64,000 nucleotides of DNA from Selaginella moellendorffii (GCF_000143415.4 NW_003314275.1:62001-126000); one strand, 5' to 3'. Shown: positions 1-64,000, counted from the first letter of the stretch. Made by a program: numbers and translations. The notes: generated by a model from the letters alone, not told the origin.

Positions 1-1276
1 TCTATTTCCACTCCTAGTGCAATCCATTTCTGCCAAATTTTTTGTACTTCCTCTCTCTCAAACTCCTTGTTCACCATCAGTTCATTCTATGTGTCCTTGA
101 CCTCATATGTGAAAAATTCATTCACTCCATGTCTCCATGCTGCTGGGTCCCAATCGAGGTCCTCTATGAGCTCCTTACGCCACCATCTAGCCAGCATGGT
201 GATTCTATCACCTCTGTCCATGTCGCTAACTATTTCAAGACTTGGATCCATCCTTTCACTTCGTCATCCATGACCTGTGGCATCATTTGTGTATCCCCTA
301 CTGAAAGGAGTGTATCCCCTTTCACCACTTGAAAAGGCCTACCAAAGTTTAGATTTGGATCCGTCACAAACCACACCTCTGTCTCCCCTTCATTCCAAGC
401 TAGAGTTGGTGTTGTGAATGCCTGAGTTCATCTTCCAAGTGCAAATTGTTCCCCATCCGGCATTTCCTCTCGTTGGATTGCCACAAAATCCCCAGCATGT
501 AGTCTTCTTGCCGGCCACTTGTCCACAGTTCTTGCCTTTGTCACTGCTCGCAGTAACCTCAGCAGGTCCAGCTAAACATTTCACCACTTCCCTGGCCCAA
601 AGACTTGGAAGCGCTGAGAATTTTTCTATTGGTCCAGGTCTATCACTCCAATTAGTTGTTTGACCATCTTAAATCCTCCCTGATGTATGCGCCTCCATAT
701 GGTGTAGTGGTTCTTATGGCCTAGTGTTCAGTCCCCTACTTTAAACAATTCATTGAAGAAGAGAGGTTGGTTCAACCAATCCTCCACTCTAGTCAGGATG
801 ACCTGTGTCAATGGGAATGACTTCTAGAGTTGAAGTAGACTCTGGATCAACTGTCCTCCCCCTATTACCTGTGTCTACCCTTCTGCAAACAACCACCGAG
901 GATCTTCATCCCAAACTCTTGCAAATCCATATCTTGATCTGATCGCCAGCATGCTCTACCTGAAAAGAAGTTTCCAAGCTTAGGCCCCTAGTTGGAGGCT
1001 CATTAGTATGACTTTGTACCTCAACACCTTGATCATATCGCTCGGGTTTATTATCCCCAATCTTCCTAGAACTCATAGCCTCACCATGGACTGCCATGCC
1101 ACTTTTGCCATCGTCCAGCCACTAACCAGTGCTCCTACGTATGCACCATCAACCTTATACGCTTGATTGTTATCTCTAGCACTAGCCATATTGAGAGGTG
1201 GTACCATGTGTATAACAGCATAATGCTTTTCGCAACAACCACTCTAGCCAGAAGTCCTAGTTTCCGTGGAGCCCAT

Positions 1277-1395
1277 TGTTAATATTCAGGGGAATATGCC
1301 GACAAGTTGAAGAGTCAACGGTCGCGACAGTTAGACTGAGATAGATTATAACAGCGTGTTATCAATTCAATCTCTAGTTGAGTCGATTCGTTTCA
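1277..1395 (+). repeat. 5' LTR (119 bp)
   Basis: Direct repeat identical to 3419-3537, with TG...CA ends and followed by the PBS. Confidence 0.95.
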
Positions 1396-1456
1396 TGGTA
1401 TCGGAGCTGGAGTTAGTGAGCCTCCAGCTGCAGGTGGCGGTCATCCGATCTCACCA

Positions 1457-3388
1457 GTGGGTGGGAGTCAGGCCGATCAGGGGGGGAGCTCTCAAGCGAG
1501 TGATCAGGCAGTGGGTCTTGATCAGCAGGCTTCAGATGGCAGAGAGGTTGCCGTTTCAGCTCCACCGTTACGTCGATCCACTCGAGTAACAAAGCTCACA
1601 GAGGCAGGGCACCAGTACCAGGAGCAGCGTGATCTTGCTGTTGCCAAGCGTGAGTCCAGAGCAGAGGCTAAGGCAGTGAGAGAAAGAGCAGCATCGGCTC
1701 CTCAAGCTCCCTCAGGCTCTGGTGAGTCATTTTACTTTGCTTCCAGCGAGGAGGCAGGTGCAAAACAGGAAGGGTCAACGTTCATGCTACTCTTCAGCCA
1801 AGGCAGAGATGCTTTGGTGCCTCAGACCTTGGAGGAAGCCTTATCTGGTCCAGACGCATCCAAGTGGGAAGCCGCTCGTCAGGTGGAATACGATGCGTTG
1901 ATGGCGAACCAGACGTGGGACTTAGTGAAGCTCCCACCAGGGCGGAAGGTAATCAAAACCAAGTTCCTCCTGCGAGTGAAGACTACTCCGGATGGCAGCA
2001 CTCGACACAAAGTCCGATTTGTAGCTCGCGGATTTTCTCAGGTCGAAGGTGTGGATTTTTACGAGACTTTTTCACCAGTGGTGAAGCTCACCTCTATCCA
2101 ACTGCTGCTCAATTTAGCTGCTCAGGAGGATATGGAGGTGGAGCACATGGACGTAACCACAGCATTCCTCAACGGTGACCTTGATGAGGAGGTCTATATC
2201 GAGCAGCCGACAGGCTTTGTCAAGCCAGGCCAGGAGCACCTTGTGTGTCGTCTTAAAAAGGCCCTTTACGGGTTGAAGCAGTCACCCCGAGCGTGGTTCT
2301 CAAAGATGAACTCGTTTCTGCTGTCACTTGGCTTCACCAGCATGTCAGCAGACACCAACATGTACCAGAAGCGAGTGGGAGGCAAGCTCATCATCCTAGC
2401 CCTTTATGTGGATGATTGTCTGCTGCTCAGCAAGAGCAAGCGGCTGATTCAGCAGCTGAAGCAGGACCTGAGCTCCAAATTCAAGATGGTGGACCTTGGA
2501 CCAGTCAAGTACTGCCTCGGCATTGAGATCTTCCGTGACAGGGGGAGGAGTGTGCTTCAGATGTCACAAAAGAAGTACATTGACGAGCTGCTCGAGAAGT
2601 TCAAGCTTCAGGACGTCAGTGCGGCGTCAACACCAATGGAGGTGGGATTGCATCTTAGTCGGGAGATGTCTCCGGCCACAGAAGGTGACAAGCGAGCGAT
2701 GGATCGGATTCCATACCGTCAGATGGTGGGCAGCCTGGTCTACCTGATGGTGTGTACTCGTCCGGACATTGCCTACTCAGTGGGAGTAGTGTCCCAGTTC
2801 TTGGCCAACCCCGGCTTCCAGCATTGGCAAGCTGTTAAGCGGATTTTCCGGTACCTGAAGAGCACCAGCGAGTTTGTGCTAACTTATGAGCGCCAGACAA
2901 AGCACTCGTGGCTGCTGCTTCAGGGATACTCAGATGCAGATTGGGCTGGCGAAGTGGATCAGCGGCGATCAACTTCAGGTTATTTGTTTACTCTGGGTAG
3001 TGCAGCGGTTACATGGAACAGCCAGCGACAGCCAGTCGTAGCATTGTCAAGCACTGAGGCAGAGTATATCGGCATCACTCAAGCAGCCAAGGAGTGCATT
3101 TGGCTGAGAACTTTGCTGGACGGGCTCAGCTATAAGCAGGAGGAAGCGACGGAGCTCTTCTGCGATAATCAAGGAGCCATAGCATTGGCGAAAAATCCGA
3201 AGTTCCATCGCAGGACCAAGCACATTCAGGTTCAGTTCCATTTTATACGTGAACAGGTTGCTCTGCAGACTGTGGAGCTGGTCTACTGCACTACCAAGGA
3301 GATGGTGGCGGATATCTTCACCAAAGCTCTTGCTCCAGCTCTGTTCCAGCAGCATGCACAGGCACTTGGAGTGCAGCCAAAGAACTGA
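1457..3388 (+). CDS. Copia reverse transcriptase-RNase H ORF (uninterrupted)
   Basis: Motifs: KVRFVARGFSQVEGVDF, HMDVTTAFLNG, LYGLKQSPRAW, LYVDD, GYSDADWAG, SSTEAEY, FCDNQGAI, RTKHI, ADIFTKAL. The listed start is GTG; the first in-frame ATG is near 1783. Confidence 0.92.
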   Translation: MGGSQADQGGSSQASDQAVGLDQQASDGREVAVSAPPLRRSTRVTKLTEAGHQYQEQRDLAVAKRESRAEAKAVRERAASAPQAPSGSGESFYFASSEEAGAKQEGSTFMLLFSQGRDALVPQTLEEALSGPDASKWEAARQVEYDALMANQTWDLVKLPPGRKVIKTKFLLRVKTTPDGSTRHKVRFVARGFSQVEGVDFYETFSPVVKLTSIQLLLNLAAQEDMEVEHMDVTTAFLNGDLDEEVYIEQPTGFVKPGQEHLVCRLKKALYGLKQSPRAWFSKMNSFLLSLGFTSMSADTNMYQKRVGGKLIILALYVDDCLLLSKSKRLIQQLKQDLSSKFKMVDLGPVKYCLGIEIFRDRGRSVLQMSQKKYIDELLEKFKLQDVSAASTPMEVGLHLSREMSPATEGDKRAMDRIPYRQMVGSLVYLMVCTRPDIAYSVGVVSQFLANPGFQHWQAVKRIFRYLKSTSEFVLTYERQTKHSWLLLQGYSDADWAGEVDQRRSTSGYLFTLGSAAVTWNSQRQPVVALSSTEAEYIGITQAAKECIWLRTLLDGLSYKQEEATELFCDNQGAIALAKNPKFHRRTKHIQVQFHFIREQVALQTVELVYCTTKEMVADIFTKALAPALFQQHAQALGVQPKN

Positions 3389-3418
3389 CGCAACGTCGAT
3401 GTTCAGCTTGAGTGGGAG

Positions 3419-3537
3419 TGTTAATATTCAGGGGAATATGCCGACAAGTTGAAGAGTCAACGGTCGCGACAGTTAGACTGAGATAGATTATAACAGCGTG
3501 TTATCAATTCAATCTCTAGTTGAGTCGATTCGTTTCA
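3419..3537 (+). repeat. 3' LTR (119 bp)
   Basis: Identical to the 5' LTR and followed by the TSD CCCAT. Confidence 0.95.
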
Positions 3538-4319
3538 CCCATTTCTGGATTGCCGTCCTAATCCTCTGCAACAACATTGAGTCTTGTGTAGATGCCCTAA
3601 ACTTGCATCCTACCTGAATTCCCAGGTACTATGTATCTCCACCTGGTGGCAACCACTGGAACCCAATGTCACATTCCCACTCCTCTATACCAAGGCAACC
3701 CCAATTGATCCCTACTGATTTGTTCCAATTGATGGCCACCCCTACTGCTATGTTGAAAGTGTCTAGCCTAGCTCTTGTAACATCCAAGTTTCCCTTGGTT
3801 CCTAGCAAAAAAAAGTGCCATGTCATCAGCAAAAACACATCCAGCAAGTCTTTCAAAAAACAAATTTTTGATTTGGGCCCCTAACTTTCCCCTCCCTTTC
3901 TTTTCCCCCTGCCACGTGGCAGGTGGGCAGGGAAAACAAGATGCACAGCCCTCAAAGCCAGCGAAGCGATCTATACATTCAAAGAGATTACCTGTGAGCA
4001 AGAAGACATGAACAGAGTCAGCCACTCTTGGCACCACCGAAAGATCTCGGGTTCCATCCAAGTCGCCCTTTCCCTCCTTGAGAAAGAAACATCTTGCTGC
4101 ATCTAGGAAAAAGCACACCAGCAGGACGGTGGTCATGGAAGTTGAAATCCCGGATCAAGCGCTTCTTGGAAGATTTTCTGGCATATCGAGCATATGCCAT
4201 TAAAAACTTTGCCTTTTGAGCATCAGTCTGGCCAGGAGAATCAAGCAAGCATCGCCTCCATCACCATTTTTTAGTCGACTATAATTAGTTTTCTTGAATA
4301 ACCATCCTATGCTAGCCTG

Positions 4320-5773
4320 TTAGCGGAACTCGTCATGGTCTTGATACTCTTCATGGGAATCCTGTGGCGTGAAGGCTGTGCTGTAGAAGACGTAAGGATG
4401 TTCTAGCATCTCATGCAAAGTCAGCACCCCGTCCTTGTTCTCGTCTGCCTGGACACAGCATGCAATAGCATTACGTTTCTGCGCCAATTCCCAGCACAAC
4501 AAGCCCACACACCTGCTGTACCAAGTACTCAGCTTGCTGCCGGGCGTAAAAGCTTTCTCCTGGATGAAGCTTCCCCATTATTGGCTCCAGCTCGTCTTCC
4601 GTGAGGAACCTGCATCAGGGCGATCAAAAAACAAGATGATGTAGCTACAGTAGCTGCTTGTTACCCGTCCATGTTCCTGTCCAGCTCCTTAAACTTGTCG
4701 CGTCTGTCAGTAACATCGTGTCCCTGGTGTAGATGGCTGAGGTCCTCCCCGTAATACCTGAGGACGTCGTACACATGATCAAACTCATCCAGGCTCAGCT
4801 TCCCATCCTTGTCGTGGTCACTCTCCCTGACACCAGAAAGACGCACGCAACAAAGTAAGAAGAAGCAGGCCCGCAGGGGAATGGAGGCGCACCCACCGTA
4901 TCTGCTCGCGGCGCAACCAGTGGTGCAGCTTGGGATTACGGCTGTCTTCTGGGTGCAAGAAGCTGCCAAGATGGTTTTGTTATAACATGACACACAAAGA
5001 GGCTGTTAAAGATGCACGAGAAGCATACTCGTTAAACTCCGTGTGGTTGAGGAAGCCGTCGCCGTTGGCGTCAGCCATGTCGAAGTGTTCCTTCCACCAG
5101 CCTGGCTCGCCATGATCGGTGCTAGCGTTCACTGGCGTGGACGGGAGGTTCCTTAGAGCTAGTAAAATTAGCACAGAGGGGGCTTACCGAGGGCCTCGGC
5201 GGACAGGTGAGGGAGATAGTCGAGCAGAGATACGAGGCCGTCCTTGTTCCTGTCGCGCAGCTCAAACTCCCTGTCGGTGCGCTGCTTGCTCAGCTTGCGA
5301 GCCTGCTGGACGTGCCAGTCCTGCAGCTCGCCCAGGCTCACCACGTTGTCCCTGGGATCCGTGTCCAAGAGAGGGAACAGGAGCTCCAGCCGGTGTGAGA
5401 TGTTAAACTGGTGCTCATCGTTGAGGTAGTCGTCTTCGTCACCCTCATGGCCATCCCAGTGGCTGGGCTGCTCTTCGTGACCCTGCGCATGATGCTGACC
5501 ATCGTGTGTCGCCCCCGTCTCATTCCACGACTTGTACAGCTCCTGGAAGTGGTCCCGTTCCCAATCCCTGTTCTCCCTCAGCCACTCGAGCCGCGCAACC
5601 ACCGGATCGAACGCCACGCTCTCGTGGTGACTGACATTGGCCTTGGAGGCCAGTGTGCTGCGAACGATGAGCCGGCGACCTAGGCCGTGCCTGCGGGGAT
5701 CTTTCTTGGAGAAGATGAACAAGGACAGGAAACCCAGCACCAACAAGGTGTAGACGATGCTCGCACGCACCAT
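4320..5773 (-). CDS. Calumenin/reticulocalbin-like (CREC) multi-EF-hand ER calcium-binding protein, multi-exon
   Basis: N-terminal hydrophobic signal/anchor; EF-hands DTDPRDNVVSLGEL, DRNKDGLVSLLDY, DANGDGFLNHTEF, DHDKDGKLSLDEF, DENKDGVLTLHEM; C-terminal HDEFR ER-retention-like motif. Confidence 0.9.
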
Positions 5774-5866
5774 CTTCGGAGACCTACCTCGACCTCGAGA
5801 GTTCCGATGTGTTTCATTAGGGCAAGCCCAGCGATCTAGGCCTAGGAAATGGTCAACAGCGTCTCT

Positions 5867-6503
5867 CTATCGCCAAACGCGTCGCCTCTTTGCACGGGAA
5901 TGGAGGCCAGCTTCCCTGGACGTGACGTGAGCTTCGAACCGGATCTGATCAGGGAATTCTCTCAGCTGTACACTCTCTTTTTCACTTTACCTGGTCACGG
6001 TCCCTGACACCCACATCCCTCAAGACGGTCGAATCGCCCACCAGTTTGACATTCCCATGGCAAAGGCAGAAGCTCCCCCACACATGCCTCCTGGAAGGTC
6101 AGCCAGCCATCGCTCCAATCCCGATCACAAAAGAAGAGAAAACTGAGTACCATGAGAAATGCCGGTGCCCCAGCTCTTGTTCCTCCAGCTCGTTGATTCT
6201 CTTGGTGATTGCAGCCTTCAAACTTCGCACAGTCGCTGTGGGTGGGACAAGCACATCTGACCACCACAAATCGTCATATTGGCTTGTAGCAATTGACGTA
6301 CCAAAGGAGGAGGCGTCCATTCTAACCACTGACAGGCGCATTGCATTCCCCAGCTCCGCGCTGACGAGCGCGTCCACGGTCGCAAGGTCCGGGCTGTCTG
6401 GCACATCCGGCAGCAGGAGAGGGTCCTGGGCAAGCGTGCTCAAAAGCGCCGCGTAGTGGGATGTGCTCCTCCTGTAGTAGTAGCCCTCCTGCTGCTCCTC
6501 CAT
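5867..6503 (-). CDS. U11/U12 snRNP 25 kDa (SNRNP25)-like ubiquitin-fold protein, multi-exon
   Basis: DPLLLPDVP...LSVVRMDASSF/DVLVPPTATVRSLKAAI...GHRHFSW/HVWGSFCL; last exon IRFEAHV...RVWR* ends at 5867. Confidence 0.8.
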
Positions 6504-6553
6504 CTTTTAAAAACAAGTAGCCCTAGGTAAACTGGAGAAGATAAGTATCGAGT

Positions 6554-7817
6554 ATGGAGATGCAAGGATCGATGCCGGTCATACAATATGCCAAGTTTGG
6601 AGGAGATCTGGAGGTATCAAGACCTGTAATCCTTTCAAAATCATCACTTCTTCCCTTGGGAATTTGTCTAGAGCGGACATGCACCAGTTCCCTCGCCGGG
6701 ACCTGGAGAGTTACTTGTAAAGGTCCAAGCTGCAAGCCTCAACCCAGTGGACTGGAAAATCCAGCAAGGAAAGTATAAGACCCTCAACATTCCAGCCCAA
6801 TTCCCCTATATACCATGTAAGCGCAGTTGCCCAGAGTGCTCGATGATACACTCACACATCAATTCCCAGGTTCGGATATCAGCGGCGAGGTTGTAAGCCT
6901 TGGTCCTGGTGTAACTGGTTTCAGTGTTGGAGATAAGGTTGTCAGCTGTCTAGACCACAAGGTAAATCTTTCTTGTTAACCTGGTGTGCTTAAAAGCAAT
7001 CGGTCCAAATGAAATGCGTAATTGCACAACCAGAGAGGAGGTGGCCTTGCCAAATATGCTTCTGCAGAGGTGCGGTTTACCACAAGAATTCCATCTCAAA
7101 TCTCGCCGATTGAGGCAGCTGGCCTTCCAATCGCTGGTCTTACAGCCTTGTACAGCTTGCAAGAGGCCGCGGGCATAGCAATACCAAGCAAAGACTTTCA
7201 GGGCACCATTCTTGTCACTGCAGCTTCAGGGGGAGTGGGAACATATGCGGTGCAGGTGCGTACTTCAATTCAGATAACCGTATGGTTTACTGGGATTGAG
7301 TTCTGTACAAATTGAGCAGCTCGCAAAGCTCACTGGTGCTCATGTGGTGGCTACATGCGGGAGCCGCAACATTGACCTCATCAAAAGCTTAGGTGCTGAT
7401 GAGGTTCTCGACTACAAAACACCTCAAGGGGCCAAACTCCAGACCTCCTCTTGCTCCAAGTTTGATGTCATTATCCACTGCGCTTACCATCGACCGCCCT
7501 GGTCCACCTTTGAGCATGTTCTTACTCGCAAGGGGATTGTCGTGGACATCACCCCGGCTAGCGAATCTACCACAAGCAGCCTCAAACGCAAATTTGACAA
7601 GGCAGTGAAGTTGATCACCAGGCAAGAGGCAATCGGTTCCTTGGTCCCTTTCTATTTGACCCCTCACACATCGGGTATAGAAGCTCTCGTGGACATGATG
7701 CAAAAGGGCAAGTTAAAAACAATCATTGACTCGGTCCATCCGATTTCCAACGTTACAGCTGCCTGGTTCAAGTGCACGGAAGGCCATGCCACTGGAAAGA
7801 TTGTTGTCACTCTGTAA
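6554..7817 (+). CDS. ceQORH: Chloroplast-envelope quinone oxidoreductase homolog-like (MDR/QOR family; alkenone/gamma-ketol reductase), multi-exon
   Basis: SLNPVDWKIQ, DISGEVV, GLPIAGLTAL, ILVTAASGGVGTYAVQLAKL, ATCGSRNIDLIKSLGADEVLDYKTP, GHATGKIVV. Confidence 0.88.
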
Positions 7818-8012
7818 TAAATATTACAGCCCTCTTGTGACCAAGTGTGTAGAAGAGTAGCTGTCAAAAAATCTACACTTAATATACTTAGTACAATATC
7901 AAAGACGTTGCCGTCTTCGGATAACAAACAGTTTCAAATGAATGGGAAGTACTGACCAAGTTTGAGTTGAACATCTGTTGCCAATTCGTCAAACAGGCCT
8001 TGGAATCTTGCT

Positions 8013-8019
8013 TATATAA
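8013..8019 (+). promoter_or_regulatory. Putative TATA box of the P450 gene
   Basis: TATATAA about 70 nt upstream of ATG 8089. Confidence 0.5.
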
Positions 8020-8088
8020 TACCTACAATCGTGCTCTGATCAAAACAGAGAGCTCTAGATCCATCCACCAGAAGAGAGCCATTTAATC

Positions 8089-9611
8089 ATGGTCATGGAG
8101 CAAGTCTGCACCAAGCCACAGCTGCCGCCCCAGCTGCCTCCTTCTCCAACTGGGCTCCCATTCATTGGGCATCTACATCTCTTGGGTAAGCTACCGCATC
8201 AATCCCTCCTCAAGCTCGCCCAGCAATATGGAGATGTCATGTTCCTCAAGCTTGGTAAAGTGAACACCCTGGTCGTTTCCTCATCCGATAGTGCCAAGGA
8301 AGTTCTCAACACCCAGGACCATATTTTTGGTTCGCGCCCCAAGACGACCTTCAGCGAGACAATCGGCTACGGTGGAGCTGGCCTGGCATTTGCAAACGGA
8401 GAAAACTGGAAGAGCACACGGAAGGTGTGCATGTACGAGGTTCTCACCACCAAGCGTGTGGAATCGTTCCACCCTATCCGCAAGTTCGAGGTGTCGCTCT
8501 TCATGAACGAGCTGCTCAAGGCATCGCGAGAGGGGTCTGTGGTGGATCTGAGCAGCAAGCTGTCGGATCTCACCTTCAATGTCATCTCAACAATGGTGTT
8601 GGGTAAGAGCTACTCGGCTAGCGCTCTCAGTGAGGCCGAGAAGAAAGAGACCATGTTTTTCAAGGAGACCCTCGACGAGGCTGCCATTATGGCTGGCTTC
8701 CATGCAGGCGACTACCTACCAATCCCCGACTGGATGGATACGCAAGTCAACAAGATCAAGCAGTTGCAGCGGGATCTGGACCAGTTCATCCAGAAGGAGG
8801 TTGAATCGCACCGTCAGCGGCGGGATCCTGGCCAAGCCCCACGGGACTTTGTGGATGTTCTCTTGTCTAACAGCCATATCAGTGACACCTCTATCAAAGC
8901 ACTGGTTGTGGTAAGTGCCGCTGACTTGAGTTGACTGGCGTTGACATGAATATGTGTTTATGTGTACAGGACATGGTGGGTGGAGGGACCGAGAGCTCCG
9001 CTGTGTCAGTTGTTTGGGCATTGGCCGAGCTGATCAAGAACCCACGGCTCATGGAAAGAGCCCAGAGGGAGCTCAAGGAGGTGGTAGGAGAGGATCGAAG
9101 CCTGGAAGAATCGGACATTCCCAACCTGCCTTTCCTGCAGGCAATTGTCAAGGAAACAATGCGCCTGCATCCCCCAGGGCCGCTGCTCATTCCGCACGAG
9201 TCAACCGAAGAGTGCGAAATAGGAGGCTACACCGTCCCAGCACGCACACGGACAGTGGTCAACATCTACGCCATCGCCAGGGACGAAGACAACTGGGAGG
9301 ATCCTCTCAATTTTGATCCAGATCGCTTCATGGGCAGCAACATCGATCTCAAAGGAAGACACTTTGAGTACCTTCCGTTTGGCTCGGGCCGGAGAATATG
9401 CCCCGGGCTCATGCTTGCAATGGCCACGGTCCAGTTCATTCTGGGCAGCGTGTTGCATGGGTTCAACTGGCGCCTTCCCGGCGGCCAGACAATCGACGAC
9501 CTCGACATGTCCGAGTCATTTGGGCTCACCGTGCCCAAGGCAGTGCCTCTCAAGTTGGTTCCTTCGCCACGCTTGGAGCCACAGATCTATGTCAAGTCGC
9601 TGTCCCCCTAA
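8089..9611 (+). CDS. Cytochrome P450, CYP71 clan (A-type); exons 8089-8910 and 8970-9611
   Basis: PPSPTGLPFIGHLHLL hinge, GGTESS I-helix, KETMRLHPPGP (ExxR), FDPDRF, haem motif PFGSGRRICPG; a single GT-AG intron at 8911-8969. Confidence 0.95.
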
Positions 9612-9671
9612 GACAACGGTTTATATCAATCGACAAAATAAAGAGTTACTTGGTCAAAACGAGATAAAGGC

Positions 9672-10696
9672 ATGTCTTTCGTAGCGAGCCATAGCAGATT
9701 CGTGCTGGCTATGGCGCACGTTCCAGATACTCAAGGCCAGGAGATTTCAGGATCAAGGCGGCAGTTAACACCCCACGACATGTGGGTGTGGAACGATGTG
9801 AATCACTGGAAGCATTGGCATGGCATTTGGGTCATGTGGCAGCCACTCTTGTCCCCTGCGGTGAACAAGGCCAATCGGTGCATAAGGTCGCTGCGTGCTG
9901 ACAACGAGGAGCGGACGCGGCTCTACCACCGGAATCAGTGGTTCCCCGTGGAGGATGATGCCAAGACGCCGGGATACACATGGGCGTATGGGCCATGGAT
10001 CATGGAGGAGGCCACTCACAGCCTACCCAATGGTATCTGGCACGGCGACAAGGAGGACTTCCGGATCTTACAGTTTGAGAACGGTGACCTGGGCTGGCTG
10101 CAACTAGAGCTCAAGCCAGACGATCCCAACTGTGTGGTCTTTGGTGAGGTTCACTTCATGCTCCCAGGTGAGGTCTTTCCTATACGTTGTCAAGTCATTG
10201 ATATGTACGTGTAGATAAGAATGGTAGAGCGCCCGTCATACTGGGATATGACAAAGACAAGCAGCTGGGAGCGGCCCTCATGCTGGAAGAAACATTAGAG
10301 TCGGATGACAAGCCTCCTCCCGCATGGCACGGCACGGTCTGGGAGCAACCGCGGGCCATGGCGCAACTGGAGCAGAGCCGTGATCCACCGCAAGGGAAGT
10401 TCATCGGCAAAGAGACGATACTAACCACGAGCTTGGTGCAGACCCAAAGGCAGGCCGAGTGGAATGGTTTCACTGGAGGAGTGGGCAACCAAGGCCTAGA
10501 CAACGAGTACGCTCTTGTTCACATGCCTTACAATTTCACAGCATTCGCTCCGGCCAAGCCAGCCATTGGTAAGGAGCATGCTTTTGGGGTGAGCTGGGTT
10601 ATGAGTGGTGACGAGGTGAGGATGATCTCCTGGAAGTATGGGGCTGATGGCAAGCTCCAGCATGTCAAGTCGGGCACTTACTATAAAGTGCAGTAA
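9672..10696 (+). CDS. DUF3598/BFA1-like two-beta-barrel protein (divergent); intron 10168-10214; ATG at 9672 or 9711
   Basis: A GT-AG splice joins two ORFs in frame. An N-terminal W-x-G-x-W strand and C-terminal APAKPAIGKEHAFGVSWVMSGDEVRMISWKYGADGKLQHV resemble the DUF3598 C-terminal barrel as I recall it. Confidence 0.6.
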
Positions 10697-10712
10697 GAGT
10701 GCAACACTAAGT

Positions 10713-13067
10713 TTATGCTTCTGTGCAATCGTCTTCCAGCTGCATCTCAAGGCTGTCTCCCTTGGACCACAAGGATCCCAGCTCGCCTCTTCGCCACCCT
10801 AGAGCAACGATTGTTCCTGGCGTGGCACAAAAGAGAAACCATCTCTCTCAAAATTTAGAACTTGTAAGCCATACCCAGAGTGCAAGGTACGATGTAGAGG
10901 AGGGCAGGTTGTCCATGCCCATGCATCACGTTCAATGCAACGTCCGTAAGAAACAAACCTGTACAATTTCCACATGACATTGTGTTCACAAAAGCCAGAG
11001 TATAATGGATGCTCACCCAGGCCATAGCCTATTATCGACCACAAAAAGTAACCTTCTCGCAAGCTTTTTCTAGTCACTGTGTCGAACCTGCAATGGTGTG
11101 TGTTAAAAAATGACCTCTTGTATTCCCCATACCTCAGAGCAAAGGATATTAAAAGCCCTGGAAGTAGTATATCACCAAAGCCTATGATACTGTATCCTCC
11201 CCAGGGGTCGTAAATCAGAGGTACTTTAAGGACCATTGGTATGCCTTCTCCAGCGGTTTTGTCACCCCGTGCAACCTGTGTGCATGGTTAACAATCCATG
11301 AAGATTTGCATCACATACATACCACTATCATAACACTTTGTTTGAAAATGAATGGGGAGATAAAAATCCAGAATATGTCGTAGAAGAAAGCGCATCCCAG
11401 AAGGACTGCCGACACCTGAGGATTCCACAGAGCTCTTAGATAGAGTGTGTGTGTGCAACAAGTACTCACCTTTATATTTGGAAGGTGCACAATCTGGAGA
11501 ACAGTGACAATGAGAGCAATGCCCTGCAAAAACGGAGAGCCTCACTTAGATACTCATGACTGGGTCAGTATGCCAATTGCACTCACTAGTATATCTTGAG
11601 CAATCCACGCAAAGTTTACATGCCGGTACACGGCCCACAGGACAGCGAAGGTGATGCAGAATGGTGACACAAGCATTGAGAGAACTGAGACGCTACCAAA
11701 GACGGGAAGGAGCACAAACTTTCGGCTTGTATGCGTAAACCACCTGGAATGGTTGAGCTAAGGCATATGTCAGGCACGAATCTAACTCACCTCGAAAGGA
11801 AAGCGACCAAGCAAGTTTGTAGCCCCTGTGCATACATAAGATGACGAAACTTTAGAACAAAGACACAAATTTACCTCTACTCCACCAAAACAGAAGATGA
11901 CGACCAGAAGCGTTAAGAACCATTTGGACATAAAAAAGTAGACGAGGATGAGGAACACCGAAGCAAAAACCGCAAACAGGACTGCCGACGTAACGGTGAC
12001 ATAGAGACCATTGCCGGCTGGAGTCGCGGCCACCGTGGAGGTGTGAGTAAGCGGAGCGTCTGGAGCGTCCTGCGTCCACCACCCAACCGGGAACTCAAAA
12101 ACTTAGTTTGCCCGCACACTGTGTACCTTTAGCCGTTTACAGCGCTCGTGAGCAGCCTCTTTTGCCTCCCAGGCAGACCAGAATGACGCGCAGAGGATAG
12201 TGCCCATGGCGATGAGCCACAGGCATACTTCGGCAACATCCACCAGGGGCCTTCCAGGCGAATCCATAATCACCCTGACTGGAACGAAAACATTGCAAAG
12301 TTGTGAAAACCATGTAGAGTTTTCACCTTTCTTGTTGGCCTCCAATGCACTCTGGAGGCTGTTGCCTGCAGACATGGGCAAAATGGCTGTGGGGATTTTG
12401 ATGTCCAAGGATGTGTCATTGTCGTAGCACACCATCTTGTAGAGCTCTGTTTTGTAACGTACCACCACCACCTTGTATGGTCAGGCACGAGTGAGAGTTC
12501 CAAGCCTTACCTTCCCTGTCGTTGAAGACGAGCAAGGCCACAGCGCCGGCAGACTGGGCAACTCGAGCCTTGGTGGTGAAGGAGCAGCCACCCCTCTGGA
12601 CCAGAGCAGCGCCTTCCAGCTGCACAAACCACAGCGCACCAACATTAACATTGCCTGAGGCCTGCGTCGGTACCACTTGCCCGCTGAGACGTGTTGACAC
12701 AGCCATCCGGTGAATCCAGCAGAGCCAGGGGCAGGAAGTGTTCTTCACGCCCCAGCGTCTTGAAGGAAGCTCCAAACCTGGCACTGATCCCCACATACTC
12801 CTTGGATTCCACCGCGTCAATCCAATTCCTCACCTTCACCTGCCATAACTCTAACACGCCTCACTACAAGCAAGCAAGCGCGGATCACGTTACCAATTCG
12901 AAGTTGTTGTCACAGCCCAGATGCTTGGGTGCATCCTCGTCATCGTGAGATACATCATTGTCTCCTCCTCCTCCGGTGGCGCCACATCTCGATATTAGCA
13001 CAAAGAGCACCACCACCAAGACACGAGCAGCTCCCAGCTTGTTACTGCCCGGCGAAGAGAGCGCCAT
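10713..13067 (-). CDS. SPPL: Signal peptide peptidase-like aspartyl protease (SPPL2/4 type) with PA domain, multi-exon
   Basis: Signal peptide; PA domain ([20 protein letters not shown]); YDIFW motif; [10 protein letters not shown] (GxGD); [10 protein letters not shown] (PALL). Confidence 0.93.
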
Positions 13068-13230
13068 TTCTCCGGCCCAAGCCCACTCACGCTCTCACTC
13101 TCTGTGAGTTAAGTTACCCGTCCACCTCCATCCAATGCTTGCTGTCGCCATAGCCGACCCCTCCGTGCCCGTCAACTGACGGGCGTGCCCATCACCGTAC
13201 GAGGTAAAAAAACATTCTTTAATCAGTAAG

Positions 13231-16200
13231 TTAAAACGCCTTTACAAGTTCGTTCTTCATGGCCAGGCCCAGGGGACGCAGCTCGGCTCCATCCTCCAAG
13301 CTCGATCCCGGGAGGAGAAGCGAGCGGGCGCCCACGAATGCGTACTCCCCAACGCTGTTGCTGCCAAAATGCACGTCGCCGCCGCCCTCGTACACGTGAC
13401 CAAAGAGTAGCGCGTCTCGCCCAATGCTGCTGCCGGTCTTGACGCTCAGGCGGTCCGGATTGAGAGCATACAGTGTGTCCATGTACACACCCACGGTGTC
13501 GATGCTCGCTCCCAGCTGCCGGAGGTAGCCTGTAGAGAGTGCCGAGCCTTTGGTGAGGTCGAGGAAGTAGCCGCACGCAACCGAGTTGACGCACTGCCAC
13601 ACCGTGTCCTGGAGGCTCCTCAATCCCCATAGCTCGCTCCTGCTCTTCTCCTGCACGCCCTTCCTTCCTCCAACCAGGATCCTCCTCGCTGAGATGCTGC
13701 CCAGGGACAAGACGAGAGCCGATACCATGTACGAGAGCAGGACGAGTGCCAGGAACAGCCAGTCGCTGCGGGGTGCTCGAGACGCGATCAACGCCGCCGG
13801 GAGGAGAGCTGCAAGCTGAGAGAGCCCGAGGAGAGTAGCGGGGGCCAACAGCTGCAAGAGTGGCTGCATGCTTCGAATCAAACCGAACTTGAGCCTCGTT
13901 TTGGCAGTGGCCGTCGCCGTCTTGCAGTTGGTTTCCGGCAGCACTGCCAGGTTGGGCGGAAGGCATCCGGATAGAGCAGGGCAACCGATGTTGCCGTCGT
14001 TGGAAATGTCATTGGCGAGAGGCACGTCTGAGTCTCTCAGGAGCGCTTTCCATGCACCGGGCAGCTCTGCTCCGTTCCTCACGTACTGAGCAATGTCGTA
14101 GGCCACCGACCTCCCGTGGTCTATGGACGCCGACTCCCGCAAGCTGGTTGCCGGGATCATGTCCAGGCTCGGCACACCGTTCCTGGGGTTGAACCTCATC
14201 GCCTCTGTCAGTGCGGGGTCGACAAGCTCGTCAAGGTGTATGGCGGCAACGTCCACATAAGGGAAAGCTTGCTCGTCCCACGCGCGGGTGCAGTCGATAG
14301 CGAGGTCCCTCTCGGCTAGGCTGTCGGGAACTGGGCGTAGCTGGAGCTGGAGCACGTAGTCCACGCCTTGCGGGGACGCAAGCCTCCGTGCAAAGTCGTC
14401 TCGCAGATAGCTGGGTGAACGCTCGTCTTTGTCTCGTCGAGGCAGCGCGCCGGTGTCCGGCGGGAGCACACCCTCCCGTGCAATCCGTCCTTCGTCAACC
14501 CCATATTGCGGATCCAGTGGCCTCATTCGGAACCTCACGTACCATTCTCGCTTGGGTGACGAAGCCGACTTGAAAAGCCTGGAAACGTTGGAGTAGTAGT
14601 GCAGCTCGGCATATGAGTTGCCCAGACGTAGAGAGTCCCACACTGCATCGCCTCTGTGCGGGGAGTCTTTCACAATCTCCTCCCTGCGCTTGCTGCTCGT
14701 CGTCAACCACGTAACAAAGTCGGCAATATTTCTGGCGTAGAAAGCCTGGCCAGTCTTGAGCGTGAGATCCACAAGTGACTCGTGAACCGAACTGTGGTCG
14801 TGCCTCAGGATTCGCAGCGAAGCACCGCGGGCATCTGGCCTGGCATCGTCGTCCGAGCTCAAGCTGTTGCTGTGCCTCACAACAACCGAATACGACTTCC
14901 CCTTGGAGAAGACATCGTGGCGGGGAAAGCTGCTGTCCAGGTCTTCCAGCACAGTGAGGCGTCCCTTGCCACATATCCCAGCCCTGTGGAAGTACCTCGA
15001 TTTGACGGAATGGCTCGTTTTGCCTATGTGAGCCGAGAGGTTGGCCACCGTCTTTCTGTATTCCGCGTCCATGGCCACAATCCTGCTGTCTTGCTCGTGA
15101 GCTACCGAGGCATGGTTGTAGACCATTGTTGGATTCTCTACGCCCAGGTACACACCACCCTGCTTCAGTGTAAAGCCGCTTGTTGCTACAGACAAGGCTC
15201 CCAGCCACGAGCTTTCCTCCATGCAGGAGCCAGGCATAAGCACGCTCTGTGCTCCAACCACGCAGCCTGTCCCGACGTCAAGCTTCGCGTAACAACCGTT
15301 GTCACTGGTGATGACTTTTGCAAAGTCGCCCAAATGAGATCCACTTCCCAGGTCCAGTAAATCTGGGTCCAGTATAAGGTTTTTTTTNNNNNNNNNNNNN
15401 NNNNNNNNNNNNNNNNNNNNNNNNNNNNNNNNNNNNNNNNNNNNNNNNNNNNNNNNNNNNNNNNNNNNNNNNNNNNNNNNNNNNNNNAAAAAGGAACAGA
15501 GTTTATTACGACGAGCAGTCAGCTGATTGGCCCGCACCACCTTTGTGGTCATGAAGCTTCCAACCAGTATCATTTCAGAAGCCAAGTCATCCAGCAGAGG
15601 CTGGCACCATAACCGATATAGGCACATCCCATGCACAGCACGAGCGCCAGCAGCTTCCCCTGAAGAGCAACGTATATCAAGTAGTCGACGATCGAGCTCG
15701 GGTCTTGAAACACTGAGAGCGGAATTGCAGCAGTCACGGCCCAAGGGAACGTTGACAAGAGCGATGACACTATATAGCCTGTTTGTGATTCCCTTGCTCC
15801 AGCCGGTAGGATACCGAGCTTGTCAACGAGCCACACAAAAACCACGTATCCGACCACCCCGGAGATCGCAGATACGAGGCTCACAACGTACAACCCGGCT
15901 GCTTGACACAATGTGTACAACATTGTGCTGTTCTTGTCCTGCAAAGACAAATGGTAAGAAGCCAAAAGAAATGAAAAGAAGCAATCACCTGTCGACGTGA
16001 GGGGTGAACTTTGGAAGAATCATCCTCAAGGTGACGAACTCCAAGCTGGCTGGTTCCATCAACCTTACCCAGTGGAGACACCGACGTGGCCCTCAGGGAT
16101 GCACCAAGGCCAATGAAAGAGTAGGGACCGATGGAACACCTCCGTCCTATTCTGATGGGCTTGAACTGGACAGCACCGGCTTTCACCTCGTGGCACTGCA

Positions 16201-19200
16201 GGGTTGCACCCTCTCCGATGGCAGCACCGTCACCCAGCACCACAAGCCAAGGGTCTGTAATATCTGTTGTCTCCAGCTCAACTCCGGATCCAATCTGTGC
16301 TCCCAGCAGACGGTACCACCAGTTGACAAAAACCGTTCCCCGCAACTGATTCGCTACTATCCTGGCCGATGCGAAATCCTGGAGCCTGTAGCATGTCCAC
16401 CACCTTACGAAGTTGAGCGACCACAGCGGGACTGTGGTCCGAAGATGAAGCACCGGAAGCAGGAAGCTCGTCCCAAGACTGGCTGCCAACGCCGTGGCTG
16501 CCATGTAGAGCAACCAGCACAAGGGAGCACAGAGCACCGTAGCAACAACAGGCCGGTCTGCAACCAGGGACGTGAACTGCCTCAGGATAAACGCTGCAGG
16601 GACGAGGAGCGTCCATGCCACGTAAATGATGCCCAGGAGCTGTAGAAAAGTGATGCACACTTGGCGTTGGAGCGATGGAAGAATGCCGGATTCCAGCTGA
16701 GAGTCCGTCACGATCTCGCCCTCAAAATCGTCATCTGTATAAGGTCCCCCGCGGCACGATGACAAGCTAGCTTTATCATCGATTTCAGTGCCCTGCTGCT
16801 GCTGCGTTACTACTGTCTTGCCGACGAGACCGTCCACCACGTCACACAGCTCAGATATGCAACCAGCAGTGTAGATGTCGATGGCCGCAACGTGAACTCC
16901 GAGAAAGTTGGATAGCTTCTGTGATGCCCACACCACCGCAACGGAATCAAGGCCGTAGTTTGCAAAGCTTTGGGACGGCGACAGCTTGGACATGTCGATG
17001 CCTGTCCGTTCGGAGATGATCTGGCAGATGAAGTTTGAGATCTCGGTCTTGCTCGGCCCCTTAGCCGAGACATCGGTTTCTGGTATCGCAGGTGGCACTA
17101 CTGGCTGCGAAGACGTAGAGGACTTAGTGGTGAGCACCAGGCTCTCGACTGAGTCGGCAAGCTCTGAGATGCAGCCGGCCGTGTAGATGTCTATAGCAGC
17201 AACGTGAACTCCCAAGAAAGATGAGAGCTTGTGAGCGGCCCACACGACAGAGCTCGAATCCAGTCCATAATCTGCGAAGCTTTTCGTGGAAAGGACTTGA
17301 GCCTGAGATAATCCCAACTTTTCAGCCAGGATCTCCGTCAGGAAGCTAGTAACCTCGGCTTTGCTACGAGCAACACTGGCAGCAGACGGTGGCGGCGTCG
17401 GTGGTATCACGCCAGGAGTCCCACTAAAAGTTCTCGACCTTCGAAGCCTTAGAATTTTCTTAGTCTTCTCAATCGTGGGACTTATGCTGTCTAGCCTGTC
17501 CTCAGTGAACTGCTTCAAACAGTCAAGCCTCCGTATCTTTCCCGATGAAGTTTTTGAGATCGTTCGCGGCTTGACGAGCCTCACCGAAGCGACACTCAAG
17601 CCATGCTCACTCGCAACCATAGAGGAAATGTGTGCAGTGAGCTGCTCGGGATCAACCTTTGATTCGTCTCGCACTTCTGCAACCACCACCACCCCAACTT
17701 CGTCCTCGTCACAAACTTTGATCCCTTTGGAGTGGAGGGCTCGTCCAGGCGCACCAAAAGCAGCACAGCATCCAGGCCTGAGTGATCCGGAGCATGCTTC
17801 CACGGTCTTTTCAATGTCGGACGGGTAGACGTTCCGGCCCCTGATGATAATCAAGTCCTTGATCCGCCCAGTCACAAACAGCATGCCTTTGACCACCCTT
17901 CCCAGGTCGCCAGTCCTGAGAAACCTGTTAGCTTCTTCACCGCCTTCTAACCTTGCATGAAAAGTGTCCTGACTGAGCCTCTCGTTTCCCCAGTAACCGG
18001 CACCATTGCTCGGACTTCCCACCCAAATCTCTCCCTCCACACCGTCTCCCACTTCCACGCCAGTCTCTGGATCTACGATCCTCACATCCACGTCCGGGTT
18101 GCCCCTGTCCACATACCCGCAGCAAACCTTGCCTTGCCAGTCCACAACTAAAGGCCTGCCCCGCCCCCATGCAACGCTGACGAACACACAGTTCTCGGCC
18201 AGTCCATAACCAGGAGCAACAACCTCTTCCTTGAGCCCCGAGCTTTCCATGGTCTTGAGAAATCTCTTGAGCGTGGAGCTTCTTACCGGCTCGGCACTGA
18301 CCATGAGGAACTTGAGGCACGAGAGCTGGTACGTGATGCCGGGTTGTTGGTTCATCTTGTTGACGACGAGATCAAACGCAAAGTTGGGTGCCGCGCTGTG
18401 CGTTGCCTCGTACTTGCTCATGGCCTCGAGCCACAACAAGGGCCTCCGGATGAAGTTCGTGGGCGACAAGAGAATGGCGGTGCCACCACTCACCAGCGCA
18501 GTGAAGAGGCCCCCGATGAGACCCATGTCGTGGTACTGCGGCAACCAGCTCACCAGCACCGTCCTGGACGTGCTCTTGTACCGCCGCCGCATCAGCTTCA
18601 CGTTGTGGATGAGAGCGGCGTGGGTGATGATGACGCCCTTGGGATCGCCAGTAGAGCCCGACGTGAACTGGAGGAAGCAGCATCTTTCACTCTCCTCGGC
18701 CTCCCCGCGACCCCTAAAGTAATCCTCGGCCTCTTTGTTTTGCTTGGAAACCCACAAGTCGGTGTGCATCCAGGGAAGCTTTGGCCACGACGGTCGGCCG
18801 CCGGACCTCGACAGCAAAGTGTCTCGGATTGCTGACGCGCGCACGGCGGTGTGGTAGGCGACTGTGGACAGGATGGCCTTGGCACCGCAGGCGGCTGCCA
18901 CATTCTCCACTTTGGCCAGCGCATGGGAAGAAGAAGAGGAGCTCCCTCGACTCGCGACGTCCGGAGGGATGAGGGGCACCGGCAACACCTATAGATAGCA
19001 CACGAAGGTAAGCAAACAAAGCTTTCTCCTCTAGATCTCCACGACTTACATTAGCGCGCAGGCAGCCAAAGAAGGCCTCGATGAATTCCAGGCCGGGGTT
19101 GTAGAGGAGAAGCACTCGGTCCCCGTCATGGAGCGTGACCTTGTGGGTGACGAGATTGTGGGCGATGGTGTTGGCGTTGTTGTGGAGCTGAGCGTAAGTC

Positions 19201-20959
19201 CTGGAGCCTGATTCGTCACCCTTGTCGTCCAGCCAGGTGTAGAGGACCTTGTCCCTCGCCACGCTGTGCTTGGCATAGAAGTGGAGGTAAGAATCCAGGC
19301 ATGGAAGGTCGGGAAATTCACCGCCCGTGGCCTCACTCGTCACCTCCAAGTCGCCACCCTCGGCTTCATCAAGCTTGATCGCTGCGCCCGTGATCAAGTT
19401 CTGCAAAGTTTGCTTAAAGCTTAGAAACGCAGAAGAAAAAGTTCCACCTTGACTTTTGCGGGCGTTCCAAAGTTCTTGGCGATGAGGTTCATCGCGTACG
19501 CCGCATTGCGCTCCGTGAGCTCGAAAGCAAACAGGCCTCCTACATAGTAAGTATCGTTGCATCCTTGTAGCGATTCAAGCCGGTCGTATAATCCAGATCT
19601 CATATCTGTGAAACCAGAAAGAAACATGTAATGCGGGGATAGAAAATTGTAGTGTGTGTTTACCTTGCGAGCCAATGTGGGGGAAGTAGTTCCATTTTCT
19701 TTGCAAGACAATGCGTTCCACAGTGCCACCAATACGTGCCACGTCCTGGAGCAACAGCGCGGTCATCATCTCCTGGCTGACTTGAGCAGTCCCATACGAC
19801 CAAAAGAGATAGATGTTGGTGTCGGCATAGAATTTTTGCATGGCCACCGGGTGACCAATCTCCTTTGCATCTTCAACATTGTCTTTGAAATAGTAAAATC
19901 CGGCCGGGAACTTGTTCTCGAATCCCGAGATCTCCAGAACTGTTGTGTAGTAGTCCATAGTCCGGACCCTGCTGAAGAGGCTGGCTTCTTCGTCTCCAAG
20001 TGTCATTAGCTCCGCGCCTGGTGGAGCAAAGGGTATCGCTCCCGAGATGACGATCTTGTCGAACTCGAGCTCCTCTGATTCCTCGCCCCCGTCCGAGCTT
20101 GAAGTGCAAACTGTGACTCCTCGGCCGGATCCTCGTCTCCGGATCTCCGTGACTCTGGTGTTCAATCGCACGCGAGGTAGCAGCCTCGCCACTCCTTGCC
20201 ACAAGCCGGTGTAGCCGCCCTTGATCCTGCAAACCTTCCCAAACATTGAGGTGCGAACGAACTCGTGCAAATACGCATAGGGGATATCCTGCTCGTGTGG
20301 GAAGCCATATCCAGAAGCCGTGTAACCAGTGGCAACAGCCTCTGGTATTCTTCCCATGCCGTGCTTGGCCGCAAATTCGGCTGCTGTCTCCGGTGCAAGG
20401 CTGCTAAGTGCGTGAACTCCAGTTTTACCAGTTGATGCTGCTTGTGCCTGATCAGAGACAATATCTATTATCAAAACCCTCGATGCATGGTTAAATCACC
20501 TGAAGGTCAAGAGTGATCTGGATCATGGAGATGTAGTCCCTGGCTATCCCAAGATCTTGGTACGTGCCAGTTTTGGAGTCGACAAGGCTGAGCTTGTGAG
20601 CCGCCATGTCTTCCATGCCAACTCTGGCCACTTGCGCGAGATGCTTGATGTTGGGAGCACTCTCCCGGGCAATCACCTGACCACCCAAGTCATACGGTCG
20701 CCCTGCCAACCGTGTCAAAATTTCACCAGTGATTGATTAGTGTTGAAGCATGTATATTACCTTGGATGTCCACGCTCTCACACATTCCTCCCACGGTGTG
20801 GTGCTTCTCAATAAGTGTGACTTGCTCATATCCCAGCTTCCACAGCGCATACGCTGCGGAGACACCGCTGGGTCCTCCCCCGACAACGCAGATCCTGCTG
20901 CTTCTTGAGAGCGACGGGTGAAGCTCCTCCAGCAGCTCATGGACTGCCGACGCTTCCAT
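13231..20959 (-). CDS. Multidomain NRPS/PKS-like megaenzyme (~2300 aa): FAD PUFA-isomerase/amine-oxidase-like domain, fatty acyl-AMP ligase (FAAL-like), two ACP/PP-binding domains, TM+LbH, TM+LbH, catalase-like (AOS-type) domain, TM+LbH
   Basis: Exons link by GT-AG introns. FAD domain: GGGPSG...EK...VGGMC. Adenylation: FLQFTSGSTGDPKG, WLPQYHDMGLIG, GYGLAE, FLRTGDLG, GRIKDLII, KTSSGKIRR. Carriers: two YGLDS motifs. Beta-helix: LGAQIG/LGASID hexapeptide repeats. Catalase fold: RYFHRAG...VRHSNS...DARG...RSVAY. An assembly gap and an apparent frameshift (~15573) lie inside the gene. Confidence 0.88.
15388..15487. other. Assembly gap (100 N)
   Basis: Run of N inside the megaenzyme gene. Confidence 1.
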
Positions 20960-21070
20960 CTTTCTCGATGGATCAATTCGCAACTAAAGTTGTAAATCAC
21001 ATATATCCACACAAGAGATCTCTCTAGAGCTGTGTGGTAAAGCTATAAGCCGGCTGGCTCGCTCGAGGAA

Positions 21071-21078
21071 TTTATATA
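21071..21078 (-). promoter_or_regulatory. Putative TATA box of the megaenzyme gene
   Basis: TATATAAA on the minus strand about 110 nt upstream of ATG 20959. Confidence 0.5.
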
Positions 21079-21615
21079 GCGCGTATGCAAGATCATAAAG
21101 GCAAACAAGGGGGAAGCGGCCAAGGGGACAACACCAAAAACAACGAGTCGTCGGCATTGGCGAGAGCATACACACTGAATATCTCTATTGCGATGCCGGG
21201 ATATATGAATATACCGGCCTTGTTTGTCCTGCGCTCACTAGGAATAAGAGATTCCAGGTGGAGGCATTTTTACCCCGTCTCTATACGCCAGAGTTGACAA
21301 AACCACATAGCCGAATTTCGAGCGACCAACATTGAGTGGACGAGAGAAAACGTATGAACTTTTAGCAGATAAAACAACCACAACGTTCACCACCCAGCCA
21401 AGATGCATCTATAGGCGAGAGATGAATGAAGATGCTCAGGTTTGCATCCAACAGGACTAATCCAAAGGTTGAGGTTATTTTAAACGAAAAGTGGCGATCG
21501 TGGATGGAATATGCCCATTGATGAGAAAAGCAAGGGATCACGGAGCTCCTGGTAAGGTACGAAGGAATGTAGGTCTTGCGCGGCACCAGGCGCCAGATCC
21601 ACACCCGCGCCCGCC

Positions 21616-23917
21616 ATGAGGAGCCGGAGCGATCCCGCCCACTGCACGCGCACCCTCCTCTCCCTCACATTCCTCGCGGTGCTCGTCTGCTCCGTCTACT
21701 ACACCCTCTTCCTCCGATCTCGCCTCCACTCCGTCCAGCAGGGCCAAGGCCACGGGGATTTGCCCAGGAGCTCCAGCAAGGTAGCAATCACCACCGGCAT
21801 TTCTACTGCCGCTGTCGATGAAGAAGAAGATGGCGTTGCCAGCCACTCGGAGGAGGTGGAGGAGGACGGCATCCACAGCCATAAGCTAGCGGAGGAAGAA
21901 CAGTCCGACGATGCGGTGGAGACCACGGCGGTGCAAAGTTTCCTGGTACGTACGGCAGTGCAAAGTCTAAGGTTTTCTTTTTAAGTCTCACGCTTCTTGA
22001 GCTCACATCTCCTACAATGCAGGTGTGTGACGAGAAGTTCACCGAGATAATCCCGTGTCTCGACCGGACAATGCTGACTTACTTGAAGAACAAACCAAAC
22101 TACACGCTCATGGAGCACTACGAGCGGCACTGCCCTCCTGCCGACAGGCGGATCAATTGCTTGGTGCCTCCTCCAGCCAACTACAAGGTAAGCGAGGAAT
22201 TCCGTGTTTTCTCTCGTGACGAGTGAGACTGTGTTTGTCGATCAGGTGCCGATAAAGTGGCCTGCAAGCCGAGATCAAGTGTGGCGTGCGAACGTGCCTC
22301 ACACATTTCTGGCATCCGAAAAGTCTGACCAGCACTGGATGGTGATCAAGGGAAACAAAGTCATCTTCCCAGGAGGAGGCACTCACTTCCACGATGGCGC
22401 TGATAAGTACATTGCCGGGCTTGGAAAGGTAGGCACACTCTTCATCTCCATTGTAGCGATGAACGTCTCGACGTCTCCCAGATGCTCAAGAATCCCGACG
22501 GAGACCTCAGCAGCAAAGGGAAGATCCGGACTGTGCTAGATGTCGGCTGTGGCGTTGCAAGCTTTGGTGCTTACCTTCTGCCGCTCGACATCCTTGCCAT
22601 GTCCATGGCCCCAAACGACGTGCACGAGAACCAGATCCAGTTTGCTCTGGAGCGAGGCATTCCATCGACGCTGGGTGTTCTCGGGACCATGAGGCTGCCC
22701 TTTCCGAGCAAAGCTTATGATCTGGCGCATTGCTCTCGGTGCCGTATCGAGTGGGCTCAGCGGGATGGCATTCTGCTGTTGGAAGTGGACAGGGTGCTGA
22801 GACCGGGGGGATACTTTGCGTGGTCGTCACCAGCGGCTTACCGAGACGACGACGAGGACAGAAAGGAATGGGACGAGATGACCAGCTTGACAAGCCGAAT
22901 GTGCTGGTCCATTGCTGCCAAGGAGGGCCAGACTGTGATCTGGATGAAGCCACTGACCAACGAATGTTACAAGGAGCGGCCGAGGAACACCAGGCCTCCT
23001 CTGTGCAGTCGACAAGATGATCCTGACGCAGCATGGCAAGTGAAGATGAAAGCTTGCCTTGTGCCACTGACCGAGCGTACGTATAAACACAGCTTCCCCT
23101 TGCCAGGTTTCTCACTCGTCCGCCACCTTGCTGGCTAAACAGAGAACGATGCCATTGGAGGCAGCGGATTGTTGCCGTGGCCCGAACGTCTGGTTGCACC
23201 TCCGCCGAGGCTGGAAGAGCTACACATTAGCGACAGGGATTTTGAGGCAGACACGGTATGGTCTTTGTCCAGATCTCGCTCGCTAGCTTGTTGACACGGT
23301 GATTGGAGTTTGCTTTGCTAGGCTGCATGGAAGGACAAGGTTGAGGCGTACTGGGAGAAGCTCGAGCTAGTGAAAGATTTCAGCGTTCGCAACGTTATGG
23401 ATATGAAAGCTCACCTGGGTGGCTTTGCGGCTGCGCTCAAGGACAAGCCGGTGTGGGTGATGAACGTAGTGCCTGCCAGCGGCCCAAGCACGCTCAAAGT
23501 CGTCTATGAGCGTGGACTCATCGGCTCATATCACGACTGGTAATCAGCTCGAGCGTTGCACCGGTGCACTAATGTGGGGTCTTTGATGCTAGGTGCGAGT
23601 CATTTTCTACGTACCCGCGTACCTACGACCTGCTGCATGCGTGGGACGTGCTCTCGGACGTAGACTCCCACGGCTGCAGCGTCGAGGATCTCCTCCTTGA
23701 GATGGACAGGCTGCTTCGTCCCATGGGATACGTTATCATCCGGGACTCGCCCGTGATGGTGGATCAGGTGAAAAAGTACCTTGGGCCCCTGCACTGGGAT
23801 GCTTGGGTCCAGGAGTTCCCCGCGGAGTCGGATATGATGCAGGACAACGAGGAGGCCGTGCTGCTGGTCCGAAAGCGCCTGTGGAAACCAGGCTCGGCTT
23901 TTGGGCAAGCGAGGTAG
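21616..23917 (+). CDS. Probable SAM-dependent (pectin) methyltransferase, PMT/Methyltransf_29 family, multi-exon
   Basis: Type-II TM anchor; IPCLDR, EHYERHCP, FPGGGTHF, VLDVGCGVASFG, HENQIQFALERG, HCSRC, RNVMDM, FSTYPRTYDLLHA. Confidence 0.93.
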
Positions 23918-24129
23918 CATAAGCCGTGCTATCCTTTTTTCAATCGTTTTGGCTCTGGTTAGCTTGTCCTTGGAAGCTTTTGCGCAAGCTGAGAAAGAAA
24001 ATGGCTGTGGAGATGACTTTTAAGTTGTTTCTCAGCTCTTTCTCATATCCAGTACTGAATTCACAGCATCAGTGAGGGAGAGGAGAACGCTGGAAATGCT
24101 CCTCAAGACTTCTACCTGGCATAGATCAG

Positions 24130-26280
24130 AGTGCCCATTTAATTGAAAAAATTAGGATTAATTAGTGAGAATTACTAATAATCATAGAGTTAAAGGAATA
24201 TTTTAATCCACGTGACACTAAGGCAATTTTGTAACAAAGATCTTGGTCATCCAAGATATTCCTCTGCGATTGGGTGCTCAAGATCTTTGTTACAAGACAA
24301 CAAATGAGGATTTGTAATCTGATTTTAAGAAATTTAGCTGATATAACAACAGAAAGGGTTAAATTAGGCCTCCCCTTTTCTAAAGCATTTAAAAGTGTTT
24401 AACAACACTTAATAATATTCTAAAGAGTGTTTTTTAGAGAAATCTCATAGTCTACCAGTAGTAATACAGTGGCTTTGTGTGTTCCATGGCCAGTTAGTGG
24501 CAACATAGTGGCCCTAGGATTGTGATTTTGAATTTTAGAGTGTTTTTGAGGAGTTAAATTTTCAGAGTGTTCTTGAGAAGATTGAGAGAGTTTGAGGGAT
24601 AATTTTGGAGCAAAAGAGAGTGCTTCACAGCCTGCTAGCAGCAATGCAATGGTCTTGAGCAAATCTAAGTAATAAAAGAGTGTGCTTAGTCTCTTTCCTA
24701 AGGATGTGTAACAGTGGGGGAATTGGGGGTAATGGTTTAAAGCCTCCATCCTACTAGTTTTAAAGTGGCTTATGACTCACCAATGGAAACACAGTAGCTT
24801 TAAACTGTTTGCATCATCCTCTCTCACGTAAGATTCCTCGGCCTCTCCCGCGTCTTCCGGCCCCACTGCCCTCTGACTGAATATGGTTCTAATTGACTGT
24901 GGTTCTATGCAGCACAATAAGGAATCAAGGCTTCTAGCTCAATTGTTGGTCTTTCCAGCTAACAAGTGAATTGAGTAGCCTTGGATTTGTTTGACCTCCC
25001 TTACTATAGCCACTTTTGTGTTTTTTGGAGGGACTTGCCCAGGTGGGCTACATGATAGATTTGGGATATTGTGTGAACACGTGAGTGAATGGGTGAGTTC
25101 AATTATTCAACACACTTAAGTTATCAGAGGAGATGAGTTGACATCCTACACATAAGATGTAGAGGGGGTTTAATAGGAGCTTTTTGGGAAAAAAAACGGA
25201 TAAATGGAAGTAGATTATATAGGCTTTTGGGATTTTAATAGAGGGTTGATTGTTGAGGAGATAAGTGGATGGAGAAGCATTAATAATTGTAGAGACTACA
25301 AATTATAAAGAAATCATAAAGATCTTTATATATACCTCAAGAGTAGAGGGATATAAGAAGTCAAAGGTAGCAATGAATAAGTGAAAAGTTGAGAGAAAAT
25401 CTCAAGTGGTCAAATTTGAGATGAAGTAGTTGTAGGAAAAGGAAAATAATTTCCTTAGATGCAAAAATTCTTAAGATGCAGAGTGAGAAGGAATTTATAA
25501 GTCCAGCAAAAGAAAATAGCTAGAGGAAGTCAAGTGAAGCCAAAATGGCTAGTAAAGAATTTATGTGAAGAATGTTGCAAGGATAAAAGTTGCAACATTC
25601 TAGCTAAGAGAAGTTGTAGAAGCTGATACAGAGATAATCAACTTCTAAGACAAAAGATTCCATATCTATTAGTTGAAGTGGAATTTACAAATTGAGTATG
25701 ATTTTGGTAAAGATGCATTTGACATTGCATCCTAATTGGTGGTAAGGTGGTACAATTGTACCATTCAGGCAAGGATAAAAGATCCACTAGGATATTCCTT
25801 TACATTAGATCTTTGCTATGAGACAAAGCATGAATGAGGATTTGTAATCCAATTTTAGGAGATTTTGCTGGGAGTAGGAGATATGAGGAACAAGAAGGAT
25901 TAACTTGTGCCTCCTCTTTTCTGAAACATTTAAAGTGTTTAGCAATGTTTAGTAGTGTTTAACAGTGTTTTTATAAAACTTAGAATGGAAGTGTTTTTCA
26001 GAGAGATTTCACAAGAGGTGAGATTTCTTGTGAGGAATCCACTCTTTGTCAAAGGAGAATGAACCAGATAGCCTAAGGGCAAGAAGAGAAAATTCTTTCA
26101 CTACCAGCCCTGAGAGCAAGTGGGAAGAAGAAGACCAAATGGCAAGATTTCCAATCTTCACCACCCAAGTGTAGGAACCAATTCCTGCCACTTCATTATT
26201 TGCTAATATGCTTAGCTTGTAATGCTTCTCAAAAGAAGTTCTTTGACAGTCACAACCTCACTTTATTTTAACCACCTTTT
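24130..26280. repeat. AT-rich non-coding block with a diverged internal direct repeat (~24250-24445 vs ~25785-26010); probable decayed transposon
   Basis: Shared blocks gatattcct...agatctttg...aatgaggatttgtaatc...cctcc...catttaaagtgttt occur in both copies; no credible ORF; boundaries approximate. Confidence 0.45.
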
Positions 26281-26311
26281 TATAAAAAACTGTCACGTGC
26301 CCGGGAGTGGA

Positions 26312-27568
26312 CTACCAATCTGGAGGAAGTGCTACGTTTTGCCATCCCGCAATCTTGCATACTTTGTCCACGAGCTCTGGCCCTGCAGCTTCTATCGTGC
26401 AATTGGAGTAGCAGCTCTCGGGACGAAAGACTTGGTGTGGATTTCTGGCCTCCCACTGCGCTCCACCTAGAAAGACATCCCCGCTTGAGCAGACGCAGCC
26501 ACACTCAGCTTCGTTTTTGTCGAGAGCCTGCAAAGAAACTGTTGTAAACGCTGTGAATTCCTTGCGGTAAATGCTTGCCTTCTCTGTGTAGTACTCAAAT
26601 ACTTTTTTCTTTGATCCTGCTTGGTATACATTGCCCTGCGAGCATATCTACAGACAGAGAGACACGTCAAAGGAAAGGATGAAAAAGAAGCAAGCTTGGA
26701 AGTACCTGAGACTCAACGCTAGCGCACACAGCGTAGATACCCCAGTTCCTCGTGTAATTGTTGTAAAGGTGGACTTTGGCGAACCTTACCCGGGGATGCC
26801 TCTGCCTTGTGCCGTCAAAGAAGCAATGGTGGATCGTGATTCGCATGTTTCGATCTTCTATGTGCTTTGCGTCGGCGCTGATGAGCATCGTCTTGTCGTG
26901 GTGGTGGAAGTGGCACCTGGAACGAGAGACAAGTGAGAGAACTCTTCAGTCAAACTGTGTACCTGGAGACCGTGATGTCGGTGCTCTGCCTTGTGATGTC
27001 AATCAGCCCATCGTCGTAGTCGGAGAGCGAGCATCGATCGATCCACACCTTCTCGGTGTTTGGCTTGATCTGGATTCCATCCACATCGTGGCCGCGGCCC
27101 CCCTGGAACTCCAAGTTACAGATGATGATGTGCTCGCATTTCTTGAGCTGGATGCCGTGCCCGGTGATCTTGATCCTCTGGCCTCGGCCATCGAGAGTCT
27201 TGCGCGACGCTACGCGGATCGCCGACGACACCGAAATATTTCCAGACAGATCAAACACGATCCAGAGCGGCTGTTCTTGGCGGCAGCCATAGCGGAGGCT
27301 CCCAGGCCCATCGTCTTGGAGAGAAATAAAGACCTTAGCTCATAATTGCTGCCTAGAACACAGGATCCTCACCGGCAAGGGTCGTGACATGGTAGACCGC
27401 TCCTTCCAGACCGCCGATGGATGCGCTCCCAAATCCCTGCGCGGCCCTAGCGAGCGCTCGCAGCCTGGAATCCACATTCGCGTAGGGACCAGGCACCGAT
27501 GGAGCTGGATCGGGCGTGCCGTGATGGATTTCGATTCCCGGGCAGCAGCATTTGCGCAGCCGATTCAT
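26312..27568 (-). CDS. Pectate lyase-like protein (PL1, no signal peptide), multi-exon
   Basis: GFGSASIGG, DDGPGSLR, WIVFDLSG, KTLDGRGQ, VDGIQIK, VWIDRCSL, DGLIDI, RQRHPRVRF, HLYNNY. Confidence 0.92.
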
Positions 27569-28639
27569 CTGGGAAGAACACCCAAAGGGTAAAGTAAAGG
27601 GGGTTTAAAAGGCAGATACCTCGATAGAGGTGGCGGAATGGTGGGCGGACAAAGAGGCAAGGTGATCGATGTGAGGGAAGTTTGCGATGCGTTCTATACA
27701 ACGTGTGCTCGAGGCACTCGAGTTCGTCCGGCTGTTCCATTTGAACGGGACTTCGGGCAAGACCGTGGTACTCCATTATCCGGACTGAAATTGAACGGCC
27801 GCAGTCGCTCATTCTCTACCAGACAGGATGGGAGTTTTGTGGCAGGGCTCTTCGGCTGGTGCCAAAGATGGAGTATCCTCTCCACAAGATCGAATCACCG
27901 GAAGTTACCTTCCATCTGATCGATCAAAAGATCTCTCCTGAGGGACCATTGGCAAGCGAGCTTGCCTTGGCGGACGAGGACAACACCAAAGCCCAATACC
28001 AAGCTCAAGAATGTGTCTGTCATCCTATTCTGCTGGTAAAGGAAACGTCTTGTACGTGACGCCCGGCAGCCATTTCATGCGTTTCCACTGCACATTTTGC
28101 TCAGAGAAGGTGGCAAATCTTTACGCTGGGTATTTTGTGTAGAATTCTTCCGTCTTATCCCGACTTCGTCTCTGAAGGTTTCTCAAAAAGCTGTCAAAGG
28201 TGCGCGATTTCATATGAGCAATTGACACTTTCTCTCTTTACCAGGGATTGTGCAGTGTAAGGTCTGCCAGTATCTGGTTCAAGTCCCCACGACATGGATA
28301 TTGCTTCTCTAGATCCGAACTTCGAAGCTTGCCCAGAGGATACTGTCAAACAACCGGAGAAGTCACTCGACCATGCTGATTTTGAAGAGTGGGGCAAACA
28401 TTATCTAGACATGTGTTCATTCCTGTTCTTGGCAATTCCAGCTGCTAGCCATCCCAATATGTAGGGGCGGGATGGGACACTAACAAAGCACCCACGGTGA
28501 TGAGGACTTCGTGTAGAAGTTGCAAGGCCTTTGTGTATGAGATGGAGGCAGAGTTATCTCAATGCCACGAAGGACGAGCTCACAGATCTTCTCTATGCAA
28601 ATTGATAAACACACCTAAACACTCTCAAAAGTGATCAAT

Positions 28640-29390
28640 TTCTCTAGTCCTCAAGGGTGGTTTGGAGGCTACGTCACAGTAAAATTTTGTAGCAAGTGGC
28701 ATGGAGCAATCATCCAGACAATCATATGAATGCATTGATAAGTTTTTGATAGGAAAAGGATTTACTAAGCTTGCTTCAAATGGTATATCTATATGCGAGA
28801 AGAAGGTGACCAAGATTGTGTCATTGCTATCTATGTTGATGATTGTCTTTTGGCTGGAAACTCTTCGGAGTTTCTGGAAAAGACCAAGGATTTATCTTGG
28901 TCAAGTGACAAAACTTTTGGGAATGGAAATTAAGAAGGATGCATATACTGGTTTTATAGTTGTAACTCAACATAGCTATATTCAAAAGTTGTTGCATTAA
29001 TATGGTTTATAGAATTGAAAACCAACGCCAACTCCCCTTTGCTGCAACTAATGGACCTATACTACAATTATCAAAGTTTGGTCGGCAATTTATTATATGC
29101 TGCTACTGATATCTCATTTGTAGTTGGAATTTAATTCGGTACATCATTGCACCAACTCACATCCACTTACAAGCTGCAAAGAGAGTTTCATGGGTGCACA
29201 AAACAAAATACATTGAGATTCAATGTCACTCCATTCGTGGACAGATTGAAAAGTGGGAAGTGCACTATGTTCCCACCAAGCCGTAGACAGTTGACATTTT
29301 CACTGAGGCCCTTGGTAAAAGTCAGTTTATCTTTCTTCAGACTCCTGCTAGGAGCTGAACAGAGGAGTTTGGGACTCAGAGCGTTTTAGC
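28640..29390 (+). mobile_element. Degenerate Ty1/Copia RT-RNaseH remnant
   Basis: Frameshifted YVDDCLL, LLGMEIKK, YQSLVGNLLY, TKxIEIQCHSIR and VDIFTEALG motifs with stops. Confidence 0.8.
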
Positions 29391-29779
29391 TTATATATAT
29401 AAGGTAGGATCTTCTAAAACAACATATGGTTTCTTCTATTCCTTTTCCCTGAGGACGGTGTCAAAGCTCTCGTGGAGTCATGCGAAACAGAGGCAGACAG
29501 GTAAGTTGAGCAAGTGATGGAGAGAACCCAGCGCTACTTTACTTGGGGTGCTGGGTAACTTCTGTTAGTTTCAAAATGCCATGATTATGATAAACTAAAG
29601 CAACAACAGAATTCCAGCTTGCAATTTGTAGTGAGCCCGAGAAGATTGCTTCGCTACCATGGCAAAGAGCGGTAAGTCGATCATGGTAGAGAACTCAATA
29701 GGTTCTACTAGTACAGATATGCATGCTACTCATCGAATGCTACTGGTTTCTCCTCCAGGCTCTACACGCAAAACAGGAA

Positions 29780-29997
29780 AAGCCATAGGCAAAAACTGGA
29801 GAAGAAGAAAACAATGTGTGTATTGTTTGGTGATAAACGTATGCCAAATGGATCACTCGAGAAGTATGGCCCCGGAGCTCGGCAATCCTGATCATGGACG
29901 GATATACACAGCTGGTTGAGGCTGTAGCCATGGCTGTTGAGAATCTTCTTTTGATGCTGGCTCCACTGTAGAGCACACACCTGCGTGAACATGTCAA
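29780..29997 (-). pseudogene. CDC20/Fizzy WD40 C-terminal gene fragment
   Basis: QVCALQWSQHQKKILNSHGYSLNQLC (frameshift) YPSMIRIAELRGHTSRVIHLA matches the CDC20 C-terminal WD repeats; the rest of the gene is absent. Confidence 0.8.
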
Positions 29998-30462
29998 GAG
30001 CTTAGCAAAGGAAAGATCGAGAGGAGCAAAGAAGACAGTGGAGAAGAAGAGATGATCACCTAGATGTTATTGAGACACTTCTTACAGTTTGGTTAAAGTG
30101 AAACATAACAATTGCTTAATTTTGATATTATTCCAACTTAATTTTCAATATAAACAACCAGTGTGTTGAACTACAACGATATATTTCAACAAAGATAGGA
30201 ATATCTAACTACAAACTCAACTCATTGAATGTGTGTATGTTTGAGCATTTGCTAGTAAAACAATAGCATAGGAGGGGTGGGTCGGTAGAATATAGTTTAT
30301 GGAAACTTTAGGTTGATGTTACGAATTTACATGGATGCATGCACAGATCAAAGAGAAAACAAAGGGCATATGCAAGGGAATAAGGGGCTCTTTACCAGAC
30401 TGCAACATAGGAAACGTGTAAGAATATTTGAAACCGAACAAAGCACAGGCTTAGCCAAAGGT

Positions 30463-30625
30463 CTTCATCTCTGTCTTCTCCCAGATGCTCAAGAATCCCG
30501 ACGAAGACCTCAGCAGCGACGAGAAGATCCGGACTGTGGTGTTGCAATTGCGCTCGAACCGGACCTTCCAGACCGCCGATGGATGCGCTCACATGTCCAG
30601 CCCAAACGACGTGCACGAGAACCAG
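30463..30625 (+). repeat. Mosaic of local gene fragments (PMT exon plus pectate lyase exon)
   Basis: 30477-30547 copies 22474-22560 with a deletion; 30564-30590 is identical to 27402-27428; 30592-30625 copies ~22598-22633. Confidence 0.85.
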
Positions 30626-30653
30626 TTTGAGCAAAACTAGACCCTAGATTGAG

Positions 30654-31586
30654 ATGGCGAGCACGGCGATGACGATGCCGCCGCGGTGCGCCATTGTGAC
30701 GGGCGTCGCTCGCCGGCGTGGCATCGGGAGGAGCATCGTCGACTGCTTCCTCAACGAGGTGGGGAATCGCTCGATGGGTAACACTCAGGGTAATCACATA
30801 ACAGGGCTACTGCGTTGTTGGAAGTGACATCCAAGCGCTGGAAGAACAAGGGAGCTGCGTCACCAACAGCAGGTTTCACTTTGTTCGAGCCGATGTGAGC
30901 GACGCAGCGCAAGCCAAATCGATTGTCCAGGCCAGCTTGGAGCGATTTGGACACCACATTCACGTCCTCGTCAACAACGCAGGCAAGAGAGCGAGAGCGA
31001 GACTCTGATTATGAGTGTCATGGGATTTTGTTTGCTTGATCACACACAGCCTTGACTCGTGGAGAGGAAGGACAAGATGCCATTCAAGCTTTCGACGCCA
31101 TGCTCCGTGTCAACCTGAACGGCCCCTTCTACCTCTCGCACTACGCCATCCCACACATGCCCCGCGGCTGCTCCAGCATCATTCATGTGTCGAGCACCCG
31201 AGCCCTCCAGAGCGAGGCTGACACTGCCGGCTACACCGCCTCCAAGGCTGGCCTCTGTGGATTGACGCACTCGCAGGCAAGCTCCTCGGCCACTTTCTTC
31301 TCATTCACAAGTGAAGTGTATGTCTTCACAGGCTATAACTTATGCGGGACACGCCCGAGTGAATGCCATCCTCCCCGGGTGGATCAACACCAGCGACGAG
31401 CACGAGCACGAGGTGGCGATCCGCGAGGTAGACAAGAAGTGGCATCCCGTGGGCCGCGTCGGCGAACCCGTGGATGTGGCGCAGCTTTGCCTGTTCTTGT
31501 GTGACGAGAGCAAGTCGGGCTTCATCACGGGCCAGCAGTTTGTGGTGGACGGGGGCACCACCGTCAAGATGGTCTACCCGAGCTGA
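30654..31586 (+). CDS. Classical short-chain dehydrogenase/reductase, 4 exons (two GC-AG introns)
   Basis: AIVTGVARRRGIG, ADVSD, LVNNA, VNLNG, SSTRALQSE, YTASK (YxxxK), VNAILPGWI, HPVGRVG, FITGQQFVVDGG. Confidence 0.88.
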
Positions 31587-32349
31587 GAATGTTCACACCA
31601 CTTTGTTTACTTTTTCCATCTCAAGGGATCACTGGTCGACGAACAGTGGCCGAACAAACTGCCATCACAGCCCACACACTAGGAGATTACTGTGCGCCAC
31701 GATATCATGTTATGAAAGTGACCACTAGGGCAGAAAAGTCTGTACAGTCCGTGAGTGATTCTACTCTGGGCCAGTTTCAGCAGCAGATGTTGTTCCAAAG
31801 TATGATGGGGATGGCTTTCCACAACAGATTCCTCTGTGTTGACATAGTGACTTAACTTGGAAAGCCTGGAAGAACTCGGAGGTTGCCCAGTGCGATGTTC
31901 TTGAGCTCAGGCGGAAGTTTGTGCCTACCTTTGTCGCAGAAGTGGACTTGGCTAGCACGCTGTCGTGCGGTCTCACGCACAGGAAATAGCAATTGGGAGA
32001 CGTCTCCCAGTTGGGAATCCCTGGCATAGTCGTCTTGACATGCAGAGACGGCCAGGCCTTGTCCACCACTTGAACAAACTCGGACCACACGCAAGGCTCA
32101 CGTCTCGTCTTACAGATGTTCTGCAGAGAAATATCCCCGTGGTGCTTGCAGCACCTCAGACACTTGGTTGCTTATGTCGTAGACTTGCGAGTGTGTTATC
32201 GGCCTGGAGGCCTTTCCAACGGATCCTCCAGCCTCCACGATCACCTGAAAGAGCATCGTAGAGCATGTCCCTCTCAGTCTGAAACCACCTCTCCCAAGCC
32301 CAGTCCTGTTCTAATCTCTCCAATGCCTCCTGCTGGTGGCAGTCGCCAA

Positions 32350-32500
32350 CATCCGGCTGGATCAACACCACCGACAAGCACGAGCACGAGCACAAGGTGG
32401 TGATCACGCATCCCGTGGGCCGCGTGTATGACGGGCTTCATCACGGGCACGACTGTCAACCCGAGCTGAGAATATTCACATGCTCGTCTCACTTTGTTTT
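32350..32500 (+). pseudogene. Scrambled partial duplicate of the SDR last exon and 3' UTR
   Basis: Blocks tggatcaacacca, gcacgagcacgag, catcccgtgggccgcgt, gggcttcatcacggg and acccgagctgagaat are collinear with 31380-31610, with deletions. Confidence 0.8.
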
Positions 32501-32948
32501 CTTTTCTGTCTCTAGACTGTCCAAGGGATACACCCGTCGACGACCACGACGTGAATATTCTCTTCCCACTGTGCTTTCCTTTTTCCTGGCCTGGGCTTTC
32601 ATCCTCTATACTATAACTTACTAGGAGCAAGGACTGTCTCTAGCTAACTTGGGCTCTCCTCACCCCATAGCTTCCAGTCACTCGAACCCAAGAGAGATCA
32701 GGAGGCAAGTGGCAGTGGCATATGTGGAGATCGTGCATGGGGCTCCCAAGTCTGGGTGAGAGCTAGCTAGTTACATTGCTCATGAAATCTCTCCTCATTC
32801 CAGATTTCTTTGTGTGCTAGGATGGCTTGCTCCCTCGTACCAAGCAACCGGCCGCAATTGGAGGAGCTGAGGAGAAGGCTAGGGAAGAAGAAGAGGGTTG
32901 GTTCCTTCCTCCTCAACTTGCGGAGAGGAGAGGGATCCAGCAGCCAAC

Positions 32949-33605
32949 ATGGAGCTCGAGGTGAGCGGCAGTACTAGCAGCGCGAGGAAGAGGCGCAGCA
33001 CACGGTTGAGGAAGGCGGCAGACGAGCAAGGCGAGGAGCAAGGAGGAGGAGGCGCGCTGAGCGTACGAATGCCCGTCTATCTCAATGTCTACGATCTCTC
33101 GCCCATCAATGGCTACATGTACTGGGTCGGCCTCGGGATGTTCCACTCGGGCATTGAAGGTAAGCAAAGGATTGATTGGGTTGAGGGGTGCCGATAGATT
33201 CGTGTGTCATCCCCCGCAGTTCACGGAGTGGAGTACTCGTTCGGTGCCCACGACTTCTCCAGCAGCGGCGTGTTTGAGGTGATCCCGCGCAGCTGCCCGG
33301 GCTACACGTTTCGAAAGGCCATGGTGCTGGGCAGCACCGAGCTGAGCGCTGGCGACGTTCGCGAGCTGATCGAGAGGATGTCCATCGCCTACACGGGCGA
33401 CTCGTACCATCTCATCTTGCGTAACTGCAACCACTTCACCAACGAGGTGAGCCTGCGCTTGACGGGCTGCGCCATCCCCGGCTGGGTCAATCGCCTCGCA
33501 AACATTGGCATGTGCTCCTTCGGCTCCTGCATCATGTGCTACAGGCTCCGCGTCCACCACCAAAACTCCTCCCCGCCGCCCATGCTAGCTCTCAAGGATT
33601 GCTGA
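32949..33605 (+). CDS. DeSI/PPPDE peptidase C97 family protein, 2 exons
   Basis: VYLNVYDL, FHSGIE/VHGVEYSFGAH, YHLILRNCNHF, IPGWVNRLA. Confidence 0.92.
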
Positions 33606-33781
33606 TCCAGAGAAAGCCCACTTGGCCAAGTGTATAAGATCCATCCACGCTTGTCTCTTTGATCTGGATCGCCGCCTGCCTTCACAGACAAAGGAGAGAC
33701 AACACTCCAAAGAGCGCCTTCCTTGCGGGATGGCCGACGACAAGCTCTACAAACTACTGTTGTTTAGCCAGGCCGGAGTCG

Positions 33782-34558
33782 TCACATTATGTGGGTGATC
33801 CACGACAGTGTCTGCTTGGAGCAGGGCGACGGAGGCAGGCACTCCACCTCGCCCTCGCCATCGCTGGAGCCACGGTACGACTTACAGCCGGCGGGGACCA
33901 TGAGGCTGGCGACTGGAAGCGAGAAGTCGCTGCAAAACTCCTTGAACACCTGTTCCACTATCTCCCTGTAGGCCGGACAAGTGAGGAGGTGGTAGTAGCC
34001 GAAAAACTCCTCCAGATCGACCAAGTTGTCCAGGTCCTTGGACAGCACCATGGACACAACCTCGTGCCAGTTATCAGCCAGAGGACGCCACGCCGGCGAC
34101 GATGATGCTGTTGCTGGCGGAGCGTGACGGGCGCTTCGGGAACGAGGAGGGACGAGTTTTGATGCTGCTCTTGACGACGACGAAGGAACCACCAGCTGAC
34201 CACTCCGGGGGATGAAGACTTCGTGCTTGGTCAACCGCGGGGATTGGGAATGCAGGTTGAGTGGCCCGCTGAAAGGAACCCACGGTTGCTCGTCATCCTC
34301 GTCTCCGCCGAGCCGCGCCAACTTTGTCGATCTTCCCGTCGACCTTGGAAGCAATCTTAATCTTCTGAGGAACCCGGTGGCCGGCGAGCATGGTGGAGCT
34401 TTGGAAACATCACCCTCGCATCTTAGCACCATCTTGTGCGCCGGCCCCTGCATCAAGCTCCAGTAGACTAGCTTTCTCTTTCGCCGCCTCCTCTTTGGCC
34501 TGTAACTTTGGCTACTGAAACACCAGGACAGGGATATAAGCTCTGGCGGGGCGGCCAT
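33782..34558 (-). CDS. OVATE-family-like protein (divergent), single exon
   Basis: C-terminal VVSMVLSKDLDNLVDLEEFFGYYHLLTCPAYREIVEQVFKEFC resembles the OVATE domain; basic RRRRKRK N-terminal patch. Confidence 0.6.
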   Translation of the reverse strand: MAAPPELISLSWCFSSQSYRPKRRRRKRKLVYWSLMQGPAHKMVLRCEGDVSKAPPCSPATGFLRRLRLLPRSTGRSTKLARLGGDEDDEQPWVPFSGPLNLHSQSPRLTKHEVFIPRSGQLVVPSSSSRAASKLVPPRSRSARHAPPATASSSPAWRPLADNWHEVVSMVLSKDLDNLVDLEEFFGYYHLLTCPAYREIVEQVFKEFCSDFSLPVASLMVPAGCKSYRGSSDGEGEVECLPPSPCSKQTLSWITHIM

Positions 34559-34754
34559 GCGAGAGGGAGCTTACCACTGGCGCGTGCCTAATAAGCAAAG
34601 GACCCACAGAAGAAGATGAGACGTGAAGGAATGATGGAATTCCCACACGTTTCATGATATGCCAGACTAACTAGTCGTGTCCTGTGGCCGAGCAAAACAA
34701 GCGCTTTAAACGCAGAAAAACAAACCTCTCAAAGTCTTACCCAGGGAATGTATG

Positions 34755-37700
34755 TCAGCTGATCATTGCTGTTAGATTCTGTGCGCTCTTGGAGCGACTC
34801 CAGTATTCGTGCACGAGGCCGGCAAACAAAGAGTCGCGACGTCTCAGCAGCGTGGAAGGAGAGGCAAACTCTTTCGATGTTCCTGCACCAACAAACAAAC
34901 AAAAAAACAATCGCCACATGCATTTACAGCGAAATGGAAGTGGAGGGAGGCCTACCATTGTCCAGGACAAGGACTTTATCGCTGTCCATGACGCTGGGAA
35001 TCCTGTGCGCGATGCTGATGACCGTGCTTCCCAAAAACTCCTCTTTGATTATCTTTTGGAGTATCCAGTCAGTGTGAGTGTCAATGGATGCTGTTGCCTC
35101 GTCAAGAACCAGAATTCTGCTCCTCTTGAGCAGCACCCTCCCCAGGCAAAAAAGTTGCCGCTGTCCCATGCTCCAATTCTCACCATTTTCAGCGACTGGA
35201 AATGGTACTGTCACCTCAAGAAGAAAAGGAAACGGAAAGCATAACAGACCTTGAGCCCCCAGCTTCAACTCGGATTGCTTCACGGTCTCGGCAAGCTGGC
35301 ATTTCTCCAGAGCCTGGAAAACACCAAAGGCGACGATCACGAGGAGTGAGCGTATTGAAAAGAAGATGCGCACCTCCCATATCTCCTCGTCTTGATACAT
35401 ACCAAGCGGATCAATGTTGCTTCTCACCGTGCCTTCAAACAGTGTCGGGTCTTGAGGGATGATACTCAGCCTCGACCGTAAATCGTTTAGAGAAATGCTC
35501 CTGATATCGATACCATCTATGAAAATGGTGCCTTGGACTGGCTCCACCAGCCTGAAGAGAGCTTGTATGAAGGACGACTTTCCGCTGCCAGTTCTTCCAA
35601 CAACACCGAGCTTCTCGCCCCCTTGGACGACGAAAGTTACATCCTTCAAGACGAGGGGCAATCCTGGTCTGTAGCGAAGCTGGCAGAACAAAAGCCATAC
35701 AAACCATGTCCTTTCTTTCCCAAGCGAACTAGATATTCTACCTGCAAGCTTTGAACAGCAACGTTGCCACTTTGAGGCCAGCTGACCCCTGGACCAGCGT
35801 CCTTTCCAGCACTTTGTTCCTCTGCTTCGATAGAGCTAAACTGCAAAATCCTTTCCACGGCTACCATGTTCTGTTCAATCTGGCATATGTAGAAGATCAT
35901 GTAGTTAAGGCACCCGCTCAGTGCTAGCCCGTAGGAGAGTGAAAGGCCAACAAATTCTGCAAAGAACGAAGTGTAAGTGTCATAAACAAAAGAAAAAGCA
36001 AAAAATAAAGAAAACAAAGGATGGGACATGGGAAAAGAATCACGACGAACCGGGATTAACAAAGCTTTTAGGAAGGAGCACCAGGAAGAGAGCGGAGAAG
36101 CAAAGTATTACAATGCCAATGGTCTCAAGTCGGAAACTGAGCCAGTCGTTGGCAGCACCATTGTGAAAGCTCATACGCACGTTGATATCGATACGCTCCA
36201 TATTGACCCTGGCAAAGCGCTCTTGATGGCCAAAAGCACGGATTGACATCAAGCCAGCTATGGTTTCCTTGAAGTGGTGGATAACGGGAGCGTCTGTGAT
36301 AGATTTCAGCCGCGTCAGCTCTCTAGATGTGGCTATAAAGTATCTCTGCAAACAAAATTCATCTCCTGGAAGGTTATCACATAAACAAAACATGCAATGG
36401 AGCACCTGGTATTTGAAATATATCCATGCCAGAGGAAGAAGCACAAGAAGAAGCTGCCATGTTATCTCGGAAATCACTACAAACACTCCAATCAGCTGGA
36501 AGCCATTCGCGAGGCTACTCCCGTAAAGAAAAGGAAGAGTGAAGTCGACTAGAACTTGATCGGTCGAAGACTGCACGACAAAACAATCAGAAGTCCTCAT
36601 CGATTTTGGTGTGAATTAAGAGTGATATACTCTACCCGAGTTAAGATTCGTCCCGTCGGAGTAGCGTCAAAGAATGATATCGGGGCCCGAAAAATGCTCC
36701 TGAGCATCGAGAGGTAGAGCTTCTGAGCGGTGACCAGCCCGCAGTAAGAGATAAGTGTGCTACGCATTAGCACAAAGACCCCACTGCCAAGGGCAAGCAG
36801 TGAGTAAACAAGGATAAACTTGCGAGGCCGGAAGAAAGGCTTGTTCTTATCCGAGGTTGCGTGAGCCAGCCAGAAGTCACTTGCAATCTGTAGGCCTTGC
36901 CAGGCGCTCTGAATCAGCAGAAAGACAATGACGTGAAATCCTCCGAATGCTTGCGTGACATAAGCCCAGTAAACACGCCCGTCCACTCGACCTTTGGCTC
37001 TCTCCTCCTCCTCCACATCTTCCGCTTGAGCCGATTCATCAGCATTGAACTGAGATATCTGGAAGTCGTCACCAGAATCGAAAGCCCGGCCATTCTCTGG
37101 CCCGGTCATGCCTTGGCCAACGTCAACAAGTTGCAAAGCTTGGTGGTGAGCTTGCACAAGGTCGGAGAAATGGACACCATGCTCGAGCAGCTCCTCGAAT
37201 TTACCCGACTGAACAACTCTGCCTTGCTTCATTACCTGGTACAAAACATCCACCATGAACAAGCAGTCTTCACGAGATTTAGCCTTACCAGGATTAAGTC
37301 CGCCCCGTGAAGAAACTCTATCTGGTGCGTCACCAAAATCACAGTTTTGCTTGACAAGGCACCCCTCACGCAATCCTGCCACGGTTCACAGTTTTAAACA
37401 CAGGAAACACACAAAGAAGAACAAGAACGTACCATGAAAAGTGCTGTTCCGGTGTGTGCATCCACGGCACTGAAGATGTCGTCAAGCAGATAGACGTCGG
37501 CATCTTGGTACACCGCTCTGGCCAGCTGAATGCGTTGCTTCTGGCCACCACTGAGATTAAATCCTCGCTCGCCAATGACAGTCAAGTCACCAGCCACGAA
37601 CTGAGCAAGATCAGCTTGCAAGCAGCAAACTTGGAGTGTCTGACGGTACCGCTGCAAATTCATCGCGTTCCCAAACAGAATGTTGTCGCGGATCGTTCCG

Positions 37701-39829
37701 TTCTGGATCCAAGGACACTGCGAAACATAGGCCGCTCGTCCACTCACCTTTACCTGGCAGAACAATCGATCGCTCAGATGCAAACCATGCAGAAGAAAAC
37801 CAAAAAACAAACAAAATACCGTTCCAGACACTTTGTCCATCTCCCCGAGAATGCATGCCAAGAAGGACGACTTGCCAGATCCCACAGTTCCAACAACAGT
37901 GACCAGGCTCCCAGCCTCGACCCTGACATCCAACTTGTCCAGGACGGGCTTGTCCCCATCAAAACTCCACTTGAAGGTGGCATTTTCCAGCAGCACCGCG
38001 ACGTTGTCAATGCCGGGTGGCCGCCTCTCAACACCAAGAGCGTCAATCTCGTCGCTCTCAAGATAGCGCTTGAGCCGAGTGAGAGAAGTAGCTGCCTGGG
38101 AGCCGGCCATTATCACGGACGGGAAAGCTCGCAGTGGATCCTGGAGTATTCTAAACGTTGCAATGGCCGTGAAGACTCGGCCAGCCGTGAGCTCCTTGCC
38201 GACGATCACACACATTCCAAACGTCGCCACCGACACTGCTAGCGGTGACAGCCACAGGAAAAAAATGCTGGTGGCACCGATGTACATAATCTTGGACGCC
38301 CAAACTTGCTCCTTGTCACGGGCCTTCTCGACGAGCCGGAGAAACCAGTCTTGCCAAGCCTGCATCTTGATGATCTTCATGTTGGTGATGGCCTCGTTGG
38401 TCACCTTCATCCGAGCGTCCTTGCAAGCCATGATCTGCTTCCAGTACTTGCGCTGCCGGGACGAGATGAAGAGGCAAAATGCCATCAAGGTGATCATGCT
38501 GGCCAGCCCCGCGACTGTGGACACCCCGACCACCCGGAACAAAATGGCCAGAGCTATGGCGATCTGGATGGGCATGATCCACAGGTTGTGGAGGTTGAGC
38601 ACGAAGTTGGCAATCTCTTCCACGTCCACCGACATGTAGTTGACGATCTGTCCCGTGCCGTGCTCCTGGCGGGCCGAGTTCGAGAGACGCAGGCTCTTGC
38701 GAAACACTGCCGCTACCAGCGACGATCTGACCGACAAGCTGAGCTTCCTCGTCCCAAAGTTTCTCTGCCGCTCGGTGAGCTCTTCCACCATCTTTGCAAC
38801 CAACAGCAACGAAACCAGCCCGACTCCTTGGCTCCAGTGACCACCTGGTTTTGACGCGAAGTCGATGAAGTGCTGGATCATCAGGGGTCCGACGTACATG
38901 ACCGACACCTTGAGCAAGTACAGGAGGCCTGTGAAAGCCAGAGGCCAGCGGCGCGAGTGCATGAGAGCCAAGGCAACCGAGCGATCCGCTTGCTTGGCCC
39001 AGTTAAGCTCGAAGGCATGGCACAGCGTCTCGGCCCTGTCCTCCACCGCGAGCTCGGGAATGTCGTCCACCTCAAGCGTCCTCGTGCTACCAGTCTTGAG
39101 AAGTGGATCCACCCACAGAAACAAGGCCTTGCTCACGTATCCCGCTCTCGCGTAGCGCGTCACCCTCTCAGGATCTCCAGTGTTACTGCTACCGCCCGCC
39201 AACAATGCTTCCTTCGTGTCAATGGCTTCCACCATCCTCAAGCCAGTAGCTCCTCGAGGAGTGACCAGCAGCAATGCCAAGCTCAGCAGCGCGGTCCCGG
39301 CCGCCGTGAACAAGTCCAGTCCTGGAATGATCCCGGCGCCTTGATCCGGTAGCACGATCCAAGACACGAGGCCGCAGAGAGCGTGGACGGAACCAGACAT
39401 GCAGCTGAGCGCCCACCACGCTCGGAGCACAGCCAAGTGATGAGCCAAGCCATGGCTCTCCTCGTAAGCGAGGAGGAGCAAAGACGTAGCCCATGCCACG
39501 GCCTGCGTGAGCGGGAAGATGAGCCTGTGGAGGAGGAGGCGATCGCGACCGTGGTGGTAGTAGCGCAGGCAGTTCCAGGCGGTGACGAGTGTGTGAGCAA
39601 CGCCGAGGAGCATGGTGGCGGCCTGGACAAAGGCAAAGGTGCCCGCCTTCCTCACGCTCTTGTTCTTCCTTTCCTTGGCAGCGGCGACGCGGGCGAGAGC
39701 GACGACCAGCCCCGCCCAAGCGATGGAGTGAAGCATCGAGAGCACCATCGCTCTCGCGCATGGGTGAATAACTGTGACATCCAGCCAACCTCCTCCTTGA
39801 TCGCCGCCGCACAACCACGCCACTCCCAT
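34755..39829 (-). CDS. ABCC: ABC transporter C family (MRP), multi-exon
   Basis: TMD0/TMD1; NBD1 [38 protein letters not shown]; TMD2 [13 protein letters not shown]; NBD2 [28 protein letters not shown]. Start codon uncertain. Confidence 0.95.
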
Positions 39830-40068
39830 ACCTGATGATGCGCTCGCTAAAAACCTAGGAAGGATTATCGCCCAACAGCCAGGGATGATCCAATGTGGAA
39901 CCATCTTTCTCTGACAGCTTCCACTCAAGAGAAAGCATCTTGGTATCATAAGTATTATCAAACTCTTAGAACTCAGACAAAATGCTGACACAGTACCTCT
40001 CCCTCTCTCTCTTCCTTGCTCTCTTTTTGAAGCGCAGCTTCCACTCAAGCAAAAGGTCTCTTGGTTTC

Positions 40069-43000
40069 TTACTTGTCCAGCAGGCTTTTCAGCTTGTACT
40101 CAATCCACTCGCGGAATCGCCGTGCTCGGCTCAACGGAAATCTGTGATGCTTTGGCGTTTGCTTCTGGCGTCGGAACAAGTCTTCGGTGTCCAGCACGTA
40201 TGAAACCTGTAATGCCAAGGCAAATGATCAGAGAAGCAGCGACCAGCGACGAAGGCTCTACCTTTGAAGTCTTGCAGGATATCTTGTATTCCAGGCCATT
40301 GACAACTTGGACGTTCTTCATTAACTCCCGCTTCTACAGTTCTGTGCTTGTTCCTGTAGGCACGACAGACCGATCTACAACCAGTGACATGGTCTGGTGT
40401 TCCTTCATGTCGTCCCGCTGCCTGCCTCTTCCCCCAGTCTTTAGATTTTTTTTNNNNNNNNNNNNNNNNNNNNNNNNNNNNNNNNNNNNNNNNNNNNNNN
40501 NNNNNNNNNNNNNNNNNNNNNNNNNNNNNNNNNNNNNNNNNNNNNNNNNNNNNNNNNNNNNNNNNNNNNNNNNNNNNNNNNNNNNNNNNNNNNNNNNNNN
40601 NNNNNNNNNNNNNNNNNNNNNNNNNNNNNNNNNNNNNNNNNNNNNNNNNNNNNNNNNNNNNNNNNNNNNNNNNNNNNNNNNNNNNNNNNNNNNNNNNNNN
40701 NNNNNNNNNNNNNNNNNNNNNNNNNNNNNNNNNNNNNNNNNNNNNNNNNNNNNNNNNNNNNNNNNNNNNNNNNNNNNNNNNNNNNNNNNNNNNNNNNNNN
40801 NNNNNNNNNNNNNNNNNNNNNNNNNNNNNNNNNNNNNNNNNNNNNNAAGTGTATAGGGACAGAAGCTTGTTTGCAGTTTCGTCCGCTACAATTGCTTGAA
40901 GCTGCAAAACCGGGGCGTAGGCGTCAGCAAGAGCTCCTAGTGCTACTCGTGCTTACCTGTTTCACGAGCCGAAATATGAGCTTGTCCAACGTAAACAAAA
41001 CGTAGGATTGCGTTCCAATTATCGATCTGCACTCGTCTTCGTACTTGTTGTTGTCAGCAGACCCATCCAAAAGACTATACAACACCCGCACAAACCTGGA
41101 AATCATTCGTGACGATCAGCAAAAAAACAGCATAAGCAAGACACTTACTTTTCATACAAGTTTGGAGGATCGGTTTCTTTAACCAGCTTCCACTTCTGCT
41201 CGGCTGCGGCAGCGTTTGTCTTTGCGGACTGTATTCGCTCGTAGAAAGCCTGCAAAAGAATGATAAAAGAAACCAAGAAAATAGCTTGGCAAATAGATAC
41301 CTGATGCAGTCTAAACAAGATGTAAAACATGTCGTTGCCATAGAACAGGCAGCTGTCCAGCGAATCCATGCAGCAAGTATAATGAGCCGCCAAAGGCTTG
41401 CAAAACATGGAGGATCTATCTGGAGCTTCCCCATCGTCTGCGTCAGCCATGCCTTCACCTTCAAAATCACTTTCAGCCTTCTCTTCATGGTCATCATCTC
41501 CCTCTTCGTCTTCATCCTCGTGATCTTCGTGCTCCTCGCGCGAAGCATCATCTGGATCGCCTGACTCGCTACCTGAGACCTCGCCAGCCTCCGATCCATT
41601 CTCGCTGTCTTCGCTTGACTTGTGAGCACTTTCGTCACCTTCGTCATCTGCTTCTGCATCCTGCTCGGCATCTCCTTCAGCTTCGTCATAATCAGCCCGC
41701 TTTGATACCAAGTCCTTTACAAGCCGGTCCTTCGACCCCTGCTCTCCTGTGAAGGTTTGCCTCGCATCCAAGTCTGGAGAAGGTGAAAGTTCACCTTCCT
41801 CCTTCTCGCCCCTCCTGTGGCGATCCTTCCTGGACTCTGGACCCTGCCGAGATTAAGTGTTAGTTACGTCAGACACAGCTAAATGAGCAACTTACATCTA
41901 GTCTTTGCGTGGTATGAGTTTCGGGCCCTGGAAGGAGAGAGCAGATAAGTCAAAGTAAAGAACAAAGGAAGAAAGTTACCGTCTATCGAAGCATCCTTCT
42001 TGGAAAAGCCGGTCTTCGAAAAGCCAAGGTGGTGGTCGGCCTTAGTGTTACTCTCTGTGACGTCCAGAATTCCCCGCTTCTTTTCACCGTGGACAGCTCT
42101 GCTGGATGCGCTGGTAAATTCATCAGCTTTCAGTGCCTGACTGGGGGCAGTGTCCGGGTTGCCACTACCAGTACTATCGCCGGAACTGGATCTCCGTTCC
42201 TTCGAAGGTTGGAGGGCAGCTTCTTCTGCATCTTCTGTACCACGGATCCTTGACGGCACGCCAAACATGGATTCCAGGAAACTTGTCCAAACACGCATGA
42301 TCTTGTTGGATTGTTCCATCGAGCTGCATACCTCGTCAGCCGAGTATTTCATAATCTCAAAGAGATCGTTGTGAATGGATGGATCGGAGTATTCAAACTT
42401 CAAGTGCGGGGTTAAGAGCCTTCGGTTTCCCGTTAGTGTCGCAATAATAGAGTCGTCTTCCTTCCTCTTCCGCGCATGAACATCTTTGATCTCGCCAAAA
42501 AGCGCTGCATACACAATTACAGGATATATAGGGAATTCTACCACACAACTTTACAGGGTACCTTTTGCGCTTAAGCTCTTTCGATCCTGTTGCTTAAAGT
42601 AAAAGCTCCGGTGGTCAAGGGATTTATGATAGTTTTTGGAATAAACTTCGGCCCAGACTTTGTTCATATCAGAGCGGCACTTAGACCATTCCTCCTGCTT
42701 TTGCTTTAGTCGGCTGTGAACGACAGGCAGCACAACGGATGGACTTTTACGCATCAAATCAATGATATCGAGGCCATGGTCACCATAAATCCTTTCAATA
42801 CAACGAAGATCGATAACTGGACGACAAAATAAAAAAATGGTCAGAACTTATTTCGTTAGAATAGAGCATTATTACCAGACAAGTGATCATCGATGCGAGT
42901 TTGAGATTCCATGCTGGCATCCTGAAGCTTTTCAACAATCTCTTCAACATGCTTTGCCGTGGCTACCGTTGATTCCAGCAACATATCCAGCTCAAACCTG

Positions 43001-45291
43001 GCACCTGCTAGTTAAAGAGTATGCACTATAAAAGTCTGAGTTTACCTGTCATCCTCACAGCGAAATAAGCTTTCTTCATACTGGTTTCTTCGCATATGTT
43101 TGAAAGAATAATCCTCGCTGCCAGATGTAACAGAGACCCAGCTATCATTGAGAACAGATTTCGCCAGCTCAGTACGGTGACTTGACAAGAGACGAGGATA
43201 CTGTAAAGGTTAAGGAATGTCAAGTGTTAGCATCCACGACCACAAGTAACTTACATTCTTTGGGAGTAAACGATAGCTCGGAGTGCACCGCTCACAGCTT
43301 GATAGATCGAGTTCCGATATAGGCTTGGTCATGTATTTCTCCTTGTTGGCATGTAGGGACGACTTGTGATCTTTGGCTCGTTCCTTTTCACGGTCTCGGT
43401 CTCTCTCCCTGTCCCTGTCTCTATCCCTATCCTTCTCCTTTTCCCTTTCCTTGTCTTTGTCTTTCTCCCGCTCCTTTCCTCTATCATGATCCCTGTCTTT
43501 GTCTCTTTCGGGTTTGCTAGCCTTCAATTGGCCATCAGAGTCCATTTCTACGCGAAAGTGGTAAGAAAAAACACCACAAAAAAAAAAATGATAACATGCA
43601 CTCACCGGCATTTGCGCATCGAATAACCAGTTCGTTGAAGCCGTCCAGTAGCTCCGGATACTTGCCCAAAATGTCCGAAACCTGGAGACTCGGGGGTCAG
43701 GACCAGAATGCAAACCGTCATTCAGATTCATACCAGTGACTGCAATTCCGCTCGGCTGATAATGTGCTCGTTATAAAGGTTGAGAACCTTGAGCAATCCT
43801 TGGTACGAGTCGCGATTACGGAGTTTTCCTTTCACCTTCTCAAAGAAAGCGTAATCTCTTTGCAAGCTTGCACCTGCGGAAACGAGGCAGTCAGAGGATG
43901 CAGAAACGAACCTCCAAGCCGCATGCATATATACGCCTAAAACCCATGCAACTTCCCTCGGACAGAACGCTTTTTGGCACTTTCCAATCCGCTAAAAAGA
44001 CCAAAACTTACTTATGATGTCCTCCATGAAAGTAGAAGCAGTAGGCCAGAACAATCCATCCCCACCTTCTCCATTTTGAGACTGTTTGCGGATAAGTTCG
44101 TCTGCCCGACGTGCTGATTTGCGCTTGTGACGGGCTCCGTCCATGTCCGCCTCTCGATCATATTCTTCTCTCTCCTTTTCCTTGTCCCGCTCCTTTTCGG
44201 CTTTCCTGCGTTCTTTATCCGATCTTGCTGCACGATCTTGATCGCGATCCAGCAGCTTCTCTTTCTGCACAAGAATTTTCTTCTGCATGAGCCAAATAAG
44301 CTTTAACAAAGTACCTTAAACATCCTTTCAGATTGAGAAGGTTTCGCCGATGCTCCAGATTTCTCATCTTTACGAAGATGTGAGCTCGACTTTAAACTCG
44401 AGTTTGCAGATTCCGGAAGAAAGCAGGTGAATTCGTCAAGCAGATCAGGGTGATGGCCAAACAAGGAAGCAACCTGCACGTGTTGAAAATCTCGAATGTT
44501 TCAAGAATAAAAGAGGGAAAAAAAAACACAAACCTCTTGATAAACCTCAGTGATAGATTTAGATCCCTTTCGAAATTTGTTAAGAATCTCTAAAAACGCT
44601 TTGTACACTTGTTCGTTGTCTTGGAAACGATTCTGTGATCAAGCACAAAATGAACAAGAATTAAAACAAAAAGCCGCTGGAATAAAAAAAAAAAAAAGCA
44701 AAATGCAAAAACCTTGATTTTGTTGACAAAATTGATAGCCTGGTTGAACTCCACAGGCTGTTTTTTAGGAGCTTCCCTTGGCGATTCATCGAGAACGATT
44801 TCATAGCCTCTCGGCAAGAATGCATTGAAGCCAATAATCAGTTTGTTGTGGCCCTTGAAAAGCTCTTTCACTTTCCCAATGACCCCGTTAGTATCGATCC
44901 TGAAAAGCAACACCAACAAAAAAAAAAAGAAAAACCACAAGCAAAGAGAATTGAGCATTCCATTCCATATAATCTAATCTCACGTACCTCTGAGCTTTGA
45001 AGTCCTTCATAACTTCTAAAAACTCGGAGTACTTATCGTTATCGTCTTTGAATCTTTCCTTCACCGCTTTGAGGTATTGCAACGCATCGTCTGGTGTTAA
45101 ACGAGGATGTTGATCCGAGCTGCGACCACCCAAACAAGAACATCGATCCAAGAAAAAAAAAAAGGAAGGAAGGAAAAAAGAAAAAGAAAAAGAAAAAACC
45201 AAAGAAGAACAGTAAGAAACTCACGGTTCTCCTCCTCCTGATGGGCGCTTGAGCTGCGGCCCCATGTTGCTCTCCTCTCGGGCACGCTTCA
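40069..45291 (-). CDS. SIN3: SIN3-like (paired amphipathic helix) corepressor, multi-exon
   Basis: PAH1 [10 protein letters not shown]...[12 protein letters not shown]2 [17 protein letters not shown]3, [13 protein letters not shown] / [14 protein letters not shown], Sin3_[11 protein letters not shown] / VSYVLDTED. Contains a gap and apparent 1-nt indels. Confidence 0.92.
40454..40846. other. Assembly gap (393 N)
   Basis: Run of N inside the SIN3-like gene. Confidence 1.
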
Positions 45292-45785
45292 TGCTGGATT
45301 GCTAGCGAGGAGGAGCAAATACCTGCGCTTGCGGAGCATGTTCTATGGGGCAGTTAGGGAGCGTGAGCTAGAGCGCAATGGTAGGAGAAAGAATTAATCC
45401 GCCGAGATTTGGAATGCATCCGGCCGATGGCGGCGACGCATCAAGCCCGGAAATCGATCAATCTGTGGGGGAAATGGGGGAAAGAAGCAAGGGAAAAGCG
45501 CAAGAAAAGGATCGGGGAAGCGAAGAATTGCGGCGGCGCCTCCGGAGCTGCGCGTCGCCACTGCTCCAGCGCCAGATCCAAGCCCCGGCCGGACCTAAAT
45601 CCCAAGACGGACAAGAACCATCCCCCTCTTCTCTCTGCGTGTGGTGTGTGTTTTGGGAGTTTAGCGAGAAAGAGAGAGACAAGAGACCCAAAAATTCGTA
45701 CTTGACAATGCCGTACTATAGTGTTACCTAGGGTTCCTTGCTCCCTCCAGGTTGTGACGTGACGAGGGAGAGGATTTCGGTGGCG

Positions 45786-48604
45786 ATGGCACTGGCGTTT
45801 CTTCTTCTCGCCCTGGCGCTGCTCGGCATATCGATCGTCACGCGAGGTGAGAGCTCTTGGAAGTAGCTGCATTCTCTCATCTCTTGTTCTTAGGCAATGG
45901 CGCGCTAGAATCGGTGCCCGACCTGGAGAGAGCTATGTACAGAGTCATACAAGGCTCACCGTGTGTGCGTTTGTTGAGCATGCAGGGCGAATCCGGCTGT
46001 GCCAGTGAGGTTTTTTGCGAGCTCTTTTGTTCTTGTCACCAATCTGGCTGTGCTTTGAAGATCCGGGAAGAGATAAAATCGTTGCTCCATTACAGCGGCT
46101 CACGAAGCTCGAGTTCAAAACCAAAGGAGCAGTGGCGGTGCTCTTGCCATACTCTCTCTTTCACTCGTTTCTAGACAAGTAAGTAGAGATGCTCGTACTT
46201 GAACATCCATATGATGCGGAAGGAGAAATAAGTTTCTTTCTGTTTGTTCTAGGACGTTACACGATCCTTCTTTTGCAGCGCAAGTAGCAGGTGCTTTAGT
46301 AGAGTTTGCGGACAATGCGAATCGGAGTGTGAACTCAAACCCCGGTACTCTCAAATCGGAGTGTCAAATTCTCTACTCTTCTATGCTTGTTCTTACGCTT
46401 TCTTTCTTTTTCTTTTTTCTTACAAACTAGACTCAAAGTTCCCGCTGGCAGAATTCGCTCCTTACAGTAACAAGACATACCAATGGAATCCATTGGTAAG
46501 TTTGCTATGAAACCACGCGACTGCAAATATCTCACTCTTCTGTTTTAGGGGACAGATGTTCTCCAAAAACGTTACAACTTTCCAGTATATCTTCTTTCCC
46601 CAGAAAGCACCAGAGGTTTACGAGAGGTACGTTTTTAACGGAAATTTTTTGAACGACAACTACATTACGAGGTTCATGGTGCTGATTTAGATTGCAGCCG
46701 AGAACGAAGCAAGGAATGCCAAATACCCCCTCCAAGTGGCTGAATTCGATGTGGTCATGCAGGTATGCCATAATCACTCACGGATGTTGCTTACAGTACA
46801 TGAGACATTCAGACCACCAAATCGGGAACGCACACGTCGGAGTCATGTCTAAAAGAAGGTTCTTGTTTGCCTCTTGGAGGGTACAGGTATCGTGTGCTTC
46901 AATTGTTTGCCGTCAAGCATCTGTTTGGTGATTTATCTGCAGCATCTTGTCGTCATTCTCTTCAATAACCTCGAAGCCAACTCTACTCGTATTGGCGGCC
47001 ATGGACTCCATTTCTTTCTTTCGGGACTTCACACCAGGAGCCGATTCTCCTCTTTCTGTGCGTTTCCTTTTCTCTGGTTTCTCATTTCCTGACACTGTTG
47101 TTTGCAGGGCTTGATCTCTCTTCTTGCGGCTGTCGATGCTCTGTCAAAGGCCGACGGGATTCACAATGCCACCAAACAGGTGATAAGTTTTTTACGAGAT
47201 TCGTTTTTGTTTTCTATCTTCTGCTCCGTAATAGGTGGTTTTTCTAGTATGTAATGGTGAGGCCTGGGGCTATCTTGGCAGTCGGAGATTTCTCTTTGAG
47301 CTTGAATATGGAGGGGGCTCAGCTTTCGGTTTCAACATGTCACATATTGATCAGGTCCATTTTTTTTTTCTGGTTCGTGGCAAAAGATTAGTTTATTTAT
47401 TTAAACAGATTTTAGAGATCGGATCTGTGGGGCAAGCGGTGGAGAAAACATTTTACGGCCACGTTCAAGATAAGCACGTAGGTCCGCACTCAACTTCTCC
47501 TGCTTCTTTGATCTTATCCAGTAAAATTTACAGGCCTCTGCTTCGACCAAGGAGATTGTAGCTAGTCTTAAACGCTCGGCTGAAAGTGTTAACGCTCAAA
47601 TCACAACTGCAAGCAGTGAAAACCCCGGGATACCTCCCTCGTCTATGATGTCATTTGTACAGAAGGTGGGCCAATTGCTTGTTTGTGCCAGCGTCTAAAC
47701 AATGTTCTCCAGAGTGACTCCCTCACTGGAGTGCTTCTCGAGGAGTTCGATACTAGCTTCAAGAACAAGTTTTATCATAGTCTTTTTGATAATGCTGGTG
47801 AGTATAATGGAGCTGTACATTTAATTGTGATCGTCAACAACCTGTGTTGTCCCTCTGCAGACAATTTGAATCCCGAGTCTATTGTAGCTGCATCCTCCAT
47901 CGTGGCTCGAGCTATATATCAGCTCGCGATGGGTGATAGCTCCGCTAAACTTGACTCCGTTGCTGTCAACAGTTCGCTGGTCAAGGATCTCATCAGCTGC
48001 CTTTTGACGCCAGATCCAGGAATGAATTGTCCGCTGGTGACGGGCTTTATCACGCCAGCTCAACCGGTTTCAAACCACTACGTGGGTGTTGTCACCGGAG
48101 CTCCATCTCCTACGCCTTCCGATGATCTTCTTGACGACACCACCAGATTCATCTGGAACTTTTTAGCTGATCGCACAAGGAGGCTCGACGCCGGTGAGTG
48201 TTCGAAGGACTGTAAGGGGCAGGACCAAGTCTGCGTTGGTGCGACTGGACAAGGCAGAGGTTCCTGCGTGGTCTCTACAACCAGGTCAAGTTTCTCCCGC
48301 TAAATCTATTTTGCCAAACTCGGAACTTCAAACTTGCAGGTACGTACCGGCATACTCGACTCGTTTGCGCTACAAATCTGGCAACTGGGAGCTCCTTCCC
48401 GTGGGAAGCGGCGACTTTATGGACAGCATCGATCCTGTGTGGACGGAGAGCTTTTGGAAGAGCTTGACACTGCGAGTGTACCAGCAAGAGAGGCCCTCCC
48501 TCAATGGAATGCTCCTGCTGGCTGGCTGCAGCGTTACTGTAGCGTCGGCAGTCTCCATTTTGGCAACTCGGGCGCTCTTCCGGAAGCGACTCAAGAGCGC
48601 ATGA
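45786..48604 (+). CDS. NCT: Nicastrin (gamma-secretase subunit), multi-exon
   Basis: Signal peptide; LESVPDLERAMY...PCVRLL...GC; GEAWGYLGSRRF; PGIPPSS; NKFYHSLFD; YVPAYSTRL; WTESFW followed by a C-terminal TM helix. Confidence 0.92.
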
Positions 48605-48727
48605 GCTGTACGTGAGCCGAGAAGGTCAAAGCTCTCCGTCCGTGGTTTAGTCCAGTGAGCTAAGCAAATTTCCTTCGTTTCCGCTGACTGACGAAGCGTG
48701 AGAGAGGTCTTTCTCGTCCCAGGTATT

Positions 48728-49196
48728 ATGAGCAGTAGCAGCAGCAGCATCAGCGGCAGCAGCAGGAGCAGCAGCAGCAGCAGCGATGAGACGGTGGTGC
48801 CGCTGCTGAGCGGCGGCGCTGGAGCTCGTCTTTACAGCTGCGCGAATTGCCGCTCCAACGTTGCGGATCACAGCGACGTCATCTCCACTGCCTTCCAGGT
48901 TCGCTTCTACAGCTCTTCGCTTGGAGAATTGGGATTTCTCTCCATCTCACGCTCCACTGTTCCGGCAGGGACGAAATGGCCGAGCATACCTACTGGGGGG
49001 CGTGGATAATGTGGTGGTCGGCCCAAGAGAGGACAGGCACCTCATGACTGGATTGCATGCGGTGGCGGATATCTCCTGCGCACACTGCCACGAACTGCTG
49101 GGATGGAAATACGAGCGGGCCTACGAGCACTCGCAAAAATACAAGGAAGGCAAGTTCGTGCTGGAAAGATCAAAGATCATGAAGGACTGCTGGTAG
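48728..49196 (+). CDS. Yippee-like zinc-binding protein, 2 exons; N-terminal poly-Ser encoded by (AGC)n
   Basis: [56 protein letters not shown]. Confidence 0.93.
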
Positions 49197-49262
49197 AATA
49201 TTTTAAATCATACACTGTCAATTACGAGAGATACCACCGCAATAAATCGAAACCGATCTTCC

Positions 49263-51045
<1,783 letters not shown>

Positions 51046-51119
51046 CCGACCACTAAAACCCTGATTGGAAGAGAGGATGAACTGGGGCGGAGACCTTCCG
51101 TACGGCCGTACCGCTCTAG

Positions 51120-52943
51120 ATGCCCGTCTTGCCCGAGCGGCTCGAGGCGATTGCTCGATCGCTCCGGAGCTGCGGGGGCGCGCGCGATGTGGCCGAGGGC
51201 AAGCGGATCCACGCCGCCATCGTCGACGATGGCCTCGCGCGCAATCGCTACCTCGCCAATCACCTCGTCGGGATGTACGCCAAGTGCGGGAGCCTGGATC
51301 TCGCGCAGCGCGTCTTCGACTCGATCGAGCAGCCGGACGTCTTCTCCTGGAACGTCCTCATCACCGCCGTCGCGCGGCTGCACAGCGACGGCATCCGCGC
51401 CGCCGCCCACCTCTTCTTCGGCGACAGGATGACGAACAGGAACGTTGTGTCGTGGAATTCCATGCTCACCGCAAATGCCCAAACTGGGCAAATCTACCCC
51501 ACGCTGGAGTTCTTCCACCGGATGCCGCAGTGGGACGTGGTCTCCTGGAACACCATCGTCGTCACTTTCTCCGAGGCTGATCTAGTCGACGAATCCAAGC
51601 GGATGTTCGATCGAATGCCCGCGCGCGACGAGGTGAGCTGGAACGGGATGCTCCAGTGCTATGCCCGGATAGGGCATCTGGAGATGGCAGCGCGGGTATT
51701 TGCCGTGATGCCGCACGTAAGCGTCATCGCGTCCACCGCCATGGCGCACGCCTATGCATCGCAGGGCGATTTGGATCGCGCCCAAGCCGTGTTCCACGAC
51801 ATGCCCGACAAGAGCGTGGTGTCATGGACGATGATGATCCACGCGCTGGCCGTCCGGGGCGAGCTCTACCGCGCTCTCGCCCTCTTCCACGACATGCCGC
51901 ACAGGAACATCGTCTCCTGGGCGACCATGGTCCAGGCGATGGTGGACAGCGGCTACACCACCCAGGCTCTGGCGTGCTTCGCGCGGATGCCGCAGCTCAA
52001 TGTGGTGGCGTGCACCGCGGTGATCGCCGCTCACGCCCAGCACGGCGACATCCACAGCGCCAAGCAGCTCTTCGATTCCCTGCCCGAGAGGGATGGCGTG
52101 GCGGTAGTCACCATGCTCGCCTCCTTCTCCCTCCATGGCTATGTCGACCAGGCAAAGGAGATGTTCGATGGCATGGCGAAGAGAAACATCATTGCCTGGA
52201 CTGCCATGCTCGCCGCCAGCTCCCGCCGCGGCGATCCGCGCCAGGCCGAGCTCGTCTTTCATGTCATGCCGCAGTGGAACATGATCTCCTGGAACGCGCT
52301 CGTCGCCGCCTTCGCGCACAACGGCCATCTCGACGCCGCCAAGGCCATGTTTGACAAGCTCCCCGATCGAAACCTCATGTCGTGGAACGCCATGATCGCC
52401 GCCTACTCGCAGTATGGACGCTGCCGCGACGCGCTGCTCTTCTTCCGCTGCATGAACTGCGACGGCGGCGGCCAGCCCAACGCCATCACCTTCAGCAGCG
52501 TCTTGACGGCGTGCAGCCATGCCGGGCTCCTCCGCGAGAGCTGGCGGCACTTCACGTCCATGGTGGGCGACTTTGGGATCCAGCCGGTGAGGGAGCACTA
52601 CTGCTGCATCGTGGACGTGCTCGGGCGATCCGGGGAGCTCAGCGATGCCGAGGACTTGATCCATAACATGCCGTTTCTCCCCACCGACATCACCTGGAGG
52701 ACGTTCCTCAGCGCGTGCCGGACTCACCGCCAGGCCAGCGACGTCAAGGTGGCGGCCGAGAACATCGTGGAGATCGATCCCAGCAACGACGCCGCCTATC
52801 TCACGCTCGCAAACAGCTATGCCGCTGGTGCTACCGCTACCACTTCCACGGAAGAACCCGAAGAACAAGACGAGGAAACCAACTTAGATACTCGATTGAA
52901 ACCAAAGAAGAATACAGACAACACGATTCATCTCCATGGCTAG
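51120..52943 (+). CDS. PLS-class pentatricopeptide repeat protein (S/SS-rich array, E domain, no DYW)
   Basis: Repeated F(D)xMP.R.VVSW motifs; LTACSHAG...[13 protein letters not shown]...[11 protein letters not shown]; intronless. Confidence 0.93.
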
Positions 52944-53006
52944 CATGGAAGCTAGCCACAAATCTCTCCGAGAAGCTTGCGAGCAAGCTTATTCATCGCG
53001 CTGGTT

Positions 53007-53450
53007 TCACGCGTTGGTCTTGTTGTGGAGGTAGCCACTGACGTTGGATCCAACCTCGCGGGCCTTCTCGGTGACTTGCGACGCCGTGTCCACAATGCGG
53101 TTCTTGGCAGCGTCCACCTGGTTAGCACCCACGGGGCGGCGTCCCTTGACATACTTGTACAGCCACGCCACCATCGCCACCACCGCGAGGAAGGAGACGA
53201 GACACCCAAGCACGACTGCGGCGGCGATGGCCAGCGGCACCAGCACCGGGCTAAACAAGATGAGCAGCGGCGATGCCACCAAGAGCGCCACCATGGTTCC
53301 TCCCACCGCCGTCGTCCCCGCCACCATCACCGTCACGATCCCAGCAAGAACTCCGCCGATTCGAAGCACGCGGCTCGACTCGGGAGACTTCTGCTTCAAG
53401 CGCTGAGCCACATTGGTGTTGGACGCTCCATCGATCATCCTGCTCGCCAT
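53007..53450 (-). CDS. Oleosin
   Basis: Long hydrophobic hairpin with proline knot PLLILFSPVLVP, followed by WLYKY..GR.P.G..QVD; ATG at 53450. Confidence 0.93.
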   Translation of the reverse strand: MASRMIDGASNTNVAQRLKQKSPESSRVLRIGGVLAGIVTVMVAGTTAVGGTMVALLVASPLLILFSPVLVPLAIAAAVVLGCLVSFLAVVAMVAWLYKYVKGRRPVGANQVDAAKNRIVDTASQVTEKAREVGSNVSGYLHNKTNA

Positions 53451-53584
53451 GGCCGACTCGAAAAGCCAATCACCCACGATCGATCGAACCGACGGAAGAA
53501 ACTCCTCCCTCCCAAACTTCAAACTCTCGGACGAAGGAGAGAGACGAAGACTAACACCACGATCGCTGATTGATTGCCGACTCT

Positions 53585-53617
53585 CTTTTTATAAAGCCAG
53601 GTCGAGCGCCACGTGGT
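53585..53617 (-). promoter_or_regulatory. Oleosin promoter: TATA (TATAAAA) and ABRE/G-box (CACGTGGC)
   Basis: The minus strand reads ACCACGTGGCG about 15 nt upstream of TTTATAAAAAG, roughly 140-165 nt upstream of the oleosin ATG. Confidence 0.6.
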
Positions 53618-53709
53618 AGAAGACTGCCAGGCTGGAGATTCCCCTGCGTGGCAGATCCCCTGATACTTCCAGATTCTCCCAAATTCAAAGAGATTCTTTA
53701 CTCTCTTCT

Positions 53710-55938
53710 TTACTTGGCGCCACCGTCCGAGTAAATGTTGGAGAGGAGCATGGCGTGCGAGTGTGATTCCTCCACCACTCTCGGAGCTGCGCGCTTGGCC
53801 ACAGCCAAATCGGCATGAATTCGGCAAGCGCCCAACAAAATCCGCCAAGGCGCTTGATCATCCATCGCAGCGGCCAAGCTCTCCGCGTCTTTCAATCGCC
53901 CAGCTCGTCCCAGCAGATCGACCACGCAATCGTAGTGCTCGCAGCTCGCCTGGATCCCATACTCGCCACCCGCCAGGCGAAAGCAGCAGCGCCCAGCGTC
54001 GATCAAGCCGCCGTGGTTGCATCCATGGAGGATCGTTGTCACGGTTGCCTGGTCCGCGCAAAAGCCTTCCATGCTCATCCGGCGGAGCCACCACACCGCT
54101 TGCTCGCCTCGTCCGTGGCGAGCAAGCCCCGCGACGAGCGTCGTCCACGTCTGGACGTTCCGCTCCAGCATTCCATCGAAGACGAGCTTGGCAGCGTCGA
54201 TGTTTCCACACTTGGCAAACATATCAATCAGGGACGTGCCAAGGACAGCATCTCGCTCGAATCCCAGGCACGCCAGCATTTGCGAGTGGACTCGCCGGCC
54301 CTCCTCGGCAGCTCCCAGCTCCGCGCACACTCCAAGAATCGTGGAAAACGTAAACTTGTCCGGCAACACCTCACTCTCCAAGATCATCTCCTCGTAGAGC
54401 TGCAAAGCTCGCCAGTTCTTTCCCTGTTGCGCGTAGCCGGTCATGAGCGAGCTCCACGCCACCACGCTTTTCTCACGGATCTTCTCGAAAGCTGTCCACG
54501 CCTCGTCCAGTCTCCCGGACCTCGAGTACATGGCGATCAATGCTGCACCCACAGCGTTCTCCCGATCCAGCCCGGCGTCGCGAGCGAAAGAATGGAGTGA
54601 CTTGCCTCGATCGACGTGGTTTGTGCACACTCCAAGCGCGGCAGCAAAAGTCACGCCATCCGCCTTGGTGCCTTCGAGCGCCATCTCTCCAAAAAGCTCG
54701 AGCACGTCGGCAGCAGCACTTGAATCAGCCTGCGCAATCGAGGCGATGACAAAGTTCCAAGCCGCTCCGCTCGCCACACAGGTCTCCTTGAGCGCCACCT
54801 TTGCCTCCTCGGGGCTCCCACACCGGATAAACATGTTGACGATCCCGCGTCCAAGCTCCGCCGAGTTTGCTGCCAGCTTTCTCGACTTGATCCGCGAGTA
54901 GAGAGCTCTCCCCTGCTCTAGCGCACCAACTATCGAGCAAGCCTCCGCCACGGCCGTGAAGGTGCATACGTTTGGTTGCAATGACGACAATGATCTCCTC
55001 GCGGACTCCTCCATGAGCTCGTAGATGGCGATGGCCTCCCTGCTTTCGTCGTTGTGGACGTAAGATGCGATCAAGCATGTCCAGCTGATCACGTCCCTCT
55101 CGACCATCTCGTCAAAAACCATCTTTGCATCTCGCAAGCTCCCGCATTTCCCATAGCAATCCATGAGAGCGTTTTGCACGGCGAGCATTGCCTGGAAGCC
55201 ACTCGCCTGGATCCTTGCGTGGAACTCTCTACACTCGCGGACACTAGAGCAGGCCGAGAGAATGGTGGTGAGGGTGAATTGGTCGGGTTTGGTGCCTTCG
55301 TTGTCCATTCTCCACAAGAGCTGCAGAGCTTGATCTTTCTCTCCACCCCGAATCGCTCCTGAGATGACAGCATTCCACGAAACGATGCTCCTGGAAGCCA
55401 TACCATCAAAGACCGCCTTGGCATCAATCCAGCAGCCGTCGCAGCGAGAGAACATTGCGACCATGGCAGTCGCTACAAACTCATCGCTCCCAAATCCAGC
55501 GCCAACGATCCGGGAATGAATGGCGCGCGCCTGCAACGGATCCTCGAGGCCGGAGCAGGCCGCGACAACGCTGCTGAGAGTGAAGGAATTGGGCTGCATG
55601 CCTTCCAAATCCATGGCCTGGAAGAGTTGCAATGCCTCTCGAAAATGCCCGTTCTGGGCATATGCCGAGATGATGATGCTCCAGCTGAAAACATTCTTGC
55701 GCCATCCCAAAGCATCAAAAACCTGCCGCGCTTCCACCACGCTCCGGCATTTCCCATACATCTCCACCACCAAATTCTCCAGCAGTATCACGCCGCCGGC
55801 ATCGACATCGGCCCCGCCAAGCTCTTGCAGGATTTGCGCATGAACCATCCTGCCCTCCGCCAGCGCCCTGCGGTCCGAGCATTCTCGCAGCCGAGACGTG
55901 TAGTGACTGACGCAGCTCGATCGTGCTGCTGCTGCCAT
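53710..55938 (-). CDS. PLS-class PPR protein (P-L-S triplets, truncated E domain, no DYW)
   Basis: MYGKC, NVFSWSIIISAYAQNG, LMDCYGKCG, HYDCVVDLLGRAG, WRILLGACRIH, MLLSNIY; first ATG at 55938. Confidence 0.93.
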   Translation of the reverse strand: MAAAARSSCVSHYTSRLRECSDRRALAEGRMVHAQILQELGGADVDAGGVILLENLVVEMYGKCRSVVEARQVFDALGWRKNVFSWSIIISAYAQNGHFREALQLFQAMDLEGMQPNSFTLSSVVAACSGLEDPLQARAIHSRIVGAGFGSDEFVATAMVAMFSRCDGCWIDAKAVFDGMASRSIVSWNAVISGAIRGGEKDQALQLLWRMDNEGTKPDQFTLTTILSACSSVRECREFHARIQASGFQAMLAVQNALMDCYGKCGSLRDAKMVFDEMVERDVISWTCLIASYVHNDESREAIAIYELMEESARRSLSSLQPNVCTFTAVAEACSIVGALEQGRALYSRIKSRKLAANSAELGRGIVNMFIRCGSPEEAKVALKETCVASGAAWNFVIASIAQADSSAAADVLELFGEMALEGTKADGVTFAAALGVCTNHVDRGKSLHSFARDAGLDRENAVGAALIAMYSRSGRLDEAWTAFEKIREKSVVAWSSLMTGYAQQGKNWRALQLYEEMILESEVLPDKFTFSTILGVCAELGAAEEGRRVHSQMLACLGFERDAVLGTSLIDMFAKCGNIDAAKLVFDGMLERNVQTWTTLVAGLARHGRGEQAVWWLRRMSMEGFCADQATVTTILHGCNHGGLIDAGRCCFRLAGGEYGIQASCEHYDCVVDLLGRAGRLKDAESLAAAMDDQAPWRILLGACRIHADLAVAKRAAPRVVEESHSHAMLLSNIYSDGGAK

Positions 55939-56572
55939 CGCCTCCAATCATCTCTCCAAATCTGGATAACAATAAACTTGGTCTCAAAAGGAAGGCCTTA
56001 TATCGTTCCGGAAGACTGGTCGTCGCCAAGAACCGTAAAACACGCCTGTCAACGGTCAAAGACATCAAAGTGTATGGCAATCTCTTTGGTGGTTCTTCTG
56101 ATAACATTTTGTATGAATTTGTCTGAATTTTATGTTTGACTACTAAAACGTAATTTAAAAAATTATTACTTGAACAAAATACAAAATGTCTATGAACAAG
56201 GTATCCATGTCTTAGCTTGAAGTTCAAGAGCTTGCTGAGGGTGGTGGTCGCCAGCAAGAATTCTCCAAGCCAGACATTCTGTTCAGGAACTCCTATAATA
56301 TACGCTAAAGGGAGTAGAGCATTCTTTTCCAGTAGCGCTGAATCATCGATCCAGCTCTCTCGACAAGGCACACATATGTTGATCAAGCTTTAAACGCCAC
56401 CCCAGAACGCTCGGCAACTTATCACTCCACCCCCCAAAGCTTCTTTCCCTCGTCGACAACCGCCGGCAGTTCTAAACTCTGGCAAGGTCTGCTGGCGAAA
56501 CAATTCCGTAGGGTTCTTGCGCTGGAGAGGTAGGGCTCCTAGAGGCGAAGAAGAATGAGGGATTCTCAACGA

Positions 56573-58015
56573 ATGGCACTGAAACGCAGTGACCGCGTCC
56601 GAATCAATGTTGGCGGCACCCCATTCATCACCAGCAGCACTACAATTGCCAATGCCGGCGCCGATTCGATGCTGTGCAGCCTCCTGAACGAGAATTGGGA
56701 GCCCGCCACAAGAGATCCACAGCGACACGAGCAGGACGAGATCTTCATCGACCGGGATCCGGCACTCTTCGCCGTGCTGCTCGATCTCCTGCGAACAGGG
56801 GAGCTCCGTACACCGCACGGCATACCGCACGGTACGCTCGTCCGCGAGGCGGTCTTCTACGGCATTGACCGCCACGTCAAGGCCGCGTCGTGGGGCAGCC
56901 CGCTCGACGGCAACCGCGTCCGGTGCCGCGCGTCGGTACGGGGCCGTGCAACCACGGACGCCGTGGCGATCCGCGCGTCACCTGGCGGTGGCTGCGGCGT
57001 GGCGCACGGACCCATGATCCATGTCTACGACTGGTCTCTCGAGGAGCTCCCTCCAGTGACGCTAGATTTCATGAGCGTCAACGATTTCGGCTTCCTCCCC
57101 AGGAATCCCTTGCGGATGGTGGTGTGCGCGGCGGACAGGGGCGACATCGGGGGCCTGGGCTGCGTGAATGCCGCCACTGGCAAGCTGATCCAGCGGATGA
57201 AGCTGGAGCTGGACGATTCTAGCCGGAGTTTCATGGCGCTGGCGTGCGCCAGCAGCGATTGCGAGGTGTTTGCCAGCAGCAGGATGCGTGGCGTGGGGAT
57301 CTGGGACCAGGAATCCGGCAGGAATGTAGGGTTCGTGACGTCGGGAGAGGGCGGCGGTGGATCCAAGCTCCAGTGGCTGCCATCCAGCAATCTCCTGCTG
57401 GTGGCGTCCATGTTTCCTCACAGCGATCACTGCTTCCTCACGCTGCTGGATCGCCGGCAGAGGACCAAGGCGTGGGAGTGGAGCGATTGCGAGATGCGAA
57501 GCCAGCCCCTCATCATGGACGCGGTGGCGATCCAGAACAGGAACATGATTTGCGTGGTGGATCAATCGGACGAGCTGGGCTTCATCGATACGAGGATGGG
57601 CGGTGGTGGCGGGGGTGGTAGCGGCGCCGCTTTCGCCCCGGCGTGCTGGAGCCACATGTTCCAGCGGATCAAGCGGTCCGAGATGGAAGAGCATCTGTAT
57701 TCCAAGCTCCGGATCAACGCCAGCGATCCCAGCTCAGAGAATTTGCAGCTCTTTTCGACACGGGAGGAGGCGGTGCTGGTGCATTCGTGCTCGGCGGTAG
57801 CGCTGTCGTCCGCCGCCTCCGCGAGCTGCTCGCTGCTGCCCGCCACCGCCAGGCTCAGTGTCAGTGGCGGAGGAGGAGGCGGCGGCAGTGGCGGCATCGC
57901 GGACATTGATGTTGGTGGCGACAGATTGTTTGTGCTCCACAGCGACGAGAATTTGTTCGATGTGTGGGAGAGCCCTCCGTTGCTCTCCTCCTCCTCGTCC
58001 AAAATTCTTCTCTAG
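56573..58015 (+). CDS. BTB/POZ (KCTD/T1-type) domain protein with WD40-like beta-propeller
   Basis: DRVRINVGGTPFITSSTT, IFIDRDPALFAVLLDLLRTG, EAVFYG; C-terminal GGDRLFVLHSDENLFDVWE. Alternative ATG at 56555. Confidence 0.9.
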   Translation: MALKRSDRVRINVGGTPFITSSTTIANAGADSMLCSLLNENWEPATRDPQRHEQDEIFIDRDPALFAVLLDLLRTGELRTPHGIPHGTLVREAVFYGIDRHVKAASWGSPLDGNRVRCRASVRGRATTDAVAIRASPGGGCGVAHGPMIHVYDWSLEELPPVTLDFMSVNDFGFLPRNPLRMVVCAADRGDIGGLGCVNAATGKLIQRMKLELDDSSRSFMALACASSDCEVFASSRMRGVGIWDQESGRNVGFVTSGEGGGGSKLQWLPSSNLLLVASMFPHSDHCFLTLLDRRQRTKAWEWSDCEMRSQPLIMDAVAIQNRNMICVVDQSDELGFIDTRMGGGGGGGSGAAFAPACWSHMFQRIKRSEMEEHLYSKLRINASDPSSENLQLFSTREEAVLVHSCSAVALSSAASASCSLLPATARLSVSGGGGGGGSGGIADIDVGGDRLFVLHSDENLFDVWESPPLLSSSSSKILL

Positions 58016-58062
58016 CATTGCTCTATTCACAGAAGATAACTCCACCCATTCGCGTTGGAGTG

Positions 58063-58330
58063 TTAGAATGACTTCTCGTCGTCAGGATCAATACCCTCGA
58101 TGAGAAGCTCCCCGAAAAGCTCCGAATGCCCGCTTTGGGCATGGGCAGCAAGCATCGCATTCCAGGAAGCTAGCCAACTTTCTGGAGTCATTCCTCGAGC
58201 ATCGGTAAGATGCCCTTTTCGAGCCACGGCGTGATAGAGTCGAAATAGCCTCTGGCAAATGCCCTTGCGTGGCATATATTCGATGAGATTATCCTCAAGA
58301 GTTCTTCTGGCATCAACTGGATTCTCTGAT
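58063..58330 (-). pseudogene. PPR gene fragment
   Basis: GHLTDAR...LASWNAMLAAHAQSGHS...EGIDPDDEKSF with indels; no complete ORF. Confidence 0.6.
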
Positions 58331-59852
58331 GCGAATGTGGATGCGGAAAGCAGCGTCTGAGTGACGCTCTTTCATATAATCAAAGAGGGATTTTGCCTTT
58401 CTCACCTTGTGGTAGGCCCTGCTTCTGGCACTCCATGGGGAAATGGAGGAGATTCGGGCGATACAAGACATGGAAGTTGGGCTTACAGAAGCTTCTCACT
58501 GTGATTGATGACTGGCAATCCGAAGACACTGATACAGAGCACACAAAAGATGAAAGATGGATACATGACAAGAAGGTATGAAAGGAACTTGTTTGTTTTC
58601 TTCTAAAACACGGTTTGAAACTGCGATTGTTCAAGGACAGGTTTGTGGTGGACGGACCATCAACGGGCAGAGCTTGCGACGTGGATGGGAATGTCGACAC
58701 TGCCCAAAGCTGTGACCGGCTGGAAGCAGTACAAGGGAATAAAGCGGAATATAGGACGAGCATTGCTGCAACAAGCTCTGGAGTGAGTTTCTCACGGAGA
58801 AGCTGCGGAGAATGAGCCGCCCCCTGATCTTCAACGGGGACGTTATAGTGACGATAAAGGAAGGTACCGTCTTCTCTCTCCGTATTTGGAGGGAGGCAAG
58901 AAATCTATGGGATCAGCGTTGGAAGGAGGTTGTAGACAATCTCAGACACATCAACGTCTTTCTTTATGAGTCAACGATGACTGCATGGCTCACAGCTTAA
59001 CTTGGCACGCATCGTGGAGGGTCTTGTGAGACCTGATGAAACGGGTGTTTGAGCTAGATTCAAAGGCTGAACCTGAACGTCAAGCTATTTCTGAAGTGAT
59101 GGACTCTTACTTTGAGGGGACGAGGAATTCCAAGCCGCTCCTGAATTCTTCCTTGGCTCCTCTTCAGTGGGAGCTGTGAGCGGGTCGTCATCTTCGGTGG
59201 AGCTCTCCCGGTGTCTCCCCTCGTTCCCCCACCGGTGATTCAGCCTCCAGCTCGACCTGAACCAAGGAATCTCGTCGCTTCTTTTTCTCACTTGGACAAA
59301 CATGCAGAAAAGCAGTTTCCAGTAAATAGTTCTCGCCCGTGGATTCTTAGCTCTGAGAACCGGAGAAACTATTTCCGACACGTTGTTGAGAAGCGAGACT
59401 CGATGCGTTTTTAAACGGTCCAAGTCTTCTTTGGCTTTGTGACTCGAGAAACGTCCTTTCGTCAATGTTGGATCGGCAAGCCAAGGATCATTGATGACAG
59501 AGCCGCTCGGGCTCGTAGTTTCACGAGGAAAAAGAAAAAATCTGAGTCAATACAAACCAGAACCAGAACCGTGCAAGTCCTGTACTTGCTTCCTCAAACT
59601 TCATTCTCTCTTCTTTTTGTCAAGCTTCTTTCAGTCGAGCTTCTTCTTCTTTCCTTTCTAACTCCTCAGCTTCAGCCAGCCAGAACTAGTAATCTCCTGT
59701 CTTTTTGGAAAGTGGTCCTGCTCCTCATAATCGTCTGAACGAGTTATTTTCCCTGTGGACGTTTTCTCAGCTACCATGCTGTGAGCGCTGCATCGGCGGG
59801 GCCCAAGCCCTTGATTTTTGGCTATACTTTCTTACAAAATTCTGCTCTTATC

Positions 59853-60580
59853 CAGGACAACCACGAAGGCATCTTTTGACGAAGGATGGAGTGTGTTTGC
59901 AAGCCAGAAGAAGGTTGTGGCTGGCGATACCGTTCTTTTTGTCAGGTGAGCTACGCCACTGATTTTATCTGTTTTTCATACCGTAATAATATTACATAAC
60001 ACGTAGGGGAGATCATGGTGAGTTGAGAATGGGAGTGCACGCAGGGCAGTGTCACTTCGTCTGCGCTACTGTCTAGCCACAGTATGCACATTGGAGTCCT
60101 GGCTGCTGCTGCTCATGCTGTATTCATTAACACCATGTTCACCGTGTTCTATAATCCTCGGTTTGACATTCTTTGGATTTAACACGGCAAAGTGGTGTTC
60201 TTCAGGGCTAGTCCAGCTGAATTTGTCGTTCCATCCCACAAGTACTGAAATCTTTCAAGATGAACATTTTGATTGGTATGCGCTTTCAAAATGAGATTTG
60301 AGACTGAGGATTCGTCGGAAAGAAGGTAAATCGTTTTGAAGTGATTCTCTTGTTTTGTCTACAGTACTCGGTAGTGTCAGATATATGGGAACTAGGCGCT
60401 CGATTGCCAGACTCTAACTGGCGCTTCCTAAGTTCCTAAAGGTAAAGAGTCTTGTCTTCAAGTGACGCATTTTTCAGCTTCTTCCTTTCTGATATAAGGT
60501 CGGTTGGACGAGCACGCGGCTAGTGAAAGACAGGAGAGGGTGTCACGAAAGCCATTTGTTGCTCCCCCGGTTTCGACGAA
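59853..60580 (+). pseudogene. ARF: Auxin response factor (ARF) pseudogene: B3 C-terminus plus Auxin_resp domain, introns retained
   Basis: [81 protein letters not shown], with frameshifts and stops. Confidence 0.85.
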
Positions 60581-61879
60581 GAGATTCAGGCCAACAATGC
60601 TCACAGACATAAGTACATCTCGATGCACTTTTAATTCAATCAGGTGCCAGTCGAAAGTTATATGACAATCTTCTTCGCCAGATCCTACAGGCCAGCTGTA
60701 ATTTGCAAACCTCTCACAAGTACGAAGCTGACGATTCTCCTGAAGTTTCCTACAGCTCTTTATTCCGAGGCTAAGATAACTCCAAGTGCTACTGAGGGTC
60801 ATAGTGCTCCCGGTTTTCCTTCTGGATTGCCAAGCCCCACTACCATCTCGTAGTAAAGTCGATTTATGGCAGCTTACGCTTTGGGGTCAGCAGTTTCGAG
60901 AGCAGAAGGTTCCTCCACAATTCGAGAGACCGCAGCAGCCTTCTCCAACCAGCAACTTCGCTTATAGCATTAAGTTGCCCAGTATACTTGCAGCAACATA
61001 CAACAGACAGATCTTTTCTTAAGCTTCCGCCTATGCTGTCCTCGCTGTAACACGCAGTAAGTAAATCACTTCTTACTACTCTTTTTTGTTCTTTCAGAAG
61101 TTGAGGAGCCCCTTGCGAGAGGTAATGCAAACGATTCTGACTGCGAGTGTAAACTATTTGGTTTCTCGTTGAAACCAAAGACAGCTTTGGCCAGCACCGC
61201 CAAAGACGACGTCGACAAAGATCTCGAGTTGGAAGCTTCCGGCTTCAGGAAGTGTTTTACTGGCCAGAACAGCCGAATTAAAAGAGGTATGCTCTAGAAT
61301 GATCAACGATAAAAGATAGGCTAGAGGCGATCAAGAATTCGTGTTGAAATACTCAACGTTTGAAACACCAGCTCTGCTCTTTCTTTTCTATTGCAGGGTA
61401 AAGAAGATGCTATGCTCAACGCAAAAAGGAGCCAGTGACATAAGATTATATGCTCGATCAAACAACTCAAACGAGCTAAGTGCAAAACAACGGTTCAAGG
61501 AACTGTCAACAATACAAACAAAACCAACGATTATTGAAAGTTGTTGTCAGGTTTGCGTGTGTTTCAAATTGTTCTAATTTCTTGTCATGAAAAGACAAGT
61601 GACGTGGTGGTGGTGCTCGATCACGATAAGTACTAAAAATTACTGTGTCCAAGAAGAAAAATGCTACTAGATTGGAGAGATTTTGTGTCAACGTTTTGGA
61701 GAGATTGTCAGCGCTTTGAGTATGTTCTTGCTGCGCTCAACACAAGACCTGGGAGCTGAGAAACAACTTTGGGCACCTGCGATCTTCAATCCAGCTGAAG
61801 ACGTACATGACAATGGTCCAACCTCAATGAAAACAATGATTGAATTTACAAGAAAAGACGCCTGAATCTACTCGTATAC

Positions 61880-61980
61880 TGTTTGTTCTAACTAGGATGT
61901 TTGTTGTTCAACGAAATGGAAATCGAAGTTTAACAGGTTCATGAGCTGTTTGTTCTAACCAAAATGTTTGTTCAACGAAC
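61880..61980. repeat. Short imperfect direct repeat (~35 bp x2)
   Basis: tgtttgttctaac...atgtttgtt(gtt)caacgaa at ~61880-61915 and ~61947-61979. Confidence 0.7.
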
Positions 61981-62621
61981 TAGGTTCTCTTTAGTTTTCT
62001 TTAAGGTTTCTCTAACTTCCTTTTGTTTTTGCAACGCCATGCCATAAAACAACGTTCCAGGTGGAAGTGTACGATTTGGCAGTGGCAAAACGAGACGATC
62101 TACACAAAGCACTCTGTGGTTTCCTTGAAAAGAAATGAATACATTTACAAAGTTGCAAAACATTGTCTGAGTAGTTATGTCAAAAAACACCAACCTCGGG
62201 CTCGTCACTTCCAAAGACTTCCAAGCCGATCCCCTCTGGCGTGAGCACGAGCAGCTTCGTGTCCTCTGTCCATGGCCGAGGAATTTCTTCCACTCCAGTC
62301 GCTGCTGCCTGAGTGTTTTCATCCAGCCTTTTGTCCAGTCTTGCCTCTAGCTCGTCCAGTCGTGCCTCTCGTCCATCTGAGGTAGAACTCTCTTCTTCGT
62401 CCCTGGCCTTCGGGACTCGAGCTCGTGCCTGAGCATAACGTCCTCTGCTTTGAAGTTGCAGTGTCACGGGAAGTCTCGGTCTCCTTGGTGTGCTGGTGGT
62501 TGTATCTCTCCACAAAACTCACAAACATTTCCTGGGTCGACACGGGAGACGCAAAATGCGAGACTCTTTTCGAAGTCCCCTACCTTGTCTCTGCACAAGA
62601 GATAAACCGTCGGGAGATCGC

Positions 62622-64000
62622 TGTTGAGACGCATCAGTGTAGATAGCCAGCCATCCAAGGTGGCAAGAGATTCATGTGGACGCTGAAATGAGCGGACACA
62701 AGACTTGCATATATTTACAAGAAAATGAAAAAGTGGTAGTTAGGGGAAACAGAGTATGTCGTTTAACTAGAAAACTAACATGGTATCGGAGCAAACGATG
62801 ATCTCATGGGCAAAACAAGACCACGCAGCGAGCAGCAAGGCTACACGACTCTAGATCGCATGACTGCTTGACTGGAGCAGAAGAAGAAGAAGGGAAAAAT
62901 CCGTGCTGTAGAAAAATTCATTTAAGATCACGGCTGGAGCGTGCTGGAAATTGTAGAAGAAATGACCACATCTTTCTCTGGGACAACTGTCCTCGAGTTG
63001 TCTAGGGGACAGAGCTGAAGTTAGCAGCAAGCAGGCAGGTCAGAAATGATAAGCAATCTCCACCATGGGGATTGGCTTGGGAAAATTGCACCACCACCAC
63101 CTGGATATCACAAAGACCGCAGAAGAGAACTGGACAGCCTTGAAGAATGTATTCAGGAACCAAGCCAACGCAGAGATTTCAAAGGCTGAGTTAAAGTCTA
63201 AGCTTTTTGCCTTAGCTTTTTTAGGAAGGCTGAAGTCGGTGCTCTCCCAGCTGTCAAGTCTAGGTGAAGCAGTCACTGAGAATGATAAGCAAGCAGTTCT
63301 TCTCAATGCTTTGGTTTGCCCAGAATTCAAATCATTGAATACTATGCTCAAGAACTCAACGAAAACCTTCATTGAAATGCAAGCAACTCTTATCAATGAA
63401 GAAGAATCAGCCGAAGACCAGACACCCGCAGATACAACCACGACCACAGCTTTGTTTGTCAACTCAAAGCAAACAAAGAATTCTCCAGGTAAAGGAGGCA
63501 GTGCTAGCAGTTTCAAGGCTGGTGCAAGCAGTTTCAGGGCTAGCAATGTTGGAGACAGCAACTCACGCGAGCGTAAAGGTATATTGTAAGTGGGTTGAAC
63601 ACTACGCCAGAGAATGCTGAGACAGGTTAGCAGGGCGTCCTCAAGGATTGGGGAGAAAGAACACTAAGACTGGCTATACAAACCAGTCAAGAGCTCTCAT
63701 GGTAAGAGCTATTCCAGAACCTGTGTTTGTTCTGCAGCAGGATCAAGACGTAATGTGGCTGGACACAGCAGCAAATATGCACATGACAGGCAGGCGAGAA
63801 GCTTTCCTGAATCTCAGGAAAATTTCTACAGGCAGACAGGTTGGTTTAGGAGACAAGAGTCTTCTTTCAGTTGTAGCAGTGGGCACAGTTCAAGTAAAGC
63901 TGGCCTCAGGAGAGCTACGACATAGCAGGAACATGTATTTTGTTCCAGGCTTGGCGTATCATCTTTTCTCAATCGGTGCAGCTTCTGACAACGGTTTCTA
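62622..64000 (+). mobile_element. Ty1/Copia LTR retrotransposon, 5' part (LTR, PBS, degenerate gag-protease), running off the window
   Basis: Putative LTR TGTT...AACA (62622-62780), PBS TGGTATCGGAGC (62781-62792), gag KTAEENWTALK...LLNAL, degenerate zinc knuckle (YCKWVEHYAREC), protease WLDTAANMHMTG...YFVPGLAYHLFSI; frameshifts present. Confidence 0.85.

What the first reader, a model, noticed from the sequence alone, without database searches (positions are those of the whole stretch)
13231..20959. Plant-encoded fatty-acid assembly-line megaenzyme (isomerase-FAAL-ACP-ACP-membrane/LbH modules-catalase/AOS)
Seen in sequence: one intron-containing gene of ~2300 aa fuses several domains in order. 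These are an FAD domain (~19450-20959), an adenylation domain with FAAL-type motifs (LQFTSGSTGDPKG, WLPxYHDMGLIG; ~17480-19300), two phosphopantetheine carriers (GLDS Ser at 17255-17257 and 16943-16945), three transmembrane+hexapeptide modules and a catalase-fold haem domain (~14080-15030). Established: FAAL-ACP units load fatty acids onto PKS/NRPS lines in bacteria independently of CoA, and thiotemplate megasynthases are essentially uncharacterised in land plants. I recall similar architectures annotated as hypothetical 'AMP-ligase' proteins in some plant proteomes, with no known product. Inference: a self-contained, membrane-anchored pathway that isomerises, activates, tethers, oxidatively rearranges and then transfers or polymerises a polyunsaturated fatty acid. 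The product could be a new oxylipin conjugate or a lipid polymer.
Basis: partly seen in the sequence, partly recalled or inferred. Interest (0 to 1): 0.95.

Follow-up and report, generated by a model that had tools for sequence, protein, structure and literature searches.

The report
Plant membrane fatty-acid megaenzyme gene
This is a real, very large Selaginella gene for a membrane-anchored enzyme that fuses a fatty-acid-activating unit with a flavin domain, a haem domain and a bacterial-type polymerase/transferase tail; it is conserved from liverworts to crops, nobody knows what it makes, and here an assembly gap has damaged the annotated gene model.

Summary
A minus-strand Selaginella moellendorffii gene (20959-13234; JGI model EFJ28539.1, 2385 aa) encodes, in order: a flavin domain, a FAAL-type adenylation domain, two carrier domains, and three (2 TM + LbH) modules. 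A haem domain is inserted after module 2.

Tools refine the labels:
- The flavin domain is a full-length homolog of the P. acnes polyunsaturated fatty acid isomerase, not HemY.
- The haem domain is closest to coral catalase-related allene oxide synthase, but a distal Asn-to-Lys change is invariant in 103 orthologs.
- The tail is colinear with bacterial Pls/PosA polymerising synthetases (hhalign E 1.5e-41).

The N gap lies inside an exon. The annotated 245-nt "intron" bridging it is an artefact that deletes 85 conserved residues. The second copy (GL377602.1) reads straight through.

The family (~2300 aa) spans liverworts, ferns, conifers, grasses and eudicots. Two papers noted it in passing (eLife 2021; Protein Sci 2026), with no function. 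The scan also noted the other copy (s1-419356).

Most likely mechanism (inferred): CoA-independent loading of an unsaturated or oxygenated fatty acid onto the carrier, tailoring by the two redox domains, then Pls-type transfer to a nucleophile, possibly repeated.

The parts
13231..20959 (-). Whole gene (start ATG at 20959-20957, stop TAA at 13233-13231). JGI model exons: 20959-20761, 20702-20500, 20447-19664, 19605-19448, 19400-19050, 18988-15989, 15938-15608, 15362-13234.
   Evidence: P0001 maps exactly onto these exons with GT-AG introns of 47-61 nt, apart from the artefactual one. P0001 = EFJ28539.1 of Selaginella moellendorffii.
19448..20914 (-). PAI-like FAD domain (residues 16-448, spanning three small introns). 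GxGxxG motif at 20881-20864.
   Evidence: PDB 2b9w (P. acnes PUFA isomerase) E 1.9e-27 over chain residues 2-422 of 424; other flavoproteins match only the first ~80 residues. 2B9W identity confirmed in PMC13003489. GxGxxG conserved in 103 orthologs.
19382..19447 (-). Linker intron joining the flavin and FAAL exons. Two alternative 47-nt GT-AG introns keep the frame: 19447-19401 (JGI model of this copy) or 19428-19382 (JGI model of the other copy).
   Evidence: The second choice gives VKVELFLLP, which resembles the ortholog motif VKRLFPL. Without splicing the frame stops at TAA after 10 codons, which is the RefSeq 456-aa model P0151.
17459..19307 (-). FAAL-type adenylation domain (residues 480-1075; intron at 19049-18989). 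A3 at 18664-18635, A5 at 18208-18194, A10 Lys motif at 17548-17528.
   Evidence: NCBIfam FAAL families E 5e-88 to 1e-73. The best PDB hits are all FAALs (7r7e 1e-94, 3kxw 2e-78, FadD23/FadD32 8e-72 to 2e-66), against an acyl-CoA ligase at 1.7e-21. Motifs invariant in 103 orthologs. A5-A6 segment is 53 aa against a bacterial median of 69.
17159..17386 (-). Carrier domain 1 (Ser codon 17257-17255).
   Evidence: PP-binding, 2 stretches. YGLDS motif. Present in only 14 of 103 orthologs.
16838..17071 (-). Carrier domain 2 (Ser codon 16945-16943).
   Evidence: PP-binding. Ser conserved in 103/103 orthologs.
16049..16666 (-). Module 1: TM1-TM2 plus LbH domain (Pls C1 equivalent).
   Evidence: Hydropathy. 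TIGR02353 stretch and WcaF-type LbH hits. Colinear hhalign to Pls/PosA.
15573..15938 (-). Module 2, first part: TM3-TM4. The open frame continues past the annotated donor (15608) to LLK at 15573.
   Evidence: RefSeq model P0152 ends at this LLK followed by the stop.
15376..15572 (-). Unreliable stretch: stop TGA at 15572-15570 created by a 1-nt loss, a second 1-nt loss at 15561-15560, ~65 nt unrelated to the other copy, N gap 15388-15487, then ~12 nt unrelated. It should encode the start of LbH 2; in all, 85 conserved residues are missing from the annotated model.
   Evidence: DNA alignment with L001. Ortholog alignments.
15109..15375 (-). Module 2, rest of the LbH domain (Pls C2 equivalent). 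Coding resumes right at the gap edge, upstream of the annotated acceptor at 15363/15362.
   Evidence: The frame reads NLILDPDLLDLGS, matching the ortholog consensus INAVxDPDLL.
13984..15066 (-). cAOS-like haem domain inserted between LbH 2 and TM5. Distal RYFH at 14997-14986, Lys at the distal Asn site within 14766-14743, proximal Arg/Tyr within 14118-14095.
   Evidence: PDB 1u5u E 7e-26 against catalases at 4e-3 or weaker. AF2 model pLDDT 81.8; Foldseek top hits 3dy5/1u5u at E 1e-20, TM 0.74. Residue conservation.
13234..13881 (-). Module 3: TM5-TM6 plus LbH domain (Pls C3 equivalent).
   Evidence: TIGR02353 E 1.3e-17 against profile positions 444-685. Hydropathy. hhalign.

Best explanation
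This is one gene for a membrane-anchored, NRPS-like lipid enzyme of about 2470 residues. It belongs to a family conserved across land plants.

Shown here: the domain identities, their order, conservation of the catalytic residues in every domain, and the artefactual gene model at the gap.

Inferred mechanism:
1. The FAAL-type domain adenylates a long-chain fatty acid, probably polyunsaturated or already oxygenated. It passes the acyl group to the phosphopantetheine arm of the fused carrier domain(s), without a CoA intermediate.
2. The PAI-like flavin domain (double-bond isomerisation or a related allylic redox step) and the cAOS-like haem domain (a peroxide-dependent rearrangement or oxygenation) tailor the chain, either before loading or while it is tethered.
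3. The Pls/PosA-type tail (six TM helices, three LbH domains) takes the place of a thioesterase. It releases the acyl group by transfer to an amine or hydroxyl acceptor at the membrane, possibly repeatedly, as Pls does with lysine.

The window copy is most likely intact. Its apparent stop and frameshifts lie within ~85 nt of the assembly gap and look like poor read ends.
For: One gene:
- Exact 8-exon model.
- The flavin-FAAL-carrier-LbH-haem fusion recurs at ~2300 aa in about 100 orthologs from Marchantia to grasses and eudicots, annotated by many pipelines.
- In-frame 47-nt introns at the flavin/FAAL junction.
- The RefSeq second model starts inside the adenylation domain, leaving conserved FAAL N-terminal coding sequence unannotated.

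Loading: FAAL families and solved FAALs are by far the best matches. A3, A5 and the A10 Lys, and the carrier Ser, are invariant in 103 orthologs.

Tailoring: full-length PAI homology at E 1.9e-27. cAOS is the closest by sequence and by fold. Distal His 103/103, proximal Arg 103/103 and Tyr 102/103 are conserved.

Release: bacterial Pls/PosA synthetases are the nearest non-plant relatives of the tail. hhalign gives probability 100%, E 1.5e-41, with 669 colinear columns. The six-TM plus three-tandem-domain layout matches the published Pls description (PMC7179176).

Intact copy: 27 synonymous against 18 non-synonymous codon differences and no indel or stop in 7155 nt compared with the other copy. 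All defects are confined to the gap flanks.
Against: - No activity was measured and no transcript data were seen here.
- RefSeq splits each locus into two genes.
- The A5-A6 segment, where bacterial FAALs carry their specific insertion (location from my own knowledge), is ~15 residues shorter in the whole plant family. CoA rejection is therefore not assured.
- TIGR02353 scores 178 bits against a cut-off of 423.
- The distal haem pocket has Phe and Lys where cAOS has Thr and Asn, so the chemistry may differ from allene oxide synthesis.
- No lipoxygenase domain or neighbouring LOX/CYP74 gene was found.
- The acceptor nucleophile is unknown.
- The ~65 nt before the gap do not resemble the other copy at all, so a real rearrangement in this copy is not excluded.
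Confidence: 0.55

Rival explanations
1. The flavin and haem domains work as an oxidase/peroxide pair, not as isomerase plus allene oxide synthase. The flavin domain would oxidise or desaturate the acyl chain with O2 and release H2O2. The catalase-fold domain would then either destroy that H2O2 or use it for peroxygenation of the same chain. Loading and release would be as in the main explanation.
For: The flavin domain belongs to the amine-oxidase superfamily (Pfam Amino_oxidase). The haem domain keeps the catalase-type distal His and the proximal Tyr/Arg. The residue before the His is hydrophobic (Phe), as in true catalases (Val, from my own knowledge), and not Thr as in cAOS. No LOX is present to supply a fatty-acid hydroperoxide.
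Against: The only full-length structural relative of the flavin domain is PAI, which (from my own knowledge) consumes no O2. The haem domain is much closer to cAOS than to catalases (E 7e-26 against 4e-3; TM 0.74 against ~0.6). It lacks the distal Asn of catalases (Lys in 103/103).
Confidence: 0.2
2. The locus is two or more separate genes, as in the RefSeq annotation: a ~456-aa flavoprotein, and a separate FAAL-carrier-LbH-haem protein. The JGI fusion would then be a prediction artefact.
For: RefSeq models XP_024531099.1 (456 aa) plus XP_024531098.1 (1049 aa) at this locus, and 465 plus 1832 aa at the other copy. Reading through the linker intron reaches a stop after 10 codons.
Against: The RefSeq second protein begins at MHTDLW inside the adenylation domain, so it lacks the N-terminal ~170 residues of the ANL fold that exon 5 and the start of exon 6 encode and that orthologs conserve. 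Fusion proteins of ~2300 aa are predicted in about 100 other plants, including RefSeq models. Two in-frame 47-nt GT-AG introns exist, matching the size of all other introns in the gene.
Confidence: 0.1
3. This window's copy is a damaged allele (pseudogene). On this reading, the stop at 15572-15570, the two frameshifts and the unrelated flanking sequence are real and reflect a rearrangement or insertion in module 2.
For: A TGA stop and two 1-nt losses, followed by ~65 nt with no similarity to the other copy. The true content and length of the gap are unknown.
Against: Everything else is clean. No indel or stop occurs in 7155 nt of CDS, and synonymous changes exceed non-synonymous ones, 27 to 18. 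The defects are homopolymer losses right at a contig end, typical of poor read tails. The gap-spanning distance is 179 nt against 187 nt in the other copy.
Confidence: 0.1
4. The adenylation domain is not a strict FAAL. It would make acyl-CoA (or use another thiol) because the FAAL-specific insertion is reduced, and the carrier domains would serve another purpose.
For: The A5-A6 segment is 52-55 residues in 93 of 103 plant orthologs, against a median of 69 in 130 bacterial FAAL loading domains.
Against: A carrier with an invariant Ser is fused directly downstream in all 103 orthologs. Sequence similarity to FAALs is far higher than to acyl-CoA ligases (1e-94 against 1.7e-21). eLife 2021 classed plant sequences with bacterial FAALs on CoA-rejection features.
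Confidence: 0.07

Closest known systems
[quoted passage not shown]
   Same: Adenylation domain, carrier domain, then six TM helices interleaved with three tandem LbH-type domains and no thioesterase (PMC7179176). The plant tail aligns colinearly with it (hhalign probability 100%, E 1.5e-41; phmmer E down to 3e-27).
   Different: The loading domain is FAAL-type, not an amino-acid A domain. A PAI-like flavin domain sits at the N-terminus and a cAOS-like haem domain is inserted between module 2 and TM5. TIGR02353 scores below its cut-off (178 against 423 bits). The host is a eukaryote and the gene has introns.
Bacterial FAAL-ACP loading didomains of PKS/NRPS lines (e.g. PDB 7r7e, 3kxw, FadD32)
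   Same: Best sequence matches; core motifs A3, A5 and A10 are kept; a carrier is fused in cis.
   Different: The A5-A6 segment is ~15 residues shorter. There is no downstream KS or C domain; release is by a Pls-type tail.
Catalase-related allene oxide synthase of the coral Plexaura homomalla (PDB 1u5u, 3dy5)
   Same: Mini-catalase fold (TM 0.74). Distal His and proximal Tyr/Arg are kept; 25-26% identity.
   Different: Thr66 is replaced by Phe and Asn137 by Lys in essentially all plant orthologs. It is not fused to a lipoxygenase. It is embedded in a membrane protein.
[quoted passage not shown]
   Same: Homology over the whole 424-residue chain at E 1.9e-27, with the FAD-binding motif.
   Different: The plant domain is fused to a FAAL, whereas PAI is a soluble stand-alone enzyme acting on free fatty acids (the latter from my own knowledge). 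The region around PAI residues 80-147 is not aligned.
[quoted passage not shown]
   Same: Same family, and for the 2026 paper the same two Selaginella loci.
   Different: Neither paper reports the Pls/PosA-type tail, the PAI or cAOS affinities, the invariant distal Lys, the shortened A5-A6 segment or the gap artefact. The 2026 paper reads the two loci as a duplication flanked by mobile elements, but they are colinear at ~99% over at least 17 kb.

Membership tests
Fatty acyl-AMP ligase (FAAL) | ANL core motifs (A3 P-loop, A5, A10 Lys) | tested here: met
   TSGSTGxxKG, YGLAE and SGK are invariant or nearly so in 103 orthologs.
Fatty acyl-AMP ligase (FAAL) | Closer to characterised FAALs than to acyl-CoA ligases | tested here: met
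   PDB FAALs at 1e-94 to 3e-58 against FACL 3g7s at 1.7e-21. NCBIfam FAAL families rank on top.
Fatty acyl-AMP ligase (FAAL) | FAAL-specific insertion of about 20 residues after motif A5 (location from my own knowledge) | tested here: inconclusive
   The A5-A6 segment is 52-55 aa in 93/103 plant orthologs against a median of 69 in 130 bacterial FAAL loading domains. This means a reduced insertion; its structural role was not tested.
Fatty acyl-AMP ligase (FAAL) | Transfers acyl-AMP to holo-ACP and rejects CoA | not testable with these tools
   Only the cis-fused carrier with an invariant Ser speaks for it.
Pls/PosA family NRPS | Six TM helices with three tandem C-terminal LbH-type domains, colinear with Pls | tested here: met
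   Hydropathy. Module repeats and matches to Pls/PosA proteins. hhalign E 1.5e-41 over 669 columns.
Pls/PosA family NRPS | Score above the curated TIGR02353 cut-off | tested here: not met
   178 bits in 3 stretches against a cut-off of 423.
Pls/PosA family NRPS | Amino-acid-activating A domain | tested here: not met
   The loading domain is FAAL-type.
Pls/PosA family NRPS | Iterative polymerisation of the tethered monomer onto a free acceptor | not testable with these tools
   Needs biochemistry.
Catalase-related allene oxide synthase (cAOS) | Catalase-core fold with a proximal Tyr ligand and Arg, and a distal His | tested here: met
   Alignment to 1u5u. Conservation: His 103/103, Arg 103/103, Tyr 102/103. 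Foldseek top hits 3dy5/1u5u.
Catalase-related allene oxide synthase (cAOS) | Distal Asn (Asn137) and Thr before the distal His (Thr66) | tested here: not met
   Lys in 103/103 and Phe in 102/103 at these positions.
Catalase-related allene oxide synthase (cAOS) | Partner lipoxygenase fused or adjacent | tested here: not met
   No LOX domain in the protein or among the neighbouring genes.
PAI-type polyunsaturated fatty acid isomerase | Full-length homology to PAI with an FAD-binding fold | tested here: met
   2b9w E 1.9e-27, chain residues 2-422 of 424. GxGxxG conserved.
PAI-type polyunsaturated fatty acid isomerase | Isomerase activity on cis,cis-dienes without net redox | not testable with these tools
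   The PAI structure paper is not held in the library, so active-site residues were not checked.
HemY / protoporphyrinogen oxidase (the label used in eLife 2021) | Homology beyond the dinucleotide-binding motif | tested here: not met
   1sez matches only residues 18-82, at E 1.5e-3. NCBIfam PPO models score 19-24 bits, against cut-offs of 98 (TIGR00562) and 517 (NF008841).

The most novel reading that the evidence does not exclude
The enzyme is a membrane-embedded polymerase for a lipid polymer or oligomer that has no known synthase. It would tether oxygenated polyunsaturated fatty acids on its carrier, and its Pls-type tail would join them head-to-tail (ester or other links) while extruding the chain across the membrane. 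The product would be an oxylipin-derived estolide or cutan-like material specific to land plants.
Probability: 0.1. Interest if true: 0.9.

Novelty: new variant of a known kind. Interest (0 to 1): 0.68.

Why it matters
Land plants are usually said to lack thiotemplate (NRPS/PKS-type carrier-based) assembly lines. Here is one that is conserved from liverworts to rice, tomato, soybean and poplar, with every catalytic motif under purifying selection, yet it has no known product.

The enzyme joins three chemistries that have been studied only separately and in other kingdoms: bacterial conjugated-linoleate formation, coral allene-oxide chemistry, and bacterial polylysine-type polymerisation. Finding its product could reveal a new class of plant lipid conjugates or polymers.

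A single-copy ortholog in Marchantia polymorpha (MpACOS18) makes the question testable by knockout.

Practically, the analysis shows three things about the public record:
- The JGI model at this locus lacks 85 residues because of the gap.
- The RefSeq models split the gene.
- The 'duplication' reported for Selaginella is most likely two haplotypes.

Tried and rejected
- HemY/protoporphyrinogen oxidase identity for the N-terminal domain: rejected. Only the Rossmann motif matches.
- True catalase: rejected. Matches are weak (E 4e-3 or worse) and the distal Asn is absent.
- A 245-nt intron across the gap: rejected.
- Oxylipin gene cluster: the neighbouring P450 is CYP71-clan, not CYP74. The other neighbours are a methyltransferase, a PA-domain signal peptide peptidase, DUF3598 and an ADH.
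- Bacterial operon context: two scans of bacterial/archaeal genomes, with the haem-domain and flavin-domain alignments, found no relative.
- Stand-alone relatives of the haem domain: the word-index search returned only plant fragments of this same family.
- Nearest non-plant FAAL hits (a Flavobacteriales tandem FAAL-ACP, a FAAL-PKS, a Chrysophaeum FAAL-ACAD fusion) lack the flavin, LbH and haem parts.
- Pseudo-trimer packing of the three LbH domains: the 1145-residue model has pLDDT 70. Not testable here.
- Literature searches by gene identifiers and by MpACOS18 found nothing.
- A UV-induced FAAL-clade gene in Mesotaenium (bioRxiv 10.64898/2026.02.10.704744) could not be tied to this family because no gene identifier is given.
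- One script used wrong alignment settings. Its numbers were discarded and the analysis redone.
- The PAI structure paper (PMC1413795) is not held, so PAI active-site residues were not evaluated.

Full report
**What is there**

The finding lies on the minus strand. Long open stretches in three frames are joined by very short introns. Protein P0001, returned by an exhaustive search with the largest exon, maps onto the window with no mismatch as eight exons. The start is ATG at 20959 and the stop is TAA at 13233-13231. Six introns are 47-61 nt and one is 245 nt.

P0001 is EFJ28539.1, SELMODRAFT_410953 of Selaginella moellendorffii.
- NAD_binding_8/Amino_oxidase.
- AMP-binding, with NCBIfam FAAL families on top (E 5e-88).
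- Two PP-binding domains.
- The Pls/PosA NRPS terminal domain TIGR02353.
- A catalase-like region.

**The assembly gap**

The 245-nt 'intron' (15607-15363) contains the N run 15388-15487 and is an artefact.

- Five homologs, and later the second Selaginella copy plus twelve orthologs, all have conserved residues exactly where P0001 jumps. Against the second Selaginella copy the deficit is 85 residues.
- That second copy (P0153 = EFJ20474.1, 2439 aa, on GL377602.1, fetched as L001) reads through the region as one open exon. It encodes the end of TM4 and the start of the second LbH domain.
- In the window, the reading frame continues past the annotated donor to ...WLLK. A TGG codon then reads TG, which creates TGA at 15572-15570.
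- A GGG run then reads GG. The next ~65 nt up to the gap, and ~12 nt after it, do not resemble the other copy.
- Coding sequence resumes at the gap edge (NLILDPDLL, matching the family consensus), upstream of the annotated acceptor.
- The distance between the last matching bases is 179 nt here and 187 nt in the other copy.
- Elsewhere the two copies differ at 45 of 2385 codons (27 synonymous, 18 non-synonymous), with no indel or stop.

I read the defects as poor read ends at a contig break. The frame across the gap cannot be established from this window alone. With the missing part, the product would be about 2470 residues.

**One gene or several**

RefSeq splits each locus. At this locus it gives a 456-aa flavoprotein that reads into the fourth intron, and a 1049-aa protein that starts at MHTDLW inside the adenylation domain and ends at the stop near the gap. 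At the other copy it gives 465 and 1832 aa.

Several results argue for a single gene:
- The RefSeq split leaves the conserved N-terminal third of the adenylation domain unannotated.
- Two alternative 47-nt GT-AG introns join the flavin exon in frame to the FAAL exon in both copies. One of them preserves an ortholog motif.
- The same fusion, at about 2300 residues, is predicted in about 100 other land plants by many pipelines.

A single gene is the best reading. Transcript evidence was not available here.

**Domain identities**

*Flavin domain.* It matches the P. acnes polyunsaturated fatty acid isomerase (2b9w) over the whole chain at E 1.9e-27. Every other flavoprotein, including protoporphyrinogen oxidase, matches only the dinucleotide-binding motif. 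That 2B9W is PAI is stated in PMC13003489. The published label 'HemY' (PMC8460268) is therefore imprecise.

*Adenylation domain.* Its best solved relatives are all FAALs (1e-94 to 3e-58), against 1.7e-21 for an acyl-CoA ligase. One qualification applies. The segment between motifs A5 and A6 is 52-55 residues in 93 of 103 plant orthologs, against a median of 69 in 130 bacterial FAAL loading domains. To my knowledge this segment is where bacterial FAALs carry their specific insertion.

*Carriers.* Both have YGLDS. The second carrier's serine is invariant. The first carrier exists in only 14 of 103 orthologs: Selaginella, Marchantia paleacea, Cryptomeria and grasses.

*Tail.* Three pairs of hydrophobic helices are each followed by an LbH domain. 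The nearest non-plant relatives are bacterial Pls/PosA synthetases. A profile-profile comparison gives probability 100%, E 1.5e-41, with 669 colinear columns spanning all three modules. Pls is described as an NRPS with A and T domains, six TM helices and three tandem domains (PMC7179176). TIGR02353 scores 178 bits, below its cut-off of 423. This is a divergent relative, not a member by the curated rule.

*Haem domain.* It sits as an insertion between the second LbH domain and TM5.
- It matches coral cAOS at E 7e-26, against 4e-3 or weaker for catalases.
- An AlphaFold model (pLDDT 81.8, pTM 0.82) has cAOS as its top structural match (E 1e-20, TM 0.74), ahead of catalases (~1e-13, TM ~0.6).
- The distal His and the proximal Arg and Tyr are conserved in 103, 103 and 102 of 103 orthologs.
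- The Thr before the His in cAOS is Phe here. The distal Asn is Lys in all 103.

The Lys is thus a family trait, not a Selaginella oddity.

**Distribution and prior knowledge**

Full-length orthologs occur in liverworts (Marchantia paleacea; M. polymorpha MpACOS18), ferns, a conifer, grasses and many eudicot families. No Brassicaceae appear among the 120 listed hits. This suggests loss there but does not prove it.

All names are automatic or 'hypothetical'. Searches by gene identifiers found no paper. Two papers mention the family:
- eLife 2021 notes plant FAAL-like domains between HemY and catalase domains, of unknown function.
- Protein Sci 2026 lists both Selaginella loci as antiSMASH 'NRPS-like' clusters and calls them a duplication flanked by mobile elements.

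The two loci are colinear at about 99% over at least 17 kb, including four neighbouring genes. From my own knowledge, the Selaginella assembly holds both haplotypes, so they are most likely alleles. The scan itself had already noted the other copy (s1-419356).

**Mechanism**

The shown facts are the domain set, its order, and purifying selection on every catalytic motif. The rest is inference from the named families.

1. The FAAL-type domain adenylates a long-chain fatty acid and loads the fused carrier.
2. The PAI-like and cAOS-like domains, whose characterised relatives act on polyunsaturated fatty acids and their hydroperoxides, tailor the chain.
3. The Pls-type tail, which replaces a thioesterase, transfers the acyl group to an amine or hydroxyl acceptor at the membrane, perhaps repeatedly.

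The weak points are these:
- No lipoxygenase is present.
- The distal haem pocket is altered.
- The FAAL insertion is shortened.
- The acceptor is unknown.

A serious rival is that the flavin and haem domains form an oxidase/peroxide pair. The most novel reading that the data do not exclude is a membrane polymerase for an oxylipin-derived lipid polymer.

**Verdict**

The gene belongs to a family already noticed in print but uncharacterised. It is best described as a new variant of Pls/PosA-type carrier-based synthetases. It merits experimental follow-up, for which Marchantia offers a tractable ortholog.

Noticed in passing
window 13231-20959 and L001 6001-13745: Public gene models disagree. 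JGI fuses everything but bridges the gap with a false intron here, and drops 24 residues of the flavin domain in the other copy (P0153). RefSeq splits each locus in two and starts the second protein inside the adenylation domain.
   Followed up: yes
window 7248-24127 vs L001 2851-19745: The two Selaginella loci are colinear at ~99% identity across the gene, the intergenic DNA and four neighbouring genes. They look like two haplotypes, not the mobile-element-flanked duplication described in Protein Sci 2026 (PMC12820801).
   Followed up: partly
window 24347-25250 (L001 1789-2626): Just beyond the methyltransferase gene, identity between the two copies drops to ~82% with many indels, in an AT-rich stretch (GC 0.365 at 24001-26000). 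This may be a divergent repeat or transposon remnant.
   Followed up: no
window 34924-40907: A large minus-strand ABC transporter gene (ABC_membrane and ABC_tran domains in ORFs at 34924-35691, 36597-37382 and 37394-40048). The second assembly gap (N run 40454-40846) lies at or near its 5' end.
   Followed up: no
window ~7250-13100 (L001 13909-19745): Downstream neighbours are a PA-domain signal peptide peptidase, a DUF3598 protein, a CYP71-clan P450 (best PDB hits ferruginol and sugiol synthases, not CYP74) and a zinc alcohol dehydrogenase. No obvious oxylipin link.
   Followed up: partly
window 1457-3388: Copia-type reverse transcriptase (RVT_2, E 1e-74) in a 643-aa ORF. It is probably the RVT_2 that the 2026 paper lists near the GL377579.1 locus.
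   Followed up: no
window 51120-52943, 53710-55947, 56555-58015: Two intronless PPR protein genes on opposite strands, and a BTB/POZ plus At2g24240-like beta-propeller gene.
   Followed up: no
family alignment of 103 orthologs: A tandem carrier domain occurs only in Selaginella, Marchantia paleacea, Cryptomeria and grasses; most eudicots have a single carrier. The two Selaginella carriers are 55% identical.
   Followed up: partly
P0008 (1854 aa, unnamed public assembly): A GC-rich, low-complexity-rich homolog with the same FAAL-carrier-LbH-haem layout and near-identical haem motifs. It may come from an alga, which would push the family's origin before land plants. Its organism is unknown.
   Followed up: no
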